Program-made: the position numbers and the translations under genes
Shown here: positions 1 to 40,000 of the stretch, piece by piece
Layout: each line of letters begins with the position of its first letter
Numbering within the stretch: the stretch's first letter is position 1
Assembly (NCBI GenBank): GCA_003260345.1
Contig: MORC01000001.1
Span: forward strand, 485,895-525,894
DNA length: 40,000 bases
Reading direction: 5' to 3'
Source: Candidatus Gracilibacteria bacterium GN02-873
Lineage (GTDB): Bacteria > Patescibacteriota > Gracilibacteria > BD1-5 > UBA2023
The notes under the pieces: generated by a model
Seen by the model: the letters and a program-made list of their open reading frames with translations, nothing else
Database searches by the model: none
What the model was told of the DNA's origin: nothing

Positions 1-1401
1 CGGTTTTTTCGGATCATATGTGCGGAAATAACTCATATCATAAATTCGCGGTTTTTTCGTTCCAAGCGAACATTCGAGCGTGAGAATCGGGCAGGCAGAA
101 TCCTTTCCTACACCACCAATAGTATTTTTGGAAATCACGAGCCCATTGATATAAAGTTGGCGCTGTGGAATATGAAATTCCCCATTTTCTACATAAATAT
201 CAGCCGTTCCATCGGTTTTTTTCTCACCAGAAAATATACTTCCCTCTGCCACAATATACGCATAAATTTTTTTCACATTTCGCGTAATATAGACATTTCC
301 ACCATTTCCATTGGAGTCCTTGAGCACGATAATCGTCTTCATACGATTGGCGGATGGAACTTCGGTATTTTCATTGCCAGAATTATTAAAATCACTATTA
401 ATGACAACATCTCTTCCTTGCACAATAATTGTTTCTACATTACGATAATCCGCACTCGGGCTATCGAATCGCAAAATTTGTGTATTCGGAAGTGCATTAC
501 ATCCAGTTCCTGTCGGAGAATCAAAACAATAATCCTTGTCACTATTGTATAAAAAAGCACTCTGCTGGGAAGTATTCGGAACTGTCACATGTGCATGTGG
601 TGCCACATTTCGTGTCAGGCGCGCTACATTTCCACGAATTTCATTGATAAGCGGGGCGTGCTGAACAGTTGAATATGTAAAGCCAACATTCTGATTGACA
701 TACCGATTCTGGTTCACAACCTCAAAAACTTTGGTTCCGGCAATATTTCCAATCACCGCTACTTTTCCGATAAAATTGACGCTCGCACCACCAGCGCCAG
801 TCGGATCTTTGTACCAATTGCCTGACTGAGTAGATCAACCACCAACAATTAACGTTGATCCCGTGAGATTTTCATCATCAAATTTTACGCCTGTAAAAAA
901 TGGAACCCAACCAAGTCCTTTTGACCAGCCAAATCCTTCAAGATTTGCCGTATTTGGGTTATAATACACGCCCTGTGCATTGCCACCAATCGCGCCAGAA
1001 CCCATAATAATCCACCCAGCATTCGGACTCCAAGCCGCACCAGTCACATGACAAACCTCATTTTTGTTTTGTACGGTTGTTTCAATAATATTGTTCGGAC
1101 AAATAATTTTTGGTTTTACGGAGCCATCTCCGTGGCCAAAAGTTGCCCAACCAGATGAGCCAAGCCAAAAAACTCCATTTAACTCTCCTCTTTGGTTAAA
1201 AGTCGGTGGCAATGCGTTACTGAGGCCACTTCTCTGAAAAAGTACGCGCCCAACATTTCCTCATTTCCAGGTTTTTGGTGGCGTTAATTCTCCTTCAAGC
1301 GTAAATGAGTTATTTTGTGCATTTACAACAGCAAAAAATCCCACGCTCAAGAAAAATGTAAGTAAGAAAGAAAGGACTCCCGTGATGATTTTTGATTGCA
1401 T
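1..1401 (-). CDS. secreted hypothetical protein (3' end outside window)
   Basis: The minus frame is open from the window edge to the ATG at 1399-1401. Track ORF 835-1212 joins to both flanks across TGA at 835-837 and 1261-1263. The N-terminus MQSKIITGVLSFLLTFFLSVGFFAVVNAQN looks like a signal peptide. I recognise no domain. Confidence 0.6.
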
Positions 1402-1603
1402 AAATCGTACAATAAAAAATTTTTTTCAGTATACAAATTTTTATCAGAAATCCAAATAATTTGCTTATAAAAAGGCAATTTCGACTTGCAAGAATGAAAA
1501 AATATTGCACAATTTAGAATATTTGAAAAATTCTCACTCTGGTAAAAAATTTTTTAAGATTTTTTAGGATTTTTGAAAAATTTTACAGAATTTGAGCAAA
1601 AAT

Positions 1604-1625
1604 AAAAAGCACCGAAATGCTTTTT
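1604..1625 (-). terminator. weak hairpin terminator after pyrH
   Basis: aaaaagca-ccgaaa-tgcttttt forms an 8-bp, mostly A-T stem that overlaps the pyrH stop. A T-run follows on the minus strand. Confidence 0.3.
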
Positions 1626-2355
1626 ATTTTTTTTGGTATTTTGCAGTACAAACATAGGTTCCAACGATTTCTTCAGTGTTGATTTTGTCAACATCCTCAA
1701 TTCGGCAAACATAAATCGGCATACACTCGTCGTGTGCGAGCGCAATGGCTGCCTGATCCATCACACGAACATTTTTCTGGATGGCATCTTCAAGAGAAAG
1801 TATCTCGTAGCGAACAGCATCAGAATGTTTCTTGGGATCTTTGTCATAAATTCCGTCAACCTTTGTGGCTTTCACAACAGCATCACACTGCAATTCAAGC
1901 GCTCGCAAAACTGCCGCAGAATCTGTCGAAAAAAATGGATTTCCAGAACCACCCACACAAATCACGACACGTCATTTTTGGAGATGACGAAGCGCACGAC
2001 GCTGGATAAAATCTTCCGCTACCTTGTGCGCAGAAATCGCTGACATCACACGTACATCCACGCCCGCATCTTCTATTGCTTCACCAATCGCAATTCCGTT
2101 AATCATTGTCGCAAGCATTCCCATGTTATCGCCAGTAGCACGATCAAATCCTCCTTTTTCCAATTCAATTCCGCGAAAAATATTTCCCCCACCGACTACA
2201 ATCGCGATTTCCAGTTTTTCTTTTTGCACCAAATGTACAATTTTTTTGGCGAGATACGAGAGAAAATTTGGATCAATTCCGTATCATTGTTCTCATTGAA
2301 GTGCCTCGCCAGAAAGTTTCAATAACACGCGTTTTGGAGTTTGGAATTTTTTCAT
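1624..2355 (-). CDS. pyrH: UMP kinase
   Basis: Track ORFs 1624-1965 and 1972-2232 plus 2233-2355 form one frame if TGA (1972-74, 2284-86, 2293-95) = Gly. The product reads [29 protein letters not shown]...VVGGGNIFRG...LQK-G-RVVICVGGSGNPFFSTDSAA, the UMP kinase signature. Confidence 0.9.
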
Positions 2356-2390
2356 ACAAAAATTTTTTAAAATAAATAATAAAAAATCTC

Positions 2391-2999
2391 CTACATGAAG
2401 CGACTATACAGGAAAAATAGAAACGATGAAAGAATTACCAGAACAAAAAGAATCACCATTCCAACGATGAAAGAATTTTTTTTCTGAACTTCTTTTTCGA
2501 GCGTAGAAATTTTCTCACCAAAAAATCTCGCGTCTTCGGCGCTTTTGTTTTTAGCGTTTTCCAAAAGATTGGCTGTACGCTGATATTCAGAAACGTTGAT
2601 AGAATTTTCGAGCTCGGTTTCCATCTTGCCAACTTTGTACGACAAATCTTTGATGACTTCGTCTTTTTTGGCAATAATACCCTGTGCATCAGTATAAATG
2701 CGTGAAAATTCCGTCAATGCCATCTTGGCATCCGGACTGATTTCTTGCGATTTATTGTAGCGAGTTGGAAGAATTTCTTGTTCTGTTTCCATAGGTTCTT
2801 CATTGAGAATCACGACATAATCATCCGCCTTTCGAGCAGGATCCTCAGAGCGTAAAAGCTCAACATCATCCTCTTCCAGGAACATTTTTTTACCGATACG
2901 ACGAGTGCGGATTCGGTTGGACTGAATGTGTCGATCTACAGTGCGTGTCGATACCCCCAGCCGTTTCGCTGCTTCTGTTCTATCTAGTGTAAAAGCCAT
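2391..2999 (-). CDS. membrane-anchored HTH / coiled-coil protein
   Basis: Uninterrupted 202-aa ORF. It has an N-terminal excisionase/MerR-like HTH (AAKRLGVSTRTVDRHIQSNRI), a charged heptad-like middle and a C-terminal hydrophobic anchor (IVGMVILFVLVILSSFLFFLY). Confidence 0.6.
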   Translation of the reverse strand: MAFTLDRTEAAKRLGVSTRTVDRHIQSNRIRTRRIGKKMFLEEDDVELLRSEDPARKADDYVVILNEEPMETEQEILPTRYNKSQEISPDAKMALTEFSRIYTDAQGIIAKKDEVIKDLSYKVGKMETELENSINVSEYQRTANLLENAKNKSAEDARFFGEKISTLEKEVQKKNSFIVGMVILFVLVILSSFLFFLYSRFM

Positions 3000-3087
3000 A
3001 AAATTTAGGATAATTCCGCGAGTATTGTATGAAAAATTTTAAAAAAATCAAGCAAAAATTCTCGCCAGAAAATGCAATTTTTGGAAA

Positions 3088-3112
3088 ATAAAAACTCCCA
3101 AAATGGGAATTT
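3088..3112 (-). terminator. rho-independent terminator after the surface-protein gene
   Basis: On the minus strand attccca-ttt-tgggagt is followed by ttttatttt, 4 nt after the TAA at 3116-3118. Confidence 0.45.
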
Positions 3113-3115
3113 TTA

Positions 3116-6100
3116 TTATTTGAGAAGATCCGAGATTTTCAAAGTCGTTTCACCAGTCGAAATTTCTGGTTGAAGCGCTTCTTTTTGAGGATTGTCCAAA
3201 GTTTTTACATTTTCAAAAATATTCTGAACTGGCTTCATCACCGAAGAAATAATTTCCTGAAAATGTGTGATATTATAGAGAACTTTTGCTGTTTCCGCAA
3301 GCGACATATACGAATATGGTTCGAAAAGTCGTGGTTTTCCAGGCATTGGCTCACCATCAATTGTGTGACGACCATGAAGCAAACACTTATTATATGCATA
3401 CTGCACATAGCGCGCAAGTGGCGTATCTTGTTTTACATCTTCAAATGAAGAAATTTCATCTCCACTTGGAAGTTTTTCGCCAATTTTTCGAGTAAATTCT
3501 CCAAGAATTTTGGCTGCTTCACCACGAGAAATCTGATCATTTGGGCGGAAAATTTTGAGTGGATTTCCATCTTCATCAAATCGTTGTTTTCCATTTTTGT
3601 CGTACGAATCCTGACCATGCAAAGCACCAGTACGAAGCGCGTATGTAACATATTTTGCATACCAAGCATTCATATCCAAATCTTCAAAATTTTTCAAAGT
3701 GGTGATATCTTCGTTTTCGAGAGAAACAGAAGTTGCGTTCAGTACGAGTTTCAGAAATTCTACACGAGAAAGCGGGCGATGCATATTATTCTGATCAAGA
3801 ACTTGCAAAACATCATAGTATGCTGATAATTTTGGATCATCCAAATTTTTCACAGCAGAAAAACATTTTCCTTCTACGCTTGGTGCATATAGAATAGGCA
3901 CATGCCCTTCTGGAAATTCTGGTGATGGCGCGTCTGGCGCAGCCCCACCAGCTCCTGGTCATTTAATAAATGAAGTGGTTGGTGGATTTGTTGGTGGATT
4001 TGTTGGTGGATTTGTTGGTGGATTTGTTGGTGGATTTGTTGGTGGATTTGTTGGTGGATTTGTTGGTGGATTTGTTGGTGGATTTGTTGGTACACTATTT
4101 ACTGCCACTTCCACTTTAACATTCGCAATTTCACAATCAGTAGTGTGCTTTGGGCAAAGCTCATATTTAAATTGATAACTTCCTTGCGGATATTTTCCTG
4201 GATCAATCTGAAGATTTCCATTATTCATCAATGAAGCCTTTCCTTGAAAAACATCAGGAATTACTTTAAGAGTTGGAATAGAATTTTTTATTGTCGCCTT
4301 GATAGGTTGACCAGAAGATCGACGAGCCTGATCATTTGCGGGACTAACAATTCCTGTACCCTCATACTCAACACCTTCGTTAATTTGACGAGAAGATCGA
4401 AAAACCTGATCATTTGCAAGAATATCAATTTCTGTACGCTCAGAATCAACATTTTCGTCACGAGTAATGCTGCCAACATCATTTTGTGGTTGAGCTCCCA
4501 AAACCATGTAAGTTTCTGTAAAAAAGAAGAAATAACTGCTTTCACAATATTCTTGCCCATTTACTGTTGCACAAAATGTATAATCAGCCTGTCCCCCTAT
4601 GTGGTCTTCCCCACCGCCCAAAATTTTTAATTTATTATCCTCTACCGAAACTCTTCCTTCAAGATAACTTGGAAGGCTACCGAGGATAATGCGACGATTT
4701 TCGCCTGACTGTATTGATCCGAATTCATCCACAATCTTATCATTTTCCATCAAATCATAGACGACTTCTGGATTTTCCTCATCTTCCATTCGCTCAATAG
4801 CAATATAATCAGCCTGAGCTTCTGCATGGTATTTTGCCTCACCTTTTCGGACATTAACTTGCAATGTAATCACTAATGATTCACATGCGTGCTTCCCTTT
4901 TGGTGAATCGCCACACAATGTATATGGAATACGATATTCTCCAGCTGGATATTTGGATGCAGCAAGCTTCAAAGTTTTACCATCAAGTGAAATTTTTCAT
5001 TTCAATTCGGCTGGCATATCTGATTCATTGAGGGTAGTAGAAACATTTTCAATGCCAATATCTTCGTATGTATAGTAATTCAGAGCATAAAATGATACAC
5101 CCTTAGCAATCTCAAAAGTCATTTCATCAAAAGAGGAATCTTCTTGTCGTGTAATTGAAATTTTATCATCCTGAACACGCAAATACGAGGTATCGGGCTC
5201 CACATATTCTTTAATTTCTACAAAAATTTTCGCATCTGTACATGAAGATTTGATTTTGCCAGGAATTTCATTGGCACAAAGGGTATATGTAAATTCATAT
5301 GTTCCATCAGGTGCAGAATTTTCAATCACAACAAAATCTCCCTTATCAGTTAAATACGAACCTTTCAGTGGATGATTTCCTGTAATAGTACCAATAATAT
5401 TTCTTGTTACTGTTTTATCTTTTTCGTCAGCCTGAATGGATTTTGGTGTTGTGTCAACACCGTATTCAAGCGCTGGATCAGAATTTGGCACTACTTTGAG
5501 TTGAAAAGTAGAATTTTCTGGCGTAGCAAAGTGATAATCAGAATTATTATCAGAATCCCAAAAACCATCAAAACCAACTACATTTTGCTTATATTCTGGT
5601 GTCTCATACCCAGAGGAATGTGTAGTGCGAATCCAATCATCAGTCGGACTTACAGTCCAAGATTTTATTTTTGCTGGTTCAGTAGTCTCAGTGGAGGCCG
5701 TACCAGTCGAAACAGCACCAGTTGATGCGGCTGCACCAAAACCCGTTGCAATCCCATTTTCTGCCGACTCATCCGCAAATGCGTTCCACAAAAAAATCGA
5801 AGAACACACAAAAAGTACCGATAAAATCTGCACTATTCGTTTCATTCTGGGAGAAATATTGGTTTTCAAAGAAGTCATTGTTGGTGGATTTGTTGGTGGA
5901 TTTGTTGGTGGATTTGTTGGTGGATTTGTTGGTGCACTATTTACTGCCACTTCCACTTTAACATTCGCAATTTCACAATCAGTAGCGTGCTTTGGGCAAA
6001 GCTCATATTTAAATCGATAACTTCCTTGCGGATATTTTCCTGGATCAATCTGAAGTTTTCCATTATTCATCAATGAAGCCTTTCCTTGAAAAACATCAGG

Positions 6101-7642
6101 AATTACTTTAAGAGTTGGAATAGAATTTTTCATTGTCGCCTTGATAAGTTGACCGGAAGATCGACGAACCTGATCATTTGCGAGAATATCAATTTCTGTA
6201 CGCTCAGAATCAACATTTTCGTCACGAGCAATGCTGCCAACATCATTTTGTGGTTGAGCTCCCCAAACCATGTAAGTTTCTGTAAAAATCACGAAATAAC
6301 TGCTTTCACAATATTCTTGCCCATTTACTGTTGCACAAAATGTATAATTAGCTTGTCCCCCTATGTCGTCTTTCCCACCGCCCAAAATTTTTAATGTATT
6401 ATCTTCTACCACAACTCTTCCTTCAAGATTACTTGGAAGGCTACCGAGGATAATGCGACGCTTTTCGCCTGGCTGTGTTCATCCGAATTCATCCACAATC
6501 TTATCATTTTCCATCAAATCATAGACGACTTCTGGATTTTCCTCATCTTCCATTCGCTCAATAGTAATATAATCAGCCTGGGCTTCTGCATGGTATTTTG
6601 CCTCACCTTTTCGGACATTAACTTGCAATGTAATCACTAATGATTCACATGCATGCTTCCCTTTTGGTGAGTTGCCACACAATGTATATGGAATACGATA
6701 TTCTCCAGCTGGATATTTGAATGCAGCAAGCTTCAAGGTTTTACCATCAAGTGAAATTTTTCATTTCAATTCGGCTGGTATAGCTGATTCATTGGGGGCA
6801 GTAGAAACATTTTCAATGCCAATATCTTCGTATGTACCGTAATTCAGATCATAAAATGATGCACCCTTAGCAATCTCAAAAGTCATTTCATCGAAAGAGG
6901 AATCTTCTTGTCGTGTAATTGAAAATTTATCATCATGACCACGCAAATACGAGGTATCGGGCTTCACATATTCTTTAATTTCTACAAAAATTTTCGCATC
7001 TGCACATGAAGATTCCATTTGGTCAGGAATTTCATTGGCACAAAGGATATATGTAAATTCATATGTTCCATCAGGTGCAGAATTTTCAATCACAACAAAA
7101 TCTCCCTCATCAGTTAAATACGAACCTTTCAGTGGATGATTTCCTGTAATAGTACCAATAATATTTCTTGTTACTGTTTTGCCTTTTTCTTCAGCCTGGA
7201 TGGATTTTGGTGTTGTGTCAACATCATATTCAAGTGCTGGATCAGAATTTGGCACTACCATGAGTTGAAAAGTAGAATTTTCTGGCGTAGCAAAGTGATA
7301 ATCAAAATAATTATAAGGATCCCAAAAACTATCAGAACCAATTATATTTTGCTTATATTCTGGTGTCTCATACCCAGAGGAATGTGTAGTGTAAATCCAA
7401 TCATCAGTCGGACTTACAGTCCAAGATTGCATTTTTGCTGGTTCAGTAGGCCCAACGAACACCACACCAGTCGAAACAGCACCAGTTGATGCGGCTGTAC
7501 CAGAACCCGTTTCAGTCCCATTTTCTGCCGACTCATCCGCAAATGCATTCCACAAAAAAATCGAAGAACACACAAAAAGTACCGATAAAATCTGCACTAT
7601 TCGTTTCATTCTGGGAGAAATATTGGTTTTCAAAGAAGTCAT
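3116..7642 (-). CDS. giant SLH-anchored cell-surface protein with internal tandem duplication (1508 codons in code 25)
   Basis: Track ORFs 3116-3901, 3959-4972, 4997-6412, 6479-6736 and 6761-7735 share one frame and are separated only by TGA (3959, 4997, 6479, 6761). I checked the gap codons and found no TAA or TAG. At 6479 the paralogous codon in the other unit is TCC inside an open frame. I take the start at ATG 7640-7642, which gives the signal peptide MTSLKTNISPRMKRIVQILSVLFVCSSIFLWNAFA. The protein has eight Cys-pair modules (G.Y.F.Y.LC...C..A.V.V), (PTNP)n linkers and C-terminal SLH-like repeats (F.DV...W..YV.YA...G...G). Confidence 0.7.
3975..4091. repeat. 12-bp tandem array, about 9.5 units (ttggtggatttg), encoding (PTNP)n
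   Basis: Perfect 12-bp units run from 3979 to 4086 with partial units at both ends. The array lies inside the surface-protein CDS, and the other frames give the spurious QQIH and GGFV track ORFs. Confidence 0.95.
3979..5878. repeat. tandem duplication unit B (~1.90 kb)
   Basis: Collinear with 5879-7642: signal peptide, four Cys-pair modules and a PTNP array. It is longer than unit A by five PTNP units (60 bp) and a 78-bp internal duplication. Confidence 0.9.
5879..7642. repeat. tandem duplication unit A (1764 bp)
   Basis: The ATG at 7640-42 and the ATG at 5876-78 are exactly 1764 bp (588 codons) apart. The sequence is highly similar to unit B along its whole length. Confidence 0.9.
5881..5933. 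repeat. 12-bp tandem array, about 4.5 units, encoding (PTNP)n
   Basis: The same ttggtggatttg unit as at 3975-4091, with 4 full copies. It is followed directly by the internal ATG and signal-peptide codons. Confidence 0.95.
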
Positions 7643-7808
7643 TTTATAAAAGATTACGAAATACCTCTGTAAGATATCATATTTTTTTCGAATTTGCAAA
7701 AATCCAGATATTTCAAAATTTTTTACTATTGACAATTTTATTTTTTATTGTAATAAATTTATAAAATTTTCCAGGAAAAATTATTTCAAAAATTTTTTGA
7801 CAAAAAAT

Positions 7809-7836
7809 TTGCTTTTTCAAAAATTTTCTATACAAT
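7809..7836 (+). promoter_or_regulatory. sigma70-like promoter for tRNA-Gln
   Basis: TTGCTT (7809-14), N16, TACAAT (7831-36), 18 nt upstream of the tRNA 5' end. The -35 sits in the motif aaaaatTTGCTTttt, which recurs upstream of ssrA and ybaB. Confidence 0.45.
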
Positions 7837-7854
7837 TCGTGTGCTTTCAAGTTT

Positions 7855-7929
7855 TGGGGTATAGCCAAGCGGTAAGGCAGCGGACTTTGACTCCGTCATT
7901 CGTAGGTTCGAATCCTACTACCCCAGCCA
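7855..7929 (+). tRNA. tRNA-Gln (anticodon UUG), CCA encoded
   Basis: Cloverleaf read by eye. The acceptor is TGGGGTA/TACCCCA with the U1-A72 pair typical of bacterial tRNA-Gln. The D arm GCCAAGCGGTAAGGC matches E. coli tRNA-Gln. The anticodon loop is CTTTGAC, the T arm is GTAGGTTCGAATCCTAC, and the 3' end is GCCA. Confidence 0.93.
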
Positions 7930-7935
7930 TTTGCA

Positions 7936-7968
7936 ACAAAAAATCCTCTCCTCGAGGATTTTTATTTT
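7936..7968. terminator. bidirectional hairpin terminator (tRNA-Gln / pirin)
   Basis: aatcctc-tcctc-gaggatt is flanked by an A-tract upstream and tttatttt downstream. It lies between two convergent genes. Confidence 0.6.
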
Positions 7969-7975
7969 GTGTTTT

Positions 7976-8839
7976 TTAATTGAGAAGCCCAACACTATAA
8001 TCACGAAAAGCTTGCATAAGATCAGTTGGATTATCCATTACAAATGGTCCATAATTAAAAACTCCCTGCCCAAGTGGTGTTCCAGACATCACAAGAATTT
8101 TAGAATTTTCAGTCGCAAAAATCTCGATAGAATCACCTTTTTGAGAAAAATATACAAGCTCAGAATGAGCAATATCTTTATCATTTACCTTCGCAGAACC
8201 AGCAGCCACCAACATCATTGTGTTATCGCCGTCTCGAAGATTTATGAGTAATTTTCCAGAGTTTTCAAAGCGAATATCATAGAGCTCAATTGGAGAAAAT
8301 GTTTTTGCAGGACCTTTTGTATGATCAAATTCTCCTGCGATTACTCGTATTTTTCCGTTTTCAAAAGACACTTCTGGAATATCTTCTTTCGTGATAGATT
8401 GATATCGTGGTTCAGTCATTTTGTCTGCGGCTGGCAAATCTACCCAAAGTTGAACCATATGCTGTGTTCCGCCTTTTTTGGAAAAATTTTCACTCATATA
8501 TTCATTGTGCATAAGGCCAGATCCTGCCGTCATCCATTGTACATCGTCAGCAAAAATAATCCCATGATTGCCTCGCGTATCATTGTGTTCAATCTCGCCT
8601 GCATACGCGATTGTTACCGTTTCAAAACCTCGATGTGGATGATATCCAACGCCCGGACGATGACCCTTGCTCTGTGCGGGAACTTCCCATGGAGCATTAT
8701 AATCCATCATCAAAAAAGGACTTGTCTCGGCCGTCATTTCACGACCATAACCTGGCATAAGTTGTGTTACATTGAAGCCATCACCTACCATGTGATTGTC
8801 ATTTGGTCGCTCATGGCGAATAATTGTTTTTGTAGTCAT
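7976..8839 (-). CDS. pirin family protein (cupin)
   Basis: Uninterrupted 287-aa [28 protein letters not shown] and [11 protein letters not shown] are the pirin N-terminal cupin metal-site motifs. It contains no in-frame TGA. Confidence 0.85.
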
Positions 8840-9010
8840 AATTATTTTTTAGAAATTAAATGGATTATCACATTAAAAACTGGTGGCAAAATTCTATCAA
8901 AACTCAAATCCTCATGCATTATATCATTTTACTTTAAAAATTAAAGTAATTTTTCATACTTTTTTTCTAAAATATTAATTTGTTGGCTTATTGATACGCA
9001 AAATTTGCAT

Positions 9011-9032
9011 AAAAAATCTCACTTTCGTGAGA
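9011..9032 (-). terminator. rho-independent terminator of ssrA
   Basis: On the minus strand tctcac-gaaa-gtgaga is followed by tttttt, 12 nt after the tmRNA CCA end. Confidence 0.65.
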
Positions 9033-9044
9033 ATTGTTTTCATC

Positions 9045-9475
9045 TGGTGGAGATGGCGGGCACCGCCCCCGCGTCTAATAGGGCAAACCGAGTGATTCTA
9101 CTTATTATAGAAATTTTTGAATAGATTTTCAGACAAGAAAAATTTCAAAAAACTGAAAATCAAAATTTTTAAAATACAAATATTTTTACAAAAATTTTAA
9201 AAACTCCGAATATTCGTTCTATAAAATAATTTTCTCATTATAGAAATCTGAGAAAATGGTTGTAGCAGGCCATCTGGCACTCAATCCATCGGAAAGGCTA
9301 CGCTTCGCTATAAGTTAGGCAATAGCGTAAGCTGGAGCTGCCTTGAAAGATTTTGCAAGGCGAGTAAGAGGAGATGTCTTTGCATCTAAGTTTTTCCCTT
9401 TGATAACGAGGCGAGAAGCCCCGAATAAGCACAAACGACTTGCGAAGTCCTACTATCAAATCCTGTATCATCCCC
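9045..9475 (-). ncRNA. ssrA: tmRNA (transfer-messenger RNA), 431 nt
   Basis: The 5' end GGGGATGATACAGGATTTGA and 3' end GACGCGGG-GGCGGTG-CCCGCCATCTCCACCA match tmRNA ends, and the acceptor GGGGATG/CATCTCC has the G3-U70 Ala identity pair. The tag ORF at 9383-9315 reads GCA AAG ... GCT ATT GCC TAA = AKTSPLTRLAKSFKAAPAYAIA*. It is preceded by AAAAACTTAGAT, like the E. coli resume context. Confidence 0.88.
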
Positions 9476-9489
9476 AGAATGACAAAAAA

Positions 9490-9517
9490 ATTATAAAAAA
9501 TTTTTAGAAAAAAGCAA
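9490..9517 (-). promoter_or_regulatory. sigma70-like promoter for ssrA
   Basis: Minus strand: TTGCTT (9517-9512), N16, TATAAT (9495-9490), 14 nt upstream of the mature 5' GGGG. Confidence 0.55.
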
Positions 9518-9635
9518 ATTTTTCGAAAAAAATATTTTTGTACGATTTTAAGGTAAAAATAATCTATTTTTTGATATATTTTTCAAAATATGATTTTTCA
9601 TACTTTTCATACTTTTAAAAATTATAACGATTTTA

Positions 9636-9660
9636 AAGCAAAAATCCGCCAAATGGCGGA
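9636..9660 (-). terminator. rho-independent terminator
   Basis: On the minus strand tccgcc-attt-ggcgga is followed by ttttt, 17 nt after the TAA at 9678-80. Confidence 0.6.
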
Positions 9661-9677
9661 ATACAACGGAATGAATA

Positions 9678-10157
9678 TTATCGAGTATGAAGCGTAGCAA
9701 GAATAGTTTTGGCTGAAGGAGAATCCAAATCTCCCTCAATAACAGCAATTCCACGAGAAAGTCGCGAATATGCACGAGGTTGATTAGAATGATGTTTTGC
9801 TTCTACTTCGTCGATATTTCCACTCAAATAAAAGGAAACTCGAACACGAGCATCTTCAAAAATTACTCATTCCTGCGGATCCACCGCCACTACTTCCCCA
9901 CCAGAAAACGCTTGATTTTGGTATTTGTCTTCATTCTCACCACGAAAACCAAACCCTATCCCTTCATTCCAGTACGATACCTGTTGCACGTCACCAATTG
10001 GCGGAGTTGCGGGAACTTGTGCCGCCAATTCCCCTCCCCCAAAGAGATTTCGTGAGAGGTATAGAATTGAGAGAATACCGAGCGTCGTCAGCGCCTGAAT
10101 CCATTGAGCTGCCGTTCGAAAACGGTTTTTATGTCCAAAAGAATTTCTGTTACTCAT
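9678..10157 (-). CDS. hypothetical membrane-anchored protein
   Basis: Track ORF 9867-10157 continues in frame past the TGA at 9867-69 to the TAA at 9678-80, giving 159 aa. The N-terminal region has one hydrophobic helix (AAQWIQALTTLGILSILYL). I recognise no family. Confidence 0.55.
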
Positions 10158-10356
10158 AATATAAAAACCTTAACAAAAGAACAAACATACTTTAACATAC
10201 TTTTTTTAATTTGTCAATATTATTGCAACAAATTTTTAAAATGTCAAATAGTTGATTTTTCATTATATTTAAAGGAAAAAATGATTTTATGAGAAATGTT
10301 TTTGTAAAAATGAAAAAGTTTTTATACTAAAATATATTTATCAATGTTTTATTGAA

Positions 10357-11064
10357 ATGATACAAAAATCAAAAATAATTTTTCTTATTGCACCAAGCGA
10401 AAGTAAAAATACCCAAAACGAAAAAAATCTTCCAGAAAACTTGAGTTTTACTTTCATAAAGCCAAAAGAAATTGCTGAAAATGCCACAGAAAAAGACCTC
10501 AAATGTTCTGGAAAACGTTATGATGAGGCCATGATATTGAATTTAACAAATGGAAATTCTCCCGTTCTAGAAGCCATTTTTCGATATAATGGTGTGCAAT
10601 TTAAACATTTGGATTATGAAAATCTGAGTGAAAAATGACAGCATTTTTTTGATGAAAATGTTTTGATTTTATCAGGAATGTACGGGATTGTTCGCCCTAA
10701 AGACCTGATTGGTAACTATAAACTACCGATTGAAGTTCGTGGATTGTATGATTTTTGGGGAAACAAAATCGCGAAAAGAATCATCGCAGAAAATCCTGAT
10801 TATATCATAAATCTTCTGCCGAAATCCTATGAAAAATTATTAAAAATTCGCGAAAACCTCGGACAACTCAAAGAGAGAAATATTAAAATCCTCAATATGA
10901 TTTTTGTATCGAAAAATGGTGAAAAATTCTCACACAATACCAAAGTTTTGCGCGGAAAATTTTTGAAAAATGTAGTCGAAAATATGCGAGAAAATTTTCT
11001 AGAATCCATTCAATTTGAAGATAATGGCGAAATTATTCGGGAAATTTCGATTTTAGTAGAATAA
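10357..11064 (+). CDS. yaaA: YaaA / DUF328 (peroxide-stress protein family)
   Basis: Track ORFs 10357-10638 and 10663-11064 join across the TGA at 10636-38. IFLIAPSESKN...LILSGMYGIVRPKDLIGNYKLPI resembles the family motif LSGLYG..RP.D.I..YRL. Confidence 0.7.
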
Positions 11065-11120
11065 TTTTGAAAAAAATTTTTATTTTTCGTAAAAATGAGT
11101 ATTATACGCGAAAATTTTCT

Positions 11121-12641
11121 ATGTCTCTCCATCTTTATAATACACTGAATCGTGAAAAAGAGCGATTCAAGCCACTTCGTCAGGATGAAGTGAAGGTTTA
11201 TTTTTGTGGGCCAACGCCTTACAATTATGCGCATATCGGAAATCTTCGAGCCTATTTATTCGAGGATATTGTGATTCGTACGCTCAAATTTCTGGGATAT
11301 CGCGTCAAAACCGTAATGAATGTGACGGATATCGACGATAAAACTATTCGTGATAGTCAAAAATCAGGAAAAACCCTCAAAGAATTTACCGAATTTTATA
11401 CAACAGAATTTTTGAAAGATTTGGATCGTCTGGGAATTCAACGAGCAGACACGATCGCACCGATCTCTACGCTGATTGACGAAATGCGAGTAATGATTCA
11501 AGGTCTTCTGGATCGGGATTTTGCATATATTGCAGACGACGGAAGTGTGTATTATCGCGTAGAAAAATTTAAAAATTACGGAAAATTGGCGAATCTTGAT
11601 ACCAAAGGTATGATTTCGAGCGTTCGTATCAATAATGACGAATACGATAAAGATCAAATCGCGGATTTTGCTCTTTGGAAAGCATACAATAGCGAGGCTG
11701 ATGGGGAAAATTTTTGGGAAATTGAAGTTTTTGAAAAAAATGGTAACGAAAAAATTTCAAAAATTCTGAAGGGGCGCCCAGGTTGGCATATTGAATGTAG
11801 TGCGTGTAATTACAAATTTTTTGGCGAGCAAATCGACATTCATATGGGCGGGATTGACAATCTTTTTCCGCATCACCAAAATGAAGTTGCGCAAACTGAG
11901 GCTTTCACTGGTAAACAATTTTCCAAATATTGGCTTCATGGTGGACATTTGTTGGTGGATAACAAAAAAATGTCAAAATCTGCTGGCAATTTTTATACAC
12001 TTCGTGACATCATCGAAAAATGGAGTGAAAAATTTGATGAAAAAATCGTTTGCCGTGCAATGCGATTAATGAATCTCCAAAATCGATATCGCGAAAATTT
12101 TAATTTTACCAATGATCGCCTCGAATCCGCGATAAATACGATAAAATGAATGGATGAAATGATGAAGCGTCTCGGTTTTTCGATGCAAGGTGAGGAAGAA
12201 AATACGGAGCGAACGGCGCGTGGAAAGCTGAAATTTCACGATATTACACGCGAATTTCGAGATAATATTCAGGGATTGATGCAAGATTTTGTAGCTTTTT
12301 TGGAAGATGATTTTTCTACTCCTGAAGCCCTTGCGGTCGTTTTTGAAATGCATTCTTGGATCAATTCTGGAATTGATGAAAATATTTTTTCTCTCGAAGA
12401 AAAAAAGGCATTGGTCGGCCTTATGAAAACGTGGGACGAAGTGCTTGGGATTTATGATTTTTCCCTTCTGGATGGAGAAAATGACATTCCAGAAAATATT
12501 AAAAAATTGGCGGAAGCACGCAAAATGGCAAAAGATCTCAAAAATTGGTCAGAAGCTGATAAAATTCGCGATGAAATCACAAATCTCGGCTACAAAATGA
12601 TCGATGAAAAAGACGGGAAATTCCGAATTGAAAAAATATAA
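11121..12641 (+). CDS. cysS: cysteinyl-tRNA synthetase
   Basis: Track ORFs 11067-12149 and 12150-12641 join across the TGA at 12147-49. Start taken at ATG 11121 (MSLHLYNTLNREKERF). HIGN (YAHIGNLRAY) and KMSKS (NKKMSKSAGNF) motifs and WHIECSA are present. Confidence 0.9.
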
Positions 12642-12664
12642 AATCCCAATTTTGGGATTTTTTT
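12641..12664 (+). terminator. rho-independent terminator of cysS
   Basis: aaatccca-attt-tgggattt is followed by tttt and starts at the stop codon. Confidence 0.6.
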
Positions 12665-12785
12665 GTAGGGAAAATCGGAAAAAATATCTTTGTGAGAAAA
12701 ATCATCAAACAATCCGTAAAAAAAGCAAAAATAAAATGGATTTTTTAAAAATTTTCGTTACAATGGCTCAAAATAATTTTTCTCT

Positions 12786-14519
12786 ATGCAATCAGTTCAA
12801 TCAGCTCTTCAAGAAATTTTTTCAAAACTATACAATCTCCATCCAACTTTTGAAATCACAGCCGCACCAAAACCAGAATTTGGTGAATTTTGTATCAATG
12901 TTTTTCCTTTTACAAAAGTACTCTCGAAAGCTCCAAACGAAATTTCAGAAGAAGTGGCATGCGAACTTGAAGATTTTTCCGAAAGTATCAAAAAAGCGAC
13001 AGCCACTGGTGGATATGTGAATTTTTTCTTGACAGACGCATACTGGCAAGAAATTTTTAGCAATATTGTGTCAGCGGAAAAACCAGCCCCCAAAAATGAA
13101 ACCGTTGTAGTAGATTACATCGGAATGAATGTTGGAAAACCACCGCACATCGGCCACATTTGTACGCCACTTTTGGGGCAAGCGATTATCAATACGCTTC
13201 GTTATGCGGGTTATACAGTGATTGGTGATTCGCACCTCGGAGATTGGGGATCACTTTTTGGAAAATTGATTGTAGGATTTCAAAAATATGGAAACGCTCA
13301 GAAACTTCAAGATGATGCTATTTCTCATCTTTTGGAAGTCTATGTGGCCATCAATGCTGACATAGAAACCGATGAATCTGTAGAACAAGCATGTCGCGAT
13401 GCTTTCAAAAAATTGAGTGAAGGCGACGCGGAATATGTGAAAATTTGGGCAGATTTCACCACGGCGACTATTTCTACCAACAAAAAAATCCTCAAACTTA
13501 TGCATATTCATCAGGATTTTGATATTGGAGAAAGCTTTTATGAAGGGCTTAATTTACCAAAAATCGGAACACATCCAGATTTGCAATACGATATGAACTC
13601 GATTGTGGAAGAACTTTTGGAGAAAAAAATTGCTACACAAAATGATGATGGCTCTGTGGGCGTGATCTTCCCAGAAGAAACAAAAATGCCGTCAACCATT
13701 CTTCGAAAAAAAGATGGAACCAACCTTTATCTGACGAGCGACCTGGCAACCATCAAATATCGCATGACAAACGGCTGGAATCCGACAAAAATTCTTTATT
13801 TTGTGGATGTTCGTCAATCATTGCATTTGAAGCAAGTTTTTTGGGTTGCGAAGCATGCTTGGAATATCGATCATGTAGAGCTTTTTCATGCTGCAAACGG
13901 CGCTATCGTGCTTCCAGAAGGCGCGATGAGTACGCGAAAAGGAAATATTATTCGCCTCGATGCGCTTGTTGAGGAGGGATTTTCTCGTGTTAAAAAAGTG
14001 CTCGAAGAAAAAGGTCGAACTGGCGAGAATTCCCTTTCTGATAAGGATATCACAGAAATCACGATTGGTGCCATCAAATACTCATATCTTTCACAAGATC
14101 GTGAGCGTGATGTAGTTTTTACTTGGGATAAAGCGCTCAATTTTGAGGGAAATTCTGGTCCATATATTCAATATGCGTATGTTCGCGCCAAAAAAATTGG
14201 ACAAAATGTTGATTTGCCAACATTTGAACAAAATCCAAATCTCGAACTTTCTGCGAATGATAAATTACTCATCGCAAAAATTCGTGAATTTCCAAAAAAA
14301 GTGAACGAAACTCTCGCAAAATACAAACCACACATTCTCGCGAATTATGCGTACGATGTAGCGGTTGCTTTCAATAGTTTTTATGTTCATACGCCAAAAA
14401 TCTTGGAAGAAAAAAATAAAAACCTCAAATTTTTCCGTCTCCATTTGGTAGCAAAAACCGCCGAAATCCTCAAAAAAACATTTGAACTTCTTGGTATCGA
14501 AATGCCGAGTGAAATGTAA
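12786..14519 (+). CDS. argS: arginyl-tRNA synthetase
   Basis: Uninterrupted 577-aa ORF with a class I HIGH motif (PPHIGHICTP) and the DALR-type anticodon-binding C-terminus ending ...GIEMPSEM. It contains no in-frame TGA. Confidence 0.9.
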   Translation: MQSVQSALQEIFSKLYNLHPTFEITAAPKPEFGEFCINVFPFTKVLSKAPNEISEEVACELEDFSESIKKATATGGYVNFFLTDAYWQEIFSNIVSAEKPAPKNETVVVDYIGMNVGKPPHIGHICTPLLGQAIINTLRYAGYTVIGDSHLGDWGSLFGKLIVGFQKYGNAQKLQDDAISHLLEVYVAINADIETDESVEQACRDAFKKLSEGDAEYVKIWADFTTATISTNKKILKLMHIHQDFDIGESFYEGLNLPKIGTHPDLQYDMNSIVEELLEKKIATQNDDGSVGVIFPEETKMPSTILRKKDGTNLYLTSDLATIKYRMTNGWNPTKILYFVDVRQSLHLKQVFWVAKHAWNIDHVELFHAANGAIVLPEGAMSTRKGNIIRLDALVEEGFSRVKKVLEEKGRTGENSLSDKDITEITIGAIKYSYLSQDRERDVVFTWDKALNFEGNSGPYIQYAYVRAKKIGQNVDLPTFEQNPNLELSANDKLLIAKIREFPKKVNETLAKYKPHILANYAYDVAVAFNSFYVHTPKILEEKNKNLKFFRLHLVAKTAEILKKTFELLGIEMPSEM

Positions 14520-14527
14520 TTTCCCTT

Positions 14528-16570
14528 ATGATCAAAAAAATTTTTTTCATTCTCGCGACTTGGATTTTTCTTTTTTCCACGAATGTTTTGGCTCAAAATT
14601 CACTTCCATTCACGGATATTGGAGAAAATTCGCCATATTTTTCTGCGGTCAAAAATCTCTACGATGCGCGCGTAATTTCTGACGATGGAAGTCATTTATT
14701 TCATCCAGAATCACCAATGAATCGTGATTTTTTCGTATCGCTCGCGGTGCAAATTGGTTGTAAAAAATGTCTCACACCAACGCTTGATGACCTTATAAAA
14801 TACCAAAATTCGCCATTCGTGGATTTGCCGAAGACGAACGAATTTTATTATTGTATTGCGCACGCGGAAAATGAAAAAATTGCACAGGGATACATTCCAG
14901 ATGCTTCTGGGAAAGTAAGCTGTGAAAACGGCCAACAATACCAATCCAACCCTTTTTGTGCCGACAATTCTATCACACGAATTGAAGCGGCTGCGATGCT
15001 TTTGCGACGCGCAAATCTCTGGAATGATAGCCTGAATTCTGGAAATTTTGACCGATCAGAAAATATTTCTGATGCGGATAATTATTGGTATGGATATGCC
15101 AAAAAGGCCTTGGAAATCGGAATTTTGACAAAAAATTCTGACAATTCTGTCAAACCAAATAAAAAAATCACACGCGGAGAATTTGCAAAAATGGCATCTG
15201 TAATTTTGGAATATTCGCAGTGTAATACAACAAGTGATGATAATTCAGAGGCATCTTTTATTGAAATTCACGACAAAAATAACACCCCAACGGACCGGAC
15301 GATTTTTGAGGAGAGAGAGAAATTTACATTTGTGCCACGCATGGAAGGCGGAAATCATAAGCATTCCTGGACGGCGCACGATGGCAATGGGCGGACTATC
15401 ACGAGTGATGATACTATTTTTGATGGTTCAAAATTGCCGCCTGGAAAATGGTTTATTGAAGACAAAATTACTGATCCAAGTTCTGGAAAAATTGTTTCAA
15501 GACCAAGCGTAACGATTACTGTAATGCCAAAAAATCCGAGCGAAATCACGAAAAATAACCCCTCAGATAACGATACTGATGGCGACGGTGTGAAAAATTC
15601 TGACGACAAATGTCCGACGATTCCTGGATCCATAAGTAACGAGGGTTGTCCTTTTGCAAAAGAAAAAATTGGCGTTTCGATTACAGGAAATCCAATTGTA
15701 ACACATATTGATAATCCTATTACTTTCACTCCAAAAATCACGGGCACAACGGAAAATAATCTTCACTATCGATGGGATTTTGGCAATGGAAATTCAAGCA
15801 ATAATTCTGGAACTCAGACCCATTCATACGGAAAATCTGGAACATATACCATAACGCTGACTGTAACGAATCCAAAAACGGGCGAAACTGGACAATCTAC
15901 GATGATTATCAGAATTACGGATAACAAAGATACTGATGGCGATGGAATTTTTGATCACGAAGACAAATGCCCGCTCGTTCGTGGAACACGCGCCAATCAA
16001 GGCTGTCCAGATGTTACAGCACCAGATTATGGTTGTACAATTCGTGGCGTGTATAATGGGAATGCTGATTGCAACAATCAAACCCTCGATCGCGATGGAG
16101 ATGGAGTCAATGATTCTGAGGATCAATGTCCTGATATTCCTGGCTCAAAAAATAATCATGGTTGTCCAGAAAATCCTGATGGAGACGATGATAATGATGG
16201 CACCAAAAATTCATCTGATCGGTGCCCAAAGATTCCTGGTCCAGCAGAAAATTTTGGTTGTCCACGTGATACTGATGGCGACAAAGTTCCAGATATTTCT
16301 GACAAATGTCCAGCCGTTCGTGGTCTTCCAGAGTGGCAAGGCTGTCCGCACCCAGATCTTTATAATAACATTTCGCAAAATGTTTGTCTGCTTGAAAAAC
16401 TCAATAATCAAGGACTTATCACGGGAGTTCCTGCTTGTAACTCGTGCCCATGCGTAAATAATATTACTATCACAAGCCATATACGTGATTGTGATGTACT
16501 ATTTCCATCCATTCTGTCGCCTGACAAAAATACGATTTATTCGCGTTGAAATTTTTATCTTATCCAATAA
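14528..16570 (+). CDS. secreted SLH / PKD / thrombospondin-type-3-repeat surface protein
   Basis: Track ORF 14528-16549 reads through the TGA at 16547-49 to the TAA at 16568-70. It has a signal peptide (IFFILATWIFLFSTNVLAQN), SLH-like N-terminal repeats and a PKD-like segment (HYRWDFGNGN...GTYTITLTVTN). Five D.DGD...D.CP..G calcium-binding TSP3-type repeats follow. Confidence 0.75.
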
Positions 16571-17283
16571 TGCGCATTCATTTTCGTAGTCGATTTTCTC
16601 GAACAAAAATCCCATGACATTCCCTTCAGAAAAATAAAAATCTTGGAACTGATTGGGAAGGAATCCGTACGTACGCTCCAACGGGCGATGCACGGCATAT
16701 TGTCTGGAAAAAATCGAGCGAGCCACAATGATATTTTGAAAAAACTTTTGAGGAAAATTCAGGAATTTCACTGCTTTTTGTTAATATTCATGACGATTCG
16801 GATTTTTTCGATGATGGAAAATCTCCAACACGACACGATTGGAAAAAGAAAAATTTGGCAATTTTAGTCAATAATGCGCGTTCCGCTAATATTTCGCACC
16901 AAATTCTGGAATTTCATTCTTGGAAAGAGTTTTTGCAATTTACCCTCAAAAATCAATTCAATCACTATTTGATTATACTTTTTGCAAATACACCTCTCGA
17001 TTTTCAAGAAAAAAATTTTGCTAAAATTGCGAGCCTCAACGAAATTATTTGGCTTTGGTGTTATCATACTTTTGAGAAAAATCCCCACGAAAATACCATT
17101 TTTGATGGGAAAATTTTTCCAAAAAAAGCGGCTCAAAAATACCTGACCGCCATGGCAGAACAAGAAAAATTTCACGAAAAGATCCTCACGAAGCATCGAA
17201 GTTTTTTTCTCACAACAGACACAAGTCATTCAGTAGAGCGCGTTCTCAATCATTTTTTCAAATATCAGTATGTTCAAAAATAA
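16570..17283 (+). CDS. DUF58 family protein
   Basis: The ATG at 16570-72 overlaps the upstream TAA (TAATG). The frame joins to track ORF 16855-17283 across TGA at 16615-17 and 16720-22. G-HSLQKNKNLGTDWEGIRTYAPTGDARHIVWKKSS fits the DUF58 core (G...S...G.G.EF...R.Y..GD..R.I.W). Confidence 0.6.
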
Positions 17284-18403
17284 TTCCAAAAACCTCTACA
17301 CTGCCCTCCTACATCGCATTGGTTGTACGCATCGCGATCTCAAAACAATGATTCTGGAACGACAATTTTCACCAGAAAATATTTATGACGAACTGCAAAA
17401 TGCTTCACAAAAAATGCTCGTTCTTCTGGGTGAGAAAAAATTTAAAAAAATCTTGCAAAATCTCAAAAAAGTTGATCCAGAAAAATTTTTCCAATATATT
17501 GACGAGAAAAATATTCGCATCAAAACACTTCTCGACGAAGATTTTCCTGAAAAGATCAGACACATTCATCAAATTCCTTTTATTATTTATACCCTATGAA
17601 GTATCGATATTGAGGCTATTAGCATAGGAATCGTGTGAAGTCGAAAAAATACTGAATATGGAAAAAATGTTTTGAGAAAAATTTTTAGTGAAATTCCATA
17701 TCAAAATGTGAGTATCATTAGCGGTGGCGCATATGGCATTGATAGTCTGGCACATGAATTGGCGTTGCAACACCATCTTCATACTATCGCGGTTTTTGGC
17801 TGTGGCATTGATATAGTGTACCCAAAGATCAATGCCAAATTGTTTGAAAAAATTCTCGAATCATGAGGATGACTCTTGTCGTCATTCCCTATTGGATCAG
17901 CTCCAGAATCGTATAATTTTCCTATTCGAAATGAAATTGTCGCAGGACTTTCTGATTCTATTCTCATTCCTGAAGCTGGAATTAAAAGCGGTACTCTCAT
18001 TACTGCGAGTCTCGCGCTTGACCTTGGAAAGGATGTTTTTGCGGTTCCGTGAGATATTTTTCGTGAAACCAGCCAAGGTTGCAATCAGCTCATCAGCACT
18101 GGTGAGGCAAAATGTACTATTTCAGCAAGCGATATTTTCGAAGAATTTCAGCCACAAATTTCTAAAAATCTTCAACAAAATTTTTTGGAAACAAACAATA
18201 TCGACGCTCCTCTCAAAAAAAATTTTCATTCTGAATTAGGAGAAATGATTTTTAATACTATTATGAATGGAAATAATACTATTGATAGCATTATTTCTGC
18301 CACAAATATTCCTGTCGAAAACCTTACCATTGAGCTAACAATGCTCGAATTGGACGGGCATATTTCAGTAAGTCCGACGGGTATTTATGAATATAATTTT
18401 TAA
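17270..18403 (+). CDS. dprA: DNA processing protein DprA
   Basis: Track ORFs 17270-17599, 17672-17866 and 18185-18403 plus intervening sequence form one frame across TGA at 17597, 17636, 17864, 17870 and 18050. The product reads IV-G-SRKNTEYG, ISGGAYGIDSLAHELAL, ES-G-G-G-LLSSFP, FPIRNEIVAGLS, AVP-G-D. Confidence 0.88.
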
Positions 18404-18406
18404 ACT

Positions 18407-18892
18407 ATGAAAAATCTTCCTTTGGTAGTTCGCGCTTTTTTGTTCAATACAGATGGGCAAATTCTATTGACGCAACATAAGCCAAATACGCCTTGGGTAC
18501 TACCGGGCGGCCATGTTGAAGAAAATGAAAACATCCATACAGCGATGCTTCGTGAAATTCATGAAGAATTCGGGATTTCTGCAAGTTTTTTCGAGATTGA
18601 TTCTGAAGAAAATTTACATCACCAATGAAAAAAATTGAAGCATTTTCCGCTACCGATTTCGATTTATGAATTGTCATACAAAAACGCAGAATGAAAGGAT
18701 AAATCTCGAGTGGAATATATTTTTTTGATGGAAACCACTGAGAAAATCTCCGAAACTCAGACAGAAGAAATCTATGATTACAAATGGTTTGATCCTGACG
18801 AAATCCTTGCTATGAAGCCAAATATCGAAGCTTGGGATTTTATGATTGAAATGCTTGAAAAAATCATTGGTATCGGTGAAGATAACGCATAA
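18407..18892 (+). CDS. Nudix hydrolase
   Basis: Track ORFs 18407-18628 and 18710-18892 join across two TGA. The Nudix box GGHVEENENIHTAMLREIHEEFGI (G.5E.7REU.EE.GU) is present. Confidence 0.85.
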
Positions 18893-18895
18893 ATT

Positions 18896-19897
18896 ATGGA
18901 AAAAATCTTAAATGAACTCGAGAAATTTGAAAAAATTATTCTCGTTGGTGGTGGGACAGGCTGACACATTTCCCCGATTATTGCTCTTCACTCAATGCTC
19001 ATCAAAAAATTTTCATCTCAAAAATTTTTATGGGTTGGCGGAAAAAATAGCGAAGAAAAAAAAGAGGCCAATAAAGCTAATATTCCATTCGCAGGAATTC
19101 CTATTCTCAAACTTACAACAACTCGATCGTCAAAAATCCTTTTGTATCCATTTTTTCTTTTAAAAAGCATTTTTTCTGCCTATAAAATTCTCAAATCCGA
19201 ACAACAAAATACTCCAAAAATCGCAATTTTTTCAAAAGGTGGACCAGGAGCGTTGGCGATTGGACTTGCTGGAAAAATACTCAATATTCCTGTTTATATA
19301 CACGAATCTGACACAATTCCTGGGCGATCCAATCTTCAAATGGCAAAAATTTCTGAAAAAATTTTTCTTGGATTTGAGTCTGCCAAGCAATTTTTTTCAA
19401 AATATCCTTGTGAGGTTGTCGGGCAAATTTTGGATCCAAAAATTTTTGAACAAAATCCAAATCAGCAAATTTTCTGGAAAACTTCCAAAAAACACATTCT
19501 TGTGATTTGCTGATCTCAATGAGCAAAAAGCGTTTTTGAACAAATCTCAAATTCCTGCCAAAATATTGATGCAGAGTGGATTGTTATCCTTGGAAAACTC
19601 AATGCCGATATGCGTAAGAATTTTGAAAATTTTGATCATATTCAAGTGTTAAATTGGCTCGAAAAATCAGAACAAAATCATATTTTTTCCGAGACAGATA
19701 TCGCTATCACTCGCGGAAGTGCCACTACGCTCGCAGAACTGGATTTTTTTCACATTCAAAAAATAATCATTCCTCTGCCTTCTGCCGCCAAAAATCATCA
19801 ATTTTTTAACGCCAAGGAATATGGGTCTCACGGTGATGTTTTATTAGAACAAAAAAACCTCTCATCACTTCGAAAAACTATTGAATCTTTTTTGTAA
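18896..19897 (+). CDS. murG: UDP-N-acetylglucosamine--LPS/lipid I N-acetylglucosamine transferase MurG
   Basis: The ATG at 18896 and track ORFs 18995-19513 and 19610-19897 form one frame across TGA at 18962, 19511 and 19520. The product reads LVGGGTG-G-HISP, IHESDTIPGRSN, VIC-G-SQ-G-A, ITRGSATTLAEL. Confidence 0.88.
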
Positions 19898-19921
19898 AAA
19901 ATTCCCCAAAGTGGGGATTTT
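19898..19921. terminator. bidirectional hairpin terminator (murG / mtnN)
   Basis: aaaaat-tcccca-aag-tgggga-ttt lies between convergent genes. Confidence 0.55.
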
Positions 19922-20609
19922 ATATTGTTTTTAGAATTGCCTCCAATACATCAACACTATTATTCATAGCAAACTCAAGGTTATTCATATGATCTTCCTT
20001 GGCTTCATTATCGGCACCATCGGATACAGCCTTGATAAAAATACAGCGATTTAAAATATTGTATTCGCGCGCCACTGACGCGATAGCAAAAGCCTCCATC
20101 TCACAAACATCCGCCTCAAATTGTTCACGAAGTGAAGCAATTTTTTGCAAATTATCCACAAACTCATCAGCAGTTGCACATACCCCTCCATGTATAACAG
20201 AAAATCTATCAAACGAATTTTCTATTTCTGGTGGAGCAATACTAATAGGCTTTTTTGCATAATCAAGATGCGCACCATCAAATGGCAAATACATATCATG
20301 CTGCACAATTTCTGTCGGCAATACCACGTCACCAATAGTCAGACGCGAAATAGTCGTATTTCCTGCAATGCCAATGTTGATGATTTTATCTGGATTTTTA
20401 TAATTTTCGAGCAAAAAAGCAGTCGCCATCGCTGCCTGAATTTTCCCAATACCACCCAACACTAAAATAATTTTCAAAGGATTTTTTGATACAAATTCTC
20501 CTTCAAATACAGAAATATTTGTCAGGTTTTTTGTCTTTACGAGCGAAAAACGAGAGACGATAATTTCAGCTTCTTCCCGCATCGCTGTGATAATTGCAAT
20601 AGTTTTCAT
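19920..20609 (-). CDS. mtnN: 5'-methylthioadenosine / S-adenosylhomocysteine nucleosidase
   Basis: Uninterrupted 229-aa ORF. IAIITAMREEA, GGIGKIQAAMAT, GIAG and CEMEAFAIA are MtnN/Pfs family motifs. Confidence 0.88.
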   Translation of the reverse strand: MKTIAIITAMREEAEIIVSRFSLVKTKNLTNISVFEGEFVSKNPLKIILVLGGIGKIQAAMATAFLLENYKNPDKIINIGIAGNTTISRLTIGDVVLPTEIVQHDMYLPFDGAHLDYAKKPISIAPPEIENSFDRFSVIHGGVCATADEFVDNLQKIASLREQFEADVCEMEAFAIASVAREYNILNRCIFIKAVSDGADNEAKEDHMNNLEFAMNNSVDVLEAILKTI

Positions 20610-20614
20610 AAATA

Positions 20615-22180
20615 TTATTTAAAAATTGACCCCAAAATTCCGCGCGCAATTTCTGCACCAATGCTCCCCATGCGGCGGCCACCAATTTTTGTGCCAACCG
20701 AACGAGCAATTTCTTTGCCAAAAGTTTTTGTCACACTTTCGACGATTGCATCGGTCATCGTTGGATTTTTTCGGCGTTCTTTTTCAGTCATGATTCGTGC
20801 TTTTTCAGCTTCTTCCTCTCTTTTTTGAGATTGAATCATCATCATTTTTTGTGCCAAAATTTCCTGCGCACTCTCAGGGTTTATTGGATTTTTATACGAA
20901 GCAAAAATTGGAGAAATACTCAAAAACGAGGCCAGTTCAGCATCAGTAATGGTATCCATTCTTGATTCTGGTGGGAAAATTTTTGTCATCACAAGGGGCG
21001 TCGGATTACCATTTTCACCAATTGTTGTGACAAACGCTTCACCCGTCCCAAGAGTAGTCAGATTTTTTTCGATATCATAAAACTCTGAAACCGGAAAATT
21101 TTTCGCCATTTTTTTGATAGATTCGTTGTCTTTGGCAGTAAAAGCCCTGAGAGCATGCTGAATTTTGAGCCCCAATTGTGACAAAATAATTTCAGGAATA
21201 TCCATCGGATTTTGCGTACAGAAAATCACACTCACGCCCTTGGATCGAATCAATTTGATAATCACCTCAAATTCTGACAAAATTTCATTCGGCAAATCAC
21301 GAAAAAGCAAGTGTGCCTCATCAATAATTACCACCAATTTTGGCTTGGAAATATCTCCAATCTCAGGCAGCGTCCCAAATAATTCAGTCAAAATCTGAAT
21401 CATCATCGTGGAAAAAAGTTGCGGATAACGAAGCGAATTCATCAATCGAATAATGTTGATTTGCCCTTTTCATTCATCATCAACGCGCATCAAATCACTC
21501 ATATCCAAGGATTTTTCACCAAAAAATTGCGAAGCACCCTGAGATTTAAGTACAATGATTTGTCGCATAATCACCTGAATGGTTGCCTGCGAAATCTGTC
21601 CATATGAAGCTAATTCATTTTTTCCATCTGTTGCCAAAAATGACAAAAGCGTTTCTAAGTCTTCCAAATCAACGAGCAACAAACCATGATCATCTGCATA
21701 TTTAAAAATAATTGTCAGAGCGGCAGTTTGTACTGAGGAAAGTCCCAAGACACGAGCAAATAAAAATGGTCCAAATTCTGAAACGGTTGACCGAACCTGA
21801 GCACCTCATTCATTCAAAAGTGAAAAAAATTCTACCGGAAAGCCCCTTGCCTGCCATTCCAAATCACCAAATTTATCAATATATTTTTGTAATTTTTCAG
21901 AATATTCTCCAGGCATAGAGAGCCCCGAAATATCACCCTTAATATCCATCATCACACTCGGAACTCCTGCATCAGAAAGGCGTTCCAAAAGTTTCTGAAT
22001 AGTCTTCGTTTTTCCTGTTCCAGTTGCCCCCGTAATAAGCCCATGGCGATTCAAAGTTGACAAAGGAATACTCACATGAGTATCAGAAAAAATTTCATTT
22101 TCATAAAGAGCAACACCAATGTCGATATGCTCACCAGAAAAATTATAATTTTCCTGAATGTTTTGAGAAAAATTTTTCAT
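20615..22180 (-). CDS. HerA/YjgR-like P-loop NTPase (DUF853 family)
   Basis: Track ORFs 20615-21445, 21470-21748 and 21806-22180 join across TGA at 21470 and 21806. Walker A GATGTGKTKT and Walker B VVIIDEAHLLF are present, and the length (521 aa) and order fit the family. Confidence 0.8.
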
Positions 22181-22183
22181 ATT

Positions 22184-22663
22184 TTATTCACTAATAATTT
22201 CTACTTTTTCAATCACTGCATCTATTTTTGGGCGATCATTGTGATCCGTTGGTAAACGCTCAATATCATCCACCACATCCATTCCAGAAATTACTTGACC
22301 AAAAATCGTATGCTTGCGATCAAGAAAGCTCGCATTATCCATCGTTACAATGAAAAATTGCGAACCATTCGTATTTCGACCCGCATTCGCCATAGAAAGC
22401 ATGCCTCGTTTGTGCGTCAATGAAAAAGTAAACTCGTCTTCAAAATTTTTGTTCCAAATACTACTTCCGCCCATCCCCGTTCCTGTCGGATCGCCACCCT
22501 GAATCATAAAATCCCGAATCACACGATGAAAAATAACGCCATCATAATAGCCATTTTTTGAAAGTCCGATAAAATTTTCTACTGCTTTGGGCGCAAATTC
22601 TGGGAAAAGTTCAAAGGTAATATCACCAAAATTAGTAATCATTTTTACTTGTGGATTTGTCAT
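22184..22663 (-). CDS. ppiB: peptidyl-prolyl cis-trans isomerase, cyclophilin type
   Basis: Uninterrupted 159-aa [40 protein letters not shown] and HTIFGQV are cyclophilin motifs. Confidence 0.92.
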
Positions 22664-22749
22664 AAAATTGTGTTAAAATCCCCTCAAGTATACTCACTTT
22701 TTGAATAAGTCAATTTTGATTTTTTTACAAAAATCTTTACAATGAACGC

Positions 22750-23529
22750 ATGAAAAAAATAATTTCTACTTTTGTGATTCTTGGGACAATTTTTCTGATT
22801 AGTTGCACCAAAACCTCCTCAGATTTTTCAGAGAATTTCACAACTCAACCGAGCGATTCACGAGTTTTTACGCAAGGAATTTTTGTAAAAAATGATCAAA
22901 TTTTTCTGTCTTCTGGGGCGCCAAATTATCTGAGTGGCACACATTCTTCAGTTGGAATTCTTGATAAAAATGGGGTTTTTGAGTCAAAATTTTCGCTCGA
23001 TCCAAATATTTTTTTCGGAGAATGAATCACTGAATTGAATGGGAAAATTTATTTTGTGACTTGGAAAAATCAAAAATGATTTATTTTGGAAGCACAAAAT
23101 TTTGAAAAAATTGGTGAATTTAATTATAAAAATAAGGAATGATGGGGGCTCGCAAGCGATGGCGAGAAAATTTTCATGAGTGATGGAACAGAAAAAATCA
23201 CTATTTTTGATGAAAATTTTAATAAAATTTCAGAAATTTCTGTCCTTGAAAATGGCAAAAAAATCAACAAAATCAACGAACTTGAATATATTGATGGAGC
23301 GATTTTTGCGAATATTTGGCTTACGAATGATGTTGTCAAAATTGATCCAAATTCTGGAAAAGTGCTCGCGCGATGGAATTTTGATTTCCTCAAACATCAA
23401 GAACTTCAAGAAAATCCACAAGCCCAAGAAATGAATGGCATTGCCTTTGACAAGACAAAAAATCAGATCATTCTCACTGGAAAAATGTGGAAAAATCTCT
23501 ATATTTTTGATGCAGATTTTTTCCAATAA
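22750..23529 (+). CDS. glutaminyl-peptide cyclotransferase-like beta-propeller lipoprotein
   Basis: Track ORFs 22750-23025 and 23176-23529 join across TGA at 23023, 23077 and 23140. It has a lipobox-like LISC, and the product reads FTQGIF, FGE-G-ITELNGKIYFVTW, KE-G-WGLASDG, LNELEYIDGAIFANIW, MNGIAFD, ILTGKMW. Confidence 0.75.
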
Positions 23530-23531
23530 AT

Positions 23532-23554
23532 AAAACTCTCTTTCGAGAGTTTTT
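23532..23554. terminator. bidirectional hairpin terminator
   Basis: aaaactctc-tttc-gagagtttt is a perfect 9-bp stem between convergent genes. Confidence 0.65.
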
Positions 23555-23557
23555 CAT

Positions 23558-24565
23558 TTACGCAGATTGTTTGGCAGGTATACGAGTTTTTCGATTCATC
23601 GTTTTTCCAACTGCATTTTTCACACCAATTCCCGTAAGTGCCGTTCCGACAGAATCGTTAATATTGGCACCTTCCTGCTGTTTTTTGAAATATTTTTTCA
23701 TCGTGTCAATACGAGACTGTTCATCATCCATTGAGCGAGAACTTTCAATAGCTTCAGCTTCAAGCTTCGCAAATTTTTCCTTTTCAGAGCGATATTCTTC
23801 CGCCTGATCCAAGAATTTTTGTTTGCGATCAGCAAGTGCTTTTTCCATTTTTTCAAGCTGAAGCAATCCAGCCGTCAAGAAAGAATCAGTATTTTCTGGA
23901 ACTTCAGCAACCAATGTTTCTGTTTCGGATGAGCCAAAAATAGAAGATTTTTCTACATTTTCTGCTGATATTTCTGCCACTGGTGACTGAGTTGATTCAA
24001 GATCATGATCTACAAGAGAAAAAAGTCCTGATTCGGCAGCATTTTCTGCTGCTTCATGATTTTCTTCAGAAATCAGAGAAGTTTCTGGAGTCACCGCTTC
24101 TGGAGTAACAACTTCTGTAACAGAAGTCTCAGTCATAGGAGTTTCATCAAGAAGAGAAATTACCGGAGTTTCTGTCACAAGATTTTCTGAAATTGAAGGC
24201 GCCACTACTGGCGTTTCAACTATCAGAGAGCTTGGTGCGTCGGACGTTACTGATGTAGATTCAACCACTGGCGTTACCACTTCCGTCGCGTCAGAAATAA
24301 TAATCGGAGATTCTGCCGCGGTGACTTCAATCGCAGGTGCTACTTCAGTCACCATATTTTGCGATTCAGCTGCTTTTTGTTGGGTATAGCTTGGCATATC
24401 AGCCGTTACATTTCCCGCAGAAATATTGAGCAATTCATCAATCGCAGGAGGTGTCGAAGTTGTCCCCTGAGACATTCCTGCCATCGGGTCAGTCATAATC
24501 GGAGTAGTATCTTGAGGTGTAGCATTTTTAGAGCCACCACCAAGAAGATCATCAAAAAGTCACAT
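23558..24565 (-). CDS. acidic low-complexity protein with C-terminal coiled coil
   Basis: Track ORF 23558-24496 extends upstream in frame to ATG 24563-65, whose second codon is TGA (M-G-LFDDLLGGGSKN). A T/E/V/S-rich middle is followed by a heptad-like segment (LEKMEKALADRKQKFLDQAEEYRSEKEKFAKLEAEAIE) and a basic tail. Confidence 0.55.
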
Positions 24566-24702
24566 ATTTTTATTTTTAAGAGTAAAATACCCATTCAGAA
24601 TAGCATGTTTTTTTGATAAAAGCAAATATCTCTAAATTTTTCTCATAAAAATAATTGACAGATTTCAAAAATATTTTTTAATACTTTTAATTTTCTCAAA
24701 AA

Positions 24703-24734
24703 ATAAAAAAAATCCCTTCAAAAAGAAAGGATTT
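24703..24734 (-). terminator. rho-independent terminator of ybaB
   Basis: On the minus strand aatcctttc-ttttt-gaagggatt (one mismatch) is followed by a long T-run. Confidence 0.55.
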
Positions 24735-24741
24735 TGAGGAA

Positions 24742-25041
24742 TTACATTCCAGGAATATTGAGACCCATCTGCCCCATCACTCCACGCATACGATCTGCGG
24801 CGATTTCCTGAGCCTTTTTCATTCCCTTGTTTACTGCTTCAGTAACAGCTTTTTCGATTTTTTCTTTATCACCGATAATGGAAGTATCTTCGATCTCAGT
24901 TTTTACCACCTTGAGCTGACCATCAATCGTCACCACGAGTCCATCAACTTCCGCTTCAATGTGCGTATTAGAAAGTTCTTCCTGAATTTTTTGCGCTTGT
25001 TGCTGCAACTTCATCAATTCTTGTGCTTGTTTGAAATCCAT
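24742..25041 (-). CDS. ybaB: nucleoid-associated protein YbaB/EbfC
   Basis: Uninterrupted 99-aa ORF. MKLQQQAQKIQEEL...VEAEVDGLVVTIDGQLKVVKTEI...AVTEAVNKGMKKAQE and the PGM C-terminus are typical of the family. Confidence 0.88.
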   Translation of the reverse strand: MDFKQAQELMKLQQQAQKIQEELSNTHIEAEVDGLVVTIDGQLKVVKTEIEDTSIIGDKEKIEKAVTEAVNKGMKKAQEIAADRMRGVMGQMGLNIPGM

Positions 25042-25065
25042 AATAAAAAATTATAAAACGCGGAA

Positions 25066-25093
25066 ATTATAGAGAAAAAATTTGAAAAAGCAA
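25066..25093 (-). promoter_or_regulatory. sigma70-like promoter for ybaB
   Basis: Minus strand: TTGCTT (25093-25088), N16, TATAAT (25071-25066), 25 nt upstream of the ATG. The -35 lies inside the left 28-bp direct repeat. Confidence 0.55.
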
Positions 25094-25112
25094 ATTTTTA
25101 GGCTTGCATTTT
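25085..25112. repeat. left copy of 28-bp direct repeat (aaaaagcaaatttttAggcttgcatttt)
   Basis: 27 of 28 positions are identical to 29483-29510 in the same orientation. The flanks outside the repeat are unrelated. Confidence 0.85.
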
Positions 25113-25135
25113 AGTTTAAAAGTATTCTATTTTAT

Positions 25136-26119
25136 TTATTTTAAATTTTCTTTAAAAAATATTTCTAACTTATTAAATGGAATGATCCCTGCTTTATTGT
25201 CATAAAAGTCAGTATGTTTAGCATTAGAAATAACAAGTAATTCTTTATTTTCTGTTCCTATAGCTTTATAGGTGTCTTCACTCATATAACGAGAATGAGA
25301 ATTTTCTCCTGCAATAATAAGAGTTGGAACATTGATTTCATTTATATATGATAACAAAGGAAAATTCATAAATGAAAGTAATGTTGTAGCTGTCCAAACT
25401 TGATTAGAAACTGAACGTTCATGAAAACCTCTTGAAGTTTTATAAAAATCTATGTAATCTTTTAAAAATTGTGGAGCTCCTTCAGGTGCAGCTTCAGGTA
25501 AAGGTTGACCTTTGGTAGGTATTCCTGTTTCAGCATCTATCCAACGAAGCTCATTAAGTGAACGCTTCATTTCCAAACGCATTTCAGGTGTATTGCTGTC
25601 AAAATATCCCTTACTAAAAATACGTGACATATCATACATTACTATTGTTGCTACTGCCTTTATACGTGTATCTATAGCTGTAGCATTAAGAGCAAATCCT
25701 CCCCAACCACAAATACCAATAATTCATATTTTTTCTCTATCCACAAAGACTTGAAGTCCCAAACAATCAACAGCAGCAGAAAAATCTTCAGTATTGATAT
25801 CAGGAGAAGCTACATTACGAGGCTCTCCTCCACTTTCACCTGTATAAGAAGGATCAAAAGCCAAAGTTACAAATCACCTCTCTGCCATTGTTTGTGCATA
25901 AAAACCTGAAGCTTGTTCTTTTACTGCTCCAAATCCACCACAAATAGCAAGAGCAGAAAGTTTCTTATCTTCAATATCTTTTGGGAAATATAAATCTCCA
26001 ACAAGATTAATACCATAGCGGTTTTTAAATGATATTTTTTGATGATTAACTTTATCACTTTGTGGAAAAATTTTATCCCAGCAAACATCATACATTGATG
26101 TTTTTTTGTTTGTATTCAT
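25136..26119 (-). CDS. alpha/beta hydrolase (dienelactone-hydrolase / YcjY-like)
   Basis: Track ORFs 25136-25639 and 25874-26119 plus 25640-25873 form one frame across TGA at 25724 and 25874. The product reads AER-G-FVTLAFDPSYTGESGGEPR and KI-G-IIGICGWGG (nucleophile elbow with Cys). Confidence 0.75.
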
Positions 26120-26212
26120 ATTTTTAAACTTTAATTTTATTTATTTTGTAAGTTTCCAATAAATATTTTTTATATTATTATTACTATAATTTTGTTAATA
26201 ATAAAATTTATT

Positions 26213-27004
26213 TTATTTAATTTTTCTGCCCAAATCCTTTCCATAAATACATATTATAATAATAGTTACTATGATAATTATTCCATAGGCTATCATTCCT
26301 TCTCCCAATTCGTATGTAGAGCGTCCACCGGGGTAATTGGTACGAGCCGTATTGGCAATTGTATGACACAAAATAAGTGCAAAGACCGAAGCATAAGTAT
26401 TGTTAAACAACCATACATATAATACTCTAACTGCTACTGTACCAAGCAATCCCCAAATAATAAGCAGAGGTGTTTGTCCTATTTGTATCATAGAATTCAG
26501 ATGCCACAATGCCCAAGGCACTCAAATTATCAATGCTGTCATCAAAGAATTATAATTTTTCTGTAATGCTTCTGTTGCATAAGCCGCATAACCCAATTCC
26601 TCTACGGTTGCTGCTATAAAAAACATAACAATTGTTCCTAACAATGCCATAAGAGAAGGAAAAACAAATTTTTCCACAGAAAATCCTGATAAATCTTGTA
26701 CAATAAATGTCAAAACATACAAAAAAGGAAAGAGAAAGACAGCAACCCACAACCATTTTTTATTTCGTATGCGAGAAATATCAAAAGTACGAGCAAAAAG
26801 ATGTTTAACAGCTTGCGTTCCACCCTCTTTGTATCTCAAAATAGCTGCTGCAATCATAGGTGTAAGTGCGGCTCCAATATCAGTTAGAGGTAAATTATCT
26901 GGTAAATTACTTCCTTGTATATAATATGAGGCAATCCAAAAAGGCAAGCTCATTACCCAAACAAGTATAAAAAATTTCCATGGATGAGAAGGAGTTGTTT
27001 GCAT
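26213..27004 (-). CDS. CPBP family intramembrane glutamic endopeptidase (Abi/CAAX-protease-like)
   Basis: Track ORFs 26213-26521 and 26522-27004 join across the TGA at 26522-24. The protein is multi-pass hydrophobic and carries ATVEELGYAAY (EE..R-type motif 1), ALWHL (motif 2) and LCHTIAN (motif 3). Confidence 0.7.
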
Positions 27005-27119
27005 ATGTATTGTATTTAAAAATTAAAACAGCTTATAAAACAATGTCCAATTAACCATTTGTCACTTCACTGAAATGAAAATTTCTACTTTGGATGAGTC
27101 TCCGTTTTGTGATTTTTCA

Positions 27120-27135
27120 CCATTGATATCAGTGG
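27120..27135. promoter_or_regulatory. imperfect 16-bp palindrome, possible operator
   Basis: ccaTtgatatcaGtgg is symmetric around GATATC with one mismatched pair. It lies in the 189-bp gap upstream of the CPBP gene at 26213-27004. Confidence 0.25.
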
Positions 27136-27193
27136 CTATTTTTAAATAAGTTATAATTATTCTATTGATTTTTTAAAAAAAAGAAAGTTTAAA

Positions 27194-28048
27194 TTACTTA
27201 TTTTGTTGTCTGTCCCTTTTTTTACGAATTTTCCTCAAATACAATCCAACACATAAATATATTGTCAATGGAATTATTCACAAGCTTGGGGAAATCAGCC
27301 AATTGTATTCAGGGGGAATATTTACAAATCCTTCTGAGATAAGTGGATTTAAGGAATCTTCCATTGTGTGCATCAAAACCACTAGCCAAAGCGAACGTGA
27401 AAGGAAAAATATTTCAGTGTACATAATCGTCCAAACTCCAATCACAAAAAATCCTGTTATAACAAACAAAACTTCACCATAAGGGAAAAACTTTGCAAGA
27501 TAAGCATCATCTAAAAATATCAAATAATATGGTAAATGCCAGATTTGCCATACTAAAGCCACAACCAAATATATTAACCATTCATTTTTAGTAAGTTGCT
27601 CCATTTTTACAGTTAAATAGCCTCTCCAAACTGATTCTTCAAATATATTTTTGATAAATTCAGGCAAAAAAGCAGCTGCAAAAATAGGCAAATATGCAAC
27701 AATACTAAATTTGCTTGCATCTGCCCAACCCATCAAATTTCCAAAAAACAATGTTACACCAATTACTACAGGATAGATTGCAAAAGCAAGCAGATACCAA
27801 TAAGTATTTTGTTTGAAATTTGGCTTTATGGGAAGGTCTTTCCAGCCATCTCCTCCAAAAAGACGAAGTAAAATCGTACATAAAAGTGGTGTAGCAATAA
27901 AAATCAAAGCTCCAGGTGATTCCAAATTTGAAGGTTCCCCAAGCAAATTATTTACACCAACACCTATCCAACCACAAATAACAGCAATAAAGCTAAATAT
28001 TGCAACATTTCTAAAAGTTTTTTTATTAGTTTTCATTTTGTTAATCAT
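27194..28048 (-). CDS. CPBP family intramembrane glutamic endopeptidase (second copy)
   Basis: Track ORF 27278-28048 reads through the TGA at 27278-80 to the TAA at 27194-96. Motifs are FEESVWRGY, WQIWHLPYY and VLMHTMEDS. It is multi-pass hydrophobic and overlaps the upstream gene end by 8 nt. Confidence 0.72.
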
Positions 28049-28865
28049 TAGAATTACTATTTATTGGCTTTCCAGATATAAAACTCTTGACTATATTGTT
28101 AAAATCCTCAGCATTGTCCATATTAGCACAATGTCCCGCATTTTTAATGATGACAAGATTACTATTTGTCGGCTCGTCATTGTACCACTGTTTAGCGGCT
28201 TTTATCATTAATTCACTATCTTTCTCACCAACCAAAATTAATAATGGAAAGCTTCTTTGAACAATCCTGTCAGCCATCAACTTGTTTAATCCAGACATAG
28301 TATCAAATGATTTTCTTGAGAAATGTTTCGCACTTTCATAAAGTCGGATTTGCTCAGTTGGATTTATAGCAGAAGTTTTCGCAACATATTTACGAAATGA
28401 ATCCATTGAAAAAATCATTTTAAACAGCCATTTAAAAATTTCTTTGCCTTGTGCTTTGGCAATTTCTTTCTGCTCCTTATTGATATTATAGCCTCCAAGA
28501 GCTGTTAGAGATAATATTTTATCAGGATATTTTAGTGCAAAATCTTGTGCAAGCAATGAACCAAGGGAAACTCAGATAATATGCAGTTTGTCTTTATTCT
28601 CAACTTTGAGAATTTCTGCAATATGTGTGGTAGTGTCAATGAGCTTGTCTTTTGATTTTCCTACACCTGTCAAACCGTGTCCTAACATATCAAGTGTGAT
28701 TACCTGATAATCTTGGGAGACGAAATCTATCTGTTTATCAAAACATCTGTGATCACTAAAAGCAGGATGCAGAAAAACTATTGTTTCTCCACTCTCTTTT
28801 CCACTCACATAATAATGAATAGTATTTCCATTATTTTCTATAGTCTTGTGTTTCATATTATTCAT
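28041..28865 (-). CDS. alpha/beta hydrolase (GxSxG serine hydrolase)
   Basis: Track ORFs 28041-28556 and 28572-28865 join across the TGA at 28572-74, which supplies the first Gly of the elbow HII-G-VSLGS. VFLHPAFSDHRCF is the oxyanion region, and the C-terminal NAGHCANMD carries the catalytic His. Confidence 0.8.
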
Positions 28866-28871
28866 ATTTTT

Positions 28872-29405
28872 TTAATTATAATCTCTAATAATCTCCAAAA
28901 TCTTCTCTTCATCATAAACAAACATTCCAACAGCTACCAGAGAAGCTATACCATGAGCCAACATCCATGATCTAGAAAAAATATTTTTTATTCCTTTATC
29001 AGACATTTTTTGAAAATCCTCAGTATTTTTCATTAACTCTATAACTTCCTCATTTTCAGGAATAATATCAGTCATTTTCACTTTCATAATATTGTCTATA
29101 TAAACTGCTTTGAATAGAGCAGGTTCGATGTGAGCCATATGCACATATCCAAGCCCCAAGTCCAAAAATGGATTGCCTGTTTTTTTGTATTGACACATAG
29201 TATTTTTGAGATGTGACAAAGCTTTTTGACAAACTTCAGCTTTGAGATCATCCATATTTTTGTATGACCAATAAATCGGTTGTGTAGAACAACCTATTTT
29301 CTTAGCAATATTTCGAGCTGAAAGCACTGCAAATCCTTCTTTTCTAACCATTTCAAAGGCTGTCTTTATAATGATTTCTTTGGTAATTGTCATCGATTTT
29401 GGCAT
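28872..29405 (-). CDS. TetR/AcrR family transcriptional regulator
   Basis: Uninterrupted 177-aa ORF with the N-terminal TetR HTH IIKTAFEMVRKEGFAVLSARNIAKKIGCSTQPIYWSYKNMDDL. Confidence 0.85.
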   Translation of the reverse strand: MPKSMTITKEIIIKTAFEMVRKEGFAVLSARNIAKKIGCSTQPIYWSYKNMDDLKAEVCQKALSHLKNTMCQYKKTGNPFLDLGLGYVHMAHIEPALFKAVYIDNIMKVKMTDIIPENEEVIELMKNTEDFQKMSDKGIKNIFSRSWMLAHGIASLVAVGMFVYDEEKILEIIRDYN

Positions 29406-29431
29406 ATTTTTAATATTATAACTTATGTAAT

Positions 29432-29445
29432 ATAACAGCTGTTAT
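29432..29445. promoter_or_regulatory. perfect 14-bp palindrome, candidate TetR operator
   Basis: ATAACAGCTGTTAT lies 6 nt downstream (minus strand) of the predicted -10 and 26 nt upstream of the tetR ATG. Confidence 0.45.
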
Positions 29446-29451
29446 GCAATA

Positions 29452-29479
29452 ATAATATTAAAATCTAAAAAAATGTCAA
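29452..29479 (-). promoter_or_regulatory. sigma70-like promoter of the TetR cassette
   Basis: Minus strand: TTGACA (29479-29474), N16, TATTAT (29457-29452). Confidence 0.5.
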
Positions 29480-29482
29480 AAT

Positions 29483-29510
29483 AAAAAGCAAATTTTTTGG
29501 CTTGCATTTT
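29483..29510. repeat. right copy of 28-bp direct repeat (aaaaagcaaatttttTggcttgcatttt)
   Basis: 27 of 28 positions are identical to 25085-25112. Confidence 0.85.
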
Positions 29511-29529
29511 TCACAAAAAAATTTATAGT
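29502..29529 (+). promoter_or_regulatory. sigma70-like promoter for the lapA-like gene
   Basis: TTGCAT (29502-07, inside the right direct repeat), N16, TATAGT (29524-29), 19 nt upstream of the ATG at 29549. Confidence 0.4.
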
Positions 29530-29548
29530 GTGAAAAATAATTTTTTCT

Positions 29549-29836
29549 ATGTCACGTTTTTCTCTCAAAAATATTTCATTTTCACAGATTCTTGGAATCA
29601 TCGCGCTCGTTTTGCTCATCACATTCGTCATGCAAAATCTCAGTAACGTGTCTGTCAAATTCATTCGTTGGACTTTTGATATTCCCATTTTTTTGCTAAT
29701 TATTATTGTATTTTTTGTTGGTTTTTATACGTCCATTTTTACTGGTTCTGGTCTTGAAAAATTTTTTAAGAAAAAAGAAACCTACGAGGTTGATCTGAAA
29801 AAAATCTCTGAAAATGCCAAAAATACTGAAAAATAA
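29549..29836 (+). CDS. LapA-domain (DUF1049) small membrane protein
   Basis: Uninterrupted 95-aa ORF with two hydrophobic helices flanking QNLSNVSVKFIRWTFDIP, as in the LapA/DUF1049 domain. Confidence 0.6.
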   Translation: MSRFSLKNISFSQILGIIALVLLITFVMQNLSNVSVKFIRWTFDIPIFLLIIIVFFVGFYTSIFTGSGLEKFFKKKETYEVDLKKISENAKNTEK

Positions 29837-29858
29837 AATCCCCATTTGGGGATTTTTT
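29835..29858. terminator. bidirectional hairpin terminator
   Basis: aaaatcccc-attt-ggggatttt plus tt lies between convergent genes. Confidence 0.65.
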
Positions 29859-30126
29859 ATACATATTTGAGAGCGATTTCTATGCTTTCACGAGCCGTTT
29901 CGTGCTGATTCACAAAAAGATTGTACGCGCCATCTTCGGACAAAACTCCACACGCAACTTCTGATGGAATAGCACCATTATTGAATGCGTCAGAATCTTC
30001 AAACCACTTAGCAGAACTATAATATTCTGACAATTTTTGGAAATTTTCAAAATTTTCGAGCCATTTTTGTTGAGCGTCTTGAAGATTTTCCAGGATTTTT
30101 TGTGTTTCATTGAGAATTCGTTCCAT
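29857..30126 (-). CDS. DUF4298-like small protein
   Basis: This is the C-terminal 89 codons of track ORF 29857-30312, starting at ATG 30124-26. The rest of that ORF overlaps murI. YYSSAKWFEDSDAFNNGAIPSEVACGVLSEDGAYNL matches the DUF4298 core (YY.S..W..D...G.lp....GVLSED..Y). The start is uncertain. Confidence 0.55.
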   Translation of the reverse strand: MERILNETQKILENLQDAQQKWLENFENFQKLSEYYSSAKWFEDSDAFNNGAIPSEVACGVLSEDGAYNLFVNQHETARESIEIALKYV

Positions 30127-30166
30127 CTCAACAATGCGATCAATTTGTTTTGGTTCATAATTATTA

Positions 30167-30883
30167 TTAGGAAATATTAATAAATTTTTGATTTTTTGAA
30201 AGCATTTTTTCAATTTCTGGATGTCTTTCAAGATACGAAACAAATTGAAGAGCGGACTCATAAGACGGATTGACAATTTTTTGTTGTGGGAAAATCTTTT
30301 CAAAAATATCAATTATATAACTATAATGCGTGCATCCAAGAACAATTGCATCCACTGAAAAATCAATTTTTCCCACCGTTTTTTGAATATATTTTTCTAA
30401 AAAATCACGAGAAATTTTTTTCTGTAAAAATTGTTCAATAAAGCCAGCAAGTTCTGGCAAAGCAATTTCCTGCACTTGAATATTTTCATCAAGCAAATGA
30501 ATTCTTTTTGTGTATACAAGACTATTTACAGACGATTTGGTCGCAAAAATAACGACTTTTTTACAACGCAAGTCAAAAATTTTTTCAGCTCATGGAATTG
30601 TGACACCAAGAATCTTTACTCACAAAATTTTTTCGTTTTTTTGTAAAATTTTTATAGCGTTCGCGGTCGCGGTATTGCATGCTAAAATAATAATTTTTAC
30701 ACCCGCATTTTTTAATTTTAGAACACCTTCTGTTGTGAGTTGTATAATTTCTTGAGAATTTTTGTTGCCGTATGGGCAATTTTTGTAATCTCAAAAATAT
30801 ATGTAATCATATTCTGGAAGCAATTTTTTCACTTCATTATAAAATGTCAAACCGCCACTGCCAGAATCAAAAATTCCTATCAT
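30167..30883 (-). CDS. murI: glutamate racemase
   Basis: The ATG at 30881-83 and track ORF 30167-30571 form one frame across three TGA. The product reads [46 protein letters not shown]. Confidence 0.88.
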
Positions 30884-32808
30884 ACTATTTTTTGTTCAAT
30901 TTCGGCAATAATTTGTATATTTTCCAAAGTACTGGCATCGCCCGAAAATTTCTCACCATTTGCAAGTGTCCTGAGAATTCGGCGAACAATTTTCCCACTG
31001 CGAGTTTTTGGTAATTCAGAAATAATCACAATATTTTTGAGTGCAATGATTGGTCCGATTTCCCTTCTGAGTGATAAATTGATATTTTTGAGCAAATCAG
31101 GCTCATTGATATTTTCACCATTTTTCAACACCACAAAACCAAAAAGTGCTTCTCCAGTCATATTGTCAGGAATTCATACTAATGCACACTCAGCTACCAA
31201 TTCATCTTTTGCAACTATGTCTTCCACTTCAGCAATTCAAATTTTATGCCCTGAAATATTGACTATATCATCAACTCTTCCAGTTATAAAAATATATCAA
31301 TCTTCATCATAAAATCAGCCATCTCCAGAAAAATACAAAGCTTTTTCCTCTCTAAAAATATCTGAAAAATATGTTTTTTCAAATTTTTCATCATCTCACC
31401 AAATTCCGCGAGCCATAGCTGGCCAAGGCTTTGAAATCACGAAAAATCAATTTTCTTCAAGTCCTAATTTTTTTCAATTTTTATCCACTATTTCCCCACA
31501 AACTCCAGGCAAGGGAAATGTTGCAGATCTTTTTTTCATAGGAGTTGCAAATGGAAGAGGAGAAAGAATATGTCACCCAGTTTCTGTTTGCCAATAAGTA
31601 TCAACAATAGAGGCTTTTTTGTTTCCTACTACTTCAAAATACCAATCCCAAGTTTCACCATCAATCGGTTCTCAAACACTTCATAAAACTTTTAGACTTG
31701 AGAGATCAAAATTTTTTGGTAAATTTTCTCAAGTTTTATGTAATAATCTAATCAAAGTTGGTGCTGTATAAAATTTTGAAACTTTGTATTTTTCTATGAT
31801 TTGCCAGATTCTGTCATTTTCTGGAAAAAGTGGATTTCACTCATAAATAAGAGTTGTTCAGCCATTTAAAAGTGGTCCATAAACAGTGTAAGTATGCCCT
31901 GTAATCCAACCAATATCTGCAGTTGAGAAAAAAATATCATCTTTTTGTAAATCAAAAACCCATTTTGTTGTAAGTTTTGACCAAAGAGCATATCAGGCTG
32001 TTGAATGAATAATTCATTTTGGTTTTCCTGTTGAACCGGAAGTATACAAAATAAAGCTTGTATCTTCACTGTCTAGCCTTTCAAAATCACAAATCTCACT
32101 TTGAGAATCTATCAAGTCATTGTAAATAACATCATTTTCAGAAATATTTATTTTTTCAAAATTTCTTTTTACAACAAGCACTTTTTGTACTTTATGATTT
32201 GAATTTTTTAAAGCTTCATCAGCAATATTTTTTAAAAAATAAGGTTTTCACTTTCTAAAAGCTCAATCAGCAGTGATTAAAAAATCTGCTTTTAAATCTT
32301 CTATTCTATCTTTTAAGCTTTCTGCTGAAAAACCTCAAAAAACTACTGAATGTATAGCTCACAAACGTAAACAAGCTAGCATTAAATAAACGCTTTCTAG
32401 TATTTGAGGCATATAAAAAATAACTCTGTTTCATTTTGTAACTCACAAACTTTTTAGTAAATTTGCTGATTTATTTACATTTTTTGATAATTCTTTGTAA
32501 GTTATTTCTTGGCTATCTCATCTTTCTCACTCAAAAATAATCGCAATTTTTTCAGCATTTTCTTCTAGATTTTTATCTACTGCTTCATAACAAATATTTA
32601 GTTTTCAGTTTTTAAACCATTCTACTTTTGGAAAATTTTTATCATCTAAAATTTCAGTAAAATCTTCAAAAAAAGTGAGATTTTCTTTTGCTTGATTTGC
32701 CCAAAAATCCTCATAATTCTCCATAGAATAATCATACAATTTTTGGTATTCTTCAAAACTTTTAAAATATGCATTTTTTGCAAATTCAGCATTTGGGAAT
32801 ATTTTCAT
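30877..32808 (-). CDS. acs: acetyl-CoA synthetase (AMP-forming)
   Basis: I translated codon by codon from ATG 32806-08 to TAG 30877-79, giving 643 aa with 25 in-frame TGA. The sequence is collinear with E. coli Acs: [73 protein letters not shown]. It overlaps the murI start by 7 nt. Confidence 0.92.
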
Positions 32809-32848
32809 AGATTTTTTTAAAAAATATTTTTCATATTATAATTATAAT

Positions 32849-33427
32849 TTATAAAATTAAAATATTTTTTTGAATGATAAATTTTTCTTGGCGCAAAAAT
32901 TTTTCAGTTTCCTTTCGTAGTGGCAGTGTCACGAGAAAACCAAGCACTGCACCCGAAGTATTGAGCATCAAATCATCCACATCAAACAAACGATATGGGC
33001 ATTCGAAAAATCCAAACACGCCTGTTCCCTGCGTTAATTCAAAAAATAATGCGATGAAAAACGAAAAAATCAGTATTTTAAGAAAATTCCAACGAAAAAC
33101 AATGCTTCCCAAAAATCCAAGTGGCGAAATCAGAAGAATGTTAAAAATCACCTGAAAAAGCGCCTTACTGCGTGCTAATCCGACAGAATGTTTGGTTGCA
33201 AAAGCTGAATATCTTCAATAAATTGAAACGGCGTAAACTGTCAATCCAACATCCAGCGCGCTCAGCACAAAAATCTTGTGAAAAATCTGGAAACGGAAAA
33301 AGCACGAGCCCAAGCGCCAACAAAAGAAAAACATAAATAAATAAGTTCCCATTTTTTCAAAAATGGAAATACTTTTCTTTTTCAATAAAAAATGTGAAAT
33401 AACGACCGTAAGAGGGAAAGTGAACAA
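32849..33427 (-). CDS. VanZ-like membrane protein
   Basis: Track ORFs 32849-33151 and 33215-33427 join across the TGA at 33215-17. NILLISPLGFLG, ELTQG, RLFDVDDLMLNTSGAVLGF fit the VanZ pattern (N..lF.PlG ... E..Q ... R..d..D...N..G..lG). The start (TTG 33427 or internal ATG) is uncertain. Confidence 0.65.
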
Positions 33428-33487
33428 AAATAAAAACCCACTCTACCCTATCAGACCGATAAAATATGAAAGATAGGAAAAAATCCT

Positions 33488-33778
33488 TTAAATGATAAAA
33501 TCTTCACCAACCTTGCCATTCTCAATAACAATCCCATCGGCTTCGAGTTTTTGGATTTTTTCGGGCACACCACCAGGCGTCGTATAGCCAGAAATTTTTC
33601 GAGAATGCGCCACAACTTTATAGCACGGATAAATATCTGGATGCTTATTGTGACGCATCGCACTCGCAACCACTCGCGGATGAACTCAAAATTTTTCGGC
33701 AATATTTTTGTACGTGGAAACTTTTCCTTTTGGGATTGTTTGAAGATATTCGAGAATTTGTTGACTGATTTTTGACAT
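33488..33778 (-). CDS. MGMT-family (O6-alkylguanine transferase DNA-binding domain only) protein
   Basis: The ATG at 33776-78 joins track ORF 33488-33673 across one TGA, giving 96 aa. IPKGKVSTYKNIAEKF-G-VHPRVVASAMRHN...YPCYKVV matches the Ogt/Ada C-terminal domain, with PCYK in place of PCHR. Confidence 0.7.
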
Positions 33779-33854
33779 AAAATTTTTCTGGATTATAAAA
33801 ATTTTTTCATTTTTTGCAAAAAATTTGAAAAAATCTATTTAAAAGAAAGGAAAT

Positions 33855-33882
33855 ATAAAAAATAACATCCCAAAAACGGGAT
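33855..33882 (-). terminator. possible terminator of miaB
   Basis: On the minus strand atccc-gttttt-gggat is followed by gttattttttat, directly after the TAA at 33884-86. Confidence 0.35.
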
Positions 33883-33883
33883 T

Positions 33884-35923
33884 TTATTCAACCACTTCAC
33901 CTTTGAGAACCCAACGATCAAGTTCTGTAATTTTTACTTTTACAATATCACCGACAGAAATTTTTTCATCAAATGGAATAAAAATTTCTTTAAAATTTCG
34001 CGTGCGCCCAACAAGCGTTTCGTCCTTTCCTGGTCCAGAAATAAGCACTTCTTCCGTTCGTCCAATCATCAATTTGGCGCGTTTTTGAACACTTTCTTGC
34101 AAAAGTGAGTTGAGAATATTCCAGCGACGCGCCTTTTCTTCATGAGAAATATCATCACCAAATTTGTCCGTTGCAATCGTCCCAGAACGCGAAGAGTATC
34201 GTGCAATATACGCAAAATCAAATTCCAATTCTCGCATCGCGCGAACCGTCGCTTGAAATTGTTCTTCGGTTTCACCAGGAAATCCCACAATAATATCAGT
34301 CGAAATAGAAAAAAGTGGATCTTTGGAACGCAAATATTCCACCTGTTTTTTAAAATCTTCATAAGTATGACGGCGATTCATACGCGCCAAAACCTCATCA
34401 GAACCAGACTGAAGAGCAAAATGCAAATAATGACACATTTTTGAAAGCTCAAAATGTGCATCCAAAATATCGCGCGTCATGTCGTGCGGATTTGAGCTTG
34501 TAAATCGGATTCTATCACCTTTTTCGAGCGTATTCAATTCTTCCAAAAGCATTCTAAATGGTGAATGAGAAAAATTTTCCAAAATTCCCTCAAATTCATC
34601 CCAATTTTTCATAATTTTGAGGCGAGAATTTTCTGAGAAATTTTTGTTGTACGACTGAGAAAAAACAATAGTTTTTGCCTTGGTGTTCGCTAAATATCGT
34701 TCGATATGATGGGGTGCGTCATCGATTACGACATCAAACCCCAACTTGAGAGCAATATCAGATTTATCATCAGAATCCCCAAATTCCTCTGTGTAACAAA
34801 TTTTTTCAAAAAAATCCTTGCCAAAATATTTTTCCAAATATTTTTCTGTTTGATTTTTTAGAGAAAGTGGCCGAGAAGTAACGATATAAAGCGAGTGTCC
34901 GTTATTTTTTAATTTTTGTAAAACCTCGCGACAATGTTCATAAATTTTGAGATTATCATGATTTTCATAAAAATATTCAAACCATGCCTCACGAAGCGTC
35001 GGATCACCATTAAAATCGTGCGTCAAAATATCATCAATCGTGAGATTTTTGTGATGTTTTTGATTGTATCGATCGAGCAATTCTGACTCCCAAGTATGCA
35101 AAATCGTATCATCAATGTCGATTCCAATGCGGAAAATTGGGTTATTCCATTTACTTTTTTCTGCATTCCAATTTTTTCGATCGATAAATTGTTTTCCGTA
35201 ACTATTCACATTTTGCCCAAGAAGCGTGATTTCTTTGGTTCATTTTTCAAAAACATCGCGCGCTTCCGCCACGATATCAGCAATGGGGCGAGAAATTTCA
35301 CGACCGCGAGTATGTGGCACAATACAAAAAGTACAAAAATTATCACATCCCGTCTGAATAATAATATTCGCAGACGCTGGATTTTCTTGCAGTTGTTTTA
35401 CTGCCAAATATTCATTAAATTTAGCATCATTTCCAATTTCTTCGCCAGAAATCAACGACAAAATTTTCGTCAACATCGTGATTTCTTCGATTCGAAAAGT
35501 AAAATCGATTTTTTCTGAACGAATAAAAAGCTCATCATCATAATTAAAAAGCCCACTTTCGTCAGGCAAAAGCGTGATTTTGGTTGTGTTATTTCGAGCA
35601 AATTTTTCATCCAATTTTCCTTCTTCATCAACCAAATATCGACGTGCCAATCAGGATTTTCGAACCATACAACCCGTAATTCCAAAAAGTGGCGTTTTCC
35701 CTGTCTGATTTTTTTTGTGAAATCGATGAATTTCGTTCATAAAGCCAAAAACGCGATCTTCCCCTTTTTGTCGCACACTACAAGTATTCATAATCACGAT
35801 ATCCGCCTTCACTGGATCAATCACCTTTCGCATTCCTGACGAAATCAAGATCATATTGATTTTTTCGCTATCCGCGTAGTTCATCTGACATCCAAAAGTC
35901 TTTATATAAAAGGTTTTAAACAT
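33884..35923 (-). CDS. miaB: tRNA-2-methylthio-N6-dimethylallyladenosine synthase (MiaB-type) with inserted HAD/NT5C-like domain, 679 aa
   Basis: Track ORFs 35651-35923, 35240-35650 and 33884-35209 form one frame across TGA at 35651 and 35240, and the 10 gap codons have no stop. Motifs in order are [54 protein letters not shown], [insert], [34 protein letters not shown] and a TRAM-like end ([10 protein letters not shown]). Confidence 0.85.
34562..35185 (-). other. in-frame ~208-codon insert encoding an NT5C/HAD-type nucleotidase-like module within miaB
   Basis: HAD motif I is IGIDIDDT (DxDxT), motif II is YIVTSRP, and motif III/IV is K...[10 protein letters not shown], followed by the tail VFSQSYN...KNWDEF. 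The order and spacing resemble 5'(3')-deoxyribonucleotidase (YorS/NT5C) proteins. Confidence 0.6.
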
Positions 35924-36147
35924 AAAAATTTATTATTGCTAATTTTTGCATTAGTTATTACAAATTTTTGCAATAACTATAAATAACGATTTCAAGCCAA
36001 AAAAATATTTTTTTTCAAAAATATTTCACTTTTCCAAATCCTCGAAAAAAAGTTTTTCACAAAGATTTTTGCCTACTATATCGGAGAATTAAAATTTTTC
36101 AATTTTTTTTCGTTCAATTATCGTATACGGAAACTCAAAAAAGTAAA

Positions 36148-36175
36148 TTGAAAATATCAAAATATATCATATAAT
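36148..36175 (+). promoter_or_regulatory. sigma70-like promoter upstream of ftsA
   Basis: TTGAAA (36148-53), N16, TATAAT (36170-75), about 115 nt upstream of the ftsA ATG in a 366-bp AT-rich intergenic region. Confidence 0.4.
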
Positions 36176-36289
36176 ACAACTGTGCTTCTAGCTCACAAAT
36201 AGTATACAAAAACAAAAATATCGCATTGGGAAAGTCTTTTCCTAGAATACAATTTTTATACATTTATACAACTAATCAACATATTTATT

Positions 36290-37528
36290 ATGACATCAGG
36301 TGAACAATTTGTAGCAATTGATGTGGGAAGTGCGAAGATAAAAGCGGTAATCGGTGAATGGGATGAAAATAAACAACTTCGAGTTCTTGGTGTGGGCGTT
36401 GCAGAGTCTCGCGGAATTCGAAAAGGAAATATTTTGGATATGGAGGAATTCAAATCCAACCTTGATACTGCCCTCGGAGAAGCTGAAAAAATGACCGGAG
36501 AACAAGTTTCTCATGTTTGTCTCGGGCTTTCTGGTGTGCACATTGAAGTCACACAAAAAACTGGAATCGTCCCAGTTTCTGGATCAGAAGTGACAGAAGA
36601 TGATGTACAACGCGCTCTTGATATGAGCCAAAATGGCGTTGATCTTATGAATCGCAGTGTCCTCAAGGTAATTCCAGAAAGTTTTGGTCTTGATCTAGAA
36701 AATGGCATCAAAAATCCTGTGGGAATGAGCGGAAAAAAACTCGAAGTTCGTTCTCATATTATTTCCATTGGTTCAAATATTCTTGCTAATATCAACAAAG
36801 GTGTATACGATGTTGGTGTTGAGATTATGGACACTTTCCCAAATCTTTTGGCTGTTGGAGAATCGACACTTTCTCGCCGTCAAAAAGAATTGGGTGTGGT
36901 AATTCTTGATATTGGTGCGAGTGCAACTAATATGGCCGTATACGAAGAAGGTGCATTGATTTATGGTGCAGTAATTCCTATCGGTGGCGAACTCGTAACG
37001 AGTGACATTGCTCTTGGGTTGAGAATTTCTATTGATACCGCTGAAAAATTGAAACTCGAATACGGAGATCTTAATTTTGGAGCCAGCGAAAGCGAAGATT
37101 ATGATGAGGATATTGATCTTTCTCAGATTTCAAATATTGACACCATCACGGTTTCACGAAAATTTTTGAACGAAATCATCCGCGCGCGCTATGAGGAAAT
37201 TTTTCATCATGTAGTCATGGAGCTTAAAAAAGTTGGCCGCGACGGAATGCTCCCAGAAGGAAGTATTTTGGTTGGTGGCGGCGCAAAAACTCGTGGACTT
37301 ACCGATCTTGCGCGCAACTACATGCGACTTCCATCCAATATTGGTGTGCCTGAAATGGTAGAATCTATCAGCGGAACTTCCATTAGCGACCCAATTTATA
37401 CTTCTGTGATTGGTACGATGCTTCTCATTCAAAAATATGGATCAAATAAACGTCCGTTCAAAATGAGCTTCAACATCAAGGGCATATTTGCATCGTTCAA
37501 AAATTTCATCAAAAAAATTATTCCGTAG
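36290..37528 (+). CDS. ftsA: cell division protein FtsA
   Basis: Uninterrupted 412-aa ORF with an actin-fold phosphate-1 motif (VAIDVGSAKIKAV), DIGASATNMAVY and VGGGAKTRGL. The C-terminus is an amphipathic helix (IKGIFASFKNFIKKIIP). Confidence 0.9.
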   Translation: MTSGEQFVAIDVGSAKIKAVIGEWDENKQLRVLGVGVAESRGIRKGNILDMEEFKSNLDTALGEAEKMTGEQVSHVCLGLSGVHIEVTQKTGIVPVSGSEVTEDDVQRALDMSQNGVDLMNRSVLKVIPESFGLDLENGIKNPVGMSGKKLEVRSHIISIGSNILANINKGVYDVGVEIMDTFPNLLAVGESTLSRRQKELGVVILDIGASATNMAVYEEGALIYGAVIPIGGELVTSDIALGLRISIDTAEKLKLEYGDLNFGASESEDYDEDIDLSQISNIDTITVSRKFLNEIIRARYEEIFHHVVMELKKVGRDGMLPEGSILVGGGAKTRGLTDLARNYMRLPSNIGVPEMVESISGTSISDPIYTSVIGTMLLIQKYGSNKRPFKMSFNIKGIFASFKNFIKKIIP

Positions 37529-37635
37529 AAAATTTTTTGTAAAATATTTTTATTTTCCGAAATTCGGCAGATAAAAATATTGACTTGAAAAATTTTCATA
37601 TTCATAAATTCTAATTTTTAAAAATCTCTATTTAT

Positions 37636-38952
37636 ATGGCAAATACAGATCGCCTAAAAGAACTTCTCAAAAATAATCTCAATCCTCCGACTCCGCCAGC
37701 TCCAACACATCGAAAACCTTATGGAAGCGGCGTGGAAGTCGATATGGGAAATATTTCTCCAGTTGCAAATATTAAAGTAGTTGGTGTTGGTGGTGCCGGA
37801 AATAACGCCGTGAATCGCATGATTGAATCTGGCGTTGAAGGAATTGAATTTATCGCTATCAATACCGATGCGCAAGCACTTTTTACATCAAAGGCTTCAA
37901 CTCGTATCAATATCGGTCGCGCAACAACCCGCGGACTTGGTGCTGGTGCAAACCCTGATGTTGGTAAAAAAGCAGCAGAAGAATCAAGTGAAGAAATCAA
38001 AAATGCACTCAGCGGCGCAGATATGGTTTTTGTAACTTGTGGATTGGGTGGTGGTACTGGTACTGGTGCTGCTCCTGTAGTTGCTGAAATTGCCAAAAGT
38101 GTTGGTGCTCTTGTAGTTGGTGTGGTAACAAAGCCATTTTCATTTGAAGGGGCTCGTCGTACAGCACAGGCATACGAATGATTCGGACACCTTCGCGACA
38201 AAGTAGATACACTCATCACGATTCCAAATGATCGAATCTTGACGATTATCGACAAAAAAACTCCTCTGACAGAAGCATTCTCTGTAGCGGATGATATCCT
38301 GACAAATGGTGTGCAGGGTGTAGCGGACTTAATTACTCGTCCAGGACTTATCAATGTAGACTTCGCGGATGTTCGTTCTGTGATGGAAAATGCGGGTTCA
38401 GCACTTATGGGTATTGGTTTTGGAAGCGGTGAAAATCGCGCGATTGATGCGGCTCGTGGCGCTATTGAATCTCCACTTTTGGAACTTTCTATTAATGGTG
38501 CAAAGGGACTTCTTCTCAATATCACAGGTGGAAATGATCTTTCTATGTTTGAAGTGGATGAAGCATCTCGTATGATTACAGAATCTTGTGATCCAAATGC
38601 GAATATTATTTTTGGAACTTCGATTGATGATGCCTACACTGGCGAAATTAAAATTACGGTTATCGCGACTGGATTCTCTGAGGAAACTAACGCACAAATT
38701 GCTTCTAATTCTCGCGGTGGATTCGGAAAAAGTCCAATTTTTGGAACACCTCCAGTAGGAAATAAAACTGTTTCTCACACTACAACAGATTCAAATTTCC
38801 GATCTTCTCAGAATACTCAGCAAAATATGGCACGCCCTGCGGCACAACCAAATTCCGCCACTCCACAAGCTCCTGCGGCGCAGCCTACAATGCCAAATCC
38901 TCAGAATGATATGGAAATTCCTGCTTTCCTTCGCAATCGTATGGGTCGATAA
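37636..38952 (+). CDS. ftsZ: cell division GTPase FtsZ
   Basis: Track ORFs 37636-38181 and 38239-38952 join across the TGA at 38179-81. [17 protein letters not shown], the tubulin signature [28 protein letters not shown] and the C-terminal peptide [10 protein letters not shown] are present. The start could alternatively be the internal ATG at 37744. Confidence 0.93.
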
Positions 38953-38978
38953 AATTTCTCCTTCGGGAGATTTTTATT
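38953..38978 (+). terminator. rho-independent terminator of ftsZ
   Basis: tctcc-ttcg-ggaga is followed by tttttatttt. Confidence 0.55.
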
Positions 38979-39024
38979 TTTCAAAATTCTCTCGACTTTT
39001 CAGAAAAATTCATATACTAAAAAT

Positions 39025-40000
39025 ATGCAAAATACTCTTCAATTCGTGGCTCTCGACCTCGAAACTACTGGGCTCGACCCAAAAACTGATACCATTATCG
39101 AAATTGCCGCAATCAAATTTTCTCTCGTTTTTGATGGGGAAAAAATCACGATTCAAAATCCTGAGGAGCGCAATATGCTCATCAATCCGTGAATTCCGCT
39201 TCCTGATGAGGTAACGATGATTACGGGCATCACGCAAAAAATGCTCGAATGACGCGTTCGGTGGGAAGAAATTCGAGAAAAAGTTGACGAATTTATTGGG
39301 AAAAATTCGATTATTTTGGGGCACAATGTTTTTTTCGATGTTGCGATGCTGGAAACGCACGGCATCGACCTTCGTTCTCATCCAATCGTGGATACTTTCG
39401 AGCTTTCTGAGATTTTGTCGCAAAAATCGGCGAGTCTAAATCTCGGTTTTTTGGCAGATTTTTATAAAATTTCGAAGCGTGGCGCGGAACATCGTGCACT
39501 CACGGATACTTGGATTACGGTCGATTTGTTGGTAAAATTTCTCGAAAATATCGATGAACTTTCGGATATTCAAAAAGAAATTTGGGAAAAATTTGTTTTG
39601 CGTGACGATTCTCCGTTGCATTTTTTGAAAAATTTTTATAAAAAACCTCAAACAAGTACTTCCCTACTCGAAAAATTTTTTGAAAATCAGAAAATTTGGA
39701 AGAAAAATCCAGACAAAAATGTGAACGAAAACAATAATTCTTCCGAAAAAAATTTTGAAATTTTCTCCCTTGAAAACATGGAAGCGGACGAAAATTGAGA
39801 AAATTCTGAGGAAAAATTCTTGGAAACAATGTTTGAAAAATTTGGAAAATTACACATTTTGGCAGCGAACAAAAAAACGCTCGAAATTCTGGAAAAAATT
39901 TTCGCGAAAAAACACATTTCCACGACGCTTCGGCAAGAATTTTATCAGTTTGTCGCTGGGGATGAGATTTTTTCAGCAGCAAAAAATATTCAAAATATTG
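39025..40000 (+). CDS. DnaQ-like DEDDh 3'-5' exonuclease domain protein, probably DinG-type (3' end outside window)
   Basis: The ATG at 39025 and track ORF 39316-39798 form one frame across TGA at 39190, 39250 and 39796. ExoI is VALDLETTGLD, ExoII is ILGHNVFFDVAML and ExoIII is EHRALTDT. The ORF is still open at 40000. Confidence 0.65.

What the first reader, a model, noticed from the sequence alone, without database searches (positions are those of the whole stretch)
3959..7642. In-frame ~1.8-kb tandem duplication of a whole surface-protein unit, including a perfectly conserved internal signal peptide
The ATG plus signal peptide MTSLKTNISPRMKRIVQILSVLFVCSSIFLWNAFA occurs twice, at 7642 and 5878, exactly 588 codons apart. 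The second copy follows the first unit's (PTNP)4 linker directly, with no stop codon of any kind. The locus therefore reads as SP-unitA-linker-SP-unitB-linker-SLH anchor. From each ATG through ADESAENG (about 129 nt) the two copies differ by a single synonymous change (aat/aac). Right after the predicted AFA-D cleavage site they diverge, and most substitutions are amino-acid changing (for example TETGSGTAAS...VVFVGPTEPAKMQ versus IATGFGAAAS...TASTETTEPAKIK). By eye roughly nine residues in ten remain identical. Strict conservation of the internal signal peptide next to fast-changing mature sequence suggests it is functional. It could act as an internal translation start for a second protein or as a second signal-peptidase site that releases unit A. 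The pattern also suggests diversifying selection on exposed domains.
Basis: partly seen in the sequence, partly recalled or inferred. Interest (0 to 1): 0.7.

Follow-up and report, generated by a model that had tools for sequence, protein, structure and literature searches.

The report
Two strain alleles joined head-to-tail
The two "duplicated" surface-protein units are two strain variants of one single-copy gene of a human-mouth Gracilibacteria placed one after the other, probably by a mis-join during assembly, so the identical internal signal peptide is inherited and is not evidence of a new function.

Summary
The sequence is as described. On the minus strand, ATG plus an identical 35-residue signal peptide occurs at 7642 and 5878, 588 codons apart. 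The second copy follows (PTNP)4-PT with no stop. The window uses genetic code 25 (TGA = Gly), so the gene runs 7642..3116 (1,508 codons) with four sense TGAs and a C-terminal SLH anchor.

The interpretation mostly fails:
- Unit A plus its upstream flank is 99.99-100% identical to contigs from other human oral metagenomes.
- Unit B plus 1.5 kb downstream (5879..2466, 0 mismatches) is identical to contigs from different strains.
- In both strain types the unit is the only copy at this same locus.
- All 31 contigs spanning the locus hold one unit (13 gap-free). The junction was found nowhere else.

The A/B pattern is therefore ordinary allelic divergence. The signal peptide is conserved, the next ~70 codons have dN/dS about 8, and the whole unit has dN/dS 1.4.

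The A part stops exactly where k = 55 assembly contigs run out inside the 12-nt linker repeat. My estimates are about 0.6 for a false duplication of two strain haplotypes, about 0.33 for a very recent real recombinant, and about 0.03 for an old in-situ duplication. Interest is low.

The parts
3116..7642 (-). Whole reading frame as it stands in the window: 1,508 codons plus TAA under code 25, in the order SP - unit A - linker - SP - unit B - linker - SLH region
   Evidence: open frame with only TAA/TAG as stops and four in-frame TGA. TGA aligns with Gly in FtsZ and DprA.
7538..7642 (-). Signal peptide 1 (35 codons). It has a positive n-region (K5, R11, K13, R14), a hydrophobic core (I15-W31) and AFA|D.
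   Evidence: hydropathy, translation. Judged by inspection; no SignalP was available.
5935..7537 (-). Unit A mature part. It belongs to the 'A-type' strain haplotype together with the upstream flank.
   Evidence: window 13642..5878 is 99.99-100% identical to L001-L008 from 8 other samples.
7298..7516 (-). Hypervariable segment of unit A (codons 43-115). Its counterpart in unit B is 5534-5752.
   Evidence: dN/dS about 8; population nucleotide diversity peaks at 0.109 at nt 150-224.
5879..5934 (-). Linker A: CA + 4 x CCAACAAATCCA + CCAAC, a 55-nt periodic run (5934..5880), then A at 5879. It encodes (PTNP)4-PT.
   Evidence: nine independent scaffolds/contigs stop at this same 55-nt point.
5876..5882 (-). 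Junction: ...CCAAC|A|ATG. Two nt (AA) could belong to either side.
   Evidence: It was not found in any other assembly.
5774..5878 (-). Signal peptide 2, which is internal in the window. It is the normal N-terminal signal peptide of the B allele.
   Evidence: in L009-L013 and L015 the same ATG follows the native promoter/5'UTR.
4092..5773 (-). Unit B mature part
   Evidence: 100% identical to L009-L013 and L015.
4307..4458 (-). 78-nt internal tandem repeat present in unit B and absent from unit A (26 extra codons)
3978..4091 (-). Linker B: 9 full 12-nt copies plus CCAAC (a 114-nt periodic run)
3116..3958 (-). C-terminal region with the SLH cell-wall anchor, following sense TGA 3961-3959
   Evidence: PF00395, E 1.2e-8, 35.2 bits (cut-off 20.8).
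2466..5879 (-). Block of 'B-type' strain sequence (3,414 nt, 0 mismatches to L009/L010). At 2465 the window switches abruptly to about 2% divergence.

Best explanation
The locus encodes one hypervariable, SLH-anchored surface protein of a human-oral Gracilibacteria (code 25, TGA = Gly). Its normal form is: signal peptide, one unit of about 535 residues, a (PTNP)n linker, then the SLH anchor.

Units A and B in the window are two alleles of this single-copy gene from two different strains. They are not paralogues that diverged in place. The shared signal peptide and the strongly non-synonymous divergence just after it are the ordinary allelic pattern of this gene.

The head-to-tail arrangement is most likely a heterotype false duplication made during assembly. 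It was then abutted to a contig of strain B that begins in the conserved signal-peptide block.

Shown: the allelic identity of both units, single-copy status elsewhere, and the position of the breakpoints. Inferred: that the join is an assembly artefact.
For: 1. Unit A plus 7.7 kb upstream is 99.99-100% identical to L001-L008. Where those contigs read through (L002, L006), unit A is followed by linker and SLH, with no second unit.
2. Unit B is the only unit, behind the native promoter, in L009-L013 and L015. The window is identical to L009/L010 over 5879..2466, then about 2% divergent.
3. B-type contigs are only 92-97.5% identical to the window's upstream flank. A-type contigs differ from the window's SLH region at 9 sites in about 400 nt. 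Neither single-unit type can therefore be a deletion derivative of the tandem.
4. 31 of 31 distinct contigs spanning ATG to the HTH gene measure 2.7-3.1 kb, against 4.64 kb in the window. Thirteen of them are gap-free.
5. The junction was found in no other collection or protein record.
6. A-type contigs L001, L004, L005, L006 and L008 continue the linker repeat beyond the point where the window turns into ATG.
7. The window's A part ends after a 55-nt periodic run. Nine other scaffolds/contigs end at exactly that point. Contig ends in this linker track the assembler's k: 31, 55, 67, 77, 79 and about 118.
8. 18 of the 31 scaffolds have a scaffold gap at this very linker, so joins are routinely made here.
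9. False tandem duplication of divergent haplotypes, sometimes with wrongly filled gaps, is a documented assembly error (PMC9516828).
Against: - There are no Ns at the junction. A de Bruijn assembler cannot by itself create the novel junction k-mers.
- I could not reconstruct which tool would abut the two contigs.
- The start of the B part at -2..0 relative to the ATG is not explained by a k = 55 bubble boundary. The nearest known polymorphisms are at +50, +56 and +59.
- The join is in frame. That is a 1-in-3 chance for an artefact.
- Linker B (114 nt) was assembled through while linker A was not.
- The source reads were not available, so coverage and read pairs were not checked.
- Recombination demonstrably moves alleles of this gene between strains, so a real event is plausible.
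Confidence: 0.6

Rival explanations
1. The tandem is real but very recent. An A-type cell took up B-type DNA. The downstream end recombined homologously (crossover near 2466). The upstream end joined illegitimately inside linker A at a 2-nt microhomology (AA). This is homology-facilitated illegitimate recombination. The product would be an in-frame two-allele fusion whose internal signal peptide has not yet been tested by selection.
For: - The structure is exactly that of a one-sided homologous replacement: A flank and unit A, then a B block 5879..2466, then a third haplotype.
- AA microhomology lies at the junction.
- The window encodes DprA, a transformation protein.
- The identical B allele sits in three backgrounds whose upstream 4 kb differ by 3.5-8.5%, so allele exchange at this locus is real.
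- The junction has no gap and is in frame.
Against: - It was seen in no other assembly. Five near-identical A-type contigs lack it.
- The coincidence of the left breakpoint with the k = 55 run-out has roughly a 1-in-40 chance among in-frame positions.
- Both parts show zero mismatches to their parental alleles, which forces the event to be extremely recent.
Confidence: 0.33
2. This is an established in-situ tandem duplication whose copies diverged under diversifying selection. The internal signal peptide is kept by selection as an internal translation start or a second signal-peptidase site.
For: - dN/dS is above 1 in the mature part, and the signal peptide has 0 non-synonymous changes.
- The organism uses no Shine-Dalgarno motifs, so an internal ATG after an unstructured A/C-rich linker could in principle initiate translation.
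Against: - Each copy is 100% identical to a single-copy allele in other strains with different flanks.
- The single-unit forms cannot derive from the tandem, because their flanks and SLH regions do not match it.
- The locus is single-unit in 31 of 31 spanning contigs and in the GTDB relative L024.
- The signal peptide's dS equals the unit's dS, and the signal peptide is polymorphic in the population.
Confidence: 0.03
3. A targeted diversification system, such as a diversity-generating retroelement with a template/variable repeat pair, or a silent-cassette expression site, produces the two related copies.
For: The hypervariable segment sits next to conserved blocks.
Against: - The substitution spectrum is balanced (61 transitions, 27 transversions) with no adenine bias.
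- The repeat is 1.8 kb, not about 0.1 kb.
- There are no other copies or inverted repeats in the 40 kb.
- The variation is explained by alleles in other strains.
Confidence: 0.01

Closest known systems
Heterotype false duplication in genome assemblies (two haplotypes of one locus placed in tandem; Ko et al. 2022, PMC9516828)
   Same: - The two copies are alternative alleles of a single-copy locus.
- The region is the most divergent part of the neighbourhood.
- The break lies at a repeat where contigs end and scaffolders join.
   Different: - The haplotypes here are co-occurring bacterial strains in a metagenome, not the two sets of a diploid.
- There is no N gap at the junction.
- Read-depth and read-pair criteria could not be applied.
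Homology-facilitated illegitimate recombination during natural transformation (from my own knowledge: de Vries and Wackernagel 2002; Prudhomme et al. 2002)
   Same: - One end is a clean homologous switch (2466/2465).
- The other end is a join with 2-nt microhomology.
- The donor and recipient sequences are both identifiable.
   Different: - No experimental or read-level support.
- The usual products are insertions of foreign DNA, not an in-frame head-to-tail fusion of two alleles.
Hypervariable, recombining surface proteins with a conserved leader and conserved anchor (for example mosaic pneumococcal surface proteins; SLH-anchored S-layer and adhesin proteins of Gram-positive-type envelopes)
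   Same: - Conserved promoter and signal peptide, a hypervariable exposed N-terminal part, a Pro/Thr-rich repeat linker of variable copy number, and a conserved SLH anchor.
- Identical alleles occur in diverged backgrounds.
   Different: - The unit itself has no family assignment. There is only a weak Big_9 hit, and an Ig-like roughly 60-residue repeat shared with giant multi-repeat proteins.
- The host is a code-25 Gracilibacteria, and no function has been tested.
Polyproteins with internal signal sequences (for example flavivirus polyproteins; from my own knowledge)
   Same: If translated as written, a second cleavable-looking signal sequence lies inside a secreted precursor.
   Different: - There is no evidence of processing.
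- The internal copy is simply the leader of the second allele.
- After a translocated domain, such a segment would more likely act as a stop-transfer helix with its positive charges on the wrong side.

Membership tests
In-situ diverged tandem gene duplication | The two-copy arrangement is shared by related genomes of the lineage | tested here: not met
   31 of 31 spanning contigs are single-unit. L002 and L006 (A type) and L009 (B type) are gap-free single units. The GTDB relative L024 has a single unit.
In-situ diverged tandem gene duplication | The copies diverged from each other after duplication, so neither is identical to a separate single-copy allele | tested here: not met
   Unit A is 100% identical to L002-L008, and unit B is 100% identical to L009-L013 and L015.
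Heterotype false duplication (assembly) | The two copies are alternative alleles of one locus, each with its own flank type | tested here: met
   The A part carries the A flank and the B part carries the B downstream block. The flanks of the other type differ by 2.5-7.6%.
Heterotype false duplication (assembly) | The junction lies at an assembly break (a gap, a wrongly filled gap, or a contig end) | tested here: inconclusive
   The A part ends at the 55-nt run-out seen in nine other scaffolds/contigs, and 18 scaffolds have their gap here. The window itself has no Ns.
Heterotype false duplication (assembly) | About half read depth on each copy, and discordant read pairs across the junction | not testable with these tools
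   The source reads are not available.
Homology-facilitated illegitimate recombination product | One homologous crossover plus one illegitimate junction with short microhomology | tested here: inconclusive
   There is a sharp switch at 2466/2465 and AA microhomology. Both are also expected by chance or from an artefact.
Sec-type (signal peptidase I) signal peptide | A positive n-region, a hydrophobic core of 10-20 residues, and small residues at -3 and -1 (AxA) | tested here: met
   K5, R11, K13 and R14; core I15-W31 with hydropathy up to 2.75; AFA|D. Judged by inspection only, with no predictor.
SLH-anchored cell-surface protein | An SLH domain above Pfam's gathering score | tested here: met
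   PF00395: 35.2 bits against a cut-off of 20.8, in 2 stretches.
Genetic code 25 (Gracilibacteria/SR1, UGA = Gly) | In-frame TGA at positions that are conserved Gly in homologues | tested here: met
   FtsZ x aligns with G. DprA x aligns with G at two sites (ivGsr, vpGs) in both chains shown, and at a third in one. The nearest genome is a Candidatus Gracilibacteria MAG.
Genetic code 25 (Gracilibacteria/SR1, UGA = Gly) | A tRNA-Gly with anticodon UCA | not testable with these tools
   The only tRNA in the window is tRNA-Gln(TTG). The rest of the genome was not available.
Diversity-generating retroelement target | Adenine-specific differences between template and variable repeat, with a reverse transcriptase nearby | tested here: not met
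   The spectrum is balanced, with mismatches at G 26, A 22, C 21 and T 19 in unit A. No further repeat copies exist in the window. I did not specifically search for a reverse transcriptase.

The most novel reading that the evidence does not exclude
The tandem is real. A strain of oral Gracilibacteria has very recently fused two divergent alleles of its hypervariable SLH-anchored surface protein in frame, by one-sided homologous plus illegitimate recombination. The result is a two-headed adhesin with a complete signal peptide in the middle. That internal peptide could be cleaved, could act as a membrane anchor, or could serve as an internal start in an organism that uses no Shine-Dalgarno motifs.
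Probability: 0.3. Interest if true: 0.45.

Novelty: not a real feature. Interest (0 to 1): 0.2.

Why it matters
As a duplication it probably does not matter. It is a warning that strain-mixed metagenome assemblies can place two alleles of a hypervariable gene in tandem and so mimic gene-family expansion, internal signal peptides and post-duplication positive selection.

What is real and useful is the locus itself:
- It is a single-copy, SLH-anchored surface protein of a human-oral Gracilibacteria.
- It has a conserved leader, a roughly 70-codon segment with dN/dS about 8, and a copy-number-variable PTNP linker.
- Identical alleles are shared between diverged genomic backgrounds.
- This marks it as a likely host- or prey-contact or immune-exposed protein, and as a strain marker.

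Public gene calls split this gene into 3-4 fragments because they use code 11.

Tried and rejected
- A homologue search with the full protein returned nothing, apparently because the PTNP low-complexity words swamped the candidate list. Repeating it with the unit alone worked.
- The junction-spanning code-11 ORF (471 aa, tried with V or M as the start) is not on record.
- The junction 40-mer is absent from GTDB representative genomes and from JGI metagenomes. A 20-mer gave four unrelated chance hits.
- I tried to find a contig 100% identical to window 2465..1, to show that the window returns to the A strain there. I used exact look-ups of four downstream proteins. Every retrieved contig differs by about 2%, so this remains inferred.
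- AlphaFold2 on the N-terminal half with a 10-allele alignment gave pLDDT 32, which is unusable. No fold search was run.
- Pfam gives no family for the unit.
- I tried to explain the start of the B part by a k-mer bubble boundary and found no fitting polymorphism.
- I considered a scenario in which the tandem is ancestral and the single units are deletion derivatives. I rejected it because the flanks and SLH regions do not match.
- I rejected a DGR on the substitution spectrum.
Full report
**1. What is in the sequence**

On the minus strand a single frame runs from ATG 7642 to TAA 3118-3116 if TGA is read as sense. It contains four in-frame TGAs, at 6763, 6481, 4999 and 3961.

The window uses genetic code 25.
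- In FtsZ the TGA aligns with a Gly of B. subtilis FtsZ.
- In DprA TGAs align with Gly at the ivGsr and vpGs motifs.
- The nearest public genome is a Candidatus Gracilibacteria MAG from the human mouth.

The protein reads, in order:
- a signal peptide of 35 residues;
- unit A;
- (PTNP)4-PT;
- the same signal peptide again;
- unit B;
- (PTNP)9-PT;
- a C-terminal region with an SLH anchor (PF00395, 35.2 bits).

The two ATGs are 588 codons apart. The first 127 nt of the copies differ at one synonymous site. Overall the units differ at 88 of 1,764 nt and are 88.4% identical in protein. Unit B carries an extra 26-codon internal repeat.

**2. Selection pattern**

Nei-Gojobori estimates under code 25 are:

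| Region | dN/dS | Non-synonymous | Synonymous |
|---|---|---|---|
| Whole unit | 1.42 | 73 | 15 |
| Codons 43-115 | about 8 | 24 | 1 |
| Rest of mature part | 1.08 | 49 | 13 |
| Signal peptide (codons 1-42) | 0 | 0 | 1 |

The synonymous divergence of the signal peptide (0.037) equals that of the whole unit (0.039). There is thus no sign of homogenisation, only of purifying selection on the leader. Other 42-codon windows have just 1-2 non-synonymous changes. One other 133-nt stretch has a single mismatch.

**3. The two units are alleles of a single-copy gene**

*A type.* Exact-protein look-ups found the N-terminal fragment of unit A in 18 contigs from other human oral metagenomes.
- These contigs are 99.99-100% identical to the window from 13642 down to 5878.
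- Where they read through the linker (L002, L006), unit A is followed directly by TTSFIK-G-PGAGG and the SLH region, so there is one unit.
- Their SLH region differs from the window's at 9 sites in about 400 nt.

*B type.* The N-terminal fragment of unit B was found in 8 contigs, several of them 240 kb long. There it starts behind the native promoter and 5'UTR at the same locus, with pirin upstream and SLH plus an HTH gene downstream.
- The window is identical to L009/L010 from 5879 to 2466 (3,414 nt, no mismatch). It then diverges abruptly to about 2%.
- Those B-type contigs are only 92-97.5% identical to the window's upstream flank.

The window is therefore an A-strain flank plus unit A, followed by a B-strain block that begins at the ATG. 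The single-unit forms cannot be deletion derivatives of a tandem ancestor, because their flanks are of the wrong type.

**4. Copy number elsewhere**

- Thirty-one distinct contigs or scaffolds span from the ATG to the HTH gene. All measure 2.7-3.1 kb, against 4.64 kb in the window. Thirteen are gap-free and 18 carry a 100-N gap in the linker.
- The more distant GTDB relative L024 also has one unit, with a leader that differs at 5 of 35 residues.
- The junction sequence and any junction-spanning protein were absent from every collection I could query.
- Five A-type contigs that are virtually identical to the window continue the linker repeat past the point where the window turns into ATG.

**5. 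Why the leader is conserved**

Across 21 haplotypes the promoter, leader and linker are moderately conserved, and the segment just after the leader is hypervariable. Nucleotide diversity there is up to 0.109, against 0.032 for the leader. The leader itself has about 22 polymorphic sites.

Alleles A and B happen to share nearly the same leader because each evolved as the N-terminal leader of a single-unit gene. This conservation says nothing about function at an internal position.

**6. Artefact or real event**

*Evidence for an artefact.* The left side of the junction is telling. Contig ends inside this 12-nt repeat track the assembler's k. Periodic runs are 30-31 nt in Logan contigs, 55 nt in nine scaffolds/contigs, and 67, 77, 79 and about 118 nt in others. 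The window's A part ends after exactly that 55-nt run (5934..5880), followed by A and then ATG. Among in-frame positions this is roughly a 1-in-40 coincidence for a real event. The linker is also where most assemblies break and where scaffolders join. Tandem placement of divergent haplotypes, sometimes with wrongly filled gaps, is a documented error class (PMC9516828).

*Evidence against an artefact.*
- There is no N gap.
- De Bruijn assembly alone cannot invent the junction k-mers.
- The start of the B part at the ATG is not explained by a k-mer boundary.
- The join is in frame.

*Evidence for a real event.* Recombination at this locus is real: the identical B allele sits in three backgrounds whose upstream 4 kb differ by 3.5-8.5%. 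The structure also fits a one-sided homologous plus illegitimate (AA microhomology) event.

*Weighing.* I put the artefact at about 0.6 and a very recent real recombinant at about 0.33. In either case the fusion is too young for selection to have acted on the internal leader, since both parts have zero mismatches to their parental alleles.

**7. If it were translated as written**

The internal segment (residues 589-623) is as hydrophobic as the first leader. It follows an already translocated domain, with its positive charges on the N-terminal side. It would therefore more likely stall as a mis-oriented stop-transfer helix than be cleaved. The organism shows no Shine-Dalgarno motifs upstream of 15 genes, so internal initiation cannot be excluded from the sequence. 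These points are inference only.

**8. What the protein is**

- The unit has no Pfam family, only a weak Big_9 hit.
- An exhaustive HMMER search found one close representative. Otherwise it found only matches of the last ~60 residues to Ig-like repeats of giant multi-repeat proteins.
- The word-based search found 12 clusters, all 83-100% identical fragments from the same lineage.
- Structure prediction failed, with pLDDT 32.
- It is best described as a lineage-specific, SLH-anchored, hypervariable surface protein.

**9. Verdict**

Interest is low.

Noticed in passing
window, whole; e.g. 37615-38952 (FtsZ), 17237-18403 (DprA), 18893-19897 (MurG): The window uses genetic code 25 (TGA = Gly). Nearly every long gene has in-frame TGAs. 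Public gene calls made with code 11 split the surface-protein gene into 3-4 ORFs of 293, 85, 175-325 and 245-261 aa.
   Followed up: yes
window 7298-7516 and 5534-5752: There is a hypervariable segment just after the signal-peptide cleavage site. dN/dS is about 8 between the two alleles, and population nucleotide diversity peaks at 0.109. The alleles look mosaic, for example VVFVGPTEPAKMQ versus TASTETTEPAKIK in different combinations.
   Followed up: partly
L009, L010, L015 (unit B allele) versus their flanks: The same 1,780-nt allele is 100% identical in three genomic backgrounds whose upstream 4 kb differ by 3.5-8.5%. This points to recent allele exchange or a gene-specific sweep, with a breakpoint near the gene start.
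   Followed up: partly
window 3978-4091 and 5879-5934; linkers in L001-L044: The 12-nt PTNP linker varies from 2 to at least 16 copies between strains. It is where most assemblies break, and the amount of repeat left at a contig end equals the assembler's k (31, 55, 67, 77, 79, about 118).
   Followed up: yes
window 4307-4458: A 78-nt internal tandem repeat (ANDQ..RRSS motif region) is present in the B allele and absent from the A allele. It is an in-frame indel polymorphism inside the Big_9-like part.
   Followed up: partly
window 1-2465: This stretch carries about 25 variants that are private relative to all 40 or more retrieved contigs. It is a rare haplotype, presumably that of the A strain, but I could not show this.
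   Followed up: partly
upstream 30 nt of 15 genes across the window: There are no Shine-Dalgarno-like motifs. The start codons are preceded by A/T-rich sequence, which suggests SD-independent initiation in this organism.
   Followed up: partly
window 7976-8848 (pirin) and its homologues in L014-L060: The pirin gene next to the locus is intact in the window (0 TGA). In many other contigs it is called as two or three fragments, so it may hold in-frame TGAs or frameshifts in those strains.
   Followed up: no
window 14420-16570 (+) and 1-1440 (-): Two further large putative surface proteins are present. The first has an SLH-like N-terminal segment, PKD-like repeats and DxDGDG/Cys-rich thrombospondin-type-3-like repeats, judged by eye from the translation. 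The second lies next to a beta-helix (pectate-lyase-like) protein in related contigs.
   Followed up: no
window 7855-7929 (+): A tRNA-Gln(TTG) lies between pirin and the surface-protein promoter, on the opposite strand. It is the only tRNA in the window.
   Followed up: no

What the first reader, a model, noticed from the sequence alone, without database searches (positions are those of the whole stretch)
25085..29510. A 4.4-kb accessory cassette bracketed by 28-bp direct repeats that duplicate a divergent promoter
aaaaagcaaattttt[A/T]ggcttgcatttt occurs at 25085-25112 and 29483-29510, 27/28 identical and in the same orientation, with unrelated sequence outside. The left copy carries the -35 (TTGCTT) of a good ybaB promoter (N16, TATAAT). 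The right copy carries the -35 (TTGCAT) of a lapA-like gene promoter (N16, TATAGT). The simplest reading is that ybaB and the lapA-like gene were once divergent neighbours. On that reading, 4370 bp inserted between their -35 boxes with duplication of the target, so both promoters survive. The enclosed five genes differ visibly in codon style from the flanks. The enclosed genes favour T- and A-ending codons, with TTA and ATA common, whereas the flanks use more C-ending codons such as CTC, ATC and CGC. They still contain five in-frame TGA at glycine positions, including the first G of a GxSxG elbow, so any donor also used code 25. I see no integrase, transposase or inverted terminal repeats, so the insertion mechanism is unknown.
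Basis: partly seen in the sequence, partly recalled or inferred. Interest (0 to 1): 0.7.

Follow-up and report, generated by a model that had tools for sequence, protein, structure and literature searches.

The report
Foreign operon inserted in shared promoter
A 4.4-kb five-gene operon, largely borrowed from oral Bacteroidota, sits in some strains of a human-mouth Gracilibacteria species exactly inside the shared promoter of two back-to-back genes; that 28-bp promoter core is duplicated on both sides, and most other strains still show the untouched site.

Summary
The 28-mer occurs only at 25085-25112 and 29483-29510 (27/28 identical; chance expectation 0).

The insertion reading is supported. 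Twelve independent metagenome contigs and one MAG of the same oral Gracilibacteria (GN02, code 25) carry an empty site: ybaB and the lapA-like gene diverge across 109 bp with one 28-mer. Six contigs and another MAG carry the cassette. Two more distant species also have the empty arrangement, so empty is ancestral. The 28-mer is present once or twice per genome, so it is not a dispersed repeat.

The cargo is a TetR-controlled operon with two alpha/beta hydrolases and two CPBP proteases, and it has its own strong promoter. Three genes are 74-83% identical in protein to operons of standard-code oral Bacteroidota such as Capnocytophaga. Their TGA codons align with conserved glycines there, so recoding followed transfer.

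The cassette has also moved into other GN02 species at a different locus. That copy carries a stub of ybaB, its promoter and one 28-mer, so the move was imprecise.

I found no integrase, terminal inverted repeats, circular junction or phage/plasmid vector. The most likely history is one illegitimate insertion with target duplication, later spread by homologous recombination. This is a well-resolved genomic islet, not a new kind of element.

The parts
25085..25112 (.). Left copy of the 28-bp direct repeat (centre base A at 25100). It carries the -35 of ybaB (TTGCTT, minus strand, 25093-25088).
   Evidence: This copy is A in 5 of 6 other occupied contigs and G in L016.
29483..29510 (.). Right copy of the 28-bp direct repeat (centre base T at 29498). 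It carries the -35 of the lapA-like gene (TTGCAT, 29502-29507).
   Evidence: This copy is T or G in other occupied alleles. Every empty allele has a single copy with G.
25113..29482 (-). The inserted cassette (4370 bp), absent from empty-site alleles.
   Evidence: In empty locus L017, 1-9962 aligns to window 15150-25112 and 9935-20288 aligns to 29483-39824. The single 28-mer aligns to both copies.
28872..29405 (-). TetR-family regulator, first gene of the operon (177 aa; a start at 29393 gives 173 aa).
   Evidence: Pfam TetR_N. It is 74-79% identical to TetR of Capnocytophaga and Tannerella.
29452..29479 (-). The cassette's own promoter: TTGACA (29479-29474), 16-nt spacer, TATTAT (29457-29452). 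Its -35 lies only 3 bp inside the cassette's right end.
   Evidence: Best promoter-like site in 24600-29900, matching 11 of 12 positions.
29432..29445 (.). Perfect palindrome ATAACAGCTGTTAT between the -10 and the TetR start codon. It is the candidate TetR operator.
   Evidence: Read. The region is conserved in L027-L029 and lies within the stretch homologous to Capnocytophaga (window 28874-29445). The operator role is inferred.
28041..28865 (-). Alpha/beta hydrolase (274 aa). The first G of its GxSxG motif is a TGA codon at 28572-28574.
   Evidence: Pfam Abhydrolase_1 and Hydrolase_4. The TGA is GGA in L004, L013 and L019. No close homologue in the Bacteroidota operons.
27194..28048 (-). CPBP (Rce1-like) intramembrane protease (284 aa).
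   Evidence: Pfam Rce1-like. It is 70-81% identical to Bacteroidota operon members. The TGA at aa 257 aligns with a conserved Gly.
26213..27004 (-). Second CPBP protease (263 aa).
   Evidence: Pfam Rce1-like. It is only about 26-28% identical to the Bacteroidota CPBPs. The TGA at 26522-26524 is GGA in L013 and L019.
25136..26119 (-). PETase-like alpha/beta hydrolase (327 aa), last gene of the operon. Its stop codon lies 23 bp from the left repeat.
   Evidence: Pfam PETase and Abhydrolase_1. It is 79-83% identical to Capnocytophaga and Tannerella proteins. GC3 is 0.137. Within window 25059-25958 five of the six other occupied contigs are identical to the window; L016 and L020 differ by up to 1.7% in single 300-bp bins.
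24742..25041 (-). ybaB, the left flanking gene. Its promoter -10 (TATAAT) lies at 25071-25066.
   Evidence: Pfam YbaB_DNA_bd. The exact protein is found on both empty and occupied contigs.
29549..29836 (+). lapA-like small membrane protein, the right flanking gene. Its promoter -10 (TATAGT) lies at 29524-29529.
   Evidence: Pfam LapA_dom at 27.9 bits, just under the cut-off of 28. The exact protein is found on both empty and occupied contigs.
24627..25084 (.). Left-flank haplotype linked to the cassette. It is 4-8% diverged from every empty allele and identical in the window, L004, L013 and L019.

Best explanation
**Shown**
- In the ancestral state, ybaB and a lapA-like gene diverge from a 109-bp spacer. 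Their two -35 hexamers lie back to back within one 28-bp block.
- In some strains a 4370-bp foreign operon sits at that block, and the whole block is present on both sides.
- Each flanking gene therefore keeps a complete -35/-10 promoter. The operon is transcribed from its own TTGACA-N16-TATTAT promoter at its extreme right end.
- The operon order is TetR regulator, hydrolase, CPBP, CPBP, hydrolase.
- Its backbone (TetR, one CPBP and the 327-aa hydrolase) is closest to operons of standard-code oral Bacteroidota.
- Five glycine codons read TGA. Two of them are still TGA/GGA polymorphic.
- The same cassette occurs in other oral Gracilibacteria species at another locus. That copy carries a remnant of ybaB, the ybaB promoter and one 28-mer.

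**Inferred**
- The insertion happened once, in a lineage 4-8% diverged from most of today's population.
- It was an illegitimate event that needed no element-encoded recombinase: a staggered break with fill-in, or a template switch, that duplicated 28 bp of target.
- That particular outcome survived because it left both flanking promoters intact.
- The occupied allele then spread, and was re-shuffled, by homologous recombination through its flanks. It persists as a presence/absence polymorphism.
- Later hops to other species were also illegitimate joins at microhomologies.
- The operon's function is probably an inducible esterase/lactonase plus membrane-protease module for detoxification or immunity, derepressed when TetR binds a ligand. 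No substrate can be named.
For: **Empty and occupied alleles**
- Both forms have exact boundaries.
- Outgroup species L024, L038 and L042 are empty. The L042 block is 24/28 identical to the 28-mer.
- The 28-mer occurs once or twice per genome.

**Foreign origin**
- Protein identity to Capnocytophaga and Tannerella operons is 74-83%. Nucleotide identity to C. canimorsus is about 76%.
- Codon style is atypical.
- TGA codons align with conserved Gly, and two are polymorphic.
- The cassette's own promoter is the best site in the region, matching 11 of 12 positions.

**Imprecise mobility**
- Context B (L023, L032, L033) is homologous to window 25010-28042 at 96.6%. This includes the first nucleotides of ybaB, its promoter and one 28-mer.
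- The right junction in L027-L029 keeps only AAAAAGCAAA of the right copy.
- L027 and L029 share 99.8% identity over 3559 bp of cassette, while their flanks are 74-82% identical.

**No mobility machinery found**
- No integrase or transposase domain in the five cassette proteins or five flanking proteins scanned.
- No terminal inverted repeats and no similarity to dif.
- No tRNA nearby and no Rfam hit.
- No circular junction among the metagenome hits.
- No phage or plasmid vector.

**Spread by homologous recombination**
- The cassette-linked haplotype at 24627-25084 is 4-8% diverged from every empty allele.
- Flank SNPs and repeat centre bases are mosaic: (A,T), (A,G) and (G,T).
- Identity within the cassette is also mosaic.
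Against: - A 28-bp target duplication is longer than known transposases make, and nothing observed shows how it arose. The mechanism is argued by elimination.
- A 28-bp direct repeat with one copy at the empty site is exactly what a site-specific recombinase would leave. Such an enzyme could be encoded outside the window, and I could not inspect a whole genome.
- No occupied allele has G in both copies, which a fresh duplication of the G-type target would give. This requires later changes at the same position in both copies, or a donor lineage with another base.
- Only about 20 contigs were sampled, from hundreds of index blocks (1060 list the YbaB protein, 442 the LapA-like protein).
- Only assembled contigs could be searched for a circular junction, not reads.
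- The direction of the Bacteroidota-Gracilibacteria transfer rests on breadth of distribution and on the TGA barrier, not on a phylogeny.
Confidence: 0.55

Rival explanations
1. The 28-mer is an attachment site. On this reading the cassette is an integrase-less, cis-mobilisable element. A tyrosine or serine recombinase encoded elsewhere in the genome, or by a helper element, inserts and excises it. The two copies are attL and attR.
For: - The direct-repeat length, the exact single copy at empty sites and the weak 9-10-9 dyad (AAAAAGCAA-N10-TTGCATTTT) all fit an att core.
- Centre bases (A,G) and (G,T) could arise from crossovers on either side of the centre.
- Public MAG contigs break at the repeats.
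Against: - No integrase in the cassette; none of the ten proteins scanned in and beside it is a recombinase.
- No attP junction among the metagenome hits. No copy in viral contigs.
- The 28-mer is found nowhere else in the genomes.
- Every documented move to another species was imprecise and dragged flanking DNA along.
- A cargo of Bacteroidota origin would have had to acquire a 28-bp copy of a Gracilibacteria promoter.
- All 15 sampled empty sites have G. None has the A or T that excision from an (A,T) allele would leave.
Confidence: 0.15
2. The direct repeat arose by recombination at short homology. A circularised or one-side-anchored DNA fragment already carried one copy of the promoter block next to the cassette, from a lineage where the cassette sat beside ybaB. 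It joined the recipient at or next to the recipient's own 28-mer. This is Campbell-type or homology-facilitated illegitimate recombination.
For: - The cassette demonstrably travels with the ybaB promoter and one 28-mer attached.
- The occupied allele is linked to about 460 bp of diverged left flank but to 150 bp or less of right flank.
- The right junction in the other species lies at the microhomology AAAAAGCAAA.
Against: - This explains the spread but not the first association of the cassette with the block.
- No lineage with 'ybaB-28-mer-cassette' lacking the second copy was found at this locus.
- A few linked SNPs also exist on the right flank, as expected from ordinary two-sided homologous recombination.
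Confidence: 0.15
3. The occupied form is ancestral, and the empty form arose by deletion between the two 28-bp repeats.
For: Recombination between direct repeats would leave exactly one copy. That product cannot be told apart from an unoccupied site by structure alone.
Against: - More distant species (L024, L038, L042) have lapA and ybaB as divergent neighbours without the cassette.
- The cargo is foreign by homology and codon use.
- Every empty site has G at the centre. Ten of the fourteen repeat copies in the seven occupied alleles have A or T there.
- The occupied allele sits on a diverged, introgressed flank haplotype.
Confidence: 0.07
4. The 28-mer is simply a recurrent promoter or regulatory motif that happens to precede two transcription units. 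No insertion took place.
For: The ybaB-side half of the block is conserved upstream of ybaB in several lineages.
Against: - Alleles that differ by exactly the 4370 bp plus one copy exist.
- The motif is absent from the rest of the window, where chance expectation is 0.
- It is present only once or twice per genome.
Confidence: 0.02

Closest known systems
Integrase-less genomic islets flanked by direct repeats (strain-variable accessory operons in integration hotspots; cis-mobilisable elements, CIMEs, as described in Streptococcus thermophilus - from my own knowledge)
   Same: - A discrete accessory operon, present or absent between conserved core genes.
- Flanked by direct repeats, one of which equals the empty site.
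- No recombination genes of its own.
- Atypical composition.
- Lies in an interval (miaB-ybaB) that varies between species.
   Different: - CIMEs are defined by att sites of a known ICE family and by mobilisation in trans. No cognate integrase, ICE or excised form was found here.
- The inter-species moves seen here are imprecise.
TetR-CPBP-alpha/beta-hydrolase operons of oral Bacteroidota (Capnocytophaga canimorsus L025, C. catalasegens L037, Tannerella sp. L036, unnamed oral contigs L034/L035)
   Same: - Same gene order for the backbone: TetR first, then CPBP(s), then the 326-327-aa PETase-like hydrolase last.
- Protein identity of 74-83%.
- Homology includes 40 bp upstream of TetR, with the palindrome.
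- Variable extra genes sit between the backbone genes.
   Different: - Those genomes use the standard code and have GGN where the window has TGA.
- Their G+C is higher (0.375-0.42 against 0.32).
- The window's 274-aa hydrolase and 263-aa CPBP have no close counterpart there.
- The 28-mer is absent there.
Target-site duplications of transposable elements, and repeat duplication by Cas1-type integrases (from my own knowledge)
   Same: The inserted DNA is bracketed by a direct duplication of target sequence. The target has weak dyad symmetry.
   Different: - The duplication is 28 bp, not 2-15 bp.
- There are no terminal inverted repeats and no transposase or casposase.
- The insert is a complete operon, not a spacer or an IS.
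- There is no evidence of repeated use of the site.
Xer-dependent modules (IMEX, pdif modules of Acinetobacter plasmids - from my own knowledge)
   Same: The flanking sites are 28 bp long, the cargo has no recombinase of its own, and the module is small.
   Different: - The dyad is 9-10-9, not 11-6-11.
- Only 8-10 of 28 positions match the E. coli or B. subtilis dif sequences.
- The sites are in direct orientation within a promoter, not at a terminus or on a plasmid.

Membership tests
Genomic islet / horizontally acquired accessory operon | Present in some strains and absent in others at the same chromosomal site, with exact boundaries | tested here: met
   There are 12 distinct empty and 6 distinct occupied contigs, plus MAGs of both kinds.
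Genomic islet / horizontally acquired accessory operon | Composition or codon use differs from core genes, and the closest homologues lie outside the lineage | tested here: met
   ATA is 32-42% of Ile codons against 0-12% in core genes, and GC3 is 0.14-0.26. Three genes are 74-83% identical to Bacteroidota proteins.
Integrative element with a site-specific recombinase (including CIME / mobilisable islands) | Direct repeats (attL/attR) that share a core with a single attB at empty sites | tested here: met
Integrative element with a site-specific recombinase (including CIME / mobilisable islands) | A cognate integrase, either in the element or demonstrably acting in trans | tested here: not met
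   The cassette's five proteins and five flanking proteins have no recombinase domain. Proteins of the rest of the 40-kb window were not scanned against any family library, and the rest of the genome could not be inspected.
Integrative element with a site-specific recombinase (including CIME / mobilisable islands) | An excised circular form (attP junction), or precise transfer between genomes | tested here: not met
   The metagenome scan for the left-junction pattern gave 4 hits, none with the cassette's right end on the left. Transfers to other species carried flank DNA. Reads were not searchable.
DDE transposon / insertion sequence | Terminal inverted repeats and a transposase, with a short target-site duplication (2-15 bp) | tested here: not met
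   The best alignment of the ends scores below the shuffle mean. No transposase domain was found. The duplication is 28 bp.
Xer/dif module (IMEX, pdif) | 28-bp sites with 11-bp XerC/XerD arms around a 6-bp spacer, resembling dif | tested here: not met
   The dyad is 9-10-9, and identity to the E. coli and B. subtilis dif sequences is 8-10 of 28. The dif site of this genome itself is unknown.
Integron gene cassette | A promoterless single gene with an attC site, next to intI/attI | tested here: not met
   This is a five-gene operon with its own promoter. No IntI domain was found among the ten scanned proteins, and the 28-mer does not fold better than shuffled sequence.
TetR-regulated operon | A TetR_N helix-turn-helix protein encoded first, with a palindromic operator overlapping its promoter | tested here: met
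   TetR_N was detected. The palindrome ATAACAGCTGTTAT at 29432-29445 lies 6 nt downstream of the -10. Binding and ligand are not testable here.

The most novel reading that the evidence does not exclude
The cassette may record physical contact between organisms. Oral GN02 Gracilibacteria are presumed episymbionts whose hosts are unknown. They hold an operon whose closest relatives are in plaque Flavobacteriales and Bacteroidales, above all Capnocytophaga (74-83% protein and about 76% nucleotide identity). In a sister species the cassette lies next to an SPFH gene whose nearest named homologues are also Capnocytophaga. On this reading Capnocytophaga or a close relative is the host of these Gracilibacteria. 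The cassette would then show how standard-code host genes are naturalised into a TGA=Gly genome.
Probability: 0.2. Interest if true: 0.75.

Novelty: new member of a known kind. Interest (0 to 1): 0.45.

Why it matters
**What the case shows**
- It is a cleanly resolved gene gain in a candidate-phyla-radiation bacterium of the human mouth. Occupied alleles, empty alleles and outgroup states are all in hand.
- Genes from standard-code Bacteroidota can enter and persist in a TGA=Glycine genome. Recoding from GGA to TGA is visibly under way: two of the five sites are still polymorphic.
- The reverse route would hit stop codons.
- Accessory DNA moves between oral Gracilibacteria species without any element-encoded machinery and drags flank fragments along. 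This fits DNA uptake followed by illegitimate or homologous recombination.

**Practical points**
- The source of the cargo offers a testable lead to the unknown hosts of oral GN02.
- The polymorphism explains why public MAG contigs break at this site.
- The pair of alleles is a natural experiment on how a shared divergent promoter tolerates duplication.

Tried and rejected
1. **Split-gene idea for the second locus.** Removing everything between two copies of TCTAAAATATTT in L028 restores a 391-aa ORF (SPFH-SHOCT plus zinc ribbon). This suggested a second insertion with a 12-bp target duplication. However, the 120 best-listed of 2085 homologues are 312-344 aa long and cover at most 83% of the query. 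The split-gene reading is therefore not supported. The short repeats at that junction (TCTAAAATATTT and ATTTTATAAATTT) remain unexplained.
2. **Terminal inverted or direct repeats inside the cassette ends.** None scored above shuffled sequence.
3. **The 28-mer as a hairpin or cruciform target.** It folds no better than shuffles, with z about +0.7.
4. **The 28-mer as a dif-like Xer site.** Only 8-10 of 28 positions are identical.
5. **A phage or plasmid vector.**
   - No 28-mer in viral contigs.
   - Only distant matches in phage records, about 66-70% identity over at most 10% of the query.
   - The hydrolase family is widespread on plasmids, but at 64% identity or less.
6. **tRNA or structured RNA at the site.** None found.
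7. **One-sided anchoring (homology-facilitated illegitimate recombination) as the origin of the repeat.** The linked diverged haplotype is long on the left (about 460 bp). A few linked SNPs also exist on the right. The asymmetry is therefore suggestive only.
8. **Specific enzyme names for the hydrolases.** All NCBIfam matches are far below their cut-offs. The best is the UilS lactonase model at 71 bits, against a cut-off of 400.
9. **Literature.** Searches found no report on this cassette and no report of a Capnocytophaga host for Gracilibacteria.

Full report
**1. The observation**

The 28-mer is present exactly as described.
- The left copy is AAAAAGCAAATTTTTAGGCTTGCATTTT at 25085-25112. The right copy is AAAAAGCAAATTTTTTGGCTTGCATTTT at 29483-29510.
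- With up to three mismatches these are the only two copies in the 40-kb window. None of 100 shuffles produced a match.
- The genome uses TGA as a sense codon. Under table 25 the interval holds five minus-strand genes:
  - a 327-aa PETase-like alpha/beta hydrolase (25136-26119)
  - two CPBP/Rce1-like proteases (26213-27004 and 27194-28048)
  - a 274-aa alpha/beta hydrolase (28041-28865)
  - a TetR-family regulator (28872-29405)
- The flanks are ybaB (24742-25041, minus strand) and a lapA-like gene (29549-29836, plus strand).
Both -35 boxes match TTGACA at only 3 of 6 positions and were not listed by the consensus scan.
- That scan's best site in the region is the cassette's own promoter: TTGACA-N16-TATTAT at 29479-29452 on the minus strand.
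- This promoter is followed by the perfect palindrome ATAACAGCTGTTAT (29432-29445), a plausible TetR operator.

**2. Empty and occupied alleles**

I looked up contigs that encode exactly the window's YbaB and LapA-like proteins. This returned 18 distinct human-metagenome contigs.
- Twelve have ybaB and the lapA-like gene as divergent neighbours 109 bp apart, with a single 28-mer.
- Six carry the cassette between two 28-mers, with the copies 4328-4483 bp apart start to start.
- In the empty locus L017 the single 28-mer aligns to both window copies. The alignment jumps from 25112 to 29483.
- A scan of one genome per species (185,579 species) for AAGCAAATTTTTNGGCTTGCAT found four hits, all in oral Gracilibacteria:
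  - two in MAG JABCOP02, an occupied allele split over two contigs
  - one in MAG CALHQS01, an empty allele
  - one in GN02-872
- The 28-mer is therefore not a dispersed repeat.

**3. Polarity**

Empty is the ancestral state.
- The divergent lapA-ybaB arrangement without the cassette is found in more distant species.
  - L024 differs from the window by 14.5% over the left 3 kb.
  - L038 has a YbaB 94% identical to the window's.
  - L042 has a YbaB 91% identical, and its block matches 24 of 28 positions of the 28-mer.
- Upstream of ybaB in L039 the same layout recurs (TTGCAT-N16-TATTAT). This supports reading the block as a native promoter.
- The cargo is foreign.
  - ATA makes up 32-42% of Ile codons in the cassette against 0-12% in core genes.
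  - GC3 is 0.14-0.26.

**4. Where the cargo comes from**

- The closest TetR homologues outside Gracilibacteria are in Capnocytophaga, Tannerella and Porphyromonas, at 67-80% identity.
- Their genomic contexts are operons of the same family:
  - TetR-CPBP-hydrolase326 in C. canimorsus
  - TetR-x-CPBP-CPBP-hydrolase327 in unnamed oral contigs
- Protein identity to the window is 79-83% for hyd327, 70-81% for cpbp284 and 74-79% for TetR.
- hyd274 and cpbp263 have no close counterpart there.
- Nucleotide identity to C. canimorsus is about 76%, and it extends 40 bp upstream of TetR.
- The three TGA codons in these genes align with invariant glycines in the standard-code homologues.
- Among the occupied alleles, two of the five TGA positions are TGA in some alleles and GGA in others.
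- The family is broad in Bacteroidota, and TGA would be a stop codon there. I therefore infer transfer from Bacteroidota into Gracilibacteria, followed by recoding. I did not build a phylogeny.

**5. The cassette has moved again, imprecisely**

- In GN02-872 (L023) and two JGI contigs (L032, L033) the left end of the cassette lies next to an unrelated gene.
- Homology to the window is 96.6% and starts at 25010. It includes the first nucleotides of ybaB, its 5' leader (with a deletion), the -10 box, one 28-mer (TTAT variant) and then the cassette.
- This copy therefore derives from an occupied ybaB-lapA allele and took flank DNA with it.
- In L027-L029, which were found through a TetR variant, the same insert has lost the 28-mer and most of hyd327.
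- The right junction in L027-L029 keeps only AAAAAGCAAA of the right copy. That remnant is fused into a strong terminator hairpin.
- L027 and L029 share 99.8% identity over 3559 bp of cassette, while their flanks are 74-82% identical. This points to a recent transfer between species, again with a few flank bases attached.

**6. Population history at the original site**

- Positions 24627-25084 of the window (ybaB and its 3' spacer) are 4-8% diverged from every empty allele. They are identical in the window, L004, L013 and L019.
- Further left, divergence falls to 0-1.3%. On the right, only the first 150 bp carries linked SNPs.
- Other occupied alleles (L007, L016, L020) have empty-type left flanks.
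- The centre bases of the two copies are:
  - (A,T) in the window, L013, L019 and L020
  - (A,G) in L004, L007 and JABCOP02
  - (G,T) in L016
  - G in every empty site
- Within the cassette, the hyd327 gene (about 25059-25958) is identical to the window in five of the six other occupied contigs; L016 and L020 differ by up to 1.7% in single 300-bp bins. The right half is a mosaic of 87-100% identity.
- I read this as an old insertion in a diverged lineage. It then introgressed and was re-shuffled by homologous recombination.

**7. Mechanism**

Nothing that normally moves DNA was found.
- No integrase or transposase in the cassette or in the five flanking proteins scanned.
- No terminal inverted repeats and no similarity to dif.
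- No stable fold of the 28-mer.
- No tRNA or Rfam element nearby.
- No attP-type junction among the metagenome hits.
- No phage or plasmid carrier.

A trans-acting recombinase cannot be excluded, because a whole genome could not be inspected and reads could not be searched. All documented secondary moves were imprecise. I therefore favour a single illegitimate insertion that duplicated 28 bp of target. It was kept because both flanking promoters stayed whole. This step is inferred, not shown.

**8. Function**

- The operon is a TetR-controlled unit with two serine hydrolases and two CPBP membrane proteases.
- NCBIfam gives only sub-threshold matches. The best is a quorum-quenching lactonase model at 71 bits, against a cut-off of 400.
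- An inducible detoxification or immunity role is a reasonable guess and no more.

**9. Comparison with what is known, and verdict**

- This is a strain-variable genomic islet in a variable interval. The miaB-ybaB interval differs between species, and the low G+C runs from about 25000 to about 33500.
- It meets the direct-repeat criterion of integrative elements. It fails the tests for an integrase, an excised form and precise transfer.
- It is not a transposon, an integron cassette or a Xer module.
  1. The whole block with both -35 boxes is duplicated.
  2. The compositional contrast is one-sided.
  3. The ultimate source uses the standard code.
- The case is well documented but belongs to a known kind. 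Its main wider interest is the cross-code gene flow from oral Bacteroidota and the lead this gives to the unknown hosts of oral Gracilibacteria. Those hosts are described as largely unknown in PMC8406219.

Noticed in passing
window 30877-32808: In the acetyl-CoA synthetase gene, 25 of 50 glycine codons are TGA and GC3 is 0.165. Neighbouring genuine genes use TGA for roughly 0-20% of glycines. This suggests separate acquisition from a lower-GC, TGA-rich code-25 lineage. An acs gene also lies beside the cassette in the other species (L027-L029).
   Followed up: partly
window 25042-33884; loci L038, L041, L042: The whole interval between miaB and ybaB differs between related species. In L042 it reads miaB-vanZ-MGMT-lapA<>ybaB. 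In L041 it reads miaB-x-TspO-MGMT-murI-ybaB. In L038, lapA has glycolysis genes as neighbours. The interval coincides with the low-GC block at about 25000-33500, so it is a hotspot for accessory genes.
   Followed up: partly
window 32805-32874; L016 13258-13810; L019 13328-20288: There is a second strain-variable point just downstream of acs. L016 has about 550 extra bp there and a VanZ+RDD fusion gene. L019 is unrelated to the window for at least 7 kb beyond 32874.
   Followed up: no
L027/L028/L029 (reverse-complement coordinates about 5100-5180 and 8615-8700): The junctions of the cassette at its second locus carry short direct repeats (TCTAAAATATTT and ATTTTATAAATTT). The loop of the terminator hairpin AAAAAGCAAAC-N8-GTTTGCTTTTT has TTTTACAA in L027 but TTGTAAAA, its reverse complement, in L028 and L029. 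So the hairpin is inverted between contigs. This is unexplained.
   Followed up: partly
L027 6837-7811, L028 6900-7874: An SPFH/Band_7-SHOCT gene lies next to the cassette in the sister species. Its nearest named homologues are in Capnocytophaga and other Flavobacteriales and Sphingobacteriales, at about 55-59% identity. This may be a second gene of Bacteroidota origin.
   Followed up: no
L021 (JABCOP020000001.1, contig start) and L023 (MOLU01000006.1, contig end): Public MAG and genome contigs end within 97-125 bp of the 28-mer copies. Assemblies probably break here because the cassette is polymorphic within the sampled populations.
   Followed up: no
window 3116-7735: This is a very large minus-strand ORF (about 1500 aa). 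It has an internal duplication of about 1.76-1.84 kb (93-97% identical) and runs of a 12-bp tandem unit (TGGATTTGTTGG). It is probably a repetitive surface protein.
   Followed up: no
window 25100 and 29498: The only variable base of the 28-mer is its centre. It is G in all 15 empty sites. In occupied alleles it is A or G in the left copy and T or G in the right copy. One possibility is relaxed constraint after each copy came to serve only one gene.
   Followed up: partly

Follow-up and report, generated by a model that had tools for sequence, protein, structure and literature searches.

How a MiaB methylthiotransferase comes to carry a complete phosphatase inside its radical-SAM domain is the question raised by one minus-strand gene in the 40,000-nucleotide stretch of DNA analysed here (the window), which comes from a human-oral member of the Gracilibacteria. 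MiaB is a well-studied radical-SAM enzyme, domains nested in a radical-SAM barrel are unusual, and our literature searches found no published description of a MiaB with a nested NT5C/HAD domain. Gracilibacteria are small-genome, host-dependent bacteria that have recoded TGA and are found in the human mouth and elsewhere. We favour, with a probability of roughly 0.6, the reading that the gene encodes a nested-domain bifunctional enzyme with independent modules, in which the phosphatase is a tolerated accessory cassette of Gracilibacteria that has spread by recombination. The gene, its recoded codons and its domains are located as follows.

33884..35923, minus strand: miaB::NT5C coding sequence, 679 codons plus TAA, translation table 25 (TGA = Gly)
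35651..35911, minus strand: N-terminal MTTase (UPF0004) domain, aa 5-91 (Pfam PF00919, E 2.8e-20)
35651..35653, minus strand: in-frame TGA, codon 91 = Gly, aligned with the conserved G of 'VRK[ST]G' in MiaB homologues
35240..35242, minus strand: in-frame TGA, codon 228 = Gly, aligned with the conserved G preceding 'KEITLLGQN' (also 'xxG.KEITLL')
35195..35371, minus strand: radical-SAM part 1, aa 185-243, with CDNFCTFC at 35324-35347 and [10 protein letters not shown] at 35195-35224
35144..35194, minus strand: loop extension native to Gracilibacteria MiaBs, aa 244-260 ([17 protein letters not shown]), from flank comparison
34565..35143, minus strand: nested NT5C-type HAD phosphatase domain, aa 261-453 (Pfam PF06941), 193 aa in place of ~5
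34241..34564, minus strand: radical-SAM part 2, aa 454-561 (SPFR..., [29 protein letters not shown]); best Pfam Radical_SAM stretch aa 451-561
33890..34072, minus strand: C-terminal TRAM domain, aa 618-678 (Pfam PF01938, E 9.1e-15)

Read with table 25, the frame from 35923 to 33884 was interrupted solely by the two TGA codons listed above, both at positions of conserved Gly, and terminated at TAA, so that the single 679-codon ORF without stop or frameshift described in the earlier note was borne out. The adjacent ftsZ also contained an in-frame TGA, and many database homologues had W at the Gly positions as a result of TGA being mis-read as Trp. Under table 11 the gene was split into three ORFs. 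GC3 was 0.307 in the insert and 0.306 in the host, in agreement with the earlier view that codon usage of the insert resembles that of its flanks. The neighbouring genes (ftsA, ftsZ and genes for a VanZ-like protein, an acetyl-CoA synthetase and a racemase) were uninformative and gave no functional clue.

The host protein had all of the landmarks of MiaB that had been noticed in its sequence, as the MTTase domain, CDNFCTFC and the TRAM-like end were matched by Pfam UPF0004, Radical_SAM and TRAM, respectively. The Radical_SAM match (PF04055; E 9.4e-29) fell into two stretches, one on each side of NT5C, the second part aligning to residues 231 onward of B. uniformis MiaB (7mjv). The auxiliary-cluster cysteines C12, C48 and C85 sit in FGCQMN, NTCSVR and GCMV, motifs that were present in all insert-bearing homologues, while the CxxxCxxC of the radical-SAM core is CDNFCTFC at aa 193-200; all six cluster cysteines were kept in each of the 11 full-length hosts examined. 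NCBIfam TIGR00089 (MiaB/RimO subfamily) scored 383 bits (cut-off 251), and TIGR01574 (MiaB equivalog) scored 350.9 bits, marginally below its cut-off of 355.3 because the insert split the match in three. The MtaB (262 bits) and RimO (207 bits) models were both far under their own cut-offs. The best PDB match was MiaB 7mjv (E 3.5e-69), with 237 bits for MiaB vs 144 for RimO. Host dN/dS was 0.02–0.03, with dS equal to that of the insert. Since the cluster ligands are all kept and purifying selection is very strong, the MiaB part presumably still makes ms2i6A37 on tRNA.

The limits of the insert were set by alignment with insert-free Gracilibacteria MiaBs. An insert of about 208 residues at 34562-35185 had been proposed; an insert is indeed found there, but its size is 193 aa, the proposed N-terminal boundary having been 17 residues too wide. 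The loop extension at aa 244-260 is predicted to be flexible. The insertion loop lies inside the radical-SAM domain, after the LLGQNVNSY strand and before the SPFR helix, and in insert-free orthologues the two radical-SAM halves are linked by 5 aa. At the same place 7mjv has 8 residues (chain 222-231) vs ~210 here (aa 244-455). Thus ordinary MiaBs have a short linker at this site and, in our alignments as in 7mjv, no segment of such length or type. The insert corresponds to nearly the whole of a free-standing NT5C gene, beginning shortly after the start codon and ending shortly before the stop. In other MiaBs the same loop held from 5 to ~38 aa of unrelated sequence and, in a protein from another lineage (P0054), a complete DUF559 domain (E 5.4e-32). 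These observations support the view that the loop is a length-variation hotspot accepting many kinds of sequence and, together with the dispensability of the insert in orthologues, they agree with the suggestion of a tolerated insertion in a surface loop.

The insert itself was matched by Pfam NT5C (PF06941) over aa 266-446 (E 2.4e-12; 47.6 bits in context and 50.4 alone, cut-off 24.8); the match extended over positions 4-172 of the 180 in the model, and Pfam HAD_2 was also matched. The succession of profiles along the protein (UPF0004, Radical_SAM in two stretches with NT5C between them, and TRAM) was therefore the one predicted. The earlier note had recognised DxDxT, motif II and motif IV of the 5'(3')-deoxyribonucleotidase type, and all four HAD motifs could be located.

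35105-35119, minus strand: HAD motif I, DIDDT
34871-34882, minus strand: HAD motif II, VTSR
34757-34771, minus strand: HAD motif III Lys (DDKSD)
34706-34726, minus strand: HAD motif IV, IDDAPHH

Motif I reads D269-I-D271-D-T273, and D269, D271, T349, K387, D401 and D402 occupied invariant or near-invariant columns among 51 NT5Cs. The nucleophilic Asp, the acid/base Asp, the Thr/Ser, the Lys and the Asp-Asp pair of the HAD motifs are all retained; motifs I–IV were kept in 13 of 13 inserts examined. An AF2 model of the insert alone was of high confidence (pLDDT 92.4, pTM 0.88), and Foldseek placed it closest to the putative deoxyribonucleotidase 3bwv (E 5.5e-10; TM 0.70/0.80), with human mdN and cdN at TM 0.65–0.71 (1q92, 1mh9 and 2jao among the matches), so that it is predicted to fold as an autonomous domain. 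The profile of the insert alignment matched 3bwv with E 1.5e-26. A context model of 451 aa (aa 229-679, without the N-terminal 228 residues) had pLDDT 87.7 and pTM 0.68 and matched both the MiaB fold (E 1.8e-24) and mdN (TMt 0.71); in it the insert was confident, the N-terminal tether (aa 244-260) had pLDDT 45–50, and the C-terminal junction was tight, running from helix to helix over 3 residues. The splitting of Radical_SAM around NT5C, the folding of the insert alone and the folding of both parts in the context model mark this as a nested domain, and profiles, fold and recurrence agree that a complete NT5C/HAD module lies in frame within the radical-SAM domain of a bona fide MiaB. The insert is under purifying selection (dN/dS 0.09–0.13, i.e. 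~0.1), and in the window's clade it evolves ~3–4 times faster than the host. Judging from its family, it is presumably a Mg2+-dependent (deoxy)nucleoside-monophosphate phosphatase.

The insert was not a one-off, as it had first appeared, but rather a cassette of patchy distribution that appears to have been moved between genes by recombination. When the same architecture was sought in other Gracilibacteria genomes, as the earlier note had proposed, it recurred in at least 12 further full-length genes, using for the genome scan an insert alignment of 3 sequences. These genes included L001-L010 and L078, which were read from DNA and encode 670–700 aa with 2–28 in-frame TGAs, and the database proteins P0182 and P0184. 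The inserts of L001 and L002 were 93–95% identical to that of the window, and the orthologous, syntenic loci L076 and L075 were without insert. In neighbour-joining trees on protein distances, for which some database sequences were mis-translated (TGA as W) or truncated, insert-bearing MiaBs were polyphyletic, with clades of mixed state at bootstrap 0.98–1.0, and parsimony required at least 8 state changes from an insert-free root. Embedded copies were found in MiaB lineages down to ~56% host identity, all in the same loop.

Inserts of different lineages were only 36–46% identical. Within clades, identities of host and insert were 86% and 82% for L007/L008 and 81% and 78% for L007/L009, and in other pairs they were 79% vs 39% (L003/P0002) and 82% vs 43% (the window's gene/P0013). 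We downgraded this mismatch as proof of separate acquisitions, in view of the faster evolution of the insert. The closest relatives of the inserts were free-standing NT5Cs (P0122, P0124 = L074, P0125 = L073 and P0181), which were 42–52% identical to them, had the 'DDAPHH' signature in common with them and nested among them in the same kind of tree (bootstrap 0.77). L074 comes from a recoded genome, because it carries in-frame TGA = Gly codons, so that at least some of these relatives belong to TGA-recoded genomes. We propose the free-standing NT5C family of the lineage itself as the source of the insert.

How the window's lineage came by its copy is suggested by the flanks of the insert. The clade-diagnostic sites along the gene read T at 11 sites, then S at three (aa 245, 258 and 454), then T at four, and over aa 244-260 identity was 0.60 to the S-clade vs 0.33 to the T-clade, with complete separation. 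Judged by these sites, the window's miaB is a mosaic in which a T-clade backbone bears S-clade flanks around the insert.

34514..35194, minus strand: approximate recombinant tract, aa 244 to ~470, comprising the insert and both S-clade-type flanks inside a T-clade miaB

The breakpoints are loosely bounded, at aa 229-245 and aa 454-549. In most insert-bearing genes the flanks matched the gene's own clade, and in the related T-clade gene L078 the insert lies between T-type flanks. From a short tract (17 residues of flank, an indel of 2 aa and 3 sites diagnostic of clade), we infer that homologous recombination with a miaB allele of the other clade probably brought the insert, along with the sequence directly beside it, into the window's lineage.

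The junctions were also examined for traces of other kinds. An intein was rejected, as no Hint or intein family appeared among the Pfam matches at E ≤ 1 and splice residues were not conserved: the insert starts N-N-P-I-F-R and ends F-S-H, and the residue before [ST]PFR varies by lineage (Q, T, K, R or V). In a search of the junctions for target-site duplications and terminal repeats, all matches were short and AT-rich. A repeat of 13 nt (34597-34609 and 35164-35176), considered as an insertion trace, encodes 'KNW' in the host flank and in the NT5C C-terminal helix; it was judged to be due to chance because NW is a conserved feature of NT5Cs.

Several other explanations were weighed against these results. 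An artefact or decay, whether as an assembly chimera, a pseudogene or three ORFs ended by real TGA stops, would fit the three ORFs given by table 11 and the truncated database gene calls of this lineage, such as P0001 (441 aa), but is scarcely credible, as both TGAs are at conserved Gly positions, dN/dS is far below 1 in host and insert at equal dS, and GC3 is the same in the two parts. Moreover, independent assemblies contain this gene as one continuous frame (L001, L002, the P0001 cluster with its 183 member sequences and ten further lineages), which disposes, as far as sequence data go, of the chimera that the earlier note had allowed for. A single event long ago, in which the ancestral Gracilibacteria MiaB acquired the insert, followed by vertical descent, many losses and no transfer between lineages, would account for the co-divergence of insert and host within clades (L007/L008 and L007/L009), the equal dS in the window's clade and the own-clade flanks of most insert-bearing genes, and the fast rate of the insert could account for identities of ~40%. 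We nevertheless consider this very unlikely, as vertical descent cannot yield S-type flanks on a T-clade backbone, the parsimony root is insert-free, and free-standing forms are nested inside the diversity of the inserts. Furthermore, insert-free members of each clade share conserved short loops ('xGxGK-SPFR' and 'xxDVK-TPFR') that independent deletions would not regenerate.

The confinement of all embedded copies found to one loop of one enzyme may reflect selection for functional coupling, in which the nested phosphatase would share the substrate or pathway of MiaB; it might, for instance, bind or process a nucleotide moiety in the anticodon loop of the tRNA, clear a phosphorylated inhibitor, or sense a nucleotide and gate methylthiolation. 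The site comes after the strand with the GQN motif, and the catalytic face of radical-SAM barrels is built from the loops that follow strands; the tight C-terminal junction and the strictly kept catalytic motifs of the phosphatase point the same way. However, recombination spread alone explains the constant site, sister-lineage orthologues do without the insert and have a 5-aa loop, NT5Cs close to the insert stand alone as genes among unrelated neighbours, disorder is predicted for the N-terminal tether, and an unrelated DUF559 domain or low-complexity peptides occupy the same loop in other lineages. In addition, the by-products of MiaB (5'-deoxyadenosine, SAH and methionine) bear no phosphomonoester. 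On these grounds coupling to thiomethylation, the other suggestion of the earlier note, appears unlikely. It is decidedly unlikely that the insert is a selfish in-frame element, i.e. a non-splicing, intein-like NT5C cassette that occupies a permissive loop of a conserved gene, can be lost only by exact deletion, and moves actively to the same site in other miaB alleles or to and from the free-standing form, although this would suit the patchy distribution with its 8 or more state changes, the free-standing forms nested among embedded ones (bootstrap 0.77), the occurrence of the insert in both T-type and S-type flank contexts, the mosaic gene of the window, and DUF559, which has a Vsr-like endonuclease fold, in the same loop of P0054. 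Against such an element, the cassette has no Hint or intein profile, no conserved junction residues, no terminal Asn, no N-terminal Cys/Ser, no terminal repeats or target-site duplications, and no endonuclease, integrase or transposase. Its strictly conserved catalytic residues and dN/dS of ~0.1 argue for selection on the enzyme itself, and the identities of 36–46% between lineages imply that movement, if any, was old and rare.

Overall, the preferred reading is that one 679-residue polypeptide, made with code 25, would hold a whole NT5C-type HAD phosphatase in a flexible loop of the radical-SAM domain as a 'domain within a domain', with both modules apparently functional. Their activities are most likely independent, because the loop accepts varied sequence, MiaB orthologues function in the absence of the insert, and closely related NT5Cs are encoded by genes of their own. 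The cassette would have originated in the free-standing NT5C family of Gracilibacteria and later spread patchily, reaching the window's lineage, with its flanks, through recombination between miaB alleles of different clades. More tentatively, and at best as a possibility, a gene-sized in-frame cassette may alternate between the free-standing state and nesting in the miaB loop, spreading via conserved flanks, perhaps with DUF559 doing likewise. If this were true, it would amount to an intein-like lifestyle without splicing or homing, and bacteria with reduced, recoded genomes would be using the housekeeping gene miaB as a 'landing pad' for accessory enzymes and as the vehicle of their expression.

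A MiaB that bears a 22-kDa enzyme after its SAM-binding strand shows the capacity of the fold and offers a permissive site for protein engineering. For Gracilibacteria, it indicates that an accessory enzyme of nucleotide metabolism can be carried, presumably expressed, and exchanged within a housekeeping gene, and recombination between diverged alleles at the resolution of a single domain has rarely been documented. There is also a warning for annotation, as genes labelled 'MiaB/RimO family methylthiotransferase' or truncated at TGA will cause the phosphatase to be missed in metabolic reconstructions.

With MiaB of B. uniformis (7mjv-7mjz; TIGR01574/TIGR00089), its best match in both sequence and fold, the protein shares the domain order MTTase, radical-SAM, TRAM, as well as CxxxCxxC and the three cysteines near the N-terminus, and it differs in having the 193-aa segment in place of the short linker (8 aa) after the GQNVNSY strand; as in all Gracilibacteria MiaBs, there are also the 17-aa loop extension and, between the MTTase domain and the radical-SAM domain, a further ~34 residues. 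The insert resembles the NT5C 5'(3')-deoxyribonucleotidases (mdN 1mh9 and 1q92; cdN 2jao and 2i7d; S. epidermidis 3bwv; and those of phage and Firmicutes) in its HAD Rossmann-like core, small helical cap, motifs I–IV and whole-protein size, but it is embedded in another enzyme, is only 17–21% identical to the solved structures, and falls within an NT5C subfamily that is centred on Gracilibacteria and has 'TSR ... DDAPHH' as its signature. The free-standing NT5Cs (P0122, L074, L073 and P0181) share its N- and C-terminal limits and signature motifs, but are separate genes with their own ATG, a TAA or TAG stop and unrelated neighbours. The mannitol-1-phosphate dehydrogenase/phosphatase MtlD of Acinetobacter (7ocr-7ocu), which was among the fold matches, likewise joins a HAD phosphatase covalently to an unrelated enzyme; MtlD, however, is a terminal fusion that performs two steps of one pathway, whereas the HAD domain of the insert lies within the catalytic domain of its partner, and the two have no evident pathway in common. 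Finally, the insert is like inteins in lying in frame at a single, exact position of a housekeeping enzyme that is itself conserved, in occurring sporadically among close relatives and in showing evidence of transfer between alleles, but it differs from them in being without a Hint domain, splice-junction residues or a homing endonuclease and, judging by sequence, would be a metabolic enzyme that stays in the protein.

The minus-strand frame from 35923 to 33884, comprising 679 codons and ending in TAA, was interrupted only by TGA at 35651–35653 and 35240–35242, and was split into three ORFs under table 11. Both TGAs aligned with Gly residues conserved among MiaB homologues, the adjoining ftsZ likewise required in-frame TGA readthrough, and many database MiaB homologues had W where G was expected, a sign that TGA had been wrongly translated as Trp. 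Thus, these observations indicate that TGA is to be read as Gly (code 25), and the single 679-codon ORF proposed in the earlier note stands. With one genome scanned per species, the closest genomes, L001 and L002, were labelled Candidatus Gracilibacteria, L002 explicitly as an oral MAG.

Pfam domains of the window protein
aa 5–91, minus strand: UPF0004
two stretches, minus strand: Radical_SAM
aa 266–446, minus strand: NT5C (PF06941), E 2.4e-12, 47.6 bits vs cut-off 24.8
matched in the protein, minus strand: HAD_2
aa 618–678, minus strand: TRAM

With NT5C between the two parts of a split Radical_SAM match and both UPF0004 and TRAM present, the claim that a MiaB (tRNA methylthiotransferase) carries an NT5C/HAD module inside its radical-SAM domain was borne out. 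The protein matched the MiaB/RimO subfamily in NCBIfam at 383 bits (cut-off 251), and among the specific families it scored best as MiaB, at 350.9 bits, marginally below the equivalog cut-off of 355.3, apparently because the match was split; taken together, the membership tests identify it as a MiaB, with a marginal equivalog score. In a PDB search, B. uniformis MiaB (7mjv) aligned in three blocks and, since chain residues 222 and 231 matched query 244 and 455, the window protein has about 210 residues where 7mjv has 8. Catalytic residues of the host were intact, the six cluster-ligand cysteines being kept in all 11 full-length insert-bearing hosts examined. Separately, the spacer between the MTTase and radical-SAM domains (window 35395–35650, aa 92–176) had ~34 extra residues relative to B. 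uniformis MiaB (88 vs 54); this extension was common to all Gracilibacteria MiaBs examined, insert-bearing or not, and included a conserved 'DDxLFxRxxxIDFxFRIEE' block.

Alignment with insert-free Gracilibacteria MiaBs, e.g. GKQFVDKKHWNEEKSKWN-DGLGK-SPFR, revealed that these already contain a 17-residue loop extension behind the LLGQNVNSY strand, and that 193 residues of the window protein, aa 261–453 (window 34565–35143), replace the five residues 'DGLGK'. The C-terminal boundary given earlier was right, and the N-terminal one (35185) was 17 residues too wide because it took in this native extension. Free-standing NT5C proteins, e.g. 'MKKKFGIDIDDT ... NWSEINI*', share their limits with the embedded segment, so the insert is a capture the size of a whole gene. 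Modelled alone, using 50 NT5C homologues, the insert was predicted to be a complete, autonomously folding NT5C with a Rossmann-like core and helical cap (mean pLDDT 92.4, pTM 0.88). Its best Foldseek PDB match was the S. epidermidis putative 5'(3')-deoxyribonucleotidase 3bwv (E 5.5e-10, TM 0.70/0.80), human mitochondrial and cytosolic deoxyribonucleotidases were also among the best matches, and the insert alignment profile matched 3bwv at E 1.5e-26. A model of aa 229–679 (pLDDT 87.7) folded both the insert and the remaining MiaB confidently and matched MiaB/RimO (E 1.8e-24) and mdN (TM 0.71 to target); the loop extension formed the N-terminal tether of the insert (pLDDT 45–50), and the C-terminal junction consisted of helix, three residues, helix.

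The invariant or near-invariant NT5C alignment columns D10, D12, T90, K128, D142 and D143 corresponded to D269, D271, T349, K387, D401 and D402 of the window protein, i.e. HAD motifs I–IV, which were kept in 13/13 inserts examined, and we assign the insert to PF06941/HAD. By the membership tests, it is not an intein. Between the window and two close relatives, dN/dS was 0.09–0.13 in the insert and 0.02–0.03 in the host domains, with equal dS in both (0.25–0.44); the low dN/dS and the same dS indicate that insert and host are both under purifying selection and co-inherited within the window clade.

A search spanning the junctions yielded fragments as well as homologues that matched the full query at 53% identity. 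Insert-like sequence was found in ten Gracilibacteria-lineage genomes when one genome per species was scanned, and at all ten loci it lay at the same site inside a full-length miaB (670–700 codons, 2–28 in-frame TGAs); locus L078 and proteins P0182 and P0184 represent further insert-bearing lineages. Overall, the architecture is rare: when 1.84 billion representative proteins were searched exhaustively with the insert by HMMER, nearly all of the best 150 matches were free-standing (185–205 aa) and only two were full-length embedded representatives.

Insert-bearing MiaBs were non-monophyletic on a neighbour-joining tree of protein distances, in which some sequences were mis-translated or truncated. 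It was built from the host part alone, after cutting out the insert and, in a second run, the entire tract aa 244–470.

Groupings on the host tree (+, insert-bearing)
L003+ with insert-free P0006 (88% host identity): bootstrap 1.0
L005+ with three insert-free proteins: bootstrap 0.98
window group, L078+ and three insert-free proteins in one clade: bootstrap 0.945
L078+ with the insert-free members, not the window group, inside that clade: bootstrap 0.98

Fitch parsimony gave at least 8 insert-state changes and an insert-free root. The window shared the arrangement ftsZ (83% aa), ftsA (82%), miaB with insert-free locus L076, while L003 and insert-free L075 had in common clpP, an aminoacyl-tRNA synthetase, miaB and an MFS transporter. 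Because of these shared neighbourhoods, the paired genes are orthologues rather than paralogues, and orthologues manage without the insert. Short loops were conserved among the insert-free members of each clade ('xGxGK-SPFR' or 'xxDVK-TPFR'), and independent deletions would not restore them.

Two Gracilibacteria MiaB clades, T and S, were told apart by the loop extension among other features.

Loop extensions of the two clades
T-type: GKET.KKLWN.EELTW ... TPFR
S-type: GKQF.D.K.WNEEK.KWN ... SPFR, 2 aa longer than T-type

The backbone of the window MiaB belonged to the T-clade, being nearer T at aa 1–229 and 549–679 and having the T state at 15 of 19 clade-diagnostic sites. The diagnostic sites bracketing the insert (aa 245, 258 and 454) were all S, for which we calculated a chance of 16/3876, about 0.004, given 4 S among 19; over aa 244–263, even the least similar of 45 S-clade proteins was nearer the window than the most similar of 48 T-clade proteins. 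L078, a T-clade relative with 80% host identity, had T-type flanks on both sides of its insert. From the S flanks in a T-clade backbone, and the insert between T flanks in L078, we conclude that an S-clade miaB allele supplied the window lineage with the insert and the flanks next to it, and homologous recombination would be the obvious mechanism of this mosaic. As the insert evolved 3–4 times faster than the host in the window clade (host 98, 91, 86% vs insert 94, 71, 59%), cases elsewhere in which fairly similar hosts carry inserts of low identity are not independent proof of separate acquisitions. Directly downstream of miaB, L002, whose MiaB is 97% identical to that of the window, had an indel of ~3.8 kb extra DNA (7263–11032) before the next shared gene, relative to the window (about 33840).

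In other Gracilibacteria MiaBs the insert loop held 5 to about 38 unrelated, often low-complexity residues. P0054, a 581-aa JGI protein (T-clade Gracilibacteria-type MiaB), had a complete DUF559 in this loop (residues 224–330; PF04480, E 5.4e-32, model positions 3–108 of 109), a domain with a Vsr-like endonuclease fold. The presence of two unrelated globular domains, NT5C and DUF559, in one loop argues for a tolerant site, not one specifically adapted to the phosphatase.

Short 'P.L.KGG.G..F' peptides also recurred among Gracilibacteria MiaBs, in loops that differed from protein to protein: in the radical-SAM loop of P0019, P0022, P0029, P0054 and P0057 and, as the extra segment 'KVPEPVEAEKEIASLNKGGTGKAEGLKV', in the TRAM loop of the L075 miaB (6001–7473). 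In the latter, the 'SLNKGG' part corresponded at the DNA level to CCTCCCTTAATAAGGGAGG, a perfect GC-rich hairpin; folding of the 105-nt segment gave -29.8 kcal/mol and its GC was 0.46 vs 0.40 for the gene, and sister L003 carried a different palindrome, ATGTCCAAAGGACAT, at the hairpin position. These may stem from in-frame insertion of a small palindromic element, as with Rickettsia palindromic elements.

The nearest non-MiaB relatives of the insert were free-standing NT5C genes (P0122, P0124 at L074, P0125 at L073, and P0181), whose 42–52% identity to inserts equalled the closeness between inserts of different lineages. At the DNA level, L073 and L074 had their own ATG, their own TAA/TAG stops and unrelated neighbours. 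P0122, L074 and P0125 fell among the inserts in the insert tree, likewise a neighbour-joining tree of protein distances, where P0122 and L074 grouped with L005 (bootstrap 0.77; ingroup/outgroup split 0.76). A 'TSR ... DDAPHH' signature was common to these free-standing relatives and absent from more distant NT5Cs. Distant NT5Cs at 25–32% identity were those of DPANN archaea, Firmicutes and other Patescibacteria. Since L074 contained TGA = Gly codons and inserts of other lineages also contained TGA codons, the donor family is probably one of the recoded lineage's own. The exhaustive search also returned P0261 (366 aa), in which a more distant NT5C domain (residues 172–354, 34% identical) was fused C-terminally to a segment of ~165 aa that is Nudix-like by eye ('GGKME...EVFEEVG'); this looks like another NT5C fusion, with a partner from nucleotide metabolism.

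Elsewhere in the window, a 1542-codon ORF (3116–7744, minus strand, code 25) contained an internal duplication of about 1.76–1.84 kb (300-nt blocks 93–97% identical, spacings 1764 and 1842 nt) and a 12-nt tandem repeat, (TGGATTTGTTGG)n, in two arrays (3983–4090 and 5885–5932), encoding on the coding strand a four-residue repeat, PTNP in one register; the ORF probably specifies a large surface protein of repetitive sequence. The segment 25000–33000 had a GC of 0.26–0.33 vs 0.35–0.43 in the rest of the window and encoded a TetR-family regulator, two alpha/beta hydrolases, two Rce1/CAAX-type proteases, a racemase and an acetyl-CoA synthetase; this segment is possibly an island gained by acquisition.

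The architecture itself, a MiaB with a nested NT5C, is close to certain, and we give a probability of about 0.6 to a bifunctional MiaB/NT5C with independent activities, whose cassette spread by recombination between miaB alleles. The MiaB part would make ms2i6A37 and the nested NT5C would hydrolyse (deoxy)nucleoside monophosphates, each without reliance on the other. Functional coupling of the two is unlikely, as no phosphomonoester occurs in MiaB by-products and orthologues can dispense with the insert. Somewhat less plausible still is an actively mobile selfish element, given that no intein, endonuclease or repeat signatures were present at the insert. A single ancient insertion followed only by losses is contradicted by the window mosaic and the conserved short loops, and we consider it improbable; an artefact or pseudogene, at odds with independent assemblies, selection and composition, is scarcely credible.

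Within the literature collection searched, no paper connected an NT5C/HAD insertion to MiaB or to methylthiotransferases, or described one from Gracilibacteria, and the insert-bearing genes are publicly annotated simply as 'MiaB/RimO family radical SAM methylthiotransferase'. Domain insertion is a known phenomenon, and MiaB and NT5C are both known families; the added interest of the nested MiaB/NT5C lies in its patchy, apparently recombination-driven distribution and in DUF559 as a second domain nested there.
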